Of a stretch of 64,000 nt of DNA, positions 1 through 64,000 are shown piece by piece. The stretch comes from Coriobacteriia bacterium. Its GTDB lineage: Bacteria; Actinomycetota; Coriobacteriia; Coriobacteriales; RUG033. Location: the NCBI GenBank assembly GCA_015655215.1, contig JAATFL010000002.1:813-64812 (forward strand), written 5' to 3'. The notes under the pieces are model-generated. The model saw only the letters and a program-made list of their open reading frames with translations. It did not search any database and was not told the origin of the DNA. The position numbers and the translations under genes are program-made. Position 1 is the first letter of the stretch, and the number at the start of each line of letters is the position of its first letter.

Positions 1-627
1 GAGAAGATGTCCGAAGAAGATACCGCAGAATGCGAAGATGAGACCGAGTTCGGCGGCGCCGTCCTCGAGGACGACCGTGAACATCGAGGGGTCCTTGGCC
101 CCTTTGATGAATGCGATCGGACCTTGCTCGCCACGCGCCTGGTTGAACTGTCGCAGTGCGATGGAAAGGGATGTCCCTTCGATGATGGCGCTGATGACGA
201 TCACGATATAGTTCACCGTCGGGTCACCCATCAGCTCACCGGGCACCACTGCGGCGATTGATTTCACACCCTCCATGATGGATATCCCACCGCCAAGGGC
301 GAAGATGAGCACGGCGACCACAAGGGTCCAGAAGTAGAGTTCCTTGCCGTAGCCGAAGGGATGTTCGGCATCGGCGGTACGAGACGCCCGCTTGAGGCCG
401 AAGAGTATGAGGATGCCGTTGCCCGAGTCGACGATCGAGTGCACACCTTCGGAAAGCATGGCAGATGAACCGGTGATGGCCGCCGCTATGAACTTGACGA
501 TGCCAATCGCGATGTTGCCGATGATGGCCGCGATCACCGACGTATGGGACTTGCTCGTGTGCTGTCCCTCTCCTCGGCTTTTCGTGGCGAGTGCTTCCCG
601 CGTGGTAGGTTGTGCGTCCTGAGACAC
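1..627 (-). CDS. Cation diffusion facilitator (CDF) family transporter, 3' end runs off the window
   Basis: Not in the ORF track because it is truncated. Manual translation from GTG at 627 (SD GGAAGG upstream): MSQDAQ...SVIAAIIGNIAIGIVKFIAAAITGSSAMLSEGVHSIVDSGNGILILFGLKRASRTADAEHPFGYGKELYFW. This carries the CDF signatures S-A-M-L-S-E-G-V-H-S and HPFGYG. Confidence 0.9.
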   Translation of the reverse strand, partial: MSQDAQPTTREALATKSRGEGQHTSKSHTSVIAAIIGNIAIGIVKFIAAAITGSSAMLSEGVHSIVDSGNGILILFGLKRASRTADAEHPFGYGKELYFWTLVVAVLIFALGGGISIMEGVKSIAAVVPGELMGDPTVNYIVIVISAIIEGTSLSIALRQFNQARGEQGPIAFIKGAKDPSMFTVVLEDGAAELGLIFAFCGIFFGHLL

Positions 628-940
628 GTCGTGTCCTTCCCCTTCGCCGAGTGTTCACAGCCATTCTATACGATTTCCAGAGATGAACTCTGGTCATCCG
701 CCTGCCGTGCGGCTATGGGATAATCCATCTCGGCGAAGTCGGTTGGCTGCGACTGGTAAACGTTTGGTTGCACAGGTGGAGATCTGGACCATTCATGATG
801 TGAATGCAATATCAAGGAATCCATATCAAACTACCATCTTATCGTCAGCCATGCCAAGCAGACAGTGCCGTTGTGGCAGGTTAACCAGGCCAACAGATGG
901 TGAAGTGGTGCAGATTTCCGGTACATCATGCGCGCTTGGT

Positions 941-1087
941 GTTCTGTAACTACCGGCACATGGCCGCAACGGGCATCATGTCCAGAGAAGCCTGTCCGTC
1001 TCCTAAAACACGGTGAGGGCTCACGTGTTTTGCATTTACGCGAGACTCGACGCGCATACGCAGCAGAAAATAATTGACACGATGGAG
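941..1087 (+). pseudogene. Decayed LuxR-type HTH remnant
   Basis: One frame reads VL*LPAHGRNGHHVQRSLSVS*NTVRAHVFCIYARLDAHTQQKIIDTME. It is colinear with the intact LuxR C-termini in this window (e.g. EVMELIARSNSVPMIAEELVVSENTVRTHSKRIYTKLGIHKKQELVNLIE). In-frame TAA codons sit at 947 and 1004. Confidence 0.7.
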
Positions 1088-1177
1088 AACGACCGGTCTC
1101 GGATAGAAGACTGGGTCATGCTCAACATCAGGCACGTTCTCTCTGGGGCGTATCCGTACGTGCTCTTGATGGGGGTA

Positions 1178-2656
1178 TCACGTCCGGGTTGCTTTCTGAT
1201 TCCAAAGTGAATCGCTGTCAACCAGATCTATGAGTTCCTGCTTGGAATGTACGCTAAGTTTCTTGTAGAGGTTTTTCGCATGTGTTTCCACTGTGCTTTT
1301 TGAGAGGAACAGCTCATCTCGTATGAAGGGAAACGAGCGACCGCGCGCCAAGAGTGCGAACACCTCCGTCTCACGCTTAGAGAGACCGTATTTCTGGGCA
1401 GTTTGCATGATGCGGTCTTGAAGGGTACTTCTCGTGGTACTCGATTCCATTACGGAATCATCGGTTCCGTTGTCGATAAGCTGCTCAAATGATTCCTGTT
1501 GGTTGAGCACGAACATGATGACGATGACCAAGAGTGCTACGAGGATGAGGCAAACAGTCGATTGTGAGGTCGATTGCTCCCAAACCGATCGTAAAGCGGG
1601 AATACCGAGAAGACTGCCTGATGTGACACCAATCTGCACGAAGCCGCGACTGACTCCCATAAGGACGGTAGCGTTATATAGGCCCTTATGAGCGACGGTG
1701 GCGAAGTAAATCCAGATCATGATGTCGAAGGCGATTTGCGCGATGATGATGAGCACGTAGGCAATCTCATCCATGAGGGGATTTGCGGTTGTGAGCAGCA
1801 GGAGCGCACACACAAGCACGGGGAGCATCCACCGGTAGATGAAGAAGAGGTTAAGACGGCGTGCATAGAAGATTGACATGATGGAGAGGATGGCACCAAA
1901 GATCGCTCCAACAAGGTAGGGGAGTTCAAGACCCTGTCCTAGCTGCTGGAATGAAGAGAAGGATATGAGAGACCAGCCAAAGCCGATGACGACGTAAATC
2001 ATGATTGATCCAAGCCCTACGCGGAAGAAGTCTGACCAGCGGATGTTCGATTTCCCAAGGGGCATGACATCGACCGGCTTCTTGAAGTCCTCTTCCGAGA
2101 GGGATCTGATGAGCAAAAAACCTGACAACAAAGGAAGGAGGCAGACGGCGATTCCTCCCACTGGGTAAATCAGGTTGGAAACGAGGAAAAGTGAGGCTAC
2201 CACGAGTACGGCGCAGCTTGGTATGACTACCTCGATACGTTCAGCGTCGAAGCGTGAGTGGAACTCGCCCCACATGATCCAGAGCCATCCTGCCCCAACG
2301 CCGGTGATGAGGGCTCCGGCGAGGAAGACGGAGTCGGACAATAGGTTTTGGGTGGGGTAGGGGATGAAGAGTGTGGCTGTCCCTGCAGACATGATAAGCG
2401 GTGCGACGAAGTGCATGGTTCTAAACGATTCGAGTGTTCGCCCTAGGTGCTTGATGGCTAAAGGAGTGAAAAGCATGGTGGCCATGACGGTTACACAGGA
2501 AAGAATCCAGGAGATACTCGCGTTGACGCCAATGCCCTGCCTACTCACAAAAATGGCTGGGGAAAACCACAAACAATAAATCCATGCCCAGAGAAAACCT
2601 AGGCCCAGATACCTGAACCTACATAGTTGGAAAAATCGGTCGAGCGCTTCCTCCAT
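1178..2656 (-). CDS. Multi-transmembrane LuxR-family transcriptional regulator (LuxR-1)
   Basis: About 12 hydrophobic segments, then C-terminal HTH LSKRETEVFALLARGRS...LSKSTVETHAKNLYKKLSVHSKQELID. Divergent from a flavoprotein gene. Confidence 0.92.
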   Translation of the reverse strand: MEEALDRFFQLCRFRYLGLGFLWAWIYCLWFSPAIFVSRQGIGVNASISWILSCVTVMATMLFTPLAIKHLGRTLESFRTMHFVAPLIMSAGTATLFIPYPTQNLLSDSVFLAGALITGVGAGWLWIMWGEFHSRFDAERIEVVIPSCAVLVVASLFLVSNLIYPVGGIAVCLLPLLSGFLLIRSLSEEDFKKPVDVMPLGKSNIRWSDFFRVGLGSIMIYVVIGFGWSLISFSSFQQLGQGLELPYLVGAIFGAILSIMSIFYARRLNLFFIYRWMLPVLVCALLLLTTANPLMDEIAYVLIIIAQIAFDIMIWIYFATVAHKGLYNATVLMGVSRGFVQIGVTSGSLLGIPALRSVWEQSTSQSTVCLILVALLVIVIMFVLNQQESFEQLIDNGTDDSVMESSTTRSTLQDRIMQTAQKYGLSKRETEVFALLARGRSFPFIRDELFLSKSTVETHAKNLYKKLSVHSKQELIDLVDSDSLWNQKATRT

Positions 2657-3015
2657 AAAGGCATCGTCTCTCTTTCGAATGGTGGAAAGTCGATTGTGGA
2701 TGATGATCCAGGCGATAGAAGGCCTGCGTCAGCCAGTATATCGAAACTCTCTTCCCACGGATCATTGTAAGAGATGAAGAGGGTGACACGGTTTTTGCAG
2801 GTAGATATGCCCATCTCACATCAATGATGGGAACTAGGTGGGTTGGTCGAACTGGCGATGGGAAGCGTTGTACGGACCCTCCCATCTCAGTGGTCATTCC
2901 GTAGACCGCATTGTTGCACGATGTTCGAGATTCGGTTCCTCCATTAAGGTACATGAGCAGGTCGGCTAACCAAACCGATGCTGACCGTCCGGTAAAAATG
3001 GGAAAAGGAGTAACG

Positions 3016-4617
3016 ATGAGCTTGCACGTCAAGGGTGCCATGGACAGGAGAAGCTTCATAGCGGCAGCGGCAGTGGGTGCATTGGGTATCGTTGGGACCG
3101 GTGCCCTGGGCGGATGCAGTTCCTCAAGCGCACAGGAAAGCGGGTCATCGAAACAGACATACAACATCACCGACACTCGCGATGTGGATGTTGTGGTTGT
3201 GGGAAGCGGTGGAACCGGTTGCTCGGCTGCGTTTCGTGCCGCAGAGTTGGGTCTTAACGTTGTTCTTGTCGAGAAGCAAGCGTCAACCGGAGGTACTTCG
3301 AGGTGCTCCGAGGGTCTCTTCGCCATTGGCTCTTCAATCCAGAAGGCACTTGGTGTTGAAATCTCCGAACAGCATATCATCTCAGAGGCGATGGACTACC
3401 ATCACTGGATCCCCGATACCGACCTCTACCAAACCTACTTCAGCGCCAGTGCGGCCAACGTCGAGTGGATGATCGGCAATGGCATTGAATTCGAGACGGT
3501 CACGAGTCTGGGTACCAGTGCGCAGACATGGCATGTTTATAAGACAGATGCGAGTGGTTTACCTGGCAACCTGTACATGCAGACCTGGGCCAAGATCGTT
3601 GCAGACAAGGGTGTTGAGATCGTCACGAATACAACGGGTAGTGAAATTGAGATGGATAACGGCAAGGTGGCTGGGCTTATATGTGACTCCGGCGATGGAA
3701 CGTATCTTGAGGTGAAGGCCAAGGCGATCATCCTGGGTACGGGCGGGTATTCCGATGACGCCGATATGGTCGTCGCCCTCTCTGGATATGATAGAAATCG
3801 ATTCTCTCCATCGGGCATGGGGGGTCGAACCGGTGATGGCATCACCATGGCACAGTCTGTCGGTGCTGCACTTGCGCCATTTCCGGGGACCGTCATGTTC
3901 TACGGGGGCAAGCTTCCTGGTACCACATTTGGACAGGACATATTTGCAGCGACATCGTTTGAGCCTTTGCTCTGGGTCAACCAGGACGCGAAACGCTTCT
4001 GCAACGAGATGGTTAGCGAGAATAACTTCTCCTATTCGGGCAACTCGCAAATCAAGCAGAAACGAGTGGTCTCTATACTGACCAAGGCCCAGATGGACCA
4101 GTTCGTGAACGAAGGCTCCATATTTGGCTGTGCTCAGTACATCGCCCGTGGTCAAAAGCTTACGAAACTTTGGGATCAGTACAATGCGTTGGTGAGCGGG
4201 GGCAGCACGGACGTGTACCAAGCCGATAGCATTGCAGGGCTTGCCGAGCAGGCTGGTCTCGATGCCGACGCTCTCCAGACTACCGTCGATGAGTATAATG
4301 ATTACTGCGACACCGGCGTCGACCTTGAGTTTGAGAAGGATTCGCAGTACCTTCTTCCCGTTGAGGAGGGGCCCTTCTACGGATTCAACCTGGAGGTAGG
4401 GTACTTCACGACAGTTGGTGGCCTCAAAGTGGACACGAAGGCCGAGGTGCTTGACAGTGCCGGTGACCCCATTCCCGGTTTGTATGCCGGTGGATGCGAT
4501 GCTGGTGGTTTGTATGGTGACAGCTATGATGTCACCATCTGTGCTGGTTCACAGCAGGGCTGGGCAGTGCATACCGGGAAAACGGCAGCTGAAAGTGCGG
4601 CAGCCTATCTCGGCTGA
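3016..4617 (+). CDS. Tat-exported lipoprotein FAD-dependent oxidoreductase (FAD_binding_2 / flavocytochrome c flavin subunit family), FP-1
   Basis: SD AAGGAG at 3005-3010 before ATG 3016. Twin-arginine DRRSFI, lipobox ALGGC, FAD motif VVVGSGGTG...EK, C-terminal TTVGGL...IPGLYAGG. Confidence 0.9.
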   Translation: MSLHVKGAMDRRSFIAAAAVGALGIVGTGALGGCSSSSAQESGSSKQTYNITDTRDVDVVVVGSGGTGCSAAFRAAELGLNVVLVEKQASTGGTSRCSEGLFAIGSSIQKALGVEISEQHIISEAMDYHHWIPDTDLYQTYFSASAANVEWMIGNGIEFETVTSLGTSAQTWHVYKTDASGLPGNLYMQTWAKIVADKGVEIVTNTTGSEIEMDNGKVAGLICDSGDGTYLEVKAKAIILGTGGYSDDADMVVALSGYDRNRFSPSGMGGRTGDGITMAQSVGAALAPFPGTVMFYGGKLPGTTFGQDIFAATSFEPLLWVNQDAKRFCNEMVSENNFSYSGNSQIKQKRVVSILTKAQMDQFVNEGSIFGCAQYIARGQKLTKLWDQYNALVSGGSTDVYQADSIAGLAEQAGLDADALQTTVDEYNDYCDTGVDLEFEKDSQYLLPVEEGPFYGFNLEVGYFTTVGGLKVDTKAEVLDSAGDPIPGLYAGGCDAGGLYGDSYDVTICAGSQQGWAVHTGKTAAESAAAYLG

Positions 4618-4656
4618 CTCGGGCCAGATATCAACAATGGATCTTTCCCTTCCCAA

Positions 4657-4690
4657 ATGGTCGCCGTCAGGAGTATCTGATGGCGGCCAT
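4657..4690 (+). terminator. Stem-loop after FP-1
   Basis: ATGGTCGCCGTCAG-gagtat-CTGATGGCGGCCAT, a 14-bp stem with G:U pairs and no strong U-tract. Confidence 0.5.
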
Positions 4691-5213
4691 AGAGGCGGAT
4701 GGTCAAGAACTCCGCCCCGGTTTTTGAGACCGCAGAAGGGGATCGTCTGATGGATTTGAGCGTCTCGTCGATGTCGAGTCCGCCAAGTCGTGCGAGTAGT
4801 TTCTCAATCGTACCAGCCTTGGTGCACGTCTTGTCCCAGGATGCAATCTCCTCTGCGAGCGAGAGGAGCACGATGCCGTTTGCTCGGTTTACCACCTCGG
4901 GAAACGTGGCCATTTACCGTAGATGTTGGCGTACCCCGTGTCCCAGATGGTATAGAGAGTCTTGTCTGAAAGGCCGAGGATTGCATTTTCTGCATCTTCG
5001 ATACCCTATCTCATTAAACTTCGTATCGTCTCTCTCCCAATCGAACGATGGGTATGTCCCTCGCATCTGAGCCTTCGTATTTTAGTACGGGATGCTTTCG
5101 ATGATGGAGGCCATGCGTCTTTACCCACACTGCACGGGACGTGCTATATTCCTCGTCAACGGGGCGGGTATCCCATCTCTGATGAACTTGCGGGCCAGGA
5201 GAGGAGGTAGGAA

Positions 5214-5663
5214 ATGAAGAAGGCGACAGTCACCGCGTTGATCTTGGTTTTGATCCTTTCGATCTCAGGGTGTTCGGATGGTGCAAGCTGGGATACGAGC
5301 AGGATGGAAAAGGGTATCGACATATCTGGCATGACGAGCAAGGCCGTATCTGCCGTGCTCGAGGAAGTGGTCGTTACATCGGATCCCCAAATCTTGACGT
5401 TAATGCTGACCAACCACACGGCGGAAGAACTGGGCTATGGTCTTGAACCACATCTCGAAGTCCAAGTCGAAGGCGAGTGGTACGTGGTTCCCACGAAGGA
5501 GGGAACCGGTGTCATGGCGATCGGAATCTTGCTGCCACCTTATGGAACGAATGAGTATGATGTGAATCTCAATGACTATTATGGAGACTTGAAGGCAGGC
5601 CACTATCGGTATCTCAAAACCTTCACCGATGGAATCGTCGGTGTTGAATTCGACATCGAGTGA
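5214..5663 (+). CDS. Lipoprotein, probable immunoglobulin-like fold
   Basis: SD GGAGG. Signal MKKATVTALILVLILSISGC with lipobox. Beta-rich body (LTLMLTNHT...LEVQVEGEWY...GHYRYLK...VEFDIE). Confidence 0.75.
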   Translation: MKKATVTALILVLILSISGCSDGASWDTSRMEKGIDISGMTSKAVSAVLEEVVVTSDPQILTLMLTNHTAEELGYGLEPHLEVQVEGEWYVVPTKEGTGVMAIGILLPPYGTNEYDVNLNDYYGDLKAGHYRYLKTFTDGIVGVEFDIE

Positions 5664-5743
5664 TGAGTTTGAGAAGGATGCGAACCATCCTGAAGACGGT
5701 ATGAACGTTAGGTCGAAGACTCAGGTTACCAATCTAGTCTCAC

Positions 5744-5785
5744 TTGATGTTTATTCATACACAGTATAGTATAAATAGAATAAAC
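5744..5785 (+). promoter_or_regulatory. Sigma70-type promoter overlapped by an inverted repeat
   Basis: TTGATG (5744-49)-N17-TAGTAT (5767-72). Inverted repeat GTTTATTC (5749-56) / GAATAAAC (5778-85) in an AT-rich patch. Confidence 0.55.
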
Positions 5786-5884
5786 GTATCAGCTGTGGGT
5801 GACTATTCTAACAACGAGAATGTACTACAACTGACGTGCTACCCAAAATCCGTATGAAAACATGAGCGTATGGATGGAGGCGAC

Positions 5885-6112
5885 ATGAGGTATCCGGCAG
5901 AATACAAGATCGTAATCATCGAGGGTCTTCCATATATGGCCGGCGCAGAGCGCTCGGTCCACATACATGGCACTATGGCCGGTAGCTGGACTTTGCGCAC
6001 TCGGGCGAAGGGGGGCGATAAGTCTGCAACTACCCGAAAGACCCGTGGGGGACCCATGTCACAAACGGGTCGAGCGAACGCACGATTCCTCTGCGGTCGA
6101 GGATGTTCATGA
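5885..6112 (+). CDS. Small hypothetical protein (possibly truncated gene)
   Basis: GGAGG at 5876-80 before ATG 5885, downstream of a good promoter. No recognisable motif. Confidence 0.3.
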   Translation: MRYPAEYKIVIIEGLPYMAGAERSVHIHGTMAGSWTLRTRAKGGDKSATTRKTRGGPMSQTGRANARFLCGRGCS

Positions 6113-6190
6113 TTCTCAGGAGTAGCTTGGAAGATGGACCGACCGGTATGGTAAAGACGGTGTCGCGTCACGACAGCGAGGAGACTGCAA

Positions 6191-7906
6191 ATGGCTGAGA
6201 AGAACATGCAAGAGGGCCAGGGATCGACAGACAACCCGATGGAGAAGAATGGAGTCGGCGAACCGCTGCCCAGCAGGAACGATACGAAAGGGGAGCACCC
6301 CCTCCTCACCGACGAGTCTGGTGTCCCGGTCAGCAACAACCAGGACACGATGACATCCGGAAAACGCGGGCCTGTCGTGCTACAGGATGTATGGTATCTC
6401 GAGAAGCTCGCCCACTTCGATCGCGAGGTGATCCCGGAAAGACGCATGCATGCGAAGGGGTCAGGTGCTTTCGGCACGTTCGTAGTCACCCACGACATCA
6501 CGCGATACACGAAGGCGAAGGTGTTTTCCGAGGTCGGTAAGAAAACCGAGATGTTCGCGCGCTTCTCCACCGTCGCTGGCGAGCGAGGCGCTGCGGATGC
6601 CGAACGGGACCTACGGGGCTTTGCCCTCAAGTTCTATACCGAGGAGGGCAACTGGGACCTGGTCGGCAACAACACGCCGGTATTCTTCTTCCGTGACCCC
6701 TTGAAGTTTCCCGATCTCAACCATGCGATCAAGCGTGACCCCCGCACCAACATGCGGAGCCCCAACACCAACTGGGATTTTTGGACCTCTCTCCCCGAGG
6801 CCCTCCTCCAGGTCACCATCGTCATGGGCGACCGTGGCGTTCCCTCCTCCTATCGACATATGCACGGATTCAGCAGTCATGCCTACAGTTTCATAAACGA
6901 TGATGGCAATCGCGTCTGGGTGAAGTTCCACTTCCGCTCCCAACAGGGAATATTGAACCTCACCGATCAAGAAGCCGCACGGGTGGTCGCTACCGACAGG
7001 GAGAGCCACCAGCGGGATCTGTACGAGGCCATCGAGAAGGGCATGTATCCCACGTGGAAGATGTACGTGCAGATCATGACCGAAGAGCAAGCCGATGCGA
7101 TGGATGACAATCCGTTCGACTTGACGAAGATGTGGCACAAACGGGATTATCCCTTGCTCCCGGTGGGCGAGTTCGAACTCAATCGCAATCCCGCGAACTA
7201 CTTCGCTGATGTCGAGCAGGCCGCCTTCAACCCGGCTCACGTCGTACCCGGTATAAGCTTCTCGCCGGATCGCATGCTTCAGGGAAGGCTTTTCACCTAT
7301 GGGGATACGCAACGGTATCGCCTGGGAGTCAACGCCGATCAGATCCCGGTCAACTCGCCACGTGGCGTCGCCCATCCCCATAGCTTCCATCGTGATGGGC
7401 GGATGCGTGTAGACGGGAATCGCGGAAGCGAACTCTCCTATGAGCCCAATAGCTATGGCAACTGGGACGAGACCCCGGAGACCAACGTGCCAATCGACAA
7501 GACGGGGGGCGATATCTATCACTATGACTACCGGAGTGACGATAGCGATTATTACACTCAGCCCGGAGAGCTCTTCCGAGCGATGACCCCAGACCAGCAA
7601 CTCGTCCTCTTCGAGAACACCGCGCGCAATATGGCTGATTCGACCTTGCAGATCAAGCATCGCCATATCTCCCATTGCCATCAGGCCGACCCGGCATACG
7701 GAGAAGGGGTTGCCGACGCTTTGCATATCGCAATCGACACGGTCGACCTCGACTTGCCGGAGAGCACTTCGCGAGAGGGTAACCACATGGCCAACAACGC
7801 ACACCCGGAACTTAACCGGCCAACCACGGCAGTCGATTCGGGAAGGGAGATCGACACGAACGGAAGCCTGTACATCGACCCAGAGGATGACCCGTGGCTG
7901 TTGTGA
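6191..7906 (+). CDS. katA: Monofunctional heme catalase
   Basis: [17 protein letters not shown] (distal His), [42 protein letters not shown] (proximal Tyr). Confidence 0.97.
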
Positions 7907-8007
7907 GACCTCTGCGCGAGCGATGCCACGGCTCCATGCGCTAAACGGGACTTCGTGAACAGACTATGTCTCCTCACCATATGGGGTACGATACTGGGAG
8001 GCAAGGC

Positions 8008-8045
8008 AGGGCCAATCCCGGTATCACGCTGCCGGGATTGGCCCT
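8008..8045 (+). terminator. Intrinsic terminator-like hairpin after catalase
   Basis: AGGGCCAATCCCGG-N10-CCGGGATTGGCCCT, a perfect 14-bp stem. Confidence 0.65.
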
Positions 8046-8264
8046 TATACCCATCTCCAATTTCGACACCTTCCCGTCGACAAACATCCTCACGTTCTCG
8101 GTCGAGTGCCGATCTTCTCTTGACCTCTCCCTGAAGTTTCTAAGCTGCCAGCTGTGACCTTCCCGACGTCGCTGTCGTACAGTCGTCCAAGGAGGGCATC
8201 GCGTGAGACACATGCCCTCATCGGACCGCAAGACGGACACGTCACGAGGCGAGGGGTAGGGATC

Positions 8265-8612
8265 ATGAAGAAAGCAGGCGGTATCATCGCGATCATCGCA
8301 GGAGTATTCGGCGTCGTCGCAGCCATTTCGACGCTTCTCATCGGAGGGGTGGGATCGGCTCTGGGGGGTGATGGCGCCACGATGGTCATCGGGCTCGGGT
8401 GGGGTGGTATCCTCTTCTCGTTCATCGCGATCATCACCGGCGCCATCTGCATCGGTGCGCATGGCAAGGCGCCGAGCGTCATCCTCATCATCGCCTCTGT
8501 GTGCGGCATCGTTCTTGGCGGCACCTTCGTGGCCGTGTTCATGGTGCTCTCCCTCGTCGCGGGGGTGCTTGCGCTCCTCGGCGTCTCAAGGGAACTCAAG
8601 CAAGGTGCGTGA
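8265..8612 (+). CDS. Small integral membrane protein (about 4 TM)
   Basis: ATG 8265 after GAGGGG. Almost entirely hydrophobic/Gly-rich. Confidence 0.75.
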   Translation: MKKAGGIIAIIAGVFGVVAAISTLLIGGVGSALGGDGATMVIGLGWGGILFSFIAIITGAICIGAHGKAPSVILIIASVCGIVLGGTFVAVFMVLSLVAGVLALLGVSRELKQGA

Positions 8613-8701
8613 GCCGAACCAGCCCGATGCCTGGGGCATGATATCTGGGAGACCTCTGTGCTACCATCACACCCAACGCTCGACGAGAAGGGGTGTGTGC
8701 C

Positions 8702-9139
8702 ATGATACAGGAGCGTTTGACATCCGAGGTGCTACGGGAACTGCTGGCATCGGACAGCGCGGGGAGCTTCATCGGAACCCATGACTTTGCCGATCTGGAC
8801 CTCTCATCGTACCTCGCCCGGCTTCTACGGGAGAAGGGCCTGCGCAAGAGCGAGGTCATCCGTGCGTCCGATCTCAACGAGACCTTTGCCTATCAGATAT
8901 TCTCCGGTAGTCGCCACTGCAAACGTGACAAGGCGCTGCAGTTGGCCTTTGCGATGCGCCTCACCCTCGATGAAACCAGGCGCCTTCTCTATTATGCAGG
9001 AGCGAGCCCGCTCTATTGCAAGAGTCGGCGCGACGCCATCATCATCTACAGCCTCGTGCACGGGTACACGCTCTACGAGGCTGAGTGCGAATTGTATCGC
9101 TTCGACGAGGACACGATCAACAACCCCGAGCTTGACTGA
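8702..9139 (+). CDS. XRE-family HTH transcriptional regulator
   Basis: LLREKGLRKSEVIRASDLNETFAYQIFSGSRHCKRDKALQLAFAM HTH. Its stop overlaps the kinase start. Confidence 0.8.
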   Translation: MIQERLTSEVLRELLASDSAGSFIGTHDFADLDLSSYLARLLREKGLRKSEVIRASDLNETFAYQIFSGSRHCKRDKALQLAFAMRLTLDETRRLLYYAGASPLYCKSRRDAIIIYSLVHGYTLYEAECELYRFDEDTINNPELD

Positions 9140-10395
9140 TGGGTATGGATGCGACGCTCGACGAGGCTCTTTCCAACCTAGAGGTCGATGGACGCTATTC
9201 GTGTATCGAGACGCTCAAGGAGAGTGCCAGCGAGACCACCCAGCTCGTCGCCTCTCCCGAGGGTGTCCGGTACATCCGCAAGTACCTCACCGGTGAGAAT
9301 CTGGGGGATGGGTATCGCGCGCTCGCGTCAATCCAATCTCTCCACCTACCTCGAGTCGTCGCTCGTTATGACCTATCGGATACGAAGGTCGTCATCCTGA
9401 CCTACAAAGAGGGTCTCGCCCTGCGCGATTACGTGAAGGAGCGGGGCCCGCTTGCCGCCGAGCAGGCGATTGGGCTGGCGTGCGATGTGGCGCATGCGCT
9501 CATCGCGTTGCACACACGGGGCCCTTCCCCGGTTGTTCATCGCGATGTCACACCCTCGAACGTGATCGTCTCAACGTGGGGGAGAGCGTCCCTTATCGAT
9601 CTGGGCATCGCCCGTGAGGTGAAGATGGGAGTACATCACGATACCCAGATACTGGGAACGCAGGGGTATGCCGCCCCCGAGCAACTGGGGTTTGCCCAAA
9701 GCGATGAGCGTACCGACGTATATGCCCTCGGTCCACTGCTGTACTTCATGCTCACCGGAGAGGACCCACGGCAGGATATCAGGGATAGGCTCCTCGTCGA
9801 TGTCCGGGTGTCCGATGGCCTACGGACGGTCATACGTCGATGCACCGAGTATGAGCCTTCTCGACGGTATCAAAGCGCGGAGGAGTTTCTCGTAGCGCTC
9901 GACTCTCCCCAACTGTCACAGCCGCAGCCGGGGGAGATCTCGGCGCGTGCATTCGCCACGTCAAAGCCGGCTCCATCCTCTTCACCTCCCGCGGTCTTGC
10001 CTGTGTCAAAGCCATCCGCTGGACACCCTATCCTCTCACGAGGGGTTCGCGGTCTCATCCATCGCGTGTTTTCGATAGGTGGGGCGATCGTCTGCGTACC
10101 CTTCTGCATCGTGGGTTTGATGATGCCCTGGATGGGCAATGCCTCACCGACGACCGGCGACCTCATCGTCAACATCATCTCCGACTGGTCGGTGGTCTTC
10201 CTGCTCTTCGCACCGTCGTACCTCCTACTGTGCAACCCCTTCGATTGGATGAGCAAGGTCCGGTTGTATCGAAGGAAGCGTTTGCGGAGGGTGCTTCTGA
10301 CCTTTGCCATATGCTTTGCCGCGCTCTTTCTCCTGATAGGCATATCGAGTCAGTTCTACAGTCCCCAGCACCTTGCCGTATCGTCAAGTCGCTGA
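9139..10395 (+). CDS. Hanks-type Ser/Thr protein kinase with C-terminal membrane segments
   Basis: VVHRDVTPSNVIV catalytic loop, IDLGIAR, GTQGYAAPEQ, DVYALG. Pro-rich linker then about 3 TM helices. Alternative start 9145. Confidence 0.9.
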   Translation: MGMDATLDEALSNLEVDGRYSCIETLKESASETTQLVASPEGVRYIRKYLTGENLGDGYRALASIQSLHLPRVVARYDLSDTKVVILTYKEGLALRDYVKERGPLAAEQAIGLACDVAHALIALHTRGPSPVVHRDVTPSNVIVSTWGRASLIDLGIAREVKMGVHHDTQILGTQGYAAPEQLGFAQSDERTDVYALGPLLYFMLTGEDPRQDIRDRLLVDVRVSDGLRTVIRRCTEYEPSRRYQSAEEFLVALDSPQLSQPQPGEISARAFATSKPAPSSSPPAVLPVSKPSAGHPILSRGVRGLIHRVFSIGGAIVCVPFCIVGLMMPWMGNASPTTGDLIVNIISDWSVVFLLFAPSYLLLCNPFDWMSKVRLYRRKRLRRVLLTFAICFAALFLLIGISSQFYSPQHLAVSSSR

Positions 10396-10523
10396 TCGGA
10401 CCGTCGGAGAAGGTCATCCGGGTTTACTGAGCTGGCAGCTAATGAACCTTCTCCGGCGCATGCTTATGTTTCGTGGTGACAGGTCTATCGACAGGCACCA
10501 ACACGAAACCTCGGGGGCGCATC

Positions 10524-11018
10524 ATGAAAAGGACGGCATTGCTGGGACTCGCTTGTGCTTTTGCTTTGGCGGCGGCGCTGACAACGGGCTGTGGGAACAC
10601 AAGGAGTTCGTCGGGCAACGACGAAGTGACGACGCAAAGTACAACATCCGCCTCAAGTTCCACGCAGAGCCAGTACGTGGTGACCATCGACACGTGCACC
10701 GCTGCGACCACCTATGACGGCAAGGCGGCCGTCTACGTGGACTACACGTTCACCAACAACAGCGAGAAGGCGACCGAACCCCTCGCCGCCGTGAGCTGTC
10801 AGGCATTCCAAAACGGCGTTCAGCTTGATACGGCCATCCTCGTGAACACCGAAGGGTATGACGGTTCCAACTCGATGAAGGAGATCAAGCCGGGTGCCAG
10901 CATCACCTACCAGCTGGCCTATGTGCTTGACGACGCCTCGCCCGTGTCGGTGGAGGTGAGCAACCTCTTCAGCCTAAGCGACGAGACCCTTGCCACGCAC
11001 GAGTTCGGCGTCGCCTAG
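10524..11018 (+). CDS. Lipoprotein, DUF5067-like
   Basis: Lipobox LTTGC, Ser/Thr-rich linker, VDYTFTNNS...AFQNGVQL...KEIKPGASITYQLAYVLDD pattern. Confidence 0.75.
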   Translation: MKRTALLGLACAFALAAALTTGCGNTRSSSGNDEVTTQSTTSASSSTQSQYVVTIDTCTAATTYDGKAAVYVDYTFTNNSEKATEPLAAVSCQAFQNGVQLDTAILVNTEGYDGSNSMKEIKPGASITYQLAYVLDDASPVSVEVSNLFSLSDETLATHEFGVA

Positions 11019-11045
11019 GGAATCTTCCCTCCTCAGAAGATGACG

Positions 11046-11083
11046 GAGTGGATGCCATCGTGAAACTCCGGTGGCATCCACTC
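11046..11083. terminator. Hairpin between convergent genes
   Basis: GAGTGGATGCCATCG-N8-CGGTGGCATCCACTC. Confidence 0.65.
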
Positions 11084-11085
11084 GA

Positions 11086-12855
11086 TCAAGCTTGGGCCGC
11101 GTACTGTCCAGCGAGGTATCCGTGCGTGATCCCAAACCCGTGGTTGAGCCCCGACATCGGTGTCTGGTAATAGGGTTGGAACCGTTGACCTGCGGTGGTG
11201 CCCGCAGCCCACAGTCCGGGGATGACGTTGCCGTCGGCGTCGACGCACTGGAGGTTACCATCGGTCAGCAAGCCGCTCATGGCCGTCAGGCCGGCACTAC
11301 CCTTGGCCTTCGTCGCAAAGAACGGGGCCGTATCGATGGGAAACAGTTTTTGGGGGTCCGTACCAAAATCGACGTCGTTCTTGGCTGCAGCCATCTCGTT
11401 GTAACGTGCCACGGTAGCTTTCAGTGCATCTGCCGGCACGTCGATCAACCGCGCAAGTTCATCAAGGGTGTTTGCTCCATAGGCAGTGCCATCGGTCTCG
11501 TTGAAGGCGTCTGCAAACTTCGCTCCCTCCGTCTTGCCCACCGATGACAACAGCGTATCGTGTATCGCTTCGATGTACTCATTGCCGGTGTATTTGGCAT
11601 CGTAGGGCGTATCGTTGACATCGAGGTTGCGGTGACCAACACCCTGATAGGGAAGGCGATCGCGCCAGTTCACGTCGAAGATCTCCCACACGAACTGACC
11701 TGGCTGGCCAAGGATGGCATCATGCTTCTGCCATATGCCCACGTCTTCGTTCCAGCAGCGCTCGCCGAGCCCATTGACCTCGAGTGCCACGGTTGCCCCG
11801 ATCAGAGAGTCACCTGCGCCCATGGTGGCCTCCGGGAAGGGCTCCATCTGCGCTCCGGCCCAAAGCGCCATGAGATGACCGTCCCCTGTGTTGCCGGCGA
11901 GCACCGCAGAGCCAGACGTGAACATGGGCTCCCAGTCCGGCTCGGCACCGTTGTAGTGCTCGTAGCGGGCAACTATCTCGGGGCAGTACAGTTTCATGAG
12001 AAGCTCAGCGCCCTGGCCGAAGAAGTTGGTCAAGCCGCCAGTGCACAGGATGACGCCTTTGCCCGCGTTGATCTTCAGGTACGTGCCATCGGCGTTCGCG
12101 GCGATAACGCCAGTCACCTTCCCGTTGTCGACGAGAAGCTCCCTCGCAACCGTCAGGAAGTGGAAATCGACTCCTTCCTTGGCAGCCAGGGCCTGATTGG
12201 CCTGAGCCGTCGCTATCCACGCCGCTCCACCTACTGGATTATTCGGGTCCTCTTTGAAATCCATCGTGCCGATGAACGTCTGTTCGAGATCACCTGCGCG
12301 GTCGTGCACGGACGAACGTGGCCAGTAGCAGATGGTCACATTGCCCATCACAGCGGTATCGTCCTCGACGGGTCTCGTCCACCAATCGAATACGTTGCCG
12401 CTGTTCTCGGTCCATAGGCGGATGAGCTTCATGTTGCCTCGTTGGCTGGAACGCCGCTGGTAGTCACGTACGAACGCCGCCGATTCCTCGTTGACTCCCG
12501 CTTCCCTGGCCAGCGTGCAGTTCAATGCACCGAATTGAAAGCCATGGACCTCGATCGTCTCCTTCTTCTCGAGGATGACCACCCGTGCCCCGGCTTCCGC
12601 GGCCGCACGGGCGGCCGCTATTCCCGAGATCCCGGCGCCGCATACGACCACGTTGCAATCGATGGTCTCGCCAATCTCGGAATCGGCGATTGCCGGAGGT
12701 GTACCGATGCCCTCTGGCTCCTGGTCCACCTCCGACGAAGTGGTGTTCTGCGCAGACGTGGAGCATCCGTTGAGCACGCTCGCCGCTGCAAGGACGGATC
12801 CGGCAGTCACTGCTCCCCTGAGAAAATCCCGTCGCGGAATCCCCGTGGTATCCAT
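11086..12855 (-). CDS. Tat-exported lipoprotein FAD-dependent oxidoreductase, FP-2
   Basis: SD AAAGGAG. MDTTGIPRRDFLRG Tat motif, lipobox VLNGC, VVCGAGISG FAD motif, IPGLWAAG. Confidence 0.9.
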   Translation of the reverse strand: MDTTGIPRRDFLRGAVTAGSVLAAASVLNGCSTSAQNTTSSEVDQEPEGIGTPPAIADSEIGETIDCNVVVCGAGISGIAAARAAAEAGARVVILEKKETIEVHGFQFGALNCTLAREAGVNEESAAFVRDYQRRSSQRGNMKLIRLWTENSGNVFDWWTRPVEDDTAVMGNVTICYWPRSSVHDRAGDLEQTFIGTMDFKEDPNNPVGGAAWIATAQANQALAAKEGVDFHFLTVARELLVDNGKVTGVIAANADGTYLKINAGKGVILCTGGLTNFFGQGAELLMKLYCPEIVARYEHYNGAEPDWEPMFTSGSAVLAGNTGDGHLMALWAGAQMEPFPEATMGAGDSLIGATVALEVNGLGERCWNEDVGIWQKHDAILGQPGQFVWEIFDVNWRDRLPYQGVGHRNLDVNDTPYDAKYTGNEYIEAIHDTLLSSVGKTEGAKFADAFNETDGTAYGANTLDELARLIDVPADALKATVARYNEMAAAKNDVDFGTDPQKLFPIDTAPFFATKAKGSAGLTAMSGLLTDGNLQCVDADGNVIPGLWAAGTTAGQRFQPYYQTPMSGLNHGFGITHGYLAGQYAAQA

Positions 12856-12972
12856 TGAAGCTCCTTTCGTAGGCACCCGTTGGTCAGATTGTTGTGCGGG
12901 TGCCCCAAACGTAGTGCAGAATCTCGCGCACCACTTCCTGCAAGGTAGGTGATTGCCACGTTTTTGGCGTAC

Positions 12973-12991
12973 ATCACTCACATTGGGTGAT
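12973..12991. promoter_or_regulatory. Candidate LuxR operator ATCAC-N9-GTGAT
   Basis: ATCACTCACATTGGGTGAT between the divergent FP-2 and LuxR-2. The same spacing recurs at other reductase promoters. Confidence 0.55.
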
Positions 12992-13083
12992 ACCGTTACT
13001 CATGGTGTTCCTGACCCTGCTCATGGCAAGTGGCAAAAGCTTGCTATGATTGCCAGCGCAGTGATACGTGGGAGGGGGTGCCT

Positions 13084-14574
13084 ATGGATAAAGCCTGGAA
13101 GCCGAATACGGTCAACGTGGGTCTATCGCTGTTCTTGCTATCCACCGTTTTCACGTTTTGGGGAGGTATCTACTCATATGCCGACGTTTTGGTGGATCCG
13201 GGCATTATCGTTTCAAGCTTTACCATACCGGAATGCACCAGCTTCATCGTGGTGACCATCGTTCTGGGAATCGCTTTTGGGCGGTATGGTAGGAAAGCGA
13301 TGCTTGCTGGTGCGGCCGTCTCGGGAATCTCCACCATCACGGGCATCATCATCATGTTCTTGGCCATCGAGGACGTCACGGGCCTTTCGGTGTTGCTGGC
13401 CGTCACGGGGGTGCTGTTTGGCGTGGGGAATGCCACTGCCTTCGTCGCGTGGGAGTACGTATTGGTCATCGAACGTCTCAAAAGGGCGAGGATCTTCTTC
13501 TTCGAGTCCCTGCTGTCATACCCTCTTGCCTATCTGCTGATACGCATGGTTCCCGTCTCGGCGGAGATGATGAGCTATATACTCGTGATCGCCGTTGGGG
13601 TATCGACCGCATTCCTTGTCTTTCAGACCCAGAGAGGGCCTACGGGACACGTTGAGAGACGGGAAGTTAAGGGAATACCCGTACAACATGTCATCATCGC
13701 ATTCCAAAAGAGCAAGAGCATGGTGTTCTGCATCGTCTGCATCACGCTCATCGCCGCCGTTACTCGCTGCATCGCCCTCGGAGATCACTCGGCTGCCAAA
13801 ACGGTTACCAACTATTCGATGCTGGGGGTCTCGATCATGGCCGCGATCTCCATCGTGCTCTGGAAGGTTGCAGGTAGGGAGATCGACTATTCCCTGATCT
13901 ACAAGGTTGCCTTTCCCGTACTCGCCACCGGGCTCCTGCTTCTGCCGATGATGGGGAGTGCATATCAAATCATCCTCACCACGGTAGCGTTCGCCCTTTT
14001 TTCCGTGTCCTCGCTGTTCGTCATGTATCAGAGTATCTGCCTCACCGATGACCACGGCGTCGAAGCGGTGATCTATTTCTCATTTCTGAACGGGGTGATC
14101 TATCTTGCTGTTGGAGTGGGGACCCTGCTCGGTAGCTATCTTCTGGCTATCGGTGACTTCAGCTTCTCGAGTTTGGCGATGGTGGCGCTGTTCCTCGTCT
14201 ACATACTCGTGATCGTCTCCACATCGGTTATCAACAGGCGTAAGGATGATGGTGAGATTGCGGGTGCATCAGGTGCATCGATGACAGGAGAGGTACCCGA
14301 GAGGATCACGGGGCAATGCATGGTTCTTTCGCGAAAGGCCAGGCTCTCCAAACGCGAATCAGAGATTTTGGAGCTTATCGCACGGGGAAGGGACGTCCCG
14401 TACATCGCAAAGGCTCTTTACATCTCGGAGAATACCGTCCGGACGCACAATAAGAGCATCTATCGTAAGATCGGCGTCCACAACCGGCAAGAGCTGTTAA
14501 GCGTTGTCGAGCAGACGATGCAAAACGGCACGCACGGTCAGCACGCCATGGGAAACGGCCATCTTGTTCCCTGA
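13084..14574 (+). CDS. Multi-transmembrane LuxR-family regulator (LuxR-2)
   Basis: About 12 TM segments plus LSKRESEILELIARGRDVPYIAKALYISENTVRTHNKSIYRKIGVHNRQEL. Confidence 0.92.
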   Translation: MDKAWKPNTVNVGLSLFLLSTVFTFWGGIYSYADVLVDPGIIVSSFTIPECTSFIVVTIVLGIAFGRYGRKAMLAGAAVSGISTITGIIIMFLAIEDVTGLSVLLAVTGVLFGVGNATAFVAWEYVLVIERLKRARIFFFESLLSYPLAYLLIRMVPVSAEMMSYILVIAVGVSTAFLVFQTQRGPTGHVERREVKGIPVQHVIIAFQKSKSMVFCIVCITLIAAVTRCIALGDHSAAKTVTNYSMLGVSIMAAISIVLWKVAGREIDYSLIYKVAFPVLATGLLLLPMMGSAYQIILTTVAFALFSVSSLFVMYQSICLTDDHGVEAVIYFSFLNGVIYLAVGVGTLLGSYLLAIGDFSFSSLAMVALFLVYILVIVSTSVINRRKDDGEIAGASGASMTGEVPERITGQCMVLSRKARLSKRESEILELIARGRDVPYIAKALYISENTVRTHNKSIYRKIGVHNRQELLSVVEQTMQNGTHGQHAMGNGHLVP

Positions 14575-14591
14575 AGGGGGATGGTACGGCC

Positions 14592-16181
14592 TCATCGTCG
14601 ATCTTCGGGTAAGGACAGAATGGAGTCGGTGTCGAACTCCTCGATGAGATTGACCAGCTCCTGCTTCTTGTGGATACCCAGCTTAGTGTAGATGCGCTTT
14701 GAATGCGTGCGGACGGTGTTTTCCGAGACGACCAGCTCCTCGGCGATCATCGGAACGCTATTGCTCCGTGCGATGAGTTCCATGACCTCGGTTTCACGGG
14801 CGGACAATCGGTAACGACGCTGGATGGCGGCACACTGCTTCGAGACTCGGTCGCGGTACCGCTGAGGTGACGGTTTGATGATCGGGGCTGGCAGCTCCAC
14901 CGGTACCGTCCCGTGCCTCTCGCGATTCTCCGTGGGAACCTGCAGGGCGATGAACTCGATGTCATTGGGATCCACCGCACCGGGCGCGCCGATCTGCTTG
15001 AACCCGCCTAGTCCGATGAAGTACATGAAACCGAGCAGGTAGAGAGCAACGAGGGAGAGTGTCGTGTTTTGCGCGATGCCCGCGATCGTGGTCTGTGAGA
15101 TGAGGGTTGCGCTCAGGTAGCCGAAGTCGTGCAGCATGTAAACGACGCCGCCGAAGAAGCCATAGATGAATACCGGGTTGATGCCCTGGTCGCGGGATGC
15201 CTGGGCGCACTGGATCATCATGAGCATGATGGCGCAGCTGAAGAATGCGTAGAGAAAGCCAGCGAACCAACTTGAAAAGGCATTGCCGAGCATGGGAATC
15301 AGCAGGAAGGCGGTGATGAGGAACGGGAAGAAGAACCGATAGACGGAGACGACGTTGATCTTCAGGTTCTTCACCTGCCAGAGGAGGAGTAGCGTCGCGG
15401 CTGCGAGAAACGATCCTCCCATCGACATGATATTGACGAGGGAACCTATTTGCGGATCGTCGATGGCAAGCGCTCGCATGATGCCGCAGCAAAATCCCAT
15501 CACACCCATCGAGAAGGCGCTTCGCCAATATGTGGTGATGACATGTCGATACACCTGCGGGTGCCGGCGGGGGATGTCTTCGAACATGGGCTGGTGGGAG
15601 TCGATTCCACGACTCTTCAACACGATGCACAATCCGAACAGGGGCAGAAAGACGGTTGGTATGAGATAGGTGGTCACGGCGCGTGGGATGATGTACAGCG
15701 ATAGGTAGATGACCGCGGAGTACAGCGTGCCCAGGATGAGGTCATGGTTCCCGGTGGTGGGGTCCTGGCTGGAGAACAGGCGCTGCCATAGCATGTAGAA
15801 TCCGGCTGACCCGGACCCAAGCAGAATGCCACCCGCAATCGTGAATGGCAGCGTCATGGTATTGATGTACATGGCGGCGATCAGGCAGACCCAGCCGAAG
15901 AGATAGGGCAAGCCGACACCGATGACGAGGAAGCGACGCGTCAGTCCTGGCAGAAAATAGACGCCAAGGGCGCTGGCGAAGAAGATGAACGTGAAGACAA
16001 GGGATTGGGAGAGGAAGAAGAAGAAGATGATCCGGGAAGTCTGAAACCCTATCGGCAAAAACGGGAATACGCCGCCCCAAACCCCTGTCGCGTTGATGGC
16101 AAGGAAAAGGGCGTAGCCGAGCGATGTCATGTTTGGTTTGAAGATGCGCATCAGGCTTTGCACGATCGATATCCTCTCCAC
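14592..16181 (-). CDS. Multi-transmembrane LuxR-family regulator (LuxR-3), divergent from the dms operon
   Basis: About 12 TM segments plus LSARETEVMELIARSNSVPMIAEELVVSENTVRTHSKRIYTKLGIHKKQEL. Exact start uncertain. Confidence 0.92.
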   Translation of the reverse strand: MERISIVQSLMRIFKPNMTSLGYALFLAINATGVWGGVFPFLPIGFQTSRIIFFFFLSQSLVFTFIFFASALGVYFLPGLTRRFLVIGVGLPYLFGWVCLIAAMYINTMTLPFTIAGGILLGSGSAGFYMLWQRLFSSQDPTTGNHDLILGTLYSAVIYLSLYIIPRAVTTYLIPTVFLPLFGLCIVLKSRGIDSHQPMFEDIPRRHPQVYRHVITTYWRSAFSMGVMGFCCGIMRALAIDDPQIGSLVNIMSMGGSFLAAATLLLLWQVKNLKINVVSVYRFFFPFLITAFLLIPMLGNAFSSWFAGFLYAFFSCAIMLMMIQCAQASRDQGINPVFIYGFFGGVVYMLHDFGYLSATLISQTTIAGIAQNTTLSLVALYLLGFMYFIGLGGFKQIGAPGAVDPNDIEFIALQVPTENRERHGTVPVELPAPIIKPSPQRYRDRVSKQCAAIQRRYRLSARETEVMELIARSNSVPMIAEELVVSENTVRTHSKRIYTKLGIHKKQELVNLIEEFDTDSILSLPEDRR

Positions 16182-16264
16182 ACGATCACGTACCTGACAG
16201 TATCATATATCGGATGACCGCTGGAAACTCCGCAATACCCTCGGGAGCATGGCCTTCCCAAAAA

Positions 16265-16309
16265 TCGCACGTTTCATGTGACAAGCCGGCGGTCGCATGT
16301 GACTATAGT
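16265..16309 (+). promoter_or_regulatory. Candidate dms promoter: TCGC-N9-GTGA operator plus -10 TATAGT
   Basis: TCGCACGTTTCATGTGA at 16265-81, second GTGA at 16299-302, TATAGT at 16304-09. Confidence 0.5.
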
Positions 16310-16419
16310 TTGCTGCTGCGAGGCGCAGGCGGCCAATCTCCCATGAAACATAACCTACCGTGAGGGAACGTACGCCGACGTGCGTCACGCATGGTGCAAG
16401 TCCGTGCATCTTGGAAGGA

Positions 16420-16455
16420 GAGAGGACAATATGTCGAGAGAGGACAATATGTCGA
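16420..16455 (+). repeat. Perfect 18-bp tandem duplication containing RBS and start codon
   Basis: GAGAGGACAATATGTCGA x2, giving in-frame ATGs at 16431 and 16449. Confidence 0.95.
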
Positions 16456-18860
16456 AAGGTACGTCAAGTATCAGTCGTCGCTCGTTTGTGAAGGCGATGG
16501 GGGCGCTTGGTGCCCTGGCCGCTGCCGGCGGCATCGTCTCGGTTGACTCCCTGTTCACCGGGGGCGTACCCGTGGCGTTGGCCGATAGCACGGAGCAAAC
16601 GACGTGGGGCCATTGCGCGATCAACTGCCCAGGGCGCTGTGCTCTGAAGTTCCATGTACAGGACGACGAGGTCGTCTGGGTCGACACCTACACGAGCAGC
16701 GACGCAGGGTTTGACGACCCCCAGCCACGGGCATGCCTTCGTGGTCGCTCGTATCGTCGCTGGCTCAACAGCCCCGATCGTATCAACTACCCGATGAAGC
16801 GGGTGGGCAACCGCGGGGAGGGGACATACGAGCGAATCTCATGGGACGAGGCCATCGAGACCGCGACCGACAAACTCGAGGAGGTTATCGGCACCTATGG
16901 CAACGAGGCCGTGTACATCCCGTATGCGACTGGTGTTTCCGCCACCACCGCCCGACCCTTCAACGCCCTGCTCAATCTGATCGGGGGGTATCTGAACTTC
17001 TACAACAGTTACTCGACCGCTCAGATATCGACCATCACCCCCTACGTATACGGTACGGCGCAGGCGGGGGGAAGTTCGTTCAAGACAGCCGAGGATGCCA
17101 AACTGGTGCTTGTGTTTGGCTCCAGCCCAACCGAGACCCGACAGGGTGGGCTGACGACCCACTACGATTGGGTCCATCTCCGCGAGCGCACCGGTGCGAA
17201 GATATACATGATCGACTATCGCATGAACGATTCGATTCTCGGTCACTCGGCGGAGTGGATCCCCATCAACCCCGGGACCGACGCTGCCCTCGTGGCTGGC
17301 ATCGGCCATTACCTGATCGAGCACGATCTCGTCAACCTCGACTTTCTCCACACCTATTGCGTCGGGTACGACGAAGAGAGCATGCCCGATGATTATCGGG
17401 GCAAGAACATGTCCTACCATGACTACATCATGGGAACCGGCTATGACATGATCGAGAAGACCCCCGATTGGGCTTCAAGGATCACCGGCATCCCGGCGGC
17501 GCGCATCGAGAGCCTTGCCGAGGAGATCGGCACCACCGCCCCGCTGTACGTGAACCAAGGGTGGGGACCACAGCGTCGTTCGAACGGTGAGTGGACCTCG
17601 TGGTCCATCATGGCTCTTCCGTGCCTCGTCGGGCAGATCGGTCTTCCGGGAACGAACAACGGCACGCGCGAGAACTCCGGAGGACCGACGCTGTCCTCGT
17701 TCCCCACGGGCACGAACCCGGTGAGCGCCTCCATCCCCTGCTTCCTGTTCACCGATGCCATCGACCATGCTACGGAGATGACATCGAAGAACGCCGGCGT
17801 CAAGGGTGTCGACAAGCTCAAGGTGGGTATCAAGTACATGATCAACTACGCCGGCAACTGCCTCACGAACCAGCATTCGCAGATCAACAAGGCGCACGAC
17901 ATCCTTTCCGACGACAGCAAGTGCGAGTTCATCCTGGGCATCAACACGGTCATGTGCGACTCGATGAAGTACTCCGACATCATCCTCCCCGACCTGTTCC
18001 GGTTCGAGCAGGTGTCTCAGATCTCAACCGGTGGTGATGTCGCGTATATGATCACCGGACAGCCCTGCACCACCCCGAAGTTCGAGCGCAAGAGCGCCTA
18101 CGAGATGGTCTCGCTCATGGCGGATCGCCTTGGCGTCAAAGACCAGTTCACGGGGGGAAAGACCGAGGAGGACTGGATCAAGAGTCTCTACGAGAATTCC
18201 CGTAGCAAAGATGCCACGCTTCCCACGTGGGATGAAGCGGTGGACATGGGGGTGTTCATCCAGCAGCATAGCCCGATCGTCTCCATGCAGAAATTCCGAA
18301 GCGATCCCGTGACGAACGCCCTCGAGACGACGTCCGGTAAGATCGAGCTCTTCTCGAAGAAGGTGCTCTCGTTCACCAACGGCTGGGAACTCGAAGAGGG
18401 TGATACCTTGCCCGGTCTCAGCACGGTTCCGCCCATTCCCGCATACATCCCGGAGTGGTATGGCATAGAGACGACCACCGACGAATACCCGCTTGTGCTT
18501 GGCGGTTTCCATTACCGCGGACGGCTCCACTCCTCATGGGGTGACATCGCCATCCTGAAGGATGCAAACCCCCAGGAAGCATGGATAAACCCCACCGATG
18601 CGACGTCACGCGGTATCGCCCAAGGCGATACGGTGCACGTGGAAAACGAGTTCGGCGAGATCGAGCTGCTTGCAAAGGTGACGCCGCGTGTCGTCCCCGG
18701 AGTCGTGGCCGTATCCCAAGGTGCGTGGCATGATGCGGATATGAACGGTGACCGTGTTGACAAGGGAGGAAGCATCAACACCCTCACGACCCAACGTCCT
18801 TCACCTCTTGCAAAAGGGAACCCGCAGCACACGAACATCTGCCAAGTCACCAGGGCTTGA
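16449..18860 (+). CDS. dmsA: DMSO reductase-family molybdopterin oxidoreductase catalytic subunit (DmsA/YnfE-like)
   Basis: Tat SRRSFVK, Fe-S motif CAINCPGRC...ACLRGRS, Ser-ligand region SYSTAQI, INPGTDAAL, C-terminal NTLTTQRPSPLAKGNPQHTN. Alternative start 16431. Confidence 0.93.
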   Translation: MSKGTSSISRRSFVKAMGALGALAAAGGIVSVDSLFTGGVPVALADSTEQTTWGHCAINCPGRCALKFHVQDDEVVWVDTYTSSDAGFDDPQPRACLRGRSYRRWLNSPDRINYPMKRVGNRGEGTYERISWDEAIETATDKLEEVIGTYGNEAVYIPYATGVSATTARPFNALLNLIGGYLNFYNSYSTAQISTITPYVYGTAQAGGSSFKTAEDAKLVLVFGSSPTETRQGGLTTHYDWVHLRERTGAKIYMIDYRMNDSILGHSAEWIPINPGTDAALVAGIGHYLIEHDLVNLDFLHTYCVGYDEESMPDDYRGKNMSYHDYIMGTGYDMIEKTPDWASRITGIPAARIESLAEEIGTTAPLYVNQGWGPQRRSNGEWTSWSIMALPCLVGQIGLPGTNNGTRENSGGPTLSSFPTGTNPVSASIPCFLFTDAIDHATEMTSKNAGVKGVDKLKVGIKYMINYAGNCLTNQHSQINKAHDILSDDSKCEFILGINTVMCDSMKYSDIILPDLFRFEQVSQISTGGDVAYMITGQPCTTPKFERKSAYEMVSLMADRLGVKDQFTGGKTEEDWIKSLYENSRSKDATLPTWDEAVDMGVFIQQHSPIVSMQKFRSDPVTNALETTSGKIELFSKKVLSFTNGWELEEGDTLPGLSTVPPIPAYIPEWYGIETTTDEYPLVLGGFHYRGRLHSSWGDIAILKDANPQEAWINPTDATSRGIAQGDTVHVENEFGEIELLAKVTPRVVPGVVAVSQGAWHDADMNGDRVDKGGSINTLTTQRPSPLAKGNPQHTNICQVTRA

Positions 18861-18885
18861 CGCAACAGGAAAGGGGAGGTAGAAG

Positions 18886-19509
18886 ATGGTCCAATACGCA
18901 TTCTATTTTGATGGCACTCGCTGTACTGGTTGCAAGACCTGCGAGTTGGCCTGCAAGGATTACAAGGACCTCGACGTGGGCTTCGCGTACAGAAAGGTCT
19001 ATGAGGTCACCTATGGTGACACGCAGAAGGATTCCAACGGTTGCGTCGTCTCGACATGTGGTGGCTATACGGTCTCGATGGCTTGCAACCATTGCTATGA
19101 ACCGGCATGCACGAAGGTGTGTCCCACCGGTGCGATGCACAAGGACGGAGAGACCGGTCTCGTGAGCGTCAACGTCGACCGGTGCGTCGGCTGTGGCTAC
19201 TGCCACATGGCATGTCCTTACGATGCGCCGAAGGTCGACCGCGCCAAGGGCCACTCCGTGAAGTGCGATGGCTGCGTCGAGCGTGTGACGAATGGGGAGA
19301 AGCCCGTATGCGTCGAAGCATGCCCCGCCCGTGCCCTCGATTTTGGCACGGTCGATCAGATAGCGGCACTCGGTGGGACACAGGCGAACATCGCCCCACT
19401 GCCCGTCCCCACCTACACGGATCCGAACTTCTACATCAAGCCTTCCGATGATGCTCAGCCTGTCGGGAGCGCCGACGGGAAAGCCGTCAATCCTTTGGAG
19501 GTGCTCTAG
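18886..19509 (+). CDS. dmsB: DMSO reductase Fe-S subunit B
   Basis: Four Cys groups: CTGCKTCELAC, CNHCYEPACTKVCP, CVGCGYCHMACP, KCDGC...CVEACP. Confidence 0.95.
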   Translation: MVQYAFYFDGTRCTGCKTCELACKDYKDLDVGFAYRKVYEVTYGDTQKDSNGCVVSTCGGYTVSMACNHCYEPACTKVCPTGAMHKDGETGLVSVNVDRCVGCGYCHMACPYDAPKVDRAKGHSVKCDGCVERVTNGEKPVCVEACPARALDFGTVDQIAALGGTQANIAPLPVPTYTDPNFYIKPSDDAQPVGSADGKAVNPLEVL

Positions 19510-19512
19510 GCG

Positions 19513-20367
19513 ATGGAACAGGCTATGGCAGAACTTCCCTTGATCTTCTTCACGACGTTGGCGCCCATCGGTTCCGGTGCTTTCATAGTCTTTGCGATGG
19601 CGTTCTTCACGATGAGGTTCTCCGATGAGCAGATGAAGAAGCTTGACAGGCTCACCGTCATCCCGCTCGTGGTTTTGGCGGTCGGGTTTGGAGCTTCATT
19701 TCTCCATCTCGCGACTCCTGCACATGCGATGAACGTGTTCACGAACCTTGGCAGCTCGCCGCTCTCCAACGAGATCTTCGTCGGCGTCGTCTTCTTCGCG
19801 TTGGCGGGCATCTATTGGATCGTGGCTCTGAGCGGAAAGCTCTCGCTCAACGCGCGCAAGGGCTTCATCGCCGTCGTGGCCATCGCCGCGATCGTGTTTT
19901 CCTGCTTCATCGGCGCTGCCTATATGATGGACACGATTCCCTCGTGGGACACGCCTTACAGCATCCTGGAGGTAGTCGGATTCTGCCTTTTGGGTGGCAG
20001 TCTGCTCGGCATGCTGGTGCTGGGTCTGGCTGGTTGTCTCGACGGGGCTCAACGTGGATTCAGGAAGATCGTGTTCGCGATCGCCCTTCTGGGTACCTTG
20101 CTGATGGTCTGCTCCCTCGTGGCCCATTTCACGATGGTCGGTTCCTTGAGCAACTCCCTGGTCGATGGCACATCCGTAACGGCCGAGGTCACGTCGTACT
20201 TGGTGTGTTCAGTGGTACTTGCCATCGTCGCCTTGGGTTTCGAGGGAGGGGCTTTGCTCAAGGGCACCTCGACCTCGCTCATGGCCATCGGACTCGTCCT
20301 CGCGGCGGTTGCCATCTTCATCGCTCGAATCGTCTTCTATGCGATGCAGATGTCGGTTGGCCTCTAG
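19513..20367 (+). CDS. dmsC: DmsC-family membrane anchor subunit
   Basis: ELPLIFFTTL, ASFLHLATP, SSPLSNEI, about 8 TM, RIVFY. Confidence 0.9.
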   Translation: MEQAMAELPLIFFTTLAPIGSGAFIVFAMAFFTMRFSDEQMKKLDRLTVIPLVVLAVGFGASFLHLATPAHAMNVFTNLGSSPLSNEIFVGVVFFALAGIYWIVALSGKLSLNARKGFIAVVAIAAIVFSCFIGAAYMMDTIPSWDTPYSILEVVGFCLLGGSLLGMLVLGLAGCLDGAQRGFRKIVFAIALLGTLLMVCSLVAHFTMVGSLSNSLVDGTSVTAEVTSYLVCSVVLAIVALGFEGGALLKGTSTSLMAIGLVLAAVAIFIARIVFYAMQMSVGL

Positions 20368-20384
20368 GAGAGGGATCGGCCACG

Positions 20385-20470
20385 CACGTGAACGTGACTC
20401 GGTGCCAGGGAACGGTGCCGGGTCACGTTCACGTGATGGTGATGGGAGGCTTTCCCGATCACCATCACGT
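20385..20470. other. Two long hairpins sharing 5 nt, between dmsC and dmsD
   Basis: Hairpin 1: CACGTGAACGTGACTCGG...CCGGGTCACGTTCACGTG (20385-435). Hairpin 2: ACGTGATGGTGATGGGA...TCCCGATCACCATCACGT (20431-470). Confidence 0.7.
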
Positions 20471-20553
20471 CTTGCCCGAGGTTATCAGCGTGTATTGACT
20501 CGGCATGCGCCTTACAATAGATTACGGGGTATGTCCCTTGACGAGGAGGGCGA

Positions 20554-21204
20554 ATGGATACAAAGCTTGTTGATGATGTCTTCTTGGACCAGGTCGCTTT
20601 CATTGGAGAGACGCTGGGACCGTTCTACCTTGAGGATCCGAAGCTCGGCTGCGCGTCCGAGGCCTTTGCGGCGATCGGCTCTCTAGATGTTGACGAGACC
20701 GCTGCCGCATGGCCCTTCGTCGAGGAGAGTCGTGCGGTGACCTGCCTCTCCAAGATGAAGGAGGGACTTTCCGATGGGACTGACTCAGAGGACCTTATGT
20801 GGGAGTTCCGTCGACTGTTCATCGGCCCAGAGGCGAAGCCGGCTCCGCCCTGGGGGTCGGTGTACACCGACCGAGAGTGCGTCGTGTTTGGTGCGAGCAC
20901 CCTTGCCCTGCGCCGATGGATGCGGGAGGTCGGCATCAAGCGACTGGGTGACGACAACGACCCCGAGGACCACATAGGCCTCATGCTGCTATTGATGGCT
21001 TGGATAGCACGGAATAAACCCGAACGTCTTGAGGAATATCTCGTCGGGCATCTGCTGACCTGGTCCTCACACTTCCTCGACGAACTGGTGGATGCTGCCG
21101 GGCAGCCATTCTACGAGGGCCTCGCATCGCTTACGAAGGCAAGCCTCGAAGGCGTTCAGCATCAGCTGGGTCGAGAGGTCGAGTATCCAAGGTACTATCG
21201 ATAA
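20554..21204 (+). CDS. dmsD: Tat proofreading chaperone, TorD/DmsD family
   Basis: RLFIGPEAKPAPPWGSVYTD and DPEDHIGLML motifs. Confidence 0.93.
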   Translation: MDTKLVDDVFLDQVAFIGETLGPFYLEDPKLGCASEAFAAIGSLDVDETAAAWPFVEESRAVTCLSKMKEGLSDGTDSEDLMWEFRRLFIGPEAKPAPPWGSVYTDRECVVFGASTLALRRWMREVGIKRLGDDNDPEDHIGLMLLLMAWIARNKPERLEEYLVGHLLTWSSHFLDELVDAAGQPFYEGLASLTKASLEGVQHQLGREVEYPRYYR

Positions 21205-22085
21205 TGATTGCCTGGGGATTTCAGACGGCGGTTGGCGAAATCACCCTCGTGACGTTCACGACGCTCGCCCCCTCAAGCGTCATGGCGCTGATGGTGATGA
21301 GCGGGATACTGCTGTTTGCCCACCTTTCCAACGAAGAGCGCATGCGAATCAACACGTTCATGATCATTCCGTTGGTGCTCTCGATGATTGGTCTCGTCGC
21401 TTCGGCGACCCATCTGGGCAACCCTGACAATGCGCTCTACGTGTTCACGGGCGTGGGGAGAAGCCCCCTGTCGAACGAGGTGTTCTCCGCAGTCGTCTTT
21501 CTTGCGTTCTCCGGTATCTACTGGCTGTACTCGTTTTCGGAGAATCCCAATCTGCCTTTTCAGAAGGTATGGTTGACGTGCATCATCATCTCTGGTGCCG
21601 GATTCATCACGGGAATCGCCTTCGCGTACTCGGAGAGTACGATCGTTTCTTGGTACTCGGCGTACGTTCCCGTCAACCTTTGGCTGAACGCCCTGGTCGG
21701 TGGTCCGACTCTGGCGTTACTGAGCTTTCAGGTCGCGCGATACGATCGTATCCGGGGGTTGTTGGGCAAAGTGCTCTGCGCCATTTCGGGTGTGGCGATC
21801 ATTCTCAATACGATCTCGTTCGCCCTTCAGGACTCCACGCTTCCCTCGATGGAGAACTCGTTCACAACGGCTGCCGAGCTTGTCCCCTATTACGGCGTCG
21901 GCGTCGGCGCGTTCGCGATATTGGGTCTCTGCAGTCTGACCATATGGGGACGTTTGGTCTGGGGAAAAGGCAGAAGGCAGGGCATCGTCCCCGGCATCGT
22001 AGCCAATATACTGGTATTCACCGGCATCTTCGTGATGCGTTTCCTCTTCTATATGATGCATATGACCACTGGGGTTGGCATTTGA
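21204..22085 (+). CDS. Second DmsC-family membrane anchor
   Basis: LVTFTTLAP, ASATHLGNP, RSPLSNEV, RFLFY. Start overlaps the dmsD stop. Confidence 0.88.
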   Translation: MIAWGFQTAVGEITLVTFTTLAPSSVMALMVMSGILLFAHLSNEERMRINTFMIIPLVLSMIGLVASATHLGNPDNALYVFTGVGRSPLSNEVFSAVVFLAFSGIYWLYSFSENPNLPFQKVWLTCIIISGAGFITGIAFAYSESTIVSWYSAYVPVNLWLNALVGGPTLALLSFQVARYDRIRGLLGKVLCAISGVAIILNTISFALQDSTLPSMENSFTTAAELVPYYGVGVGAFAILGLCSLTIWGRLVWGKGRRQGIVPGIVANILVFTGIFVMRFLFYMMHMTTGVGI

Positions 22086-22103
22086 AGGGTGAGGAGAAAT
22101 TGC

Positions 22104-22137
22104 ACAGACCCTCGGACGTTTCCGTCCGAGGGTCTGT
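22104..22137. terminator. Intrinsic terminator between convergent operons
   Basis: ACAGACCCTCGGACG-tttc-CGTCCGAGGGTCTGT, a perfect 15-bp stem followed by TTCCTCT. Confidence 0.8.
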
Positions 22138-22158
22138 TTCCTCTATCTGGTACGGTGT

Positions 22159-23907
22159 CTACAATGTAGCTACGTGGTGCCCTAGAAGGTAGGATAGCGT
22201 GCAGCAGATGCCTCCAAGATTCTGGCCGGGCATGACGAAGTTGTAAGAGTTCGCGTAGAAATCCCCAACCATGATGCCGGTCGTGTACAGGCCCTCGATG
22301 GCGTTGTCGTCCTCGTCCATGGCCTGCATGTCGGAGTTGGTCCGAATCCCGCCGGTGATGGTGAGGAACGTCGAGCCAACCGTCTTGCTCGCATAGAACG
22401 GAGGCGTGCTGATGGGGTAGAGGATATTCGGATTGACCTGGAACTCCTCGTCATATCCATTCTGCGCATACGCGTTGTAGTTCTTGATGGTCTCTATGGC
22501 CGCGGCCTCGTCCTCGAGTCCATCGAGTTGAGCCACGAGCGCCTCGATCGTATCCGCCTTGTAGTACGTTCCCTCTGTGACCGCCTTGTCCCATACGGCG
22601 ATGTACTCCTCGGGGGTATACGGCATGATCCCGTTCACGTTGTTGACGCAGCTGCCAAACGGGTCCCATTTATCCTGCGTGTAGGCGTAGTTTATATCCC
22701 AGATGCCAAAGGCGGTCCTTTGGGGAAGCTGCTCTACGGCCGTTGCTCCATAGGCGAAGTTCGTGTTCTCGTTCTGATACCGCTTGCCGTAGACGTCGAG
22801 GTTGCATCCCCAGAAGTTCGAGATGACCGCATGGGTGGGGCCTGCGCAACCGCCGTTGATCATGGGGGCGTTGGGATAGGTCTTCTGCCAGGCAGCGCCT
22901 ATCCAGAGGGCCATCTTGTGACCGTCCCCGTTCATGAGCCCGGTATAGTTGAGGCCGATGTCATAGTTGACGGTTCCCCATTCGATGACGTCCTTGAAGT
23001 GATCGTACGCCCAGGGGCTGTACTTGGCCATCATGTCCTTGTCACGGCTGAAGTCGCCGGTTGCCAGCACGACGGCCTTGTTCGCCACGAACTTGACGTA
23101 GTTGCCATCGGCGTCTTGGGCGATACAGCCGTCAACCCGGCCGCTCGTGCCATTTGCCGCGCCTCCACGCGTGAGCTGCTTCACGGGGGTGTTGTAGTAG
23201 ATGGTGCCACCCAAGTCGGTGGTGAACGTGTCGGCGTATGCCTGTGCTTGCAGAGGGGCACCGAACAGGGCACCAAAGGGCTGTTCTGCGGTGAAGAAGT
23301 TATGGCTTGCGTCGGGAACGGTGATGACCCCGTCTGGGTCGTAGTAGCCAGGCTCGATGGAGACCTGAAGTCCCTTCGCGGTCATCTTGTCGATCATCCA
23401 GTCGACCGACTCGGCGGAGTTGTTGATCCAGTTCGCCCACTTCCGCTTATCCATGAAGTAGGTCCCCGACGTCTGCTCCGTCTTGGCGATCGTCCGTGCC
23501 TTGTCGGGAGAATAGTCGATGCCATATGACTTCTGCACTTTAGAGCCTATCGCGTGGTTCGAGCCGCCGCGTGACAAGGGCATCGATCCGGCAGAGACGA
23601 CGATGACGGAGCTTCCGGCCTCTTTGGCCGAGCACGCTGTCGCAAGTCCCGCCATGCCCGAGCCCACCACGATGACATCGGCAGTGTACGTTTGCTGCAC
23701 CTGACTGTCTTCGATGGCGCTTGGCGCAATCTCGAATGCCCACTTCTGATCGTGCACATCTGCTGTCAATCCAGTGGAACTCGCGGTGACGCTGCTGTTC
23801 GAGGTGCTGTTCGCACTGCTGCTGCAACCACCAAGGGCGGCTCCTGCGGTGAGGGCGGCCCCTGCCACGGCCGCACCCTTCAAGAAGTTCCTGCGATCCA
23901 TCTTCAT
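22159..23907 (-). CDS. Tat-exported lipoprotein FAD-dependent oxidoreductase, FP-3
   Basis: MDRRNFLKG Tat motif, lipobox ALGGC, VIVVGSGMAG, ITGGIRT...IEGLYTTG. Confidence 0.9.
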   Translation of the reverse strand: MKMDRRNFLKGAAVAGAALTAGAALGGCSSSANSTSNSSVTASSTGLTADVHDQKWAFEIAPSAIEDSQVQQTYTADVIVVGSGMAGLATACSAKEAGSSVIVVSAGSMPLSRGGSNHAIGSKVQKSYGIDYSPDKARTIAKTEQTSGTYFMDKRKWANWINNSAESVDWMIDKMTAKGLQVSIEPGYYDPDGVITVPDASHNFFTAEQPFGALFGAPLQAQAYADTFTTDLGGTIYYNTPVKQLTRGGAANGTSGRVDGCIAQDADGNYVKFVANKAVVLATGDFSRDKDMMAKYSPWAYDHFKDVIEWGTVNYDIGLNYTGLMNGDGHKMALWIGAAWQKTYPNAPMINGGCAGPTHAVISNFWGCNLDVYGKRYQNENTNFAYGATAVEQLPQRTAFGIWDINYAYTQDKWDPFGSCVNNVNGIMPYTPEEYIAVWDKAVTEGTYYKADTIEALVAQLDGLEDEAAAIETIKNYNAYAQNGYDEEFQVNPNILYPISTPPFYASKTVGSTFLTITGGIRTNSDMQAMDEDDNAIEGLYTTGIMVGDFYANSYNFVMPGQNLGGICCTLSYLLGHHVATL

Positions 23908-24014
23908 ACCAACTCCTCTCAGAACATGTTCTTCCCGGATTGCCCCAAGGCCAGGTTGTGTTTAAGCGGCTTGTGGGCAAGGGTAATCGTAGGAAGAGAA
24001 GTCCCGATACGTAC

Positions 24015-24031
24015 TCACATGAAGCGGGTGA
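24015..24031. promoter_or_regulatory. Candidate LuxR operator TCAC-N9-GTGA upstream of FP-3
   Basis: TCACATGAAGCGGGTGA. A minus-strand -10-like TACGAT lies 23 nt downstream (23991-23986). Confidence 0.55.
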
Positions 24032-24058
24032 AAACCGGTTGAAACAGGTGAATTCGGA

Positions 24059-25534
24059 CTATTGTCCCCTTGTCGGCCAGTCAGTTGATTCGACCAGGTC
24101 GATAAGCTCCTGCTTCGAGTGCACGTGCAGGGCCACGTACAGACGTTTCGCATGGCTCCGAATCGTGTTTTCGGAAAGGTAGAGCTTCTCGGCGATGGCG
24201 GGGACGGAGCGACCCCGAGCGAGCATCTCCAGCACTTCTGCCTCTCGGGACGACAGGTGGTATTCCCGGGCAAGGTGCTCGCAGCGTGTTCGGATGTCGT
24301 TGGCGGGAACCCGATCGGGCTTCTCGGTCCGATCCATCGCACCCTGTCCCCTTGATATCGAGTGAAAGGCGATGAAGCCCACCATGGAGACGATGTAGAC
24401 GAGGAAGAATGCTATCGCGATGAACTGCACGCTTTGGGAATAACCGCTCGATGTCATTCCGCCGGCGATCAATTCCCCGATGCTGCGTGAGAGATAGAGG
24501 ACTCCGGCAAACAGGCAGTAGATGACCACCAGGCTGGTGCCGCTGTCCTCCGCGATGTCGATACAGGAAACCATGACGAGGATCGAGACCAGCGTGAAGG
24601 CTATGGCACCGATGAAAAGAACCACGTAGCGATATTCCTGTCCGAAGAACGGGACGAGGATGAGTGCTATGGAAAGGACGGGGAGCGAGATGACGAACAC
24701 CTGCGGTATCGTCGGATAGGTCTTGAGTTTTCTCCAGATGAGGAAGAGGATGCCGACCGCTGCGGCGTTGCCGCTCTGGGCGAAGAGGGTGGGTACGGCG
24801 GCAGACACCGAGCTGTCAAGCGTGATGGCCCCTATCAGGGGCGAGATGAGTCCAAACGCCATGATGCAGGGCAAGGCCACCCATGTGCCTTCGAGGGCGG
24901 TCCGGTAGCGCTTGCCGTGCTGCGGCGGGTTGGGGTCTCGGAGGGGTTCGTCCGCCGGCAACCTCATGGACCCATAGAGCGTGCCGATGCACAGGGGGAG
25001 CACAACGAAGCTCAAGACGAGGAGGACTTGACCATCGGGCACGAGGAGGATCATGAGATAGGGGATTATCGTCAGGATGCTCGAGACCAAGATGACCCTA
25101 TGAATCCCTATCGGACTTTGCTCAGAGAAGATCTGCTCCCAGGTGACGAGGAGGCAAGCGCTGCCGGCTCCCGACAGGATCCCGGTCGCGACGAGCAACG
25201 CCGGCGACTCGAACCTGCCTGTGTAGGGAAGGAAGAGCAGGGCGAACGCAACGACGAGCAGAAAGGAGCCTATGCGGAAGAGCTTTCTCTGAAACACCGC
25301 GGGGAGAAGGAAGGCGGCGAGGCCGATGACGAAGAAGGTCAGTATGTTCGCGATGCTACAGGCGTCGCTGAAGGAGGTCTCCATGCTGTTCCAGGCATCC
25401 GAAGGATAGAAGAATGAGGTACTACCCCATAGAATGAAGGCATTGAGGGTAAGTATGCTGACGAACCCCAAGACCAGGAGACAGAAGCTCCCATATCTCC
25501 CCTTGAGATCCTTCTCGTTGCCAGTCCGACTCAA
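24059..25534 (-). CDS. Multi-transmembrane LuxR-family regulator (LuxR-4)
   Basis: About 12 TM segments plus LSSREAEVLEMLARGRSVPAIAEKLYLSENTIRSHAKRLYVALHVHSKQEL. Confidence 0.92.
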   Translation of the reverse strand: MSRTGNEKDLKGRYGSFCLLVLGFVSILTLNAFILWGSTSFFYPSDAWNSMETSFSDACSIANILTFFVIGLAAFLLPAVFQRKLFRIGSFLLVVAFALLFLPYTGRFESPALLVATGILSGAGSACLLVTWEQIFSEQSPIGIHRVILVSSILTIIPYLMILLVPDGQVLLVLSFVVLPLCIGTLYGSMRLPADEPLRDPNPPQHGKRYRTALEGTWVALPCIMAFGLISPLIGAITLDSSVSAAVPTLFAQSGNAAAVGILFLIWRKLKTYPTIPQVFVISLPVLSIALILVPFFGQEYRYVVLFIGAIAFTLVSILVMVSCIDIAEDSGTSLVVIYCLFAGVLYLSRSIGELIAGGMTSSGYSQSVQFIAIAFFLVYIVSMVGFIAFHSISRGQGAMDRTEKPDRVPANDIRTRCEHLAREYHLSSREAEVLEMLARGRSVPAIAEKLYLSENTIRSHAKRLYVALHVHSKQELIDLVESTDWPTRGQ

Positions 25535-25627
25535 GAGTCCCCTCGCGAATGTGTCCCGTCTCCGCCTGCGAATGGGTTACATCATACCCCGTGTGGCCGA
25601 GAACTGCATGTCGGTGCCGGGCGAGTC

Positions 25628-27649
25628 TTATGTCTGGGCGTTCATCTCCCCGGTGGTGACGTGGGGGATTGTCGGGAAGCGACGACACTTCGGGGCGCAT
25701 GCCGTATGGAACCGATCGGCCTCGACCCTTCTCCCGTCGACGAACTGCTCGAACTCCCCAACAGGGAGCGCGCACGAATTGACGAACCCCTGGATGGCGT
25801 CACATCCGGTCTCGATGACCATGTCCACCTGCTCCTGGGTCCCAACTCCCTCGACGACTGTGTAGACCCCGAGTTCATGGAGCATGCGTATCATCGAGGT
25901 CAGCACAAGGCGGGAGCGTTGGGAGTCGGCGTCCCCGCCCATGAACCTCATATCGAACTTGACCTGGTCGAAGGGGCTGTCGCGCAACATGCCAAGCGAG
26001 GAGTACCCGCTTCCAAAGTCATCCATCATGACGGTGAACCCCTCACAATGAAGGCGGGCGATGACGTCGTTGAGTTCGTTGATGTGCTCCATGTAGCTGC
26101 TCTCGGTGATCTCGATCCGCAGAAGGCGAGGTTCGATGTCATAGGCCCCCGTGATCTCGATGAACTGGTCGACGCAGTCACTCGCATACAGGTCGATGCG
26201 CGAGACGTTCACCGAGATCGGGAGGGGATCCCAACCGGAATCGATCCAGGTACGCAGATGCCGGCAGGTCGATTCCCATACGTAGCGGTCAAGCTTCATG
26301 ATCGAGCCGTTCCGCTCCGCCAACGCTATGAAGGAACCGGGGGTGATGAGTCCCCTCTTGGGGTGATCCCAGCGGATGAGCGCCTCACCACTCAGGGCCT
26401 CTCCCGTCTTCGGGTCGCACAAGGGCTGGTAATGGACGACGAACTGCTGGGTGTCCAGGGCGTTGTCGATCTCCATGACAAGGTCGTTCTCGTCCTTGAG
26501 CACGAGCTCCGTGTCCCTGTCGTAGATGGCGAATCGGTCGACGTGGTTATCGCCGATCTTGCGCAGGGCCATGCTCGCACGATCGCACATCGCCTGTACG
26601 GGGAGCTTGGTGGAGTTGGGATAGTAGACGCCGACGAGCACGTCGATGTTGAATTCGATGATGGTCTGGAGTGAAGCCGGATTCGACTTATCGAGCAGCC
26701 TATCCTTGTCGAATTGGCTGACGGGCATGCAGAAGACGAAATGGTCAGCCTCCATGTGAGCGCACGTTCCAGAACCTTTGCAGTATTCCACGAGCCAGTC
26801 CGCTATCTTTCTCAGAAGCAAGTCACCTCGCTTGCTACCAAAGAATTCGTTGACTAGTTTGAAGTTCCTCAAGTTGACGTAACCGATGGTGTAAGGGGTC
26901 TCGGGGTCGTGTAGGAGGATCTGCTTGGTCCTATCGAAGAACGCCTGTCGATTGGGAAGGCCCGTGAGTGCGCTCCATTGCCGCTCGGGTGCTTGGAACC
27001 CGATGTAGATCTCCGCGCAGATGAGGGCGGTGGAGAAGCCCATGATGGCGTAGGTGGGGAAGGCGGCCATGAAAACATACGACCCGAACGAGACGGTGAT
27101 GATTCCCACGAGGATCGGATATTGCGAACGACCGAGCATGTGGCGGTTCTTATATGTCACCGCGCAGCCGCTGACGATGTAAAAGAAGGTGACGAGATAG
27201 GAGAGGGCGTGGTAGCTACCGCTTTGGTAGACGCCCCTCTGGTCGATGTGGAACAGCCAGCCGGTCTGGTGGTTGAGGAACACAACCGCCAGGATGGCCA
27301 GGGAGGCGGGAATCCAAAGCAGCACGTACAGCTTGAAGTTTCCAGATGACGTTCTTCTAAATACGACGAAAAGAAAGGAGAGAAGGAGAGGCGGTAAGGC
27401 AAACTGCGCTATATAGTAAAGTGTATTTAGTATAAAACTGAGTTGTATAAGAGAGGGGAGTGCAACCGCGATCATGTACAGAGACGAGATGTCCAAGACC
27501 ACGAAGACCACCACGCTGAGGAAGTAGAGGTAGAACACCCTATTCTGCAGAGTGTGCGGAAGCCTTGCATATCGTAGGTGGATGCCGAGGAGGACCAATA
27601 TGAGAAGCGCTGCATAATCAACTTGCGGTTGCAAAGCCGTCATATTCAA
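25628..27649 (-). CDS. Membrane-bound GGDEF(degenerate)-EAL protein, probable c-di-GMP phosphodiesterase
   Basis: About 7 TM N-terminus. LTGLPNR...NFKLVNEFFG GGDEF fold with active site MEADHF. EAL domain with HYQP, EALIRW, ISVN, IEITES, DDFGSGYSS, EGV, QG. Confidence 0.9.
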   Translation of the reverse strand: MNMTALQPQVDYAALLILVLLGIHLRYARLPHTLQNRVFYLYFLSVVVFVVLDISSLYMIAVALPSLIQLSFILNTLYYIAQFALPPLLLSFLFVVFRRTSSGNFKLYVLLWIPASLAILAVVFLNHQTGWLFHIDQRGVYQSGSYHALSYLVTFFYIVSGCAVTYKNRHMLGRSQYPILVGIITVSFGSYVFMAAFPTYAIMGFSTALICAEIYIGFQAPERQWSALTGLPNRQAFFDRTKQILLHDPETPYTIGYVNLRNFKLVNEFFGSKRGDLLLRKIADWLVEYCKGSGTCAHMEADHFVFCMPVSQFDKDRLLDKSNPASLQTIIEFNIDVLVGVYYPNSTKLPVQAMCDRASMALRKIGDNHVDRFAIYDRDTELVLKDENDLVMEIDNALDTQQFVVHYQPLCDPKTGEALSGEALIRWDHPKRGLITPGSFIALAERNGSIMKLDRYVWESTCRHLRTWIDSGWDPLPISVNVSRIDLYASDCVDQFIEITGAYDIEPRLLRIEITESSYMEHINELNDVIARLHCEGFTVMMDDFGSGYSSLGMLRDSPFDQVKFDMRFMGGDADSQRSRLVLTSMIRMLHELGVYTVVEGVGTQEQVDMVIETGCDAIQGFVNSCALPVGEFEQFVDGRRVEADRFHTACAPKCRRFPTIPHVTTGEMNAQT

Positions 27650-28117
27650 TCCCTGTCACCAAATGGTCGCTATCAGTCGAGGAAGATACGATTACCGTAC
27701 GACATAACTATAAACAATAATTCGACAGTGTACAACAACTGGAATAAAACCCCGGCATGGATATCTAAATGTCAGGTCAATCGATGCAATCCATGCTCAA
27801 TAGTACTTTCGTCATGACAGTCCGTCGACCATGTGGGCGGCAGGACATCCTGGCCTCGCCTGAGAAGTTCGACAGGAGGTCTTGAGGTGTCCCTCCCCGC
27901 ATGCGGTTGGTGCTCATGAGATGCGCCGTCATCCGTTACAATCAATCTACCTGCGGTTTGCAACCTGAGGGTGCGTCGCTTTTCGTCAAAAGGAAGCCCC
28001 AGGTTGGTGGTGCGGTCGGATTCGCTACCGTATAGTATGGACGTCGGCCGACGCTACCTATTCACAACGTATCGATGGGACCCACTCGAATCGATGCCCA
28101 GGACCAAAGGAAAAGCC

Positions 28118-29080
28118 ATGAGCTTTCGCGATAACCTTCAACATCTACGCGGCACGCGCAACATGACCCAGGAGCAACTCGCCATGCTGCTGGGCGTGAG
28201 CCGTCAGTCCGTCTCGAAATGGGAGGCCGAGAAGGCCTATCCCGAGATGGACAAGCTGCTAAACATCTGCAACCTGTTCGAGTGTTCGCTTGACGACCTT
28301 GTGAAGGGCGACCTCACGGATCACGTCCCGGGAGGTACGTTCGCCGTCCCCTCGAACGGGGTGCCCCAGGATGTGATTGGATACGATGAGCTCATGCGGA
28401 GCTTTGCCAACAGGATATCGGGTGGTGTCGTCCTCATCATCATGGGTTTGGCCTTGGCGGCTCTGCTGGAGGGGACGAGCCCGTTCGCAGGTTCCGACCC
28501 TGATGCCTTGAGCGTCGTCTGCTTCTTCGCCGGCGTAGCCCTCGGGCTCGCCTTCATCATCCCTGCGGGTATGGAACGTGCGGCGTTTACCCATGAGCAT
28601 CCCTTCATCGAGGATTTCTACACCTCCAATGAGAAGAAGGTCGCTCGGCGGGACCTTTCCCAGGCGCTGGTCTGGGGTATCGCGCTCATCCTCGGTGGTG
28701 TCGTCACCGCCGTGTTGCTGCAAACCAGCGAGGGCATAGCAGGCTTCATGTTCTTCGTGCTGGTGGCGGCTGGGACAGGGACCATCGTGCGCTTCGGGAT
28801 GCTCTCAAACCGCATGGACGTCAAGGCGTATAACGACGATGCGCTCGATGACGTCGACCTTGAGGGGATCGACGACCCCAAGCTGCGCGAGCGTGCGCAA
28901 AGCAAGAAGAGGACCAGTGCCCTCTGTGGCATCATCATGACGTCCGCAACCGCCTTGGGGCTTGTGCTTCTGTTCATCCCCAACCCATTTGCCAGCTACT
29001 TCTGGGTGGTCTGGCCGGTAGGTGGTGTGCTCTGCGGCGTGGTGCGCAGCGCGATGGTCTTCCTCGGGAAGGATGTCTGA
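28118..29080 (+). CDS. XRE-family HTH protein with C-terminal membrane domain
   Basis: MTQEQLAMLLGVSRQSVSKWEAEKAYPEMDKL HTH followed by about 6 TM. Confidence 0.9.
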   Translation: MSFRDNLQHLRGTRNMTQEQLAMLLGVSRQSVSKWEAEKAYPEMDKLLNICNLFECSLDDLVKGDLTDHVPGGTFAVPSNGVPQDVIGYDELMRSFANRISGGVVLIIMGLALAALLEGTSPFAGSDPDALSVVCFFAGVALGLAFIIPAGMERAAFTHEHPFIEDFYTSNEKKVARRDLSQALVWGIALILGGVVTAVLLQTSEGIAGFMFFVLVAAGTGTIVRFGMLSNRMDVKAYNDDALDDVDLEGIDDPKLRERAQSKKRTSALCGIIMTSATALGLVLLFIPNPFASYFWVVWPVGGVLCGVVRSAMVFLGKDV

Positions 29081-29118
29081 CCACCATCTGCAACCGATGT
29101 CATCTGCCGCCTGTACGG

Positions 29119-29868
29119 TCAGTGGAGCTCGGCGGGTGTGACCACGCCGGTTGCAAGCGCCAGGTTCTTGTACTCCTCGTATAGACCGGCCATCGATGTC
29201 ATGAGGTACGGGTTCACATAGAAGATCCCGAGTATCCCCAAGGTCAAGCAGGAGAGCAGTTCCCACCCGATGAAGCTGAGGTACATCACGAACATCTCAC
29301 CCTTGTGACCCCGCGTCATCTTCATCGAGACCTTGAGCGCCTCTGTGGCGCCAAGGTCCGGGTACTCTTGCAGCAGATAGGGGGTGAAGGAGTACGCTAT
29401 CGCCTTGATGATCCCCGGGATGATGAACAGGCAGGTCCAAAGGGTGGTGAACAGGTACATCCAGAGCATGCCGCCAAGGTTGTGGCCGTAGTTCTTGAAC
29501 CCGGCGAACAGGTTCTCCACCTCCGCCTTCTCATTGCGATATATCCTCAGAAACGACCATGCCTGCCCTACGCCTAACAGCGGCATGATGAGCAACCCGA
29601 CGAGGAAGGTGATCCAAAGGGCGAGAGAGGAGGGAGGAACGTGCTGGGCCGTCATCCTCCACGACGAGGGTTCGTACATCATCGGATTCGTGACGGCGGC
29701 GATGAGCAAGACGACCACGGACAGTGCCACACCTATCCAGTAGTGGGACTTGAAGGATGCCTTCGCCGCCTCCTTTATCTGGGTACGTGAGCGTACGCTG
29801 GGCGGCTGTTGCGTTCCCTCTGGTTGATACGACGAAGATTCGCTTTGCTCGATGGTATCCATGGTCAT
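29119..29868 (-). CDS. DUF975-family membrane protein
   Basis: LWTCLFIIPGIIKAIAYSFTPYLL...SMKMTRGHKGEMF...LSFIGW pattern. Confidence 0.85.
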   Translation of the reverse strand: MTMDTIEQSESSSYQPEGTQQPPSVRSRTQIKEAAKASFKSHYWIGVALSVVVLLIAAVTNPMMYEPSSWRMTAQHVPPSSLALWITFLVGLLIMPLLGVGQAWSFLRIYRNEKAEVENLFAGFKNYGHNLGGMLWMYLFTTLWTCLFIIPGIIKAIAYSFTPYLLQEYPDLGATEALKVSMKMTRGHKGEMFVMYLSFIGWELLSCLTLGILGIFYVNPYLMTSMAGLYEEYKNLALATGVVTPAELH

Positions 29869-30096
29869 CTCCTGGTTTGATGCTTCCCTGATATCATACT
29901 GTCAAGAGAACGTTATCTATCTCTGCCGAGATAGTATGCCCTTCGGTTGAGATAATCAATGATATATATCATTTTGAACGGATAGGGAGAGCCCGAAGAG
30001 GGCGCCCTTGGAAGAGACGCCTTCGGGGGCGTGATGGGTGCCGGGGCGAGATGGATTCCCGTCCGGGCACAGGGTCCGTCGACGCCCCTCTTGACC

Positions 30097-30160
30097 TTGC
30101 GACGCGTACCGTCCTACGTAATTACCGTGCGCCATGCGACCGCCGTGGTTATTCCTCTTT
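30097..30160 (-). pseudogene. Relic of a deleted flavoprotein gene (RBS plus last ~18 codons)
   Basis: AAAGAGGA (30160-53) directly followed by NHGGRMAHGNYVGRYASQ, which is 9/18 identical to the FP-2 C-terminus NHGFGITHGYLAGQYAAQ. Lies divergent from LuxR-5. Confidence 0.5.
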
Positions 30161-30403
30161 CGTACGATGATGGGAACCTCCAGGCCAACCTCTTCCCCCG
30201 CGCTCTCGTGAGGGAGAGGGCCCATGGGGCCTGTCCGTAGGGTACCCGGCACATCGAAAGCCTCGGCGCTGGAGAGGATGGGCACCTCGCATGATGTATG
30301 TGGTCTTTTGAGGTTGTGAGAACGATGAAGTTTGGTATCTTACCTCAAGGATTTCAAGCCTCGGTGCTCTGCACCGACGTGCTCGGGTGATTCCGGAGAG
30401 CAG

Positions 30404-31873
30404 ATGTCAAGCGACGCAATGAAACGATATGCCATGGCCCTGTGCGGGTTCACGTTGTTTCTCACCTCAAACGCCCTCACGCTGTGGGGAAGCCTCCCCC
30501 TGAGCGATCTGACGGGGCTCAGCATGCTCGAGATCCTCTGGTATTGGTCGACTCCCCAAGTCATGAGTCTCGGCGTGACGTTCCTGATGGTGCTTCTCGC
30601 ACGACATTTGAAGCGTACGTCAATCGCCGTGTGCGCATCCATGCTTGCGGGCGGCATCTCGGCAGCCGGGTACCTCATCCTCCTCGCCATGGGCAACGGC
30701 GCGATGTTCGACAACCGTCTCATCACGGTGGTGGCTATGCTCTTCGGGGTTGGCAACGGCGGATTCTACATCCTCTGGGCCTACTGCTTCTCGTCATTTG
30801 ACGAGCATGAGGTGATGAAGGTCGTCCTTGCAGCCTTGGCCATCTTTCCCCTTGTGATGTTTCTGCTGTATGTTCTCGCGATACCTGCACTGGCCAGAGG
30901 AACCGTCGCGGTCTGCCTCTCCACGGCGTTGCTCGTGGCGTGCCTTGTGGGGAAACCGTTGGGGCAGATGGACGGAATCGATGGTGAGAGGGTCTCGCGG
31001 CGTGCGATGCCTCAGTACAGGGAGGCGTTCAGGACCATGCGAGGCTCGCTTCTCTGCGTAGCGGCGATCGGATTCGTGGTCGCGATAACGCGGACCCTTG
31101 CCCTGAGTCGCAGCGCGAGCACCGATCTTGTCGGAATCGTCGCCCTTGCCGGCGTCTCCGTCGCGGCCATCTTACTGGCGGTGGTCTGGTTCACTCTCAA
31201 GCATCCCTTCAGCCTCTCTGCGTTCTATCGGGTGGTGTTTCCCGTCATCGCCACCACGTTGCTTGCGCTTCCGTTCCTCTCCGATCGCTGGGCGATGCTC
31301 ATCTCAGCGCTCGTCTACCTCGTCTTCTCCATCGTCTCATCGCTCATCATGTTCTCGGGCATACAGATAGCTCACAGGACGGATACCGACCCTCTACTGA
31401 TGTTTGGGATCCTTGCCGGTGTGATGTACGTGTCCCTCGGCATCGGGACGGTCGTGGGGGCAAGCCAGTACGCGGATACCGGCACCACCGGCGTTGCCCT
31501 GGTAGCCCTGCTCTCGGTCTATTTCCTCTCGATGGGCGTCATCGCCATGCAGAACAAGAGGCTCAACGGTGAGGTTGATATGGGAGACGATGCCAAGCTC
31601 GTGGCCATGGACGAGTTGGCGACCGGGGCCGATGCGCCCTTGCTCCTGCAGCGTTGCACGCAACTTGCACACCGATACGAGCTCTCTGCGCGAGAGGTCG
31701 ATGTCCTCGAGCTGCTCGTAAGGGGGCGAGACGTCCCGTACATCGCCAAGAGACTGTTCATATCCGAAAACACCGTGCGGTACCACAGCAAGAACATCTA
31801 TCGTAAACTCGACGTGCACAACAAACAGGAACTTTTGACGTTGTTCGAGGGGGCGAGGGAGCGGAATACGTGA
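30404..31873 (+). CDS. Multi-transmembrane LuxR-family regulator (LuxR-5), no intact partner reductase
   Basis: About 12 TM segments plus LSAREVDVLELLVRGRDVPYIAKRLFISENTVRYHSKNIYRKLDVHNKQEL. Confidence 0.92.
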   Translation: MSSDAMKRYAMALCGFTLFLTSNALTLWGSLPLSDLTGLSMLEILWYWSTPQVMSLGVTFLMVLLARHLKRTSIAVCASMLAGGISAAGYLILLAMGNGAMFDNRLITVVAMLFGVGNGGFYILWAYCFSSFDEHEVMKVVLAALAIFPLVMFLLYVLAIPALARGTVAVCLSTALLVACLVGKPLGQMDGIDGERVSRRAMPQYREAFRTMRGSLLCVAAIGFVVAITRTLALSRSASTDLVGIVALAGVSVAAILLAVVWFTLKHPFSLSAFYRVVFPVIATTLLALPFLSDRWAMLISALVYLVFSIVSSLIMFSGIQIAHRTDTDPLLMFGILAGVMYVSLGIGTVVGASQYADTGTTGVALVALLSVYFLSMGVIAMQNKRLNGEVDMGDDAKLVAMDELATGADAPLLLQRCTQLAHRYELSAREVDVLELLVRGRDVPYIAKRLFISENTVRYHSKNIYRKLDVHNKQELLTLFEGARERNT

Positions 31874-32031
31874 GTTCCGTGGAAATCAAGGGACGTCCTC
31901 CGCACGAAGGGCAACCGGTGCTTCGGGTAATAAGATAGGCAATCAACCGCCATTCGTCGTCACGGTATGCTAACCTTCATCTGTCTGTCCACTTGGGGGG
32001 TTCGATACCTCAAACTTCAAGGAGAACGTCC

Positions 32032-32700
32032 GTGACTCTTCTAGAACTGATGCATCTGCTCCGCAAGCACCTCGCAGTTGTCATCGTCTTGCCCATCATC
32101 ACCGCCCTGGTGACGGCGATCGTGTGCTATGGATTCCTGCCCAACCAGTATACGGCTTCGGTATCGATGTACATCCTTTCCGGTTCATTGAGTAACTCGA
32201 GCACCACATCCACCTCCTCGACCGACTACTCCGACCTCACCGCATCTCAGTTGCTGGCAAACGACTTCGCCAGCATCGCGAAGAGCGATCTGGTCAAGAA
32301 CAAGGCCGCCGCCGCCCTTGGCATGAGTTCGCTGAACGCCTACAGCATCTCCGTCGACTCCTCCACGACAACGCGCATCATCATCCTGTCGGTGACGGGA
32401 ACCAACGCGGCGTCGGCGACGACCATCGCCAACGAGATGGCCTCCGTGCTCTCCGACACCGCGGTGAGCGTGATGGACGTGCAGAGTGTGAACGTCATCG
32501 ATGCGGCGACGCAGCCCACCGGACCGTCGGGCCCACCGCGGGTCATGTACACCTTGGTTGCGGCCCTGGCCGGTCTGTTCCTTGCCATCGCACTCATCGT
32601 GGTGCGCGACATGGCGGACACCACGATCAAAGGGGCCGTGGACGTCCAGGAGGTACTCGAGCTCCCCATGCTCGGTCAGATGCCCAAAGTGAAGGGATAG
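32032..32700 (+). CDS. Polysaccharide co-polymerase / chain-length determinant (Wzz/CpsC/YveK-like)
   Basis: GTG 32032 after AAGGAG. Two TM flanking an external loop, YTAS motif, Pro-rich PTGPSGPP before TM2, DTTIK...LELPMLGQMP. Confidence 0.88.
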   Translation: MTLLELMHLLRKHLAVVIVLPIITALVTAIVCYGFLPNQYTASVSMYILSGSLSNSSTTSTSSTDYSDLTASQLLANDFASIAKSDLVKNKAAAALGMSSLNAYSISVDSSTTTRIIILSVTGTNAASATTIANEMASVLSDTAVSVMDVQSVNVIDAATQPTGPSGPPRVMYTLVAALAGLFLAIALIVVRDMADTTIKGAVDVQEVLELPMLGQMPKVKG

Positions 32701-32705
32701 CTGGA

Positions 32706-33473
32706 ATGTCGAAGAAAGTGAAGAAGGAGCTATCCGCCGAAAGCTTCAAGAGGCTCGAGAACCCCGCCAAGACGCTGTTCGCCAACATCCGCTTCTCGTC
32801 CATCGACACGCCGATAAAGACGATTTGCGTCACGAGCTCAAGCCTCGACGAGGGCAAGACCACCACGGCCGTCGTCCTCGCGCGCGCCATCGCGACGTCG
32901 GGGAACACAGTGCTTCTCGTCGAGGCCGACATGCGGCGACGTAGCCTGGCGGCGATGATGAAGGTCGCTGCGCGTGGCGGTGCCTATTCGGTGCTCGCCG
33001 GCACCAAGAAGCTCGAGGAAGTGGTAACTCCCCTCGCTACGCCCAACCTGTTCTTCCTCGACATCGAGCCCAGTATCCCCAACCCGGCTGATATCCTCAG
33101 CTCGAAGCGCTATGCCGACTTGGTCAAGCTCCTTTCGGAGAAGTTAGACTACGTGGTCTTTGACACTCCGCCCGTGGGCACGTTCGTCGATGCGGCGATC
33201 CTCAGCTCTTTGGTGGACGGGACGGTCTTCGTGGTGCGCAGCGGGAAGACCCGTAAGGACACTGCCGTGCAGGCGCTTGCACAACTTCAACAGGCAAACG
33301 CCCACATGTTGGGGACGGTGCTCACCTTCTGCGATAACAGGGACTCGGACTACTACTCGTATTACACGCAGAGGATGGCTTCGGACGGTCAGGTATCGGT
33401 CGAGCGTCTTCCGGAGAGCGTTCGTGCACGCAAGGAGAGGGGCCACAAGACCGCTGCGCACGTGAAGGAATGA
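32706..33473 (+). CDS. BY-kinase (Wze/CpsD/CapB family tyrosine kinase)
   Basis: Walker A VTSSSLDEGKTT, A' LLVEADMRR, B VVFDTPP, C-terminal Tyr cluster DYYSYY. Confidence 0.93.
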   Translation: MSKKVKKELSAESFKRLENPAKTLFANIRFSSIDTPIKTICVTSSSLDEGKTTTAVVLARAIATSGNTVLLVEADMRRRSLAAMMKVAARGGAYSVLAGTKKLEEVVTPLATPNLFFLDIEPSIPNPADILSSKRYADLVKLLSEKLDYVVFDTPPVGTFVDAAILSSLVDGTVFVVRSGKTRKDTAVQALAQLQQANAHMLGTVLTFCDNRDSDYYSYYTQRMASDGQVSVERLPESVRARKERGHKTAAHVKE

Positions 33474-34111
33474 ACATGTTGGTCGATCGTCACTGCCATC
33501 TCGTACCCGGTGTCGACGATGGTTCCCAAAGCCTTCAGGAATCCGTCGCGATGCTCCACGCGGCACAAAAGGCTGGCATCACACACGTCATCTGCACACC
33601 GCATTGCAAGCGATCGCACTTCGACAAGATGCTCATCGAGGAGCGCTACGGTCAGGTGCTGCCCTACGCGACCGCCATGGGCTTGCACATGGCCTTGGGC
33701 TACGAGGTCCACTACGATGGTCTGCTCGCATACGGCACGGACCGTGCCCGTGACCTCTGCACGAGGCGCACCATGAACCTCTTGCTCGAATTCTCTCTCA
33801 GGGGTATTCCCTTCGGATACGAGCAGACCCTGTATGACCTCACCACACAGGGAATCGATGTCACCATCGCCCATCCTGAGCGCTATCCTGAGGTGCAGGA
33901 TGACATCGGGGTTGCCCGGAACCTGGTGGAGATGGGTTGTCATCTGCAGCTTTCGGCCAACTGTATAGCCAAGGGTCCTTTCAACCCACTTCGCACCACG
34001 GCTTCGAAACTATATAAGGAAGGACTGGTTTCCTACGTTGCATCCGATGCGCACCGGGTGGATGATTATGCATACTTCGAACAGGCCCTGGAGCGCTTCC
34101 CTCTCTCGTAG
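33470..34111 (+). CDS. PHP-family tyrosine phosphatase (Wzb/CpsB/CapC)
   Basis: DRHCHLVPGVDDG, CTPH, IAHPERY, VASDAH. Confidence 0.93.
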   Translation: MNMLVDRHCHLVPGVDDGSQSLQESVAMLHAAQKAGITHVICTPHCKRSHFDKMLIEERYGQVLPYATAMGLHMALGYEVHYDGLLAYGTDRARDLCTRRTMNLLLEFSLRGIPFGYEQTLYDLTTQGIDVTIAHPERYPEVQDDIGVARNLVEMGCHLQLSANCIAKGPFNPLRTTASKLYKEGLVSYVASDAHRVDDYAYFEQALERFPLS

Positions 34112-34233
34112 ACGCCTATTGATGCCGTTCGCCTGAGGTGGAGGGTTTTGAGTTTGTGGGATTCACGTGTTTTTTCGTACCGTTGCGCCAGTTGGAATTT
34201 TGTGCTTGCCATGTGGCCATGTGGGGATGTGAG

Positions 34234-34249
34234 GAATACTATAGTATTC
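34234..34249. promoter_or_regulatory. Perfect 16-bp palindrome upstream of the sortase-substrate gene
   Basis: GAATACTATAGTATTC, which contains the -10-like TATAGT/TACTAT. Confidence 0.55.
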
Positions 34250-34305
34250 AAATTAGCAAATAGATATTTTCGCATATTCGGGTGGGTTTTAGGAAAGAGG
34301 ACGAG

Positions 34306-34902
34306 ATGCACAAGAAATTGGCCGCACTCGCAACCGCAGCACTCATCTCGATGGTGCTTCCCTTGTCTGCGTTTGCAGCTGGAAGTTCATCGACCACTGT
34401 CATCGACGATGCCGGTGGTGGGGTGTCGATACAGACCCCGAGCGTCTACACCGTAACCGCTCAGACTCTGACCGCTGCCGATGCACCTAGTCTCGCCGCG
34501 CAGATCGGTACGCTCACGGCCACCCAGGATGTCTTCTACTTTGCGGTCGATGCGACGCTTGACGGCAACGTGGTCCACGATATCGATGGTACCATCACCA
34601 TCACATTCCCGGTTGGCAGCCAGTACAACGGCACCTACGCGACCATCTACCATGAGCACGCCGATGGTTCCATCACCTCCGAGAGCAGGGTCGTCTCCAA
34701 CGGCGTCGTGAGCATCACCGTCACCGACCTCTCCCAGTTCGCCGTCGTCGTCGATTCTTCTGCCACGGTTTCCAGCAACACGAGCAGCACGTCACCTCAG
34801 ACAGGGGTTGATGGCATGATGGGCATCGTTCTTGCAACCGGTGCCGTCGCGATTGCCGCTGGTGTTGTCGCTCTCGTGCTTCGTAAGCGCGTCGCCGAAT
34901 AA
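34306..34902 (+). CDS. Secreted cell-wall-anchored protein with SPQTG sorting signal
   Basis: Signal peptide MHKKLAALATAALISMVLPLSAFA, beta-rich domain, Ser/Thr stretch, then SPQTG, a hydrophobic helix and an RKR tail. Confidence 0.85.
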   Translation: MHKKLAALATAALISMVLPLSAFAAGSSSTTVIDDAGGGVSIQTPSVYTVTAQTLTAADAPSLAAQIGTLTATQDVFYFAVDATLDGNVVHDIDGTITITFPVGSQYNGTYATIYHEHADGSITSESRVVSNGVVSITVTDLSQFAVVVDSSATVSSNTSSTSPQTGVDGMMGIVLATGAVAIAAGVVALVLRKRVAE

Positions 34903-34934
34903 GCAGCTCGTGCGTGCGCCTTATACGGGTGCAA

Positions 34935-34967
34935 AGGGGTTCGCTGCCATCGACGCAGCGAACCCTT
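34935..34967 (+). terminator. Intra-cluster terminator-like hairpin before the sortase gene
   Basis: AGGGGTTCGCTGC-catcgac-GCAGCGAACCCTT followed by GTCGTTGT. Confidence 0.6.
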
Positions 34968-35003
34968 GTCGTTGTATACGTAGATAGGTGATGCGGCAAC
35001 TCT

Positions 35004-35867
35004 ATGGACAGCAACATGCCAAGCGGCAACCACTTCAAGCCAGCGACCTCTCAGACGAGAGGCAAGGGGCGTGTACATGCCGTTCCCACCAAAGTGCTCG
35101 CCATATTGCTCATCGTCCTCGTGGTGGTTGTCTGCATCGGTGTGTATCTCATCGTGAGTCGCATGGACCAGGCACAGCAGGCTGCTGCGCAGGCCGCTCA
35201 GATGAGTGCCATCGCTACGGCAGATGCGACCACGTCGACTGCCGATGAGGCAGATGACAAGACCGTCAGCCTAGTGGACAACCCCATCGACTTCGCCGCG
35301 CTCAAGGCGACCAACTCCGATATCTACGCGTGGATCAAGGTACCCAACACCAACATCGATTATGCGATCGTCCAAAGTCCTACGGACGATACGTACTATC
35401 AAACGCACGATGCGGAGGGCGACGAGTCCGTTTACGGTGCCGTTTGGACGGAGATGGCCAACAGCGAGAGCTTCACCGATCCCGTGACCGTCATATATGG
35501 CCATCGCTCAGACTACGACCTGATGTTCTCGACGCTCCACAACTTCGAGGACTCGGCGTTCTTTGCCGACAACGAGTACTTCTACATCTATGCACCGGGG
35601 CACATCTACACCTATGAGATCATCTCCGCGTTCATGTACGATACGCGGCATATTCTCAACTCGTTCAACTTCTCGGAGCCTTCCGAGGTCAAGCGCTACG
35701 ATGATGACATCACCGTAGCGAGTTCGATAGTTTCGAACAAGCGTGACGTAGCGGTAACGACCACTGATAAGATCGTCACGCTGAGCACATGCATGCCCGT
35801 GCCCTATCGTTTGGTAGGCAGGTACATCGTGAGTGGAGTGCTGGTAGATGACCAACTTACCAATTGA
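35004..35867 (+). CDS. srtB: Class B sortase
   Basis: N-terminal TM, NSDIYAWIKVPNTNIDYAIVQ, TVIYGH, MFSTL, catalytic VTLSTC followed by GRYIV. Confidence 0.92.
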   Translation: MDSNMPSGNHFKPATSQTRGKGRVHAVPTKVLAILLIVLVVVVCIGVYLIVSRMDQAQQAAAQAAQMSAIATADATTSTADEADDKTVSLVDNPIDFAALKATNSDIYAWIKVPNTNIDYAIVQSPTDDTYYQTHDAEGDESVYGAVWTEMANSESFTDPVTVIYGHRSDYDLMFSTLHNFEDSAFFADNEYFYIYAPGHIYTYEIISAFMYDTRHILNSFNFSEPSEVKRYDDDITVASSIVSNKRDVAVTTTDKIVTLSTCMPVPYRLVGRYIVSGVLVDDQLTN

Positions 35868-36999
35868 TGACGATATCTGGGATTCGAAGCCCGCCGCCCA
35901 TGCGGCTCCACATCACACCTCTTCGGTTTCGAAGCGACCATCCGACACGGAAGCACCCACGATAATCCGCAAGCGCAAGCGTAAGCGCTGGAGCAAGCGG
36001 CACCGGAGGGGCATCACCGCCATCATCATCATCGTCGTCGCCGTGCTTGCCATAGTCGCCGGCTTCGTCTGGTCTGTTGCGCAGGGTAGCAAGAACCTAC
36101 ACGGGAGCGACGGGCAGGTGGATGTGCAAACCAACGACAGCGGGGTGACATACGACAGCGGCCAGACGGTTTCCTACAATGGTCACACCTACCAGTACAA
36201 CGCGAACATGGTCTCCTTGCTCTTCATCGGTTTCGATCGTGAATCGGTGGCCGAGAGCGGGGAGGCTCCTGGGCAGGCCGATGCCGTGGTGGTGGTGGCC
36301 CTGGACACATCGACCGGTGCCGTCAAGATCGTCAGCATTCCCCGTGACTCGATGGTCGATGTCGATGTCTACGATACGTCGGGGAATTATGTGAGTACGA
36401 CGAGTCAACAGCTTTGCCTCGCGTACTCCTACGGGAATGGCTCCGATACAAGTTGTCAGAATGTGGAGACGTCGGTCTCCCGTATCCTCTACAACATTCC
36501 GATGAGCTACTACTATGCGTTGGACAAGAGCGGTATCGGTCCTTTGGCCAATGCGGTGGGCGGCGTCGCCCTCACTGCGCTGGACACCATTCCGGATACC
36601 ACCATCGTCAAGGGCGATGACCAGATACTCATGGGCAACAACGCATACAAGTACGTACAGTATCGCGACACGACGCAACTCGACTCACCGCTCGATCGAC
36701 AGGAGCGTCAGATACAGTTCATCAAGGCGTTCTCGTCGCAGGTGATGGAGACGGCCGTAGGCAACATCGGGATGATCAGCGAGCTGTACTCGACGGCAGG
36801 CGCCTACTCGGTCACGAACATCTCCTCAAGCGAGCTCACCTACATGGTCACGACGATGCTGCAACATGGGATCACAAGCGTCGACATGACGTCGCTGACG
36901 GGGGAGATGACCCAAGGTTCCATCTATGCGGAGTACCACCTCGACGAGGATGCGGTCTATCAGACGGTCCTCGACACGTATTACACGCAACTCAGCTGA
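35848..36999 (+). CDS. LytR-CpsA-Psr (LCP) family phosphotransferase
   Basis: Basic stretch plus single TM, LLFIGFD, GQADAVVVV, SIPRDSMV, LAYSYG, YVQYR, RQERQ. Confidence 0.93.
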   Translation: MTNLPIDDDIWDSKPAAHAAPHHTSSVSKRPSDTEAPTIIRKRKRKRWSKRHRRGITAIIIIVVAVLAIVAGFVWSVAQGSKNLHGSDGQVDVQTNDSGVTYDSGQTVSYNGHTYQYNANMVSLLFIGFDRESVAESGEAPGQADAVVVVALDTSTGAVKIVSIPRDSMVDVDVYDTSGNYVSTTSQQLCLAYSYGNGSDTSCQNVETSVSRILYNIPMSYYYALDKSGIGPLANAVGGVALTALDTIPDTTIVKGDDQILMGNNAYKYVQYRDTTQLDSPLDRQERQIQFIKAFSSQVMETAVGNIGMISELYSTAGAYSVTNISSSELTYMVTTMLQHGITSVDMTSLTGEMTQGSIYAEYHLDEDAVYQTVLDTYYTQLS

Positions 37000-37040
37000 G
37001 GTGTGCACGTCACGTGATCGATGCCGAACCCGGAGGATGC

Positions 37041-37592
37041 ATGTGGTACGTCATCTTTGTGCGGGCCGGTCATGAGTCCCATGAGAAGGAACTCATCGAG
37101 AAAATCGTCCCGCCTGCACTGTTGCAGCGTTGCGTCCTGTTGCGTCGGGAAGTGATGAGGGGCCGTTCCGGGGTTTGGTCCAAACAGGAGGAGGTGCTGC
37201 TGCCGGGCTACCTGCTCGCCCTGAGCGATGACCCGGTCAAGCTCCATGAGGCGCTGCGCGATGTTCCGGGACTCACCAAGCTCCTTGGCGGGAACGGAAC
37301 GACCTTCGCTCCCTTGCAAAAGACCGAGGCGTCCTTCGTGGAGATGCTCACCGCCGATGAGAATGAGGTGATGGCCATGTCCGAAGGTATCATCGAGGGC
37401 GATGCGGTCATCGTGCACCACGGTCCGCTCAAGGGGTATGAGGCCTTGGTGCGCAAGGTGGACAGGCACAAGCGCGTGGCCTTCATCGAATTCGAGATGT
37501 TCGGGCGCCATGTGGTGGCGAAGACAGGACTTGAGATCGTGCGCAAGTTCCCGGGCCAACCGGGGCGGGAATCAGATACGGCGGTCCGCTGA
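37041..37592 (+). CDS. NusG paralog antiterminator (LoaP/UpxY-like)
   Basis: MWYVIFVRAGHE NGN start, LLPGYL, KOW region GPLKGYEALVRKVDRHKRVAFIEFEMFG...GLEIV. SD GGAGG upstream. Confidence 0.88.
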   Translation: MWYVIFVRAGHESHEKELIEKIVPPALLQRCVLLRREVMRGRSGVWSKQEEVLLPGYLLALSDDPVKLHEALRDVPGLTKLLGGNGTTFAPLQKTEASFVEMLTADENEVMAMSEGIIEGDAVIVHHGPLKGYEALVRKVDRHKRVAFIEFEMFGRHVVAKTGLEIVRKFPGQPGRESDTAVR

Positions 37593-37646
37593 CGGGCTTT
37601 TTCCGTCCATGGAGGCTCATCATCGCACACCTATCACCCAAGCGAC

Positions 37647-39059
37647 CTATCTCGCCCATGGATTCATGAGCCTGCGGGTGAGGAGGACCTGTCGTCCGAG
37701 CAGGGCATTCAACTCCTCCTTTGCCTGAGGGGAGAGGCCGTGCGAGTTAAAACCGGCAAGCAGTGCCTGGTTGACACGGGCATCGCACAGGGCACCCAGG
37801 TCGTCTTGCATACGGGTCATGCACGCGTAGACGGGCAGGGTATCTTCACCGAGGAGGTCCCCGAAGGCGTTCGACACGTACCGCAGTTGCTTGGCGCTTT
37901 TGCGGAGGGCGTGAGTGGCTTGCGGGTTGGAGACGTCAAGGTCGTCGAGGTCGGTCTCGAACCGCCTCATCAGGCAGGAGAAGCGTTCCGCCACGCTCTT
38001 TGCGAGAAGACCGGAATGCTCGATCGTTCTCCTCCATATCACCTGGTCGGTCGACTCGAGTGCATCGTCCAGAACGGACCGTGCCCTGCGGTTCTTGAGC
38101 GCTCTCAGGGTGCGCCGGCATTCCGCGTGGCGCGCCTGTCTGCAAGCCGCCAGGAAGGGGGCGGTGTCCGGCAGCGAAGTCGCCACGTGGTCGCAGAGTA
38201 CGTCGAGCTCGCGCAGTCGCGAGAGCCGGCGCACCGTCATCCGCAGGTTTCCGTCGACCATCCTGTTTTGGGACCGCTTCTGGAACGGCGTGATGAACGA
38301 GAGCGATGAGCGCAGGGTGCGTATGGAAACCCGCAGGTCGTGCACGGTCTCGGGATCGTCTGGGTCGTCGAGAAAGCCCTCCATGAGCACCCCGACCTTG
38401 AGGGCCTGGCCGTGAAGCACCTCTTCGATGCGGCATGGGACCTGCCAACGCTTCGCCTCGGCGCCCTGTACGAACCAACGGAGTGTCCCCGATAGCTCAA
38501 CCGTGCCATCGGCGGTCTTGGAGGCGAGCTCGTCGAGCGCGATGCAGGTGGCGCTTCCCTTCCCAAAGGTCAGGTCCATGCCGCACAGCTGCCGTGTCAC
38601 ATCGGAGAGGAAGGGGTTGTGCCCCACGGCGATGAGCATGCTGTCTGCGGTAGGCGCGTCCGGCGCGGTGAGCTCGTCGGCCACGAGGGAGAGGAACTCC
38701 GCGGGGTCATCTGCCGCGAGCGCGGGACATGGCTCGACGTCAAACGAGTACCGGAAGCTCTCGGGTATGGCCTTGCATGCGAGCACGTCGGCAGGGGTCG
38801 GGGCTGCATGCATCGCCTTCTGCAAGCCGAGGACGTGCGCGACGACCTGTGCGGTCTGCTCGGTCCGCACGTAGGGGCTGGACAATATGCGTACGTTCCC
38901 AGTTGGTTCCAGCAGTGCGAGCGTGGTGGGCAACGAGGCGGCAAGCGCCCGTCTGCCCGGTTGGGTGAGTTCACGCAGGGCATCGTCCTGATGGACGGCA
39001 ACGTCTGCCGCTTGCCCGTGACGAATCAACACGAGAAGCACCTTTCCCCGTCCTCGCAT
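37647..39059 (-). CDS. SixA-like histidine phosphatase fused to a CHAD domain
   Basis: LIRHGQA, SSPYVRTEQT, VGHNP. CHAD motifs ETVHDLRVSIRTLRS, RLRELDV, HALRKSAKQLRY, QDDLGALCD. Confidence 0.88.
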   Translation of the reverse strand: MRGRGKVLLVLIRHGQAADVAVHQDDALRELTQPGRRALAASLPTTLALLEPTGNVRILSSPYVRTEQTAQVVAHVLGLQKAMHAAPTPADVLACKAIPESFRYSFDVEPCPALAADDPAEFLSLVADELTAPDAPTADSMLIAVGHNPFLSDVTRQLCGMDLTFGKGSATCIALDELASKTADGTVELSGTLRWFVQGAEAKRWQVPCRIEEVLHGQALKVGVLMEGFLDDPDDPETVHDLRVSIRTLRSSLSFITPFQKRSQNRMVDGNLRMTVRRLSRLRELDVLCDHVATSLPDTAPFLAACRQARHAECRRTLRALKNRRARSVLDDALESTDQVIWRRTIEHSGLLAKSVAERFSCLMRRFETDLDDLDVSNPQATHALRKSAKQLRYVSNAFGDLLGEDTLPVYACMTRMQDDLGALCDARVNQALLAGFNSHGLSPQAKEELNALLGRQVLLTRRLMNPWAR

Positions 39060-39062
39060 GTC

Positions 39063-40151
39063 TCAGCCACCACCCTTCACATAGCCGGTGTTCCGTCCAG
39101 CGCCCACCTTCGTGAGACATCCCGACCTCACCAGTTCGCACAAGGTGGCCTCCACGGTGGCGATGCTGATGTCGGGGCAGGCGACGAGGATGTCCCTCTT
39201 CGTGAGCTTGCCCAGGTTCTTGTCGAACATGAGCCGTACGCGATCCGCTTTCGTGAGTTCCTTTTCCCGTAGGACGTCGAGGTTATCGAGCACGGCGAGA
39301 TAGCTGGAGAGCACGGTATCGAGGAAGTACTCGACGAAGGGAAGGTAGCTGTTGCGGTTTCGCTCCCAGCCCACCGCGCAGCCGTTGAGGGTCGCGTAGT
39401 AGGTCTCGGCGGTTGCCTCGATCGTCTTCTCGATGCTTGCGTACCTTCCGATATCGATACCCTCGCGATACAGGAGCAGCGTGGTGAGGAGTCTGCCCAC
39501 GCGTCCGTTCCCCGCGCTGAAGGGATGTATGCAGAGAAGGTCGACGAGGAAGACCGGAATGAGCACGAGGGGATGATGCGAATGCGTCTCCAGTTCGTTG
39601 ACGAGGGTGTCGCAGGCCGCTCCCAGGGCGAGGGGGGTTTCAAACGCGGTGATGGGGCTCACGGCGACCTGTTGCACCTTGCCGTCGATGTTGGTGAATT
39701 GCGTGTCCTTCTTGCGGTAATCCCCGGCTCCGGCGAGGTCGGTGTGGGCATAGAGGCCCTGATGCACCCGCAGCACCGTGCTGGGCGCCGGTGGTATATG
39801 GGCATACCCCTCGGTGAGGGCGTCGAGGACCTCGGCGTACCCCACCAGTTCCTGCTCACTCTGGTCCTTGGGAGCCAATCGCGCCGGTGCCATCTTCCCG
39901 TGGCCCGATGGGGATCGACCTGTGAGCAGGTCATCGACCCGGTGCGTATCGATGTAGATGCCCTCGATGTGTGCAGAGGAATCGACGCTGGCGATGCGGG
40001 CGGAGGGGATGAGCGGGTCGAGGACGTCGGGGCTCGTCTTGCGGATGGTGTCAAGGCTTCCCTTGCATTCGTGGATCTTGGTGATGGTATCCAAGATCTT
40101 GGGAGCCGAGAGTTCGGCGGGAAGCCGGGCGTAGTTGAATGTCTTCACCAT
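39063..40151 (-). CDS. Fic-domain protein with N-terminal inhibitory motif and C-terminal winged HTH
   Basis: HPFSAGNGRVGR Fic loop, SAHIEG inhibitory (S/T)xxxE(G/N) motif, C-terminal ISIATVEATLCELVRSGCLTKVGAGRNTGY. Confidence 0.9.
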   Translation of the reverse strand: MVKTFNYARLPAELSAPKILDTITKIHECKGSLDTIRKTSPDVLDPLIPSARIASVDSSAHIEGIYIDTHRVDDLLTGRSPSGHGKMAPARLAPKDQSEQELVGYAEVLDALTEGYAHIPPAPSTVLRVHQGLYAHTDLAGAGDYRKKDTQFTNIDGKVQQVAVSPITAFETPLALGAACDTLVNELETHSHHPLVLIPVFLVDLLCIHPFSAGNGRVGRLLTTLLLYREGIDIGRYASIEKTIEATAETYYATLNGCAVGWERNRNSYLPFVEYFLDTVLSSYLAVLDNLDVLREKELTKADRVRLMFDKNLGKLTKRDILVACPDISIATVEATLCELVRSGCLTKVGAGRNTGYVKGGG

Positions 40152-40159
40152 AGGCCTTT

Positions 40160-40260
40160 CTACCCAATATTCACCATACTGCCCAATATATCATCAAATT
40201 AGGCAGATAATACGAAGATATTCTCTTTTCTGAATCGCGTTGACTTCCTTTCTGCCCAAT
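40160..40260. repeat. Four copies of a 9-bp motif CTRCCYAAT in the fic/aor divergent promoter
   Basis: CTACCCAAT 40160, CTGCCCAAT 40179, inverted ATTAGGCAG 40198, CTGCCCAAT 40252. The first three are 19 bp apart. Confidence 0.7.
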
Positions 40261-40346
40261 GTCCTCTACACTTTCACATCGACGATACCCGGGCTGACGT
40301 CTGCACTGAGTGCGTGTCCACGAGGTCGGAGAGAGAGGAAGACTCT

Positions 40347-40817
40347 ATGACAGGACAGCTGGTCATCGACCCGAAGCGGTGTGTGGCGTGTCGCACATGC
40401 GAGCTCATGTGCTCGTTCGGGCATCACGATTACTTCAACCCGCGACTTGCTTGCGTGAGTGTCTTCAACTACGAGTATGCCGCCGTCACGGTACCCGTCA
40501 TGTGCCTGCAATGTGACGAGGCGAGTTGTGCGGCCGTATGCCCTACGGGAGCCCTCAGCCGCAATGCCGATGGTGTGGTCGTGCATGAAGACGCCAAGTG
40601 CATCGTCTGCAAGATGTGCGTGAGTGCGTGCCCTCTGGGCAACATCGCATACTCTCCCATCACCAAGAACGTCTTCAAGTGCGACCTGTGCGGCGGTGAG
40701 CCGAAGTGCGCGCTGTTCTGCCCAACCGGTGCCATCACCTTCGTCGAGAGCGACGAGGTGCTTGCGAAGAAGCGGGCTGTGGCCGATAACTTCAAAAAGA
40801 CCCTTGAGGAGGCATAG
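40347..40817 (+). CDS. 4x[4Fe-4S] polyferredoxin subunit of AOR (AorA/WorS-like)
   Basis: CVACRTCELMC, CLQCDEASCAAVCP, CIVCKMCVSACP, KCDLC...CALFCP. Confidence 0.92.
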   Translation: MTGQLVIDPKRCVACRTCELMCSFGHHDYFNPRLACVSVFNYEYAAVTVPVMCLQCDEASCAAVCPTGALSRNADGVVVHEDAKCIVCKMCVSACPLGNIAYSPITKNVFKCDLCGGEPKCALFCPTGAITFVESDEVLAKKRAVADNFKKTLEEA

Positions 40818-40818
40818 C

Positions 40819-42627
40819 ATGGCTGTCGGAAACGCATGGATCGGAACGGTCCTCCGCGTCGATCTCACCACGGGAACGTGGGGCACCGAGCCGCTCCGCA
40901 TGAAGGATGCGAACGATTTCGTAGGTGCCCGTGGACTGGGGACCAAGTACTTCTGCGATGAGTGCGATCCCAACGTCGAGCCGCTCTCCGTCGAGAACAA
41001 GCTCATCTACATGACCGGCCCCCTCACGGGCACGGCCGCCACTTCAGCCGGCCGTTTCGAGGTCGTCGCCAAGGCGCCGCTCACCGGTACCATCGGTGCT
41101 GCCAACTCGGGCGGGCACTTCGGTCCCGAGCTCAAGTTCGCCGGCTACGACGGCATCATCTTTGAGGGTGGCGCCGACCACCCCGTCTATCTCTACATCA
41201 ACGACGATCGGATCGAACTGCGCGACGCCACCCACCTGTGGGGCAAGGATGTCCACAAGACCACCGATATGCTGATCGAGGAGTGCGGCAACGTCCGCGT
41301 CTCCTGCATCGGCCCCACCGGGGAGCGTGGCTGCCTCTTCAGCGCCATCATGAACGAGAAGAACCGCGCCGCCGGTCGTGGTGGTCTCGGCGCGGTCATG
41401 GGCGTCAAGAACCTCAAGGCCGTCGTCGTACGAGGCACCGGTCCGGTCAAGGTCGCTCGTCCCGAGGGCTTCCTGCGCGAGCTGACGAAGGCCCGTGCGA
41501 TCATCCAGGCGCACCCGGTCACCGGTACGGGCATGGCGGCCTACGGAACCCAGATCCTGATGAACATCCTCAACGAGGTGGGGGCCCTGCCCCTGTGCAA
41601 CGGGCGTGGCGGCTCCATCTTCGACCACGCTGATGAGATCAGCGGGGAGAAGTTGTCCGAGACCTATCTTGTCAAGAACCAAGGCTGCTTTGGTTGCTCG
41701 ATCGCCTGCGGCCGTGTCACGAGGATCCCGGACGATTCCCCCTACGCTGGATTTGGCGAGGGCCCTGAGTACGAGGCGGGCTGGTCGTTTGGGGCTGACT
41801 GCCAGGTGGACGACCTCGCCGCCGTATGCAAGGCGAACTTCATATGCAACGAGTACGGCATGGACCCGATCACCCTGGGTGCCACCATAGCCTGCGCGAT
41901 GGAACTCTCCGAGATGGGTGCCATTCCCGAATCCGACATCGGCTTCCCCCTGCGCTTTGGCGATAGCGACGCCGTGGTGAGGCTCACGAAGATGTGTGCC
42001 GAGGGCGAGGGGTTTGGCAAGTTGCTCGAGCTGGGTTCGTACCGGATGGCCGAGCACTACGGTCATGCCGAGCTTTCCATGAGCGTCAAGAAACAGGAGA
42101 TGCCCGCCTACGACGCGCGTGCCATCCAAGGTATCGCCCTCGAGTACGCCACCTCCAACCGCGGTGGCTGTCACGTGCGCGGCTACATGATCGCCCCTGA
42201 GGTTCTCGGTCTGCCGATCAAGACCGACCCGTTGGTCACCGAGGGAAAGGGCAGCCTGCTCAAGACGTTCCAGGACCTCACCGCGTTGTGCGACTCCGTG
42301 GGCATCTGCCTGTTCACCACCTTTGGGATGGGATTGCCCGAGATCGCCGGTCAGTACCGTGAGGCCGTGGGCAGCGACGAGTCCGACGAGGACATCCTGC
42401 TCAAGGGCGAGCGCATCTGGAACCTCGAGAAGCGCTTCAACATGGCTGCCGGTGTGGAGAAGGACACGCTTCCCCCACGGTTGCTGCGCGAGGCGCTGCC
42501 CAGTGGCCCAGCCAAGGGCAAGGTGGCCGAGTTGCAGACCATGCTCGCCGACTATTACGAGGTGCGTGGCTGGACCTCTGAGGGCGAGCCAACCGACGAG
42601 AAGCTCGAGCAGCTCAGCCTGGGTTGA
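40819..42627 (+). CDS. aor: Aldehyde:ferredoxin oxidoreductase, AOR family (probably tungsten-dependent)
   Basis: ANSGGHFGPELKFAGYDGII, RAAGRGGLGAVMGVKNLKAV, CFGCSIACGR, GEGPEYE, YDARA...YATSNRGGCH, DSVGICLF. Confidence 0.95.
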   Translation: MAVGNAWIGTVLRVDLTTGTWGTEPLRMKDANDFVGARGLGTKYFCDECDPNVEPLSVENKLIYMTGPLTGTAATSAGRFEVVAKAPLTGTIGAANSGGHFGPELKFAGYDGIIFEGGADHPVYLYINDDRIELRDATHLWGKDVHKTTDMLIEECGNVRVSCIGPTGERGCLFSAIMNEKNRAAGRGGLGAVMGVKNLKAVVVRGTGPVKVARPEGFLRELTKARAIIQAHPVTGTGMAAYGTQILMNILNEVGALPLCNGRGGSIFDHADEISGEKLSETYLVKNQGCFGCSIACGRVTRIPDDSPYAGFGEGPEYEAGWSFGADCQVDDLAAVCKANFICNEYGMDPITLGATIACAMELSEMGAIPESDIGFPLRFGDSDAVVRLTKMCAEGEGFGKLLELGSYRMAEHYGHAELSMSVKKQEMPAYDARAIQGIALEYATSNRGGCHVRGYMIAPEVLGLPIKTDPLVTEGKGSLLKTFQDLTALCDSVGICLFTTFGMGLPEIAGQYREAVGSDESDEDILLKGERIWNLEKRFNMAAGVEKDTLPPRLLREALPSGPAKGKVAELQTMLADYYEVRGWTSEGEPTDEKLEQLSLG

Positions 42628-42745
42628 CGGTTTGTCGATTCGCCCCCTGTCCTCGCGCAGAGATGGGGGGTGACACGCTCGCCGACGAGTCCCGTCTCTC
42701 GTGCGATGGACCGTATGCCTACCTGCCGTTTGGTAAGGAGCATCC

Positions 42746-43018
42746 ATGAAGGTCAAGTTCTTTGCGACGTATCGGCAAATCGCCAACTGCAAGGACTTCG
42801 AGATCGAGGCTCCTGCCGATGTGCTGGGACTACTCAAGGTTCTCTGCCGAAGGTGGCCGGAATTCTCCAACAAGATAGTGGCGCCCGACGGCGAGAGCCT
42901 TGGGGCCGATGCGATCGTGCTCGTGAACGGGCGTCACATACAGCATCTGGACGGGGTGAGGACCTCGCTTGCCAACGGCGATACCGTGACGCTGCTGCCG
43001 TTGGTCGCCGGTGGGTGA
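42746..43018 (+). CDS. moaD: MoaD/ThiS-family ubiquitin-like sulfur carrier
   Basis: MKVKFFATYR start, VLVNGRHI, C-terminal LVAGG di-glycine. Confidence 0.9.
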   Translation: MKVKFFATYRQIANCKDFEIEAPADVLGLLKVLCRRWPEFSNKIVAPDGESLGADAIVLVNGRHIQHLDGVRTSLANGDTVTLLPLVAGG

Positions 43019-43087
43019 CGCGGCACTCTCTTCAGGGCTCTGCGGACGATGGAAGAAAGACTTGTCGGTAACGGGAGAGGATGTGAT

Positions 43088-43561
43088 ATGGTCTCAAACG
43101 AGGAGGTATCGTCTATCATCGACGCATACCCCAGGGATCGGCGGTATGCGCTGGCCGTCATGCAGGATATGCAGCGTACCTTCAACTACGTGCCCGAGAA
43201 CGGGCTCATCGCCACGGCCGAGCACCTGGACTGCTCGGTCGCACAGCTCTATTCGATGGCAACGTTCTACAAGGCGCTTTCGCTCAAGCCGAAGGGCAAG
43301 CACATCATCAAGGTCTGCGACGGGACCGCATGCCATCTGCGTGGTGCGAACAACCTGGTGACGGGGGTCAAGCGAGAACTCGGCATCGTTCCAGGCGAGG
43401 TGACGGCCGATGGCGAGTTCTCGTTGGAACTCGTGAACTGCCTTGGCTCCTGCGCGCTTGCACCTGTGCTGGTCATCGATGGCGTGTACCACAACAAGGT
43501 CAAGATCGATGCCATACCTTCGATCCTCAAAGAGCACGCGACCCCGGTGGTGACGCAATGA
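43088..43561 (+). CDS. NuoE/HydC-like [2Fe-2S] subunit
   Basis: ATFY, KVCDGTACHLRG, VNCLGSCALAPV. Confidence 0.93.
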   Translation: MVSNEEVSSIIDAYPRDRRYALAVMQDMQRTFNYVPENGLIATAEHLDCSVAQLYSMATFYKALSLKPKGKHIIKVCDGTACHLRGANNLVTGVKRELGIVPGEVTADGEFSLELVNCLGSCALAPVLVIDGVYHNKVKIDAIPSILKEHATPVVTQ

Positions 43562-45363
43562 CCCCGACACCCGACATGACCAAGATACTGGTGTGCTGCG
43601 GTACCGGATGCATCGCGAACGGTAGTCTCAAGGTCGCTCGCGCCATCCGTGATGAGATCGTGGCACAAGGTGTTGCGGCGACGCTCGACCTGCTGGTCGA
43701 GGAGACCGGATGCAGCGGTATGTGCGAAGGTGGTCCCATCGTGCGCATCCTGCCCGCCGACATCATGTACTACAAGGTGAGGGAGCGCGGCGCCAAGGAC
43801 ATCGTGGCCTCCTTGGGAGGGGACCCCCTCAAGCGCCTACTGTTCAAAGACGCACGGGGTGAGCGGGTCACCGCCCAAAGCGAGAACCCCTTCTACGCGG
43901 CTCAAGTGAAGATCGCCTTGCGCAACGTGGGTCTCATCGATCCCCTCAGCATCGACGAGTACGTCGCACGTGGTGGATACGAGGGTCTCAAGCGCGCCCT
44001 TGCGATGACCCCGGACGAGATCATCACCGAGGTGGAGAGATCCGGCGTCCGTGGCAAAGGCGGGGCAGGGTTTCCCACGGGACGCAAATGGCGTACGGCT
44101 GCCGGCTATGACAATTATCCGAAGTACATCGTCTGCAACGGAGACGAGGGCGACCCCGGTGCCTTCATGGACGGCTCCACCCTCGAGGGTGACCCCCATG
44201 GCGTCATCGAGGGCATGGTCATCGGCGCCCTCGCCATCCAGGCCGAGGAGGGGGTCTTCTACATCCGCGACGAGTACGCACTGGCCCGCGATCACGTGCA
44301 GAGGGCCATCGAGGCTGCCGAGAGGGCAGGCATCCTGGGTGATGACATCTTGGGAAGCGGCAAGAGGATGAAGCTCTCCATCGTCCGCGGTGGCGGTGCG
44401 TTCGTGTGCGGCGAGTCGACCGCTCTCATGGCGAGCATCGAGGGGCGGGTGGGAGAACCTCGGGCCAAGTACATCCGCAGTGCCGAGCGGGGACTCTTCA
44501 ACCAGCCCACGGTCCTCAACAACGTCGAAACGCTCGCCACCATCCCCTACATCCTCAAGGAGGGTGCCGATGCGTTCGCCAGCGTGGGTACCGAGACCAG
44601 CAAGGGCACCAAGGTCTTCGCCATGGTGGGCAAGGTCAAGCATACGGGACTCGTCGAGGTCCCCATGGGCACGACCCTCCGCACGCTCATCTATGACATC
44701 GGCGGAGGTATCATCGACGACCGGCCCTTCAAGGCCGTCCAGACCGGTGGGCCTTCAGGTGGGTGCATCCCGGATTCCCTGCTTGACCTGCCCGTCGACT
44801 TCGACACGCTCAAGAAATATGGCGCGATGATGGGTTCGGGCGGCATGATCGTGATGGACGATTACAACTGCATGGTCGAGGTCGCCCGCTATTATGTGAA
44901 CTTCCTGTGCGAGGAGAGCTGCGGCAAGTGCACTCCGTGTCGGGAGGGTCTGCGTCAGATGCATGCCATCCTCACCGACATCTGCGAGGGGCGCGGTGAG
45001 CAGGGCGACGTCGAGCTTTTGGAGCGCATCGGCGCGACGATGCAGGATGCCTCGCTGTGCGCTCTGGGAAAATCGGCGGCCAACCCGGTCCTCTCGACCA
45101 TCAAGTACTTCCGCAACGAGTACGAGGCCCATATCGACGAGCGTCGTTGCCCGGCGGGCGTGTGCGTCAAGCTCACGGAGTTCACGATCGACCCCGAGGC
45201 GTGCACCGGATGCGGGGCCTGCCTGCGGGCGTGTCCGACGGAGGCCATATCGGGAGCGGTGAAGGAGACGCATGTGATCGATAGTGAGAAGTGCATCGTG
45301 TGCGGAAGCTGCCGCGAGGTCTGTCGATTCAACGCCGTGGTGACCGAGGGGAGGCGGGCATGA
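43558..45363 (+). CDS. NuoF/HydB-like FMN/Fe-S subunit of an electron-bifurcating (Bfu/Hyt-type) module
   Basis: N-terminal CCGTGC...GCSGMC, RGKGGAGFPTG, NGDEGDPGAFMD, GGGAFVCGES, GTKVF, QTGGPSGG, ESCGKCTPCREG, HIDERRCPAGVC, C-terminal 2x[4Fe-4S]. Confidence 0.93.
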   Translation: MTPTPDMTKILVCCGTGCIANGSLKVARAIRDEIVAQGVAATLDLLVEETGCSGMCEGGPIVRILPADIMYYKVRERGAKDIVASLGGDPLKRLLFKDARGERVTAQSENPFYAAQVKIALRNVGLIDPLSIDEYVARGGYEGLKRALAMTPDEIITEVERSGVRGKGGAGFPTGRKWRTAAGYDNYPKYIVCNGDEGDPGAFMDGSTLEGDPHGVIEGMVIGALAIQAEEGVFYIRDEYALARDHVQRAIEAAERAGILGDDILGSGKRMKLSIVRGGGAFVCGESTALMASIEGRVGEPRAKYIRSAERGLFNQPTVLNNVETLATIPYILKEGADAFASVGTETSKGTKVFAMVGKVKHTGLVEVPMGTTLRTLIYDIGGGIIDDRPFKAVQTGGPSGGCIPDSLLDLPVDFDTLKKYGAMMGSGGMIVMDDYNCMVEVARYYVNFLCEESCGKCTPCREGLRQMHAILTDICEGRGEQGDVELLERIGATMQDASLCALGKSAANPVLSTIKYFRNEYEAHIDERRCPAGVCVKLTEFTIDPEACTGCGACLRACPTEAISGAVKETHVIDSEKCIVCGSCREVCRFNAVVTEGRRA

Positions 45364-46124
45364 GCACAGCGAAGACGCTCTCCCTCACCATCGACGGCAC
45401 GCCGTGCACCTGCGAGTCTGGTGAGTACCTGTACGATGTGGCGAAGCGCAACGGGATCCTCATCCCGGTGCTCTGCCGCTCCGATGCGTTCGAGGACCAT
45501 CGGGCCTGCTGTCGCGTATGCATCGTCGAGGTCGAGATCAAGGGGCGTCGCAAGGTCGTCACCGCCTGCGTCTATCCCGTCGAGCAGGAATGCGCCGTGT
45601 ACACCAACTCGGAGAAGATCGTCGAGGAACGCGCGATCGTCCTTGCGCTGTTGGCGAAACGCGCCCCCGAGAGTGCGGAGATCGTCGCGATGGCCAGGTA
45701 CTACAAGGCACCCGAGCTCGATCGCCTCGTCGAGCTCGATGGGGGGAGGTGCATCCTGTGCGGTCGGTGCGTCCAAGCGTGCGAGAGCCTGGGGACCGGA
45801 GCCATATCCACCATCAACCGCGGGACGGAGAAGGAGGTCAGCACCCCGTACCACAACCCATCGCTTGCCTGCGTCGGCTGTCTGAGCTGCGCAAACGTAT
45901 GTCCCACGGGGGCTATCCCCTTTATCCAGGCACCATCGACGCGTTCCATCTGGGGGCGCGACTTCGAGGTGCTCTCTTGCGAGAGGTGCGGTGCGCCCAT
46001 GGGCACGCGCGAGGAGATCGCCTATGCGGCCAAGAAGGCGGGGATGGAGACGCCCGTCATCTGCGATGCATGCCGCAAGCACGAGATCGCGGATTCGATG
46101 ATGGGCACGTATCGCCTGGTCTGA
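45360..46124 (+). CDS. Short NuoG-N/HytD-like Fe-S subunit without catalytic domain
   Basis: [2Fe-2S] LC...ACCRVC...TAC, CILCGRCVQAC, CVGCLSCANVCP, C-terminal CERC...CDAC. Confidence 0.88.
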   Translation: MSTAKTLSLTIDGTPCTCESGEYLYDVAKRNGILIPVLCRSDAFEDHRACCRVCIVEVEIKGRRKVVTACVYPVEQECAVYTNSEKIVEERAIVLALLAKRAPESAEIVAMARYYKAPELDRLVELDGGRCILCGRCVQACESLGTGAISTINRGTEKEVSTPYHNPSLACVGCLSCANVCPTGAIPFIQAPSTRSIWGRDFEVLSCERCGAPMGTREEIAYAAKKAGMETPVICDACRKHEIADSMMGTYRLV

Positions 46125-46186
46125 TCGCATGGTCTTCCGTACGGTAGATGCCTGAAGGGCTGTCGGACATACGACATGGGGTGAAC

Positions 46187-46876
46187 ATGCGCTTTGCGAA
46201 GCGATATGCACGCAACAGCACGGCGATCTCCCCCGAGGAGGTCGTCGTGCTGACCCGCAAGAGGGTCGTGGTGGTTGGATGCGGGGGCCTCGGTGGCTAT
46301 TGCATCGAGATGTTGGCGCGCGTGGGCGTGGGGCATCTCATCGTCGTGGACCCCGACGTCTTCGACGGGACGAACCTCAACCGGCAGATCCTCTGCACCG
46401 AGGACGCCATCGGCCGATCCAAGGTCGAGATGGCATGCGCGCGCGTCGCCGCCGTCAACGCGGAGGTGCAGGTCGAGGGGGTACGGGATGTTCTCGACGA
46501 GGGCAATGCAGCTTCCATCATCGCCGGGGCCGACTGCGTCGTCGACGCCCTCGATTCCGCGGACGCACGACTCGTGCTCGCCCATGCGTGTGCACGAGTC
46601 GGCGTGTGCATGGTCCACGGCGCCATCGCGGGGTGGTTCGGTCAGGTGATAACCATCTTCCCCGATGACGTGGCAGCTGATATCCTGTTCTCGAATGGTT
46701 CGAAGGGTGCCGAGGGGGAACTGGGGAATCCAGCATTCACGCCCGCCTGCATCGCCTCGTTTCAAGTTGCCGAGACCATCAAGGTGCTTCTTGGCAGGTC
46801 CGGCGCCCTGCGGGGCAAGATGCTCTCGATAGACATGCTCGCGGGCTCGATGGAGACGCTTGAACTGCGTTCGTGA
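46187..46876 (+). CDS. ThiF/MoeB-family adenylyltransferase (E1-like)
   Basis: RYARN, VVVVGCGGLG, DPDVFDGTNLNRQ, GRSK, VDALD. Confidence 0.92.
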   Translation: MRFAKRYARNSTAISPEEVVVLTRKRVVVVGCGGLGGYCIEMLARVGVGHLIVVDPDVFDGTNLNRQILCTEDAIGRSKVEMACARVAAVNAEVQVEGVRDVLDEGNAASIIAGADCVVDALDSADARLVLAHACARVGVCMVHGAIAGWFGQVITIFPDDVAADILFSNGSKGAEGELGNPAFTPACIASFQVAETIKVLLGRSGALRGKMLSIDMLAGSMETLELRS

Positions 46877-47008
46877 CCGACACCGTGCCCGTTACCAAGG
46901 ATTCCACATCGGCAGGGGCGATGCCCGTGCATGTTGGTGCCGATGGGGCGGGAAGACAGCATCGTGGATGTGTACGACTGCCGTTTCGACGTGAAGGAGG
47001 CGTTTCAT

Positions 47009-48835
47009 TTGGCAAGGTTGCATGTGATCGAGAGAAGCGAGGCCCAGAGGATCGTCGAGGATCTCCACGAAGCCCTCGGGCGGCGTATGGCCGTCAGTTC
47101 GCTCGCCCCCTGTCCGGTGGAGTTCACCGCGGCCTTCGTGGGAATGTGCATGACCCAGTCGTGCGGCAAGTGCACGCCGTGCCGCGTGGGCCTCTCACAG
47201 CTCAAGACCCTGATGGACGACGTGCTCGACGGGGTCGCGACGCAGGGAACGCTCAAGCTCATCGACAGGACCGCCCTCTACATCTACCTCTCGGCCGACT
47301 GCGCCATAGGCTACGAGGCGGCAGGTATGGCGCTCGAGGCCATCAGCGGTTTCAGGGACGACTTCGAGTACCACGTGGCGCACGGCTGCTGCGACTTCCA
47401 CCAAAGCGAGCTCACACCCTGCGTCTCCGGCTGCCCGGCCGGCGTGGACATCCCCGGTTACATCGCGCTCGTCGAGGCCGGACGCTTCACGGATGCGGTG
47501 CGTCTCATCCACAAGGACAACCCGCTTCCGGTGGCGTGCGGGCTCATCTGCGAGCATCCCTGCGAGATCAACTGCCGCCGTGGCATGGTGGACGACCCGC
47601 TCAACATCCGCGGGATCAAGCGCTACGCGACCGACCACATGGAGGACTACACCCCCAGCAAGGCGGCGCCCACGGGCAAGCGCGTCGCGATCGTCGGCGG
47701 GGGCCCCGCGGGTCTCTCGGCCGCGTACTACCTGGCTCTCATGGGCCATGCTCCCACCATCTTCGAACAGCGCAGCCATCTGGGCGGCATGATGCGCTAC
47801 GGCATCCCAAGCTACCGTCTGCCACGTGGGCGCTTCGACGAGGAGATCGCGTGGATCCTCGACCAGGGCGTCGAGGTCGAGTACGACGTGAGCGTGGGAA
47901 GGGACGTCCCGATAGGGGATCTGCGTCGCGACTACGACGCGGTCTACGTCGCCATCGGCGCGCATGCCGACCGCAAGGTGGGTCTGCCGGGCGAGGATGC
48001 CGAGGGCGTCATCTCGGCCGTGCACATGCTTCGCGAGATCGGTGACGGCAACGTGCCGGACTTCACGGGCCAGAGCATCGCCGTCATCGGCGGCGGCAAC
48101 GTCGCGATGGACGTCTCGCGATCCGCGGTACGGGCCGGTGCCGACAGGGTCATGATCGTCTATCGCAGGCGCGTGACGGACATGACGGCGCAGGACGAGG
48201 AGATCGCCGGTGCCGTCGCCGAGGAATGCGAGCTCCTCGACATGCACGCGCCCATCGGCATCGAGGTCGAAGACGGAAAGGTGAGCGGGTTGCGCGTCCA
48301 ACCGCAGATCATCGGTCCCGTCGTGGGGGGAAGGCCCAGGCCTCGTGATGGGGCACGGGAGAGCTTCGTGATCCCCTGTGACAAGGTGCTCGTCGCCGTC
48401 GGGCAGACGATCGACTCGGCTCCCTTCGCCGACTACGGCCTACCCACGAAGCGCGGTGCGATCAGCGCCGCAAGCGACGGCGAAGTCGAGGGATTCGACG
48501 GTCTCTTCTCCGGAGGGGACTGCGTGAGCGGACCGGCGACGGTCATCCGCGCCATCGCCGCCGGCAAGGTCGCCGCGCGCAACATCGACAAGTATCTCGG
48601 GTTCGACCACGAGATCGTGCTCGACGTGGACATCCCAGCGGTGCGCTTCAAGGGCAAGCTCTCGTGCGCCCGTTCCAACATGGCCGAGCGCGATGCCCAT
48701 GCGCGCAAGGAGGACTTCGAGCTCATGGAGCGCGGGCTCACCACCGAGGAGGCCTTGCAGGAGGCTTCGCGCTGCCTGCGCTGCGACCACTTCGGATTCG
48801 GTGCGTTTCGCGGGGGGAGGGTCAGCAAATGGTAG
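47009..48835 (+). CDS. GltD-like NAD(P)H-binding flavoprotein with N-terminal NuoF-type [4Fe-4S] domain (hydrogenase partner)
   Basis: TTG 47009 after AAGGAGG. QSCGKCTPCRVG, PCVSGCP...CGLICEHPCEINCRR, IVGGGPAG, VIGGGNVAMD...VYRR, EASRCLRCD. Confidence 0.9.
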   Translation: MARLHVIERSEAQRIVEDLHEALGRRMAVSSLAPCPVEFTAAFVGMCMTQSCGKCTPCRVGLSQLKTLMDDVLDGVATQGTLKLIDRTALYIYLSADCAIGYEAAGMALEAISGFRDDFEYHVAHGCCDFHQSELTPCVSGCPAGVDIPGYIALVEAGRFTDAVRLIHKDNPLPVACGLICEHPCEINCRRGMVDDPLNIRGIKRYATDHMEDYTPSKAAPTGKRVAIVGGGPAGLSAAYYLALMGHAPTIFEQRSHLGGMMRYGIPSYRLPRGRFDEEIAWILDQGVEVEYDVSVGRDVPIGDLRRDYDAVYVAIGAHADRKVGLPGEDAEGVISAVHMLREIGDGNVPDFTGQSIAVIGGGNVAMDVSRSAVRAGADRVMIVYRRRVTDMTAQDEEIAGAVAEECELLDMHAPIGIEVEDGKVSGLRVQPQIIGPVVGGRPRPRDGARESFVIPCDKVLVAVGQTIDSAPFADYGLPTKRGAISAASDGEVEGFDGLFSGGDCVSGPATVIRAIAAGKVAARNIDKYLGFDHEIVLDVDIPAVRFKGKLSCARSNMAERDAHARKEDFELMERGLTTEEALQEASRCLRCDHFGFGAFRGGRVSKW

Positions 48836-50559
48836 ATCTCACGATCGATGGTCGAAAGGTGCAGGTCCCGGAGCATACGACCATACTCGATGCGGCGAGG
48901 ACCGTCGGCATCGCCATCCCCACCCTCTGTTATCTCGCGGGCATCAACGACATAGGTGCCTGCCGCGTGTGCGTGGTCGAGGTCGAGGGTGTCGACCAGC
49001 TCGTCGCCTCGTGCAACAACGAGGTGGCCTCGGGCATGGCCGTCCTCACCAACAGCCCCAAGGTGCGCAGCGCCCGCCGCACCAACGTGGAGCTGCTCCT
49101 CTCCCAGCACGACGTCGAGTGCACCACCTGCGTGCGCAGCGGAAACTGCTCCCTGCAGACCGTCTCGAACGACCTCGGCCTCACCAAGGTCCCGTACCGC
49201 AAGGATCTCGTCACGGCCTCGTGGAACGAGGACTTCCCGCTCGTTCGCGATGCGAACAAGTGCATCAAGTGCCTCCGCTGCATCCAGGTGTGCGAGAAGG
49301 TGCAGGCGACGGGCGTATGGGATATCACGAATCGCGCGAGTCGGGCCAACGTGGGCGTCGTGGGTGGCATCCCCATCGAACAGTCGGATTGCGCGCTGTG
49401 CGGCCAGTGCATCACGCACTGTCCCGTGGGGGCGCTCACCGAGCGCGATGACACCGACAGGGCGTTCGAGGCGCTGGCCGACCCGGACAGGATCTGCGTG
49501 GTGCAGATCGCCCCGGCCGTGCGCGCCGCCTGGGGTGAGAGCCTGGGACTCTCCCGCGAGCAGGCAACGGCGAAGCGGCTCGTCAGCGCATTGCGCAGGA
49601 TGGGATTCGACTACATCTTCGACACGACCTTCTCCGCCGACCTCACCATCATGGAAGAGGGCAGCGAGTTCGTCGAACGCCTCGGCCATCGCGACACCGA
49701 GACGTTCCCGATGTTCACCTCGTGCTGCCCGGGCTGGGTGCGATTCGCCAAGGCGCACTACCCTGACATGGTGGACCAGCTCTCGACGGCCAAGTCGCCA
49801 CAGCAGATGTTCGGCGCCATCGCGAAGAGCTACTACGCCGAGCTCATCGGCGTCGACCCACACAGGATATTCTCCATCTCGATCATGCCCTGCGTCGCGA
49901 AGAAGCACGAGTGCGCGCTCGAGAACATGGACGATGCGGGGGGTGGCCAGGACGTCGACCTCTCCCTCACCACGCGCGAGGTCGATCGCATGATCCGTGC
50001 GGAGCACATCGATCCCGCCCTTCTCGAGGAGGAGGAGTTCGACGCCCCGCTTGGCACCGGCACCGGTGCGGCCGTCATCTTCGGCGCGACGGGCGGTGTC
50101 ATGGAGGCGGCGCTGCGCAGCGCCTACTTCCTCGTCACAGGCACGAACCCGAGCCCGGATGCGTTCGAGGAGGTCCGCGGCCCCAGGGGATGGAAGGAGA
50201 TCACCTTCCATCTCGGCGAGACCCCGCTGCGCGTGGCGGTCGCAAGCGGTCTGGGCAACGCGAAGCACCTCATGGACGCCCTCGCGTCCGGTGAGGTCAC
50301 CTACGATTTCGTCGAGATCATGGCATGCCCAGGCGGTTGCTCGGGTGGCGGCGGCCAGCCCATCCTCGACGGCAGCGAGCTCGCCGGCGAGCGCGGCCGG
50401 GTGCTCTACGGTCTCGATGAGGCCGATGTCCTGCGCTTCTCTCATGAGAACCCCTCGGTGATCGCCTGCTATGAGAACTACCTCGGTGCACCCCTCTCCG
50501 AGAAGGCCCACCACCTTCTCCATTCCGACCACCATGCCTGGAGCATGCCCCATGCATGA
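48829..50559 (+). CDS. hydA: [FeFe]-hydrogenase catalytic subunit, group A (A2-type by GltD-like neighbour)
   Basis: H-cluster motifs TSCCPGW, MPCVAKKHE and EIMACPGGCSGGGGQP are intact. N-terminal [2Fe-2S], His-ligated (HDVECTTC...NC) and 2x[4Fe-4S] clusters are present. Confidence 0.95.
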   Translation: MVDLTIDGRKVQVPEHTTILDAARTVGIAIPTLCYLAGINDIGACRVCVVEVEGVDQLVASCNNEVASGMAVLTNSPKVRSARRTNVELLLSQHDVECTTCVRSGNCSLQTVSNDLGLTKVPYRKDLVTASWNEDFPLVRDANKCIKCLRCIQVCEKVQATGVWDITNRASRANVGVVGGIPIEQSDCALCGQCITHCPVGALTERDDTDRAFEALADPDRICVVQIAPAVRAAWGESLGLSREQATAKRLVSALRRMGFDYIFDTTFSADLTIMEEGSEFVERLGHRDTETFPMFTSCCPGWVRFAKAHYPDMVDQLSTAKSPQQMFGAIAKSYYAELIGVDPHRIFSISIMPCVAKKHECALENMDDAGGGQDVDLSLTTREVDRMIRAEHIDPALLEEEEFDAPLGTGTGAAVIFGATGGVMEAALRSAYFLVTGTNPSPDAFEEVRGPRGWKEITFHLGETPLRVAVASGLGNAKHLMDALASGEVTYDFVEIMACPGGCSGGGGQPILDGSELAGERGRVLYGLDEADVLRFSHENPSVIACYENYLGAPLSEKAHHLLHSDHHAWSMPHA

Positions 50560-50656
50560 CAAAGACGCCCCTTGCCGGATGGCTTGCCTCGAGCGACAGG
50601 GAGGGATGGATTCCCTCGCACAGGCCGTCCGCGCCACGGGACGTGGAAAGGGCGCC

Positions 50657-51691
50657 GTGAGACGTCCGACGAGGGGCATGCATGCTGCGTCGCTCATGCT
50701 CGGGTGCATCCTTCTCGTCACGCTGCTGGCCCTCGTGGGCTGCTCGGGGCAGGCGGGGCAGTCGACGGGCGAATCCGACGCCGTCACCACCTCGACGGCC
50801 GTGCGCGTGGCGTCCCTCAAGGGTCCGACCTCGATCGGTCTCGTGGGGATGATGGACGCGGCGAATGCGGGTGAGCTTGCCAACGATTACACCTTCACGG
50901 TCTCCGGCACCGTCGATGAGATCCTGCCCGACATCATCCAGGGCAACGTCGACATCGCGCTGGTCCCCGCCAACGTCGCCGCCACGCTCTACCAGAAGAC
51001 GGACGGCGGCATCTCGGTCATCGACGTCAACACGCTCGGCGTGCTCTACGTCGTCTCTGGCGACGACTCGATCTCGTCGCTCGCCGACCTGGCGGGCAAG
51101 ACGGTGTACATGACCGGCAAGGGCACCACCCCCGAGTACGTGATGGACTATCTCCTGAGCGAGAGCGGTCTCGACGGCGAGGTGACGCTCGAGTTCAAGA
51201 GCGAGGCGTCCGAGGTCGCGGCGGCACTCGCAGCCGACCCATCGGCAATCGGGGTCCTCCCCGAGCCATACGTGACCTCGGTCGAGGCGCGCAACGCCGC
51301 CCTCAAGCCCGTCATCAGCCTCACCGACGAATGGAGCGAGTTGCAAGGCGGATCCGGCGGCCAGCTCGTGACCGGGGTGACCATCGTGCGAAACGACTAT
51401 CTCTCCGCGCATCCCGAGGCCGTCGCGGAGTTCCTCTCCGCCCATGCCGACTCCGTCGCGTACGTGAACGGCGACCCGTCCGAGGCGGCGTCGGGCGTCG
51501 TGGCAGCCGGGATCATCGACGACGAGACGGTCGCCGCCCAGGCGATTCCCCGGTGCAACGTCGTGTGCCTCACCGGCCAGGACATGGAGGATGCGCTCTC
51601 GGGTTACCTGGACGTGCTCTATCGGCAGGATCCCACGTCGGTCGGTGGCCAGCTGCCCGACTCCGCCTTCTACTATCTCGGCACATCGTAG
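50657..51691 (+). CDS. ABC transporter substrate-binding lipoprotein (NitT/TauT/SsuA-like)
   Basis: Lipobox LALVGC, VASLKGPTSIG, DIALVPAN, LAGKTV...GTTP, VLPEPYVT. Start 50657 (GTG) or 50678 (ATG). Confidence 0.88.
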   Translation: MRRPTRGMHAASLMLGCILLVTLLALVGCSGQAGQSTGESDAVTTSTAVRVASLKGPTSIGLVGMMDAANAGELANDYTFTVSGTVDEILPDIIQGNVDIALVPANVAATLYQKTDGGISVIDVNTLGVLYVVSGDDSISSLADLAGKTVYMTGKGTTPEYVMDYLLSESGLDGEVTLEFKSEASEVAAALAADPSAIGVLPEPYVTSVEARNAALKPVISLTDEWSELQGGSGGQLVTGVTIVRNDYLSAHPEAVAEFLSAHADSVAYVNGDPSEAASGVVAAGIIDDETVAAQAIPRCNVVCLTGQDMEDALSGYLDVLYRQDPTSVGGQLPDSAFYYLGTS

Positions 51692-51704
51692 GGCAGGGCG
51701 TGCG

Positions 51705-53231
51705 GTGACATCGCGACCGGGCGGGAAATGGCTGACACGACTGGGGGTCCTGGCGTTCTGGCTCGTGGTATGGCAGCTTGCCAGCCAGGTCGTCGGAAGC
51801 CAGATCCTCCTGGCAGGGCCGTGGGATACCCTCGAGGCCCTGTTCCGCGATGGCGTGACCATCGGGTTCTGGCAGGCGATATGGTTTTCCTTCCAGCGCA
51901 TCGTACTCGGGTTTCTCGGTGCCTTTTGCATAGGGGTGCTCCTGGCGATCCTGACCAGGCGCTTCGCGCTTCTCCGCACGCTGCTCGAACCGGCGGTCTC
52001 GTTCATCAAGAGCGTTCCGGTGGTGTGCATCATCGTCCTGCTGCTCATCCTGGTCGCCTCCCGCCAGGTGTCGGTCATCGCCGTCGTCCTCGTCGTGTTC
52101 CCCGCGGTGTACTTCTCGGCGTACCAGGGACTTCTGGGCATCGACCAGGGTATGGGGGAGATGCTGGGGGTCTTTGGCGTTTCCCCCGTACGTCGCATGG
52201 GCATGCTCTCCTGGCCCTCGATGCTGCCGTTCCTGCTCGCCACGAGCAAGGTGGTCGTCGGCATGGGTTGGAAGTCGGGCGTTGCCGCCGAGATCATCGG
52301 CATCCCACTCGGGTCGATCGGCGAGCGCCTGTACCTGTCGAAGATCACGCTCGAGACGGCCGAGCTGTTCTCGTGGACCTTGGTCATCGTGCTGGTGAGC
52401 ACGCTGTGCGAGAGGGTGTTCGTGGCGGCACTTGCACGCTCGGGCTCGTGGAGTCGTGCCCTTGCCATGCCCCGGTCGCGTGCGTCGAAAGGCGGGCGGG
52501 GGGACGCCGCGCGCGCAACGACCAAGGAGGAGGTCGCCACCAGGCCGGGTGCCCACATCGTTCTCGACGCGATCTCGAGGTCGTTTGACGGTCGAGAGGT
52601 GATCCAGGACTTCTCGTATGTGTTCCACCGTGGCGAGCGCTACTGTCTCAGCGGGGCATCCGGCATCGGGAAGACGACGCTCATTCGCATCATCGCGGGA
52701 TTGGACGTACCGGACGCGGGAAGCGTGAGGTTGTCGGCTGCGGTCGGTGACGGAGCCGATGGTGCTTCCGACCATGCGAGGAGACGACCACCGGTCGAGA
52801 CGAGCATGGTGTTCCAGGAGGCACGCCTCTTCGAGGACGAGGACGCCATCGACAACATCCGACTCGTCGTGGGCACGGCCATCGACCCCCAGGGTGCGAC
52901 CGCTCTCCTGAGCCAGCTGCTCCCCGTGAGCGCCCTGAGGTTACCGGCCGCACAGCTCTCAGGTGGCATGAGGCGCAGAGTCGAGCTCTGCCGTGCTCTC
53001 GCCATGCCGTCCCAGACGCTCATCCTCGATGAGCCGTTCGCCGGTCTTGACGATGCGAGCAAGGCGCGTGCCATCGCACTCATCGACACGTACCTTGGAG
53101 GGCGCACGCTCATCGTCGTGACCCATGATATCGAGGACGCCGCCGCGTTGGGTGCGACGGTGATCGACTGCGAAGGCGATGTTGGTTTTTGCCAGGCTGC
53201 TCGCCACGGTGCGGACGACGCTCAGCGGTAA
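51705..53231 (+). CDS. Fused ABC permease + ATPase (NitT/TauT-like)
   Basis: TM domain with WKSGVAAEIIG...SIG, then Walker A GASGIGKTT, VFQE, LSGGMRRR, ILDEPFAGLD and VVTHD, all in a single ORF. Confidence 0.88.
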   Translation: MTSRPGGKWLTRLGVLAFWLVVWQLASQVVGSQILLAGPWDTLEALFRDGVTIGFWQAIWFSFQRIVLGFLGAFCIGVLLAILTRRFALLRTLLEPAVSFIKSVPVVCIIVLLLILVASRQVSVIAVVLVVFPAVYFSAYQGLLGIDQGMGEMLGVFGVSPVRRMGMLSWPSMLPFLLATSKVVVGMGWKSGVAAEIIGIPLGSIGERLYLSKITLETAELFSWTLVIVLVSTLCERVFVAALARSGSWSRALAMPRSRASKGGRGDAARATTKEEVATRPGAHIVLDAISRSFDGREVIQDFSYVFHRGERYCLSGASGIGKTTLIRIIAGLDVPDAGSVRLSAAVGDGADGASDHARRRPPVETSMVFQEARLFEDEDAIDNIRLVVGTAIDPQGATALLSQLLPVSALRLPAAQLSGGMRRRVELCRALAMPSQTLILDEPFAGLDDASKARAIALIDTYLGGRTLIVVTHDIEDAAALGATVIDCEGDVGFCQAARHGADDAQR

Positions 53232-55171
53232 TGGCGTCGGACGGTTCCGGGGTGCTCGAGGCGATAGCCGCCCATCTGCTCCATGCGGGTGATGAAATCG
53301 GTGCTTGCCAGGGTTTCGAGGAGGTGCGCGACCAACTCGTCATCCCATGCATAATCGGGTATGAGCAGGTCGTATTGCTCTTCGCACACCGACACGAATC
53401 CCAAGTCGTACATCCGTGCCGCCGAGTAGATGCCCATGCCGGCGTCGGCGCTGTCCGCCTCCACCAGCGCGGCGACGGCCGTGTGCGTGAACTCCTCGCG
53501 GTCGTACCCGTAGATGTCCCGGGGATCTATGTCTTCCTGCTTGCACAGGTAGTCGCACAGGATCCGCGTTCCCGAGCCCCTCTGGCGGTTGACGTAGCGC
53601 ATGCCCGGCTTGGTGAGGCTGGAGAGGGAGGTTATCCCCTTGGGGTTCCCGGGGGCGACCATGAGCCCTTGCTGGCGGTAGACGCACTCCACCTGCCGTA
53701 CCCCTCCCTCGGGGAAGTACGTGCGCAGATAGGCCTCGTTGTAGGTACCGGTCTCCTCGTCGAGTAGATGTATGCCGCCGCAATGGTTCTCATGTCGACG
53801 CGCCGACATGATGGCTCCCATGCTGCCCACGTGGGTCGAGGCCACCGAGACCTCCGGCCAACGCTGGCGCATGAGTTCCGCCACCTCGTCGATGAGCGGG
53901 TCGTGGCTCCCGATGACCACCAGCGAGTTGTCGATGCGCGCACGTGGTCGGAGCAAGCGCACCTCCACCGCGCTGCCCGCCGCCAGCCCCTCCTCGTTCT
54001 GCGCCACGGAGACGATGCTGTCGGATTTGACGAACGAGGTGACCACGCCCGCCCCGCGGGGAAGGGGAGAGGCGATGAGGGTACCTCCCACGTTCCCAAG
54101 GCGTACCTGGATGAACTCCTCGTACTTCAGGGTGGAGATGACCTGACGCGAGAGGGTGGCTTGAGCGTACTCGTCGGGGGCACTCGTAAGCCCTGCGAGC
54201 TTCTCCATGATGGGTTTGAGCAGTTCCTGGAGCACCACGATGCCCGAGACGGGGTAGCCGGGGACGCCGATGATGGGCTTGCCTCCTGCGTGGCCGAGGA
54301 TGGTGGGTTTGCCCGGCTTGATCGCGATTCCGTGCAGGACGACGTCACCCACGGCGGAGATGGCCTGTGCGGTATAGTCATCTCGTCCAGCAGATGACCC
54401 GGCGTTGATGAGCACCACGTCGCATTCCCCAACGGCCTTGCGCAGCGCTCCTACGATGAGTCCGGGCGTGTCCTTGACGATGGGGTAGGTGACCGGCTCG
54501 CCTCCCCAGCGGCGGACCATGCCCGAGAAGATCGTCGAGTTGAACTCCATGATGTCCCCGGGCCCTGGATGCTCGGTGGGCAAGATGACCTCGTCGCCCG
54601 TGGGGATGATGGCCACCTTGGGATGGGAGAAGACCTCGATATGCGTGATACCGGCAGCCAGCATGGCACCCATGGTGGCCGGCTCGATGCGCGAGTTGGA
54701 GGGAAGCAGCATCTCCCCGGCGCAGATATCCTCTCCGATCTGACGGATGTTCTGCCACGGGGCCGCGCTCTTGAGCAACCTCACGTCGCCATCGCCGCCC
54801 CCTGATGGGTCTCGGACGGTCGTCGCACCCTCGTCTCTCAGCACGTCCTCGATCATCACGACGGCGTCGCAGCCCTCGGGGAGCGGGTCGCCCGTGTCGA
54901 CGACGACGTACTGCTCGGAGGCGAGCGTCACGGGGGTGGTCTCGGTCGCGCCATAGGTATCGCTTGCCTTGACGGCGATGCCATCCATGGCGCATGCATG
55001 GTAGTGCGGGGCGCTGATGTGTGCGTAGACGGGCACGAAGCACACTCTCCCGAGGGCATTCTCGACCGCTATGTCCTCGGTCTTGGGTTGCATCCCGTAC
55101 CGTTCAAGGCATGCCAGGTAATCATGTCGAGCCTGGTCGAGCGGTGTGTTCCTCAGGTATTCAAACGCCAT
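53222..55171 (-). CDS. moeA: MoeA fused to a C-terminal periplasmic-binding-protein-like domain
   Basis: AMDGIAV, VDTGDPLP, IIPTGDE, GSSAGRDD, IKPGKP, GVPGYPVS, then GSHD, HVGSMG, YVNRQRGSGTR. Confidence 0.92.
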   Translation of the reverse strand: MAFEYLRNTPLDQARHDYLACLERYGMQPKTEDIAVENALGRVCFVPVYAHISAPHYHACAMDGIAVKASDTYGATETTPVTLASEQYVVVDTGDPLPEGCDAVVMIEDVLRDEGATTVRDPSGGGDGDVRLLKSAAPWQNIRQIGEDICAGEMLLPSNSRIEPATMGAMLAAGITHIEVFSHPKVAIIPTGDEVILPTEHPGPGDIMEFNSTIFSGMVRRWGGEPVTYPIVKDTPGLIVGALRKAVGECDVVLINAGSSAGRDDYTAQAISAVGDVVLHGIAIKPGKPTILGHAGGKPIIGVPGYPVSGIVVLQELLKPIMEKLAGLTSAPDEYAQATLSRQVISTLKYEEFIQVRLGNVGGTLIASPLPRGAGVVTSFVKSDSIVSVAQNEEGLAAGSAVEVRLLRPRARIDNSLVVIGSHDPLIDEVAELMRQRWPEVSVASTHVGSMGAIMSARRHENHCGGIHLLDEETGTYNEAYLRTYFPEGGVRQVECVYRQQGLMVAPGNPKGITSLSSLTKPGMRYVNRQRGSGTRILCDYLCKQEDIDPRDIYGYDREEFTHTAVAALVEADSADAGMGIYSAARMYDLGFVSVCEEQYDLLIPDYAWDDELVAHLLETLASTDFITRMEQMGGYRLEHPGTVRRHYR

Positions 55172-55320
55172 GGGACCATCCCTTTCTCTGACGGGAACGG
55201 CAAGCATCGCTCCAAGCGGTCGAACCTGCTGCAACCACATCGCTCGAACGCACGTCGTGCGGCATGGCTCTTGGCTCGCCGATGCCCATGGGACCATGGT
55301 ATCCCATCTCATGGGGCGAG

Positions 55321-56553
55321 CTATCGATAGAGGGTGACCACGATCTCCTCCCCGGCCGAGACGCCCTCCTGGTCGCGCGGGATGCAGAAGTACCCATCCG
55401 TGACGGTAAGCAGGGAGATGAGTCCTGACTTGACGTGCACGGGATATGCGGCGATCGAAGAGGAGACGGCCGCGGTCGACGGCCTCTCGAGGCGTACGGC
55501 GACGTACTCGGCGCGGCCATGGTTGGAGGGGACCGCCTCTTGGAGAATGGAGGTGACGTGATGCTCTACAACCGAGGTACCCAGCATCGATGCGATGAGC
55601 GGTCTCACGAAGAGCAGGAAGACGAAGTACGCTGCGATCGGATGCCCGGGAAGGCCGATGACGGGTATCCCGCTCGCATCGCCCACGATCGTCGGTTTTC
55701 CCGGCTTCATCGCGATGCCATGGAGCAACAACTCGGCATGCTTCCCGATGACGTCGAGCGAGTTGTCGCGTATCCCCACGGAGCTTCCTCCGGAGATGAG
55801 CACGAGTTGACAGTCACCAAGGGCTTCGACGACGACGGCATCAAGCTCGTCGGGATTATCTCGCACGATGCCCAGGCAACGCGGAGAGCCTCCGGCATCT
55901 CGCACTGCTGCGGCAAGAAGTGACGAGTTCACATCGCGCATCTGCCCAAGAAGGGGCTCTTGGGATGTGGGGACGATCTCGTCTCCACTGGATATGATGC
56001 CCACCCTCACGGGCTCGCGTACCATCACGGACTCGACTCCCAGCGCCGATAGGGCTCCGATGTGATGAGGGAGCAAGGTGGTGCCCGCACTCAGCACCGT
56101 GTGGCCGATGTGGACCTCGTCGCCTCGAAAGACGACGTTGTCGCCTGGTGCGACGGGTTTGAGAACGCCCACCGTCCCATCGCCATAGGCCTCGGTCTGC
56201 TCCACCATCACGACGGCATCTGCTCCGGGTGGAAGTGCACCCCCCGTGGGGATGGCAAGGCACTCGCCAACGCCGCATGGTCGAGAGGGCATCGTGCCCA
56301 TCGCGACGGTATCCACGCAGCGTTCAAGTGCCGGGATGCTCTCGGAGCACCCGAAGGTATCCCTCGCCTGCAGTGCATAGCCATCCACGGTCGATCGGTC
56401 GAACGAGGGGACGTCCTCTCCTGCGACGATATCCTCGGCAAGCACCAGGTGCAGGGCGAGGGGAAGGGTGGAACGAGTCGTTGGGGTGCGAAGGCCATCG
56501 AACCGGGTGTCGATGACGCCGGTGGCTTCGTCGGTTGTCATGACATGCAGCAT
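55321..56553 (-). CDS. moeA: Molybdopterin metal insertase MoeA (gephyrin-like)
   Basis: PSFDRSTVDGYA, TGGALPPGADAVVMVE, ISSGDE, SGGSSVG, MKPGKPT, GLPGHP. Confidence 0.93.
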   Translation of the reverse strand: MLHVMTTDEATGVIDTRFDGLRTPTTRSTLPLALHLVLAEDIVAGEDVPSFDRSTVDGYALQARDTFGCSESIPALERCVDTVAMGTMPSRPCGVGECLAIPTGGALPPGADAVVMVEQTEAYGDGTVGVLKPVAPGDNVVFRGDEVHIGHTVLSAGTTLLPHHIGALSALGVESVMVREPVRVGIISSGDEIVPTSQEPLLGQMRDVNSSLLAAAVRDAGGSPRCLGIVRDNPDELDAVVVEALGDCQLVLISGGSSVGIRDNSLDVIGKHAELLLHGIAMKPGKPTIVGDASGIPVIGLPGHPIAAYFVFLLFVRPLIASMLGTSVVEHHVTSILQEAVPSNHGRAEYVAVRLERPSTAAVSSSIAAYPVHVKSGLISLLTVTDGYFCIPRDQEGVSAGEEIVVTLYR

Positions 56554-57199
56554 AGCATCCCTTCTCGGGTCTTCACGGGGTTGCTGCAGCAGCGTGTTCC
56601 ATAAGGGCCTAAAATATTAAGTATTATGAATTCACACCCCTGCATATACCATGCTCCTCATACCGTATCGTCATCATTGCACAGGTGGTGCGATCTCTGC
56701 AAGCGCTGGGGTCCAGGTGTTTCATGGATCGTAGGTGCGATACCATCTCGAATGTATCATAAAGATGAATATCATATGATTTAGTGTGAAAAAAAGGAAG
56801 TATCGCATCGATGGGATGTCGATACGTACGGAAGTGGATATCGCACCGAGATTGCCGTGGGCTTGGGTGGATGGGACCTCGCGCCAGTGGCCACGAGCGT
56901 GCCTGACGGCATGCACTCGAAGAAAAATCAACCTATCTGCGATACGAGAATCTGAAAACCCTGTTATCATCCCAATATGATTCTCTTTACATATCGACGT
57001 AGGGATTTGCCTGTTATGGAGGCCCTCTCTCTGATAGCATCACGTTAGCGAGAAGCGTGGAGGAGGTGGACGCGAGAATGACGCTCGGCTCGATGCCCCT
57101 ACGGGGTCGGGCTACGGAAAGTCGGCCGCTACGACATATGGGGTCATCGGCCCCCGAAGGGTGACCGATGGCAAACTCGAAGCTCGAGAAGGGACAGGA

Positions 57200-58345
57200 A
57201 TGTACAAATTCTTCATGCCCAACGTCAGCTTGATGGGACCCGGTTGTTCGAAGGCTCTACCCGATGAGATCAAGTCCCGTGGATTCACCAAGGCTCTCGT
57301 CGTCTGCGGTAAGCGTTCCGCCGCGAGCCCTGAGCTCAAGGGCATCCTCGATGCCATCGAGGCTGCGGGGATCGAGTACGCCATCTATCCTGGGTCCATC
57401 GCCAATCCCACCACCGCGGCGGTCATGACGGGTGTCAGGGTGCTCCAGGCTGAGCAGTGCGACTTCGTGATGTCCTTTGGTGGCGGGTCGCCGCACGATT
57501 GCGCGAAGGGCATCGCCCTGGTCGCTGCGAACGGTGGGGATATCACGGATTACGAGGGTGTCAACAAGTCCGCCAAGCCCATGCTCCCGCTTGTCGCCAT
57601 CAACACCACGGCTGGCACGGCATCCGAGATGACCATCTTCTGCATCATCACCGACGAGGTCCGTCACGTGAAGATGGCCATCGTCGACGAGCACGCCAAC
57701 CCCACTCTCGCCGTCAACGACCCCGAGCTCATGACGAGCATGCCCGCATCTCTCACCGCTGCGACGGGCATGGACGCTATTACGCATGCCATCGAAGCCT
57801 ATGTCTCGACCATCGCCACCCCGGTGACCGATGCCTGTGCCCAGAAGGCCATCGCACTCATCGAGGGGTATCTTCGTGCCGCCGTCGCCAATGGTGACGA
57901 CATGACCGCACGTGACCAGATGTCCTACGCCGAGTACCTGGCCGGTATGGCGTTCAACAACGCGTCTCTGGGGTACGTGCACGCCATCGCGCATCAGTTT
58001 GGTGGGTACTACAATCTACCGCACGGGGTTTGCAACGCCATCCTGCTGCCTGCCGTACAGGAGTACAACGCCATGGTCGCCGCCGATCGCCTCAAGGACG
58101 TCGCCGGTTTCATGGGTGTCGACACCACGGGCATGAGTGATGACGAGGGTGCCGCCGCCGCCATCGCCGCCATCCGCAGGCTTGCGGCTGACATCGACAT
58201 ACCCAAGGGTTTCGAGGCGCTCGGTGCCAAGCGCGAGGATTTCGATATCCTTGCCACGAATGCCCTCAAGGATGCCTGCGGTGCGACCAATCCGCGACAG
58301 GCGACCCATGCGGAGATCGTCGGGATCTTGGAGAAGGTGTTCTAG
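57200..58345 (+). CDS. Iron-containing alcohol dehydrogenase
   Basis: [41 protein letters not shown]...LPHGVCNA metal-binding His motifs. Confidence 0.95.
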
Positions 58346-58354
58346 AAGGACGAT

Positions 58355-58387
58355 TCGGGGCATCCACCTTCAAGGTGTATGCCCCGA
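58355..58387. terminator. Hairpin between convergent adh and galE
   Basis: TCGGGGCAT-c-CACCTT-c-AAGGTG-t-ATGCCCCGA. Confidence 0.65.
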
Positions 58388-58411
58388 TGACGTCTTCTTT
58401 GGCGCATTCCT

Positions 58412-59539
58412 CTAGCTACGATACCCGTCAGGGTTCTTGCTCTGCCAGCGCCAGCTATCCTCGCACATACGTTTGAGATCGTATCGCGCCACCCAACCCA
58501 ACTCGTCACGTGCCTTGTCACAGGCGGCGTAGTTGGTGGCGATGTCGCCTGCGCGGCGCGGCTCGATGCGGTAGGGGAGTTCGCGACCACAGGCCGTGCC
58601 GAAGGCGTGGATCACATCGAGGACGCTCGACCCGGTGCCGGTGCCCAGGTTGAAGATCTCCACGCCGTGGCGGGAACCGTCCGCGTCGGGGATGCCGGCG
58701 ATGGTGCCGAGCGTCGTGGCGACGCCCGTTCCGCATGCGCCCCCCATCCAGTCGAGCGTCATCACGTGACCGCGTGCAAGGTCCATCACGTGGATGTAGT
58801 CGCGCACGCCCGTGCCATCGGGGGTGTCGTAGTCGGCGCCGTACACGTGCACATAGGGAAGTTGGCCCACGGCCACGCGTGCGGTGTAGGGTACGAGGTT
58901 GTTGGGGATGCCCTTGGGGTCCTCGCCGATCAGTCCGCTCTCATGCGCTCCGATGGGGTTGAAGTAGCGGAGCAATACGATGTTCCACTCGGTGTCACCT
59001 ACGTAGAGGTCGGTGAGCACCTGCTCGATCATCGACTTCGTCTGCCCATAGGGGTTGGTCGCGTTATGCTTGGGGCAATCCTCGGTGATTGGAATGAACT
59101 CGGGGTCCCCATAGACGGTGGCGCTGCTTGAGAAGATGAGGTTCTTCACTCCATGCTCGCGCGCGACCTTGCACAGCGTGAGCGTCCCCGTGATGTTGTT
59201 CCAGTAGTATTCGAGCGGCTTCACCACGCTCTCTCCCACGGCCTTGAATCCGGCGAAGTGGATGATGGCGTCGATGGGGTTCTCATCGAAGACGCGATTC
59301 ATGGCCTGCGCGTCGAGGATGTTCGCCTTATAGAACGTCAACTGGTCGTCGTTGACGCCGGTGATTACGCGGATGCGGTTGAGGGCCTCGGAGTTTGAGT
59401 TGCTCAGGTCGTCGGCCACCACCACGCGGTATCCTTGCTCAAGCAGTTCGACACAGGTGTGGCTGCCGATGAACCCGGCACCCCCGGTCACGAGTACGGT
59501 CGTATCGGCGTGGTTCTTGGCCAAGCTTCTATTTGACAT
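58412..59539 (-). CDS. galE: UDP-glucose 4-epimerase
   Basis: VTGGAGFIGSHT, HFAGFKAVGES, FSSSATVYG, YGQTK, LRYFNPIGAH, DGTGVRDYIHV. Confidence 0.96.
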   Translation of the reverse strand: MSNRSLAKNHADTTVLVTGGAGFIGSHTCVELLEQGYRVVVADDLSNSNSEALNRIRVITGVNDDQLTFYKANILDAQAMNRVFDENPIDAIIHFAGFKAVGESVVKPLEYYWNNITGTLTLCKVAREHGVKNLIFSSSATVYGDPEFIPITEDCPKHNATNPYGQTKSMIEQVLTDLYVGDTEWNIVLLRYFNPIGAHESGLIGEDPKGIPNNLVPYTARVAVGQLPYVHVYGADYDTPDGTGVRDYIHVMDLARGHVMTLDWMGGACGTGVATTLGTIAGIPDADGSRHGVEIFNLGTGTGSSVLDVIHAFGTACGRELPYRIEPRRAGDIATNYAACDKARDELGWVARYDLKRMCEDSWRWQSKNPDGYRS

Positions 59540-59785
59540 GGTCGCTCCATTCGTGTTGTTGGTCGATTCGTGGGCACCGCGCCTCTCGGCGATGCACAGG
59601 GGATACGTACGGTTGGGGGGTCCCGCATCGTGCTGGATGCACCCACGTATCGTCAATCCGGGTAGGCTGTCCGCATGACTCCGAACCATCTCTCGACACC
59701 GATGGTGTCGTTATTCCGGGCTTCACACGTACGTGCAAGGCTCTGAAGGCGCTGCCACACAGTGTACACTACCCGTAGATGGCCC

Positions 59786-60358
59786 TCATCGTGGAGGTGT
59801 CGCACCGTGGTCGGCATCGAGGTGGATCTCGGGCATCGGCTGGCCTTTCCGCTTCATGTGGACGAACGTGACGGCGATGAGTATACCCACGAGGGCTCCG
59901 GCGGCGTCGATGAGCACGTCTCGTACCTGACCACTGCGCCCGGAGACGAACAGCTGATGAAACTCGTCGGAGCCTGCGTAGATGGTGGCGAGCACCAGGG
60001 CCGTGAGTGCGCGCCATGCCAGGCTGTGTCGATCGCCGGTTCTTGAAGATGTCCGAGACCGTGCGGCCCATGTATGCAGCACCGCGTTGAGAAGCAGCGC
60101 GCCGAGAATCGCGTATTCGGTGAAATGAGCGCACTTGCGCACCGCGAACTGGTACTGGTCGAGGAGGAGCGCTTGCCGCGCGGTGGACAAGGTGTGGTAG
60201 CCGGGTGTGAACCATCCGATGAGTGTCTGTGCGACGGACCCGCTCATGCCCCCGGAGGCCTCGCCGTTCTCTGTGGACATCCCAAAGATGAAGGCGCACC
60301 ATGCGACGGTGAGGCACCAGGCGAGGATGGTCCGCGATGGGCGGGTGTTGTGTGGCAC
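59786..60358 (-). CDS. VanZ-family membrane protein
   Basis: VRKCAHFTEYAILG and YAGSDEFHQLFVSGRSGQVRDVLID. Confidence 0.92.
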   Translation of the reverse strand: MPHNTRPSRTILAWCLTVAWCAFIFGMSTENGEASGGMSGSVAQTLIGWFTPGYHTLSTARQALLLDQYQFAVRKCAHFTEYAILGALLLNAVLHTWAARSRTSSRTGDRHSLAWRALTALVLATIYAGSDEFHQLFVSGRSGQVRDVLIDAAGALVGILIAVTFVHMKRKGQPMPEIHLDADHGATPPR

Positions 60359-60582
60359 GTGGCAGGTCCTTCTGTCTGTGGACGGGTATCGGGTGATTGT
60401 AGCACGTCGGATCGTTCGAGTGAGGTTTCCATGAAGGTGATGCTTGCGGACACGTGCCTGCAGATGGACGATTTCGCGGGGGCGATCAGACGAGAACCAT
60501 ACCCGTTTCCGTGGTATAGTCGTTTATGTCCGATGAGTCGCAATCAGGTGCCTCGTCGGCATAATTCCGAAGAAGGAGCATC

Positions 60583-61278
60583 ATGGCTGAGGAAACCCCA
60601 CGGACTGCGTGCATCAAGATCGTCGCCAACGGGCCATTCATCGTCGAAGGTGACGTCAAGCTCTCAAAGAAGATCATCACGCCACGCGGTAGGCGATACG
60701 AGTACGTCGATGCGGGCGAGATCGAGCACTCCACCCCCTTCTCGCTGTGTCGCTGCGGTCGGACGAAGACGCCCCCGTTTTGCGACGGGTCGCACGTGGG
60801 ATCCGGGTTCGACGGACGCGAGGTGGCGTCGAAGGTCCCCTATGAGAGGCGGGCCGGTATGATGGAGGGGCCGGGTATCAACCTGCTCGATGACGAGCGT
60901 TGCGCCTTCGCGCGCTTCTGCCATCGTGAGCAGGGAAACATCTGGGAGCTGGTGGCGGCTTCGGATGACGAGACGCTGAGGCAAGAGGTGATAGAAGCTG
61001 CCTGTGACTGCCCGACCGGCCGTCTCACGGCCGTCGACAAAGAGACCGGTGCTCTGATCGAACGTGACGAGCAGCCGGCCATCGAGGTTCTCGAGGATCC
61101 ACAGCGCCAGGTGAGCGGTCCGCTCGCCGTCAAGGGTGGCATCCCGTTGATCGGTGCCGACGGCGCACCCTACGAAGTACGCAACCGCATGGCACTCTGC
61201 CGGTGCGGCCGTTCGCGCGAGAAGCCGTTTTGCGATGCGACGCATGTCGACGTGCAGTACCGAGCGACGCGGGACTGA
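60583..61278 (+). CDS. CDGSH iron-sulfur protein with two CDGSH domains flanking a divergent ferredoxin-like domain
   Basis: CRCGRTKTPPFCDGSH, CAFARFC...CDCPTG, CRCGRSREKPFCDATH. Confidence 0.92.
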   Translation: MAEETPRTACIKIVANGPFIVEGDVKLSKKIITPRGRRYEYVDAGEIEHSTPFSLCRCGRTKTPPFCDGSHVGSGFDGREVASKVPYERRAGMMEGPGINLLDDERCAFARFCHREQGNIWELVAASDDETLRQEVIEAACDCPTGRLTAVDKETGALIERDEQPAIEVLEDPQRQVSGPLAVKGGIPLIGADGAPYEVRNRMALCRCGRSREKPFCDATHVDVQYRATRD

Positions 61279-61295
61279 AGGGAGCGGGAATCGGC

Positions 61296-61784
61296 ATGGC
61301 GCGGCATGGCGTGGCTGGCAAGACGAATGCGATGCGCATGCTCGACGATGCGGGTGTGACCTACCGGGTCGCGACCTACGAGGTGGACGAGGGCGACCTC
61401 TCCGGCGTGCATGCCGCGCAGCTGTTGGGTCAACCGATGGACCAGGTGTTCAAGACGTTGGTCCTCGTAGGGAGGGATGGCGACCACGTGGTATGCTGCA
61501 TCCCCGTCGCCGAGGAACTCGACCTCAAGAAGGCGGCCGTGGCCGCGCGGGACAAGAGCCTTGCGATGCTGCCGGTGAGGCAGCTCGCCGCGGTGACCGG
61601 CTACCTGCGTGGGGGATGCTCCCCGCTGGGAATGAAACGGGCATTCCCCACGTTCATCGATGAGACCTCCGTGCTCTTCGATGAGATAGCGGTATCGGCC
61701 GGCCGTCGTGGCGAACAGGTCATCGTGAACCCAGAGGAGCTCGTCGCCATGACAAGTGCCCAGTTGGTCGACCTGGTACGCTGA
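61296..61784 (+). CDS. ybaK: Cys-tRNA(Pro) deacylase
   Basis: KTNAMRML, QVFKTLV, TGYLRGGCSPLGMK, VSAGRRG. Confidence 0.93.
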   Translation: MARHGVAGKTNAMRMLDDAGVTYRVATYEVDEGDLSGVHAAQLLGQPMDQVFKTLVLVGRDGDHVVCCIPVAEELDLKKAAVAARDKSLAMLPVRQLAAVTGYLRGGCSPLGMKRAFPTFIDETSVLFDEIAVSAGRRGEQVIVNPEELVAMTSAQLVDLVR

Positions 61785-61852
61785 GGGGGCGCGGAAAGCG
61801 TTGCCGCGGTCGATCGGTCGGCAGGGGGTGCATCATGCCGAAACCGAAGTAC

Positions 61853-62416
61853 CTAGGCACCGTGGGCGATGATCTCATCGAGAGTGGCCGGGGCCCAGCC
61901 ATAGAGACCGCAGAACGCGTTGTACATGCGGCAAGGGATGCCGCGCGCGTTCAGGTCGGTTTGGATGCGCTTGACCTCCTCGTACTCGGAGGTCGCATGA
62001 ACATGCCCATAGAGCATGATGCCACCATGGTGGGCATGGTTGTAAAACGGGATGGGGTAGTGCGAGAGCGCGACGTAGAGTTTGGTCCCACCGGGTTGGG
62101 GGACCTTCAGGTCGAGGTAGTCGACGATGCGCAAGAATCGCCCTTTGACGGCATCTCCATGCAGCCAGCGATCGTCGTGGTTCCCACGGACGAGGACGAT
62201 GTGCCCGTGGAGCTGGGCGAGGATCGACTCGGGCTGTCCTGGCTTCATCGACCACATCATGTCTCCCAGCACGTACACGGTGTCGCGTGGGGTGATCCGT
62301 ACATTCCAGCGCTCGATGAGCCCGACGGTCATCTCGTCGGCGTTGGAGAAGGGCCGGTTGTCAAAGGCCAGTAGGTTCTGATGACCAAAGTGCAGGTCAC
62401 TGATGAAGTAATCCAT
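61853..62416 (-). CDS. Calcineurin-like metallophosphoesterase
   Basis: FISDLHFGH, VYVLGD, VRGNHD, LSHYP, LYGHVH. Confidence 0.92.
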   Translation of the reverse strand: MDYFISDLHFGHQNLLAFDNRPFSNADEMTVGLIERWNVRITPRDTVYVLGDMMWSMKPGQPESILAQLHGHIVLVRGNHDDRWLHGDAVKGRFLRIVDYLDLKVPQPGGTKLYVALSHYPIPFYNHAHHGGIMLYGHVHATSEYEEVKRIQTDLNARGIPCRMYNAFCGLYGWAPATLDEIIAHGA

Positions 62417-62562
62417 GAACATCCCCTCGACGTGTATCCTCACCATGATATCGATGTCGACGGCACGGTGCGCGACGAGAGGCGCCGGATAACGGATTTG
62501 CGACCCCGACGTGTGCCTGCTCCCTCGTATGGCCCGGGTTTTGGGCGGTGAGACCCCTGCAA

Positions 62563-62607
62563 TCCCTCATAGCCCAAGGGGGATAGAGCATGGGAAGCCT
62601 GATCCTA
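62563..62607 (+). pseudogene. Degenerate 5' half of a tRNA-Arg(CCT)-like sequence
   Basis: TCCCTCA-TA-GCCC-AAGGGGGATA-GAGC-A-TGGGA-AGCCTGA-TCCTA. D-arm and anticodon-arm spacing match a tRNA, with CCT centred in a 7-nt loop. No T-arm or 3' acceptor strand. Confidence 0.45.
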
Positions 62608-62722
62608 CATCGTAAAGCTTCTTCGGTCCATCCCACCTCGGGTGTCTCTACCAGAGGGGCCCTTTTCATGTATCGCAAACGCAAACCAACGAGCCTTCGT
62701 GATCGATCATTCTCGTTCAGGT

Positions 62723-62758
62723 AAAACAACGCAGCCCGATGCTTCGGACTGCGTTGTT
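62723..62758 (-). terminator. Intrinsic terminator after tRNA-Arg
   Basis: Minus strand: AACAACGCAGTCCGA-agca-TCGGGCTGCGTTGTT then TT. Confidence 0.8.
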
Positions 62759-62764
62759 GATGTT

Positions 62765-62840
62765 TGGTGCCCCCGGGCAGATTCGAACCGCCGACACCCA
62801 GTTTAGGAAACTGGTGCTCTATCCCCTGAGCTACGGAGGC
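62765..62840 (-). tRNA. tRNA-Arg, anticodon CCT
   Basis: GCCTCCGTAGCTCAGGGGATAGAGCACCAGTTTCCTAAACTGGGTGTCGGCGGTTCGAATCTGCCCGGGGGCACCA. 76-nt cloverleaf with encoded CCA. Confidence 0.97.
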
Positions 62841-62850
62841 ATGAATCAGC

Positions 62851-62859
62851 ATTTTATCA
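62851..62859 (-). promoter_or_regulatory. Extended -10 promoter of tRNA-Arg
   Basis: TGATAAAAT (TGnTAAAAT) 10 nt upstream of the tRNA 5' end. Confidence 0.6.
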
Positions 62860-63143
62860 CTTAGATCCGACGTTTCGCACCGAGTAAGGATACCTACCCG
62901 TGAAAGAGCACCTTCTGTAAACCCCAAATGGCTCTCGCCGCCCATTCAGGCGATTCCCCATCCAACCGCTTCTCGAATGGGGATAGAGGTCGTCCATGGG
63001 CAGGTCAAGGCGCCCGGGGCTCTCTCCTGGCATTGACGGAGGACCACTCGGGTGCCAAGCCCGATGGTCTTCCGTCAATCTTCGTGGTATGACGTCCCCA
63101 ATGTGTGCGGGGGGGCCACCGCACGGTGGTCATCGGACTATGG

Positions 63144-64000
63144 TTAGAACATCTCCTTGCTCATCTTCTCGATCTCTTCACTTGCCGTATCGTATACACC
63201 CGGGAAGGAACCGTAGTTCCCGCCCTGGGTCAAGTTCGGGATGAAGTGGAGTTTCCCATTCGCATGGCAAGCTTCCCTCACATGCTCGGCAATCTCCTCA
63301 CGTGACCAGCCAGGGCGATCGACCTCTCCGCTGTTGATGCCCCCCATGAAGGTGAGCTGTCCGCCGTACTGCCCGATGAGCTTCGGAATGTCGTTGCTCG
63401 TCATTACCCCTTGCCAGATGTCTATCCCCATCTCGATCATGGATGGGACGAGGTTGGCTGCATAGGAGTCGCTGTGGTGGACGATCAGCTCGACCCCGTT
63501 GTCCTTCCAGAACCCATATACTCTCTTATAGGCAGGCAAGAGGAATTCACGGAACATCTCAGGTGACAGGAACGAGGATGTCTGACTGCCCCAGTCGTCA
63601 TGATGGAATATCGCATTCGGATGGAGATGGTCGATCAACTGCCGCGCATAGCCCAACTCGTATTCGACCAGATAGTCTATGAGTTCGTGCATCAGCTCAG
63701 GCTCTTCGTATAGATCTGCCATCGCATCTTCCATGCCCATAAGGTGGTGGGTCATCTCGAAGATACCGGGAGCGATGAAGACTCCTGCGAATTGTTCATC
63801 ACGGTCGATGGAGTTCGCATGCGCTATCGCCGGCGCCCATTCTGCTTCCGAGAACTCGACGGAAGGTGCTTTGACATATGTCTTCCACTCGGTGATATCC
63901 TTCAACACCCTGTGCTCGTCATCTTGCACGGGGAATGCACCGATCTGGCCCTCTGGCCACGTGAAGGTGATGCCCCAGCCGTCTTTGACGGTGGTACCGG
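63144..64000 (-). CDS. Uroporphyrinogen decarboxylase / MtbA-like corrinoid methyltransferase family protein, 5' end outside window
   Basis: DGWGITF, GIFEMTHHLMGME, HHDDWGSQ...LSPEMFREF, HHSDS, FMGGIN. The frame stays open to the window edge. Confidence 0.85.
   Translation of the reverse strand, partial: GTTVKDGWGITFTWPEGQIGAFPVQDDEHRVLKDITEWKTYVKAPSVEFSEAEWAPAIAHANSIDRDEQFAGVFIAPGIFEMTHHLMGMEDAMADLYEEPELMHELIDYLVEYELGYARQLIDHLHPNAIFHHDDWGSQTSSFLSPEMFREFLLPAYKRVYGFWKDNGVELIVHHSDSYAANLVPSMIEMGIDIWQGVMTSNDIPKLIGQYGGQLTFMGGINSGEVDRPGWSREEIAEHVREACHANGKLHFIPNLTQGGNYGSFPGVYDTASEEIEKMSKEMF

Follow-up and report, generated by a model that had tools for sequence, protein, structure and literature searches.

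A bifurcating tungsten aldehyde oxidoreductase cluster adjoins a GltD-linked [FeFe]-hydrogenase in one Coriobacteriia species, probably as two independent enzyme systems

The window analyzed here, a 64,000-nucleotide stretch of a Coriobacteriia genome, carries nine co-oriented genes on its plus strand at 40347-50559, and Pfam confirmed each of the domains that the initial annotation had assigned to them. Genes within the run are separated by 1 to 118 nt or overlap by 4-7 nt, except for the gap between ThiF and the GltD-like gene, which spans 66 nt if the latter starts at ATG 46943 and 132 nt if it starts at TTG 47009, making it the largest of the run in the second case. The TTG start lies just 3' of an AAGGAGG and is the alignment start for most GltD-like orthologues. 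The run and its flanking genes are:

39063..40151, minus strand: Fic/DOC-domain protein, divergent from WorS (Pfam Fic, 7.7e-12)
40347..40817, plus strand: WorS, polyferredoxin (Pfam Fer4 families; four [4Fe-4S] motifs, C-terminal helix)
40819..42627, plus strand: WorL, tungstopterin aldehyde:ferredoxin oxidoreductase large subunit (AFOR_N, 1.7e-78; AFOR_C, 2.1e-138)
42746..43018, plus strand: WorX, MoaD/ThiS-like sulfur-carrier protein, pterin cofactor accessory (Pfam ThiS, 1.8e-11)
43088..43561 (start possibly 43049), plus strand: WorC (BfuC), NuoE-like [2Fe-2S] subunit (2Fe-2S_thioredx, 1.5e-44)
43558..45363, plus strand: WorB (BfuB), NuoF-like FMN/NAD subunit (Pfam)
45360..46124, plus strand: WorA (BfuA without the catalytic domain), 254 aa (Pfam Fer2_4 and Fer4)
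46148..46876, plus strand: ThiF/MoeB-like adenylyltransferase, Wor cluster accessory (Pfam ThiF, 6.9e-51)
46877..47008, no strand: junction where the hydrogenase block meets the Wor genes, 132 nt, or 66 nt with the GltD-like start at 46943
47009 (or 46943)..48835, plus strand: GltD-like NAD(P)H flavoprotein (PF10589, PF14691, PF07992)
48829..50559, plus strand: HydA, group A [FeFe]-hydrogenase catalytic subunit (Fe_hyd_lg_C, 3e-90)
50471..51691 (start uncertain), plus strand: NMT1/SsuA-like ABC substrate-binding lipoprotein (Pfam NMT1, 4.4e-09)
51591..53231 (start uncertain), plus strand: fused ABC permease and ATPase (Pfam BPD_transp_1, ABC_tran)
53222..55312, minus strand: fusion of MoeA with a PBP_like oxyanion-binding domain (Pfam; NF011068, 711 against a cut-off of 534)
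55321..56553, minus strand: second MoeA-like gene in the Wor island, for molybdopterin/tungstopterin metal insertion (NCBIfam MoeA-type matches)

Judged by sequence, a class IV tungsten oxidoreductase (bifurcating, "BF-type"), WorABCSL, is encoded at 40347-46876 together with ThiF, the gene order being type 1, S-L-(X)-C-B-A, with ThiF last. All five Wor subunits had their best solved match in the Acetomicrobium mobile WorABCSL structure 9mqx: WorA in chain A (9.7e-44, aligned over residues 7-245 including both CxxC pairs), WorB in chain B (2.2e-217, with HydB 8a6t_B next), WorC in chain C (3.1e-37), WorL in chain D (2.8e-234, with 8c0z_A and 1aor_A ranking behind), and WorS in chain E (1e-36, aligned over residues 4-149 of 152). 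We identify 9mqx as the A. mobile cryo-EM structure because its molecule names fit the description in PMC12318220, according to which this class IV WOR type has already been purified and its structure solved, and Wor-Bfu reduces NAD+. The AOR and Bfu trio of the initial annotation corresponds to a known bifurcating WOR. Its subunit-level claims were borne out as well: WorB has an N-terminal 2Fe-2S_thioredx piece, Complex1_51K, NADH_4Fe-4S and two C-terminal Fer4 domains in Pfam, with the strings GAFM, TKVF and GGPSG visible in its translation, and WorA, described as a NuoG-N subunit lacking a catalytic domain, consists of Fer2_4 and Fer4 domains with two Cys pairs plus a helix at the C terminus. 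The four Cys motifs of WorS could be read in its translation, and WorX, described in PMC13328260, scored 65.9 against a cut-off of 49.5 for NCBIfam TIGR01687 (moaD_arch) and holds the same position in WorL loci. By homology, WorL would oxidize aldehydes to acids, with electrons passing along the [4Fe-4S] wire of WorS to WorA and the flavin/Fe-S core of WorBC reducing NAD+ and ferredoxin simultaneously, while WorX, ThiF and the two downstream MoeA genes would act in making the pterin cofactor and inserting the metal.

Wherever contigs permit, the 80 closest WorL loci show the same S-L-X-C-B-A(-ThiF) cluster. Coriobacteriia-type record titles account for 33 of these 80 loci, including Slackia equolifaciens DSM 24851, and in loci of this type a ThiF homologue (45-56% identity) follows BfuA. 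The cluster also has a conserved upstream neighbor in the Fic/DOC gene, homologues of which (33-40% identity) lie directly upstream of WorS in 29/80 WorL loci and on contig C4 of genome G367. The MoeA-PBP_like gene is probably a cofactor-insertion gene of the Wor island, as homologues with 48-67% identity occur in the fetched flanks of 23/80 WorL loci (24/80 with a weaker 27% match in locus L002) and on the same G367 contig; the second MoeA-like gene is syntenic in 20/80.

The GltD-like protein combines a NuoF-C-terminal [4Fe-4S] domain, a 2x[4Fe-4S] Fer4_20 domain and an FAD/NAD(P) domain, the first of which (PF10589, 1.7e-20), at the N terminus, was absent from the initial annotation. It scored 577 against a cut-off of 516 for NCBIfam NF009410, and its best solved matches were the GltD modules of NfnA (9bov_A, 9n5u_A) and NfnL (5jca_L), such that its closest solved relatives are NADPH-binding modules. 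HydA, whose gene overlaps that of the GltD-like protein by 7 nt, contains 2Fe-2S, His-ligated 4Fe-4S, 2x 4Fe-4S, H-domain and C-terminal SSU-like domains, and its H-cluster motifs TSCCPGW, MPCVAKKHE and EIMACPGGCSGGGGQP are present and conserved, in keeping with the intact hydrogenase that had been proposed; its GltD-like neighbor likewise fits the proposed A2 type. HydA exceeded the TIGR02512 cut-off (477 versus 406) and fell slightly below that of NF040763, "NADH-dependent [FeFe] hydrogenase" (759.9 versus 765). Its best solved matches were HydA1 subunits of bifurcating HydABC (8a6t_A, 2.8e-168, and 7q4v_A), whereas matches to Clostridium Iron hydrogenase 1 entries, among them 4xdc_A (taken here to be CpI), were weaker (about 1e-129).

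The GltD-like and HydA genes were adjacent in 20/41 related genomes of the order and in 48/51 metagenome loci, and elsewhere in this genome a GltD-like protein of the same architecture is paired with an FdhA-like subunit. The substrate-binding protein (which scored under the cut-off of TIGR01728) follows HydA in synteny in G029, G007, G036, G023, G149, G144, G129, G164, G367 and G190, and the ABC permease-ATPase closes the block in the same set. GltD-HydA thus travels with an SsuA/NMT1-type ABC transporter in a conserved four-gene block, GltD-HydA-SBP-ABC. In complex prediction, the GltD-like protein with HydA residues 1-215 scored 0.81, compared with 0.00 for the best of three controls, a mark reached by 58/80 solved complexes and 2/110 mismatched pairs. 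The partner's pLDDT was 86 or higher, between-run agreement was stated only as "at least 0%", and the predicted interface joins GltD-like residues 48-102 to HydA residues 42-93, 122-126 and 147-173, although this pass may reflect likeness to solved HydABC/complex I rather than binding particular to GltD-HydA. The NuoF-C-type [4Fe-4S] domain at the N terminus of the GltD-like protein would dock on HydA's NuoG-like N-terminal Fe-S domain, connecting an FAD/NAD(P)H site with the H-cluster in a reversible NAD(P)H:H+ oxidoreductase. We infer that 47009-50559 encodes a two-subunit GltD-linked (A2-type) [FeFe]-hydrogenase, with activity, NAD(P)H specificity, heterodimer formation and H2 direction all part of that prediction. 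Family searches for HydG and HydF and tblastn searches with relatives' HydG, HydE and HydF found no HydEFG maturases in this 78.7%-complete genome.

The junction between the two parts is real rather than an artefact. A contig from an independent study and run (X2 record 12, 45793-47233) spans it, so the arrangement is also stable in a strain with about 99% identity. A search of 46877..47008 revealed neither a terminator-like nor a promoter-like site, and the junction RNA folded no better than shuffled sequences (z 0.29), with no stable hairpin found. Contigs of one RNA library (X3), a kind of library that can contain DNA, included near-identical pieces of WorL, WorX, WorA, ThiF, the GltD-like 5' end and HydA, while no contig across 46876-47009 was found among RNA library contigs, X3 included.

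Conservation of the two parts was separate. A HydA match at E<=1e-10 was found in 0/80 WorL loci (in 48 of them the sequence continues for 2.5 kb or more past the last Wor gene), and Wor or Bfu genes were found in 0/51 metagenome and 0/15 genome GltD-HydA loci (upstream sequence in the 51 reaches 2 kb or more in 39 and 7 kb or more in 29). Among seven judgeable genomes holding both systems, only this one (G000) has them adjacent; they are apart in G001, G029, G129, G144, G149 and G367, with G164 and G190 left out of the count as cut by contig ends. In G001, the only other species of the family, they lie on different contigs, flanked by 5 kb and 8 kb of unrelated sequence. Of the 18 Wor-bearing genomes among 401 sampled from the order, nine had no HydA orthologue. 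The single aldehyde/H2-coupling system put forward in the initial annotation is at odds with these counts, and its AOR-Bfu half had already been characterized (PMC12318220, PMC9304861 and PMC13328260). That annotation treated the combination as unfamiliar in Coriobacteriia, but the Wor-Bfu cluster on its own is common there.

We considered whether the two parts nonetheless work together. The initial annotation had placed AOR where formate dehydrogenase sits in Hyt-Fdh, such that HydA, together with the GltD-like protein, would dock on the WorS/WorA wire in one particle that evolves H2 from aldehyde oxidation or reduces carboxylates with H2. The single co-oriented run fits this arrangement, as do the BfuB clade 45 reported to be common to Wor-Bfu and bifunctional FdhFeFe-Bfu (Hyt) (PMC9304861) and a Zn-finger plus helix at the WorA C terminus, reported to be found in the Fdh-FeFe complex too (PMC12318220). 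However, we regard it as very unlikely: conserved co-occurrence is absent from the 80 WorL and 66 GltD-HydA loci, half of the Wor-bearing genomes sampled from the order have no HydA orthologue, and the N-terminal Fe-S domain of HydA is predicted to be taken up by a conserved partner of its own. In addition, with an acid/aldehyde potential of -560 mV (PMC9304861), tabulated potentials suggest that H2-driven carboxylate reduction via NADH and ferredoxin would be thermodynamically unfavorable. Least probable of all is that HydA replaces WorA on WorBC to form a HydABC-type electron-bifurcating hydrogenase, an arrangement proposed because WorB and WorC are the only Bfu core subunits found in the genome. 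The HydA1 matches and near-threshold NF040763 score are consistent with it, and WorB is the sole Complex1_51K match in the assembly, but this is weak evidence because the genome is only 78.7% complete. Against it, 13/20 pair-bearing genomes lack any NuoF-like gene, and their orthologues therefore work without a Bfu core; moreover, the GltD-like protein brings its own NuoF-C-terminal domain, predicted to bind the HydA N-terminal domain.

More plausible, but still doubtful, is that in this species the hydrogenase block is co-transcribed or co-regulated with the Wor operon without physical complex formation. Aldehyde oxidation by WorABCSL would then yield NADH, and perhaps reduced ferredoxin, which GltD-HydA would re-oxidize to H2, giving a fermentative aldehyde-to-acid-plus-H2 route through soluble carriers. 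Since the genes share a strand across a 66-132 nt gap in which no terminator-like site was found, read-through transcription or co-regulation is possible, and the bridging contig, the X3 pieces and the status of HydA as the sole Fe_hyd_lg_C match in the assembly agree with it. The block also stands between the Wor structural genes and the Wor-associated MoeA genes, which could reflect selection for linkage and counts against independence. On the other side, the junction is known from one species, its gap could hold a promoter, the RNA contigs stop short of spanning it in a library that may hold DNA, no maturases were found, and the GltD-like relatives bind NADPH, whereas Wor-Bfu reduces NAD+ (PMC12318220). 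Two further observations count against independence, namely that WorB and HydA are the only NuoF-type and [FeFe] catalytic subunits in the assembly, and that HydA is closer to bifurcating HydA1 than to Iron hydrogenase 1 entries.

Taken together, the run probably represents two independent enzyme systems that came together in this lineage: a known tungsten aldehyde oxidoreductase together with its electron-splitting module, and an iron hydrogenase of two subunits that is widespread. In this species the four-gene block occupies the place within the Wor island where other such islands carry TupABC and MoaA. Eggerthellaceae equol clusters carry "nad_oxb" and "hndD" beside NAD(P)H-dependent reductases (PMC8898433); if these are a pair of the GltD-HydA kind, as we presume, GltD-HydA can be recruited to specific redox pathways, a further point against independence. 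Because the two systems adjoin only in this species, a dedicated aldehyde-to-hydrogen machine is unlikely, and any coupling of aldehyde oxidation to H2 would depend on the pools of soluble NAD(P)H or ferredoxin, without a dedicated complex.

Pfam searches confirmed every domain that the initial annotation had assigned to the nine co-oriented genes at 40347-50559, and the GAFM, TKVF and GGPSG motifs that it had described for the NuoF-like protein are all visible in the translation. Among all solved structures, PDB entry 9mqx was the best match for each of the five structural proteins, WorS, WorL, WorC, WorB and WorA.

Genes of the run and its flanks, with the 9mqx chain matched by each structural protein
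39063-40151, - strand: Fic-domain gene, divergent from the run
40347-46876, + strand: the seven genes WorS to ThiF, in the following order
WorS, +: polyferredoxin, 156 aa, confirmed by translation and Pfam; 9mqx_E, 1e-36, aligned to residue 149 of 152
WorL, +: AOR, 602 aa, AFOR_N and AFOR_C confirmed by Pfam; 9mqx_D, 2.8e-234, residues 7-601
WorX, +: MoaD/ThiS protein, 90 aa, confirmed by Pfam
WorC, +: NuoE-like [2Fe-2S] protein, confirmed by Pfam; 9mqx_C, 3.1e-37
WorB, +: NuoF-like protein, 601 aa, confirmed, carrying an additional thioredoxin-like [2Fe-2S] piece at its N-terminus and a 2x[4Fe-4S] domain at its C-terminus; 9mqx_B, 2.2e-217
WorA, +: NuoG-N-terminal protein, 254 aa, confirmed, without catalytic domain; 9mqx_A, 9.7e-44, both C-terminal CxxC pairs aligned
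ThiF, +: last of the seven genes
46877-47008: junction between ThiF and the GltD-like gene
47009 (or 46943)-48835, + strand: GltD-like flavoprotein
48829-50559, + strand: HydA, 576 aa, confirmed, all H-cluster motifs present
50471-51691: NMT1/SsuA-like binding protein
51591-53231: fused permease-ATPase
53222-55312, - strand: MoeA-PBP fusion
55321-56553, - strand: second MoeA

Spacing within the run ranges from a 1-nt gap to overlaps of 4-7 nt, the exceptions being the 118 nt after the AOR gene and the 66-132 nt that separate ThiF from the GltD-like gene. For the latter we prefer TTG 47009 as the probable start, because AAGGAGG precedes it and the alignments of most orthologues begin at that residue. 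The GltD-like protein begins with a NuoF-C-terminal [4Fe-4S] domain (PF10589) that was absent from the initial annotation.

WorL carries the AFOR N-terminal domain (PF02730, 1.7e-78) and domains 2 and 3 (PF01314, 2.1e-138), while four [4Fe-4S] cysteine motifs can be read in the translation of WorS, whose C-terminal tail probably forms a helix, judging by its alignment with 9mqx_E. Pfam and 9mqx together identified all three subunits of a bifurcating (Bfu) core, namely WorC, WorB with its additional N- and C-terminal Fe-S domains, and the WorA protein lacking a catalytic domain. By coordinates, the gene order is S-L-X-C-B-A, with all five Wor genes in one cluster. The molecule names of 9mqx fit the Acetomicrobium mobile WorABCSL cryo-EM structure of PMC12318220; as this enzyme is summarized there, three WorSL units make up an Fe-S nanowire supplying one bifurcating WorABC core, the oxidation of aldehydes is coupled to ferredoxin and NAD+ being reduced simultaneously, and the C-terminal Zn-finger of WorA is the plug to the nanowire. 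The alignment of the window WorA takes in both Cys pairs of this Zn-finger. In the terminology of PMC13328260, such enzymes are class IV WORs with operons of type 1 (SLCBA) or type 2 (CBASL), the ThiS-like gene is WorX, and worX and thiF are counted as accessories of pterin synthesis.

The window shares with the class IV/BF-type enzymes AmWOR1 (A. mobile, 9mqx) and ElWOR1 (Eubacterium limosum) the same five subunit types and the same domain content, including the four cluster motifs and probable C-terminal helix of WorS and a WorA without catalytic domain that keeps both C-terminal Cys pairs. S-L-C-B-A corresponds to operon type 1, to which PMC13328260 assigns E. limosum, and the loci of E. 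limosum and E. callanderi have 72% WorL identity to the window (among the best 80 of 533 relatives). The host differs: the window comes from an environmental member of the Coriobacteriia, whereas the class IV hosts named in the main texts of PMC9304861 and PMC13328260 are Synergistetes, Firmicutes and Methanofollis. Judged by its sequence, the Wor part appears to be an already characterised kind of enzyme, class IV/BF-type WorABCSL, in a further lineage.

We scanned for WorL using one genome per species and examined the best 80 of the 533 relatives found, which have 70-80% identity. Coriobacteriia-type record titles account for 33 of these 80 loci, including Slackia equolifaciens DSM 24851 and an Ellagibacter, and the remaining loci are mostly from Firmicutes, E. 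limosum and E. callanderi among them. When the nine window proteins were used as tblastn queries against these best 80 of 533 loci, the order S-L-X-C-B-A was recovered wherever the contig permits, with ThiF downstream in the Coriobacteriia-type loci, as after WorA in the window, versus upstream in many of the Firmicutes loci. HydA was found at E<=1e-10 in none of the 80, of which the 48 that extend at least 2.5 kb past the last Wor gene are informative downstream, and the GltD-like protein gave just two matches, weak (28-30%) and on the minus strand. This neighbourhood check goes against the joint system of AOR, HydBC and GltD-HydA that the initial annotation had put forward.

What does recur around the Wor genes is a set of other genes. 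Among the same best 80 of 533 loci, the divergent Fic-domain gene lies upstream of WorS in 29, mostly of Coriobacteriia, and this Fic/DOC-domain protein may be a regulator or modifier of the Wor system. Searches with window ORFs recovered the MoeA-PBP fusion, whose PBP_like domain is oxyanion-binding, in 24 of these loci and the second MoeA in 20. Between the Wor operon and MoeA-PBP, other WorL islands usually hold TupA/TupB/TupC-like and MoaA genes; in the window, by contrast, this slot is filled by the GltD-like gene, HydA and the ABC transporter, and no TupA/TupB-like genes were found in the source assembly (78.7% complete) with queries from locus L024 at E<=1e-5. A bifurcating WOR cluster is frequent in Coriobacteriia, named isolates included, as part of a recurrent island with a Fic-like gene, ThiF, TupABC, MoaA and MoeA genes.

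On contig C18 of G029, another genome of the order Coriobacteriales, the Wor-Bfu-ThiF genes are followed by HdrC-like (Fer4_8), HdrB-like (CCG) and HdrA-like (661 aa) genes (locus L084, 9929-13403), another flavin/Fe-S redox module adjoining a Wor cluster.

The hydrogenase genes have a distribution of their own. Adjacent GltD-like and HydA genes occur in 20 of 41 genomes of the order, the source genome included, with HydA 54-71% identical and fragments in one more genome; a WorL orthologue is present in three of the 41, plus a contig-end fragment in a fourth. A metagenome scan with the GltD-like protein returned 51 loci at 42-71% identity, and HydA follows it directly in 48. None of these 51 loci contains Wor or Bfu genes (upstream reach of at least 2 kb in 39 and at least 7 kb in 29), nor were Wor genes found in any of the 15 genome loci fetched around the pair, which again speaks against AOR and HydA as parts of one joint system. 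The NuoF-like gene is wholly absent from 13 of the 20 pair-bearing genomes, so the pair needs no Bfu core.

Homologues of the binding protein and of the fused permease-ATPase lie 3' of the pair in ten genomes (G029, G007, G036, G023, G149, G144, G129, G164, G367 and G190; loci L085, L092, L093, L097, L154-L157, L159 and L162). Since these ABC genes trail the pair in at least ten other genomes, the conserved unit is a four-gene block. In G006, G009 and G020, the HydA match is split in two within one long frame (647-772 aa), which suggests an insertion in the H-domain region; in G003, a genome without WorL, a distant ThiF-family gene directly follows HydA (L088, C1 11768-12523), and, a few kb upstream of the GltD-like gene, there are genes for HydG and HydF.

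For residues ~150-616 of the GltD-like protein, the closest matches among solved structures are the NADPH-binding GltD modules of NfnL (5jca_L) and of NfnA of Nfn-Bfu (9bov_A, 9n5u_A, 8oh5_C), at 8.4e-99 to 7.2e-69, which have the same FAD/NAD(P)H fold and Fer4_20 2x[4Fe-4S] domain. Its first ~150 residues instead match the C-terminal [4Fe-4S] domain of HydB/NuoF. Unlike in NfnL and NfnA, the module forms a polypeptide of its own that starts with a NuoF-C-terminal [4Fe-4S] domain. HydA can be aligned over its whole length with HydA1 of bifurcating HydABC (2.8e-168) and carries the NuoG-like set of N-terminal domains. Relative to HydABC (8a6t, 7q4v), HydA and HydA1 share the same Fe-S domains and H-cluster motifs, but no HydB or HydC lies beside the window HydA, and of HydB/NuoF the GltD-like neighbour retains the C-terminal Fe-S domain alone.

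A second copy of the three-domain flavoprotein, 46% identical to the GltD-like protein, is encoded on contig C24 of the source genome (L102, 3345-7920), directly 5' of a 903-aa FdhA-like molybdopterin oxidoreductase with the same N-terminal Fe-S domain set as HydA, and comparable combinations of a GltD-like match with an N-terminal-only match were found in six relatives. The module type pairs with HydA or an FdhA-like subunit, not with NfnS or a Bfu core. The flavoprotein would serve as an NAD(P)H module, with its NuoF-C-type domain as the plug for N-termini of the NuoG type; the NAD(P)H specificity of the pair, its direction and any flavin-based bifurcation are putative. On C24, an IS21-type transposase pair (rve and IstB) lies 1.4 kb upstream of the flavoprotein copy.

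Complex prediction with the 608-aa flavoprotein and HydA residues 1-215, each supplied as a 14-row alignment, gave 0.81 compared to 0.00 for the best of three controls, a mark that 58 of the 80 solved complexes and 2 of the 110 mismatched pairs attain, although this pass may mirror likeness only, because HydABC and complex I structures have been solved. Partner pLDDT was at least 86, and agreement between runs was stated only as "at least 0%". In the model, flavoprotein residues 48-102, which belong to the NuoF-C-type domain with its CGKCTPC motif, are predicted to contact HydA residues 42-93, 122-126 and 147-173.

HydA is a group A enzyme by PF02906 (3e-90) and TIGR02512 (477, cut-off 406), it scores 759.9 against NF040763, under the cut-off of 765, and its H-cluster motifs are invariant across all 16 aligned orthologues. 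The GltD-like gene, whose 3' end lies 7 nt inside hydA, matches NF009410 (PRK12771; 577, cut-off 516) and also PRK12814. Whether HydA belongs to group A2, as the initial annotation had assigned it, depends on the definition. As worded in preprint 10.64898/2026.06.24.733704, A2 denotes a protein with a GltD/glutamate-synthase-type domain within two genes of hydA, on either side, and the window HydA is A2 by this rule; the original HydDB rule, as given in PMC5037454, requires that the protein encoded immediately downstream of HydA contain a GltA/GltD domain but lack a NuoF domain, and there the assignment fails, the downstream gene encoding the NMT1/SsuA-like binding protein and the GltD-like gene lying upstream and carrying PF10589. 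Given the HydDB outcome, we call HydA GltD-linked, or A2 in the neighbour sense only.

In group A2 hydrogenases and in the window alike, a group A HydA has an NAD(P)-binding flavoprotein of GltD type directly beside it; they differ in that the window partner gene is upstream of hydA and adds the NuoF-C-terminal Fe-S domain, and that an SsuA/NMT1-type ABC transporter travels along. The same preprint terms A2 "functionally uncharacterised" and reports it in 17% of gut bacterial species. PMC8898433 describes Eggerthellaceae equol clusters with "nad_oxb" and "hndD" genes alongside hydEGF and NAD(P)H-dependent reductases, and we take these two genes to be the same kind of pair, judged by description rather than sequence comparison. 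The hydrogenase part is a member of a widespread, functionally uncharacterised class defined by its neighbours.

HydG and HydF family searches of the source assembly (78.7% complete) gave no true match, the HydF model hitting GTPase domains below its cut-off, and tblastn with HydG, HydE and HydF of relatives found none in this genome. HydG was found in 6 of 41 genomes of the order; it was not found in 14 of the 20 pair-bearing genomes (the source genome, G001, G006, G007, G009, G017, G020, G023, G026, G029, G031, G032, G036 and G038), among them the closed genome G009 and G026 and G029, each estimated to be 100% complete. HydE and HydF were likewise not found in the four genomes tested (G001, G009, G026 and G029), and a protein query found no match in G009, G026 and G029; its only matches in G017 and G038 were radical-SAM relatives of 31-32% identity. 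Across the 15 genome loci, the 51 metagenome loci and the 80 loci of the best WorL relatives (of 533), maturase genes lie beside GltD-HydA in G003 only. PMC11216029 describes active [FeFe]-hydrogenases without maturases in archaea and some eukaryotes and proposes an alternative maturation pathway. Our full-text literature search found no statement on a maturase-less HydA in Coriobacteriia, although one may still be published. A motif-intact HydA without HydG extends the archaeal and eukaryotic puzzle to bacteria.

Among the loci and genomes examined, the junction between the Wor genes and the pair was seen in the source species only. The family of the source genome (G000) holds only one other species genome, G001, in which the Wor genes (C132 and C195) are followed by 5 kb of unrelated genes after ThiF, and the pair (C186) is preceded by 8 kb of unrelated sequence. 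A WorL orthologue is present in 18 of 401 evenly drawn genomes of the order, and nine of these also have a HydA orthologue; in the seven genomes holding both that could be judged, Wor and pair are adjacent in G000 only and apart in G001, G029, G129, G144, G149 and G367, the contigs of G164 and G190 not permitting a judgement. The junction is lineage-specific.

It is also real and no assembly artefact. In public sequencing run X2, from an independent study, a 1485-nt contig (record 12) spans 45793-47233 and comes from a strain that differs from the window by scattered substitutions across the Wor genes and an in-frame 18-nt insertion in thiF at 46690. The insertion consists of a 9-nt unit present twice. 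Run X1 contains the whole stretch and may be the source of the window DNA. Small "joints" or loose ends in X1 and X3 (90% likeness) sit at conserved Fe-S motifs and were read as homologues from other organisms. Runs X4-X10, with small word shares, were left out as habitat hints, and gaps in the coverage of the stretch by X3 or X4 carry no meaning.

Scanning 39800-51200, we found two terminator-like sites against 4.0 expected and one promoter-like site against 2.1 expected, none of either kind in the gap between ThiF and the GltD-like gene. Folding of 46850-46960 indicated no RNA structure (z 0.29), and a Rex-operator-like pattern matched 11 times in the window against 18 expected, with no match near 40152-40346 or 46877-47008. 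Contigs of the RNA library X3, which may contain DNA, hold near-identical pieces of both units, and none bridges 46876-47009.

As to whether the run is one system or two, the parts are what the initial annotation had said they were; its reading of all of them as a single aldehyde/H2 system finds no support. The resemblance to HytCBD of the Clostridium autoethanogenum Hyt-Fdh complex that it had drawn agrees with PMC9304861, which puts Wor-Bfu and the Hyt-type FdhFeFe together in BfuB clade 45, and the window, like Hyt-Fdh, contains a pterin enzyme, an H-cluster subunit and a Bfu core whose BfuA/HytD lacks a catalytic domain. In Hyt-Fdh, however, the papers' text makes the hydrogenase subunit a conserved part of the cluster that co-purifies, whereas the window pair, which brings a predicted NAD(P)H subunit of its own, is linked to Wor in a single species. 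A Hyt-Fdh-like arrangement is therefore not what we see, the H-cluster subunit being no conserved member of the Wor-Bfu cluster in the loci examined, and a physical Wor-hydrogenase supercomplex and a HydA seated on a shared WorBC core are each highly improbable.

Coupling at the level of an operon has more to recommend it, in that both units share a strand across a short gap with no terminator-like site or stable hairpin, the hydrogenase block is embedded between the Wor genes and the Wor-linked MoeA genes, and near-identical pieces of both units occur in one RNA library. Nevertheless, we consider it unlikely, since the junction is limited to one species, Wor genes and pair are each conserved separately in many lineages, half of the Wor-bearing genomes lack HydA, and no RNA contig bridges the interval from ThiF to the GltD-like gene, which with the preferred start exceeds every other gap in the run. 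These same observations lead us to read the run as two enzymes, which may draw on common soluble pools of NAD(P)H or ferredoxin. Rather less likely still is that the tungsten-enzyme island took up a GltD-HydA-ABC block, which is now transcribed together with Wor, so that aldehyde oxidation would be vented as H2 via an NAD(P)H-linked A2 hydrogenase.

As proposed, the locus would have been a new multi-enzyme machine from aldehyde to H2; what the evidence favours is a bifurcating tungsten enzyme of known kind beside a common hydrogenase unit. The architecture of the order's A2-type hydrogenase is clear and testable, with the N-terminus of HydA as the predicted docking site for the NuoF-C-type domain of the GltD-like subunit. 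This flavoprotein module has a second kind of partner in an FdhA-like subunit. If the block had indeed been captured and were transcribed with Wor, a defined physiological pathway would be known for the first time as a partner of the A2 class, namely an "aldehyde hydrogen-lyase" route via soluble carriers, in a genome in which no HydEFG maturase was detected. The source species is a natural test case for the question whether A2 hydrogenases serve to remove reductant generated by a defined enzyme that reduces NAD+ and ferredoxin.
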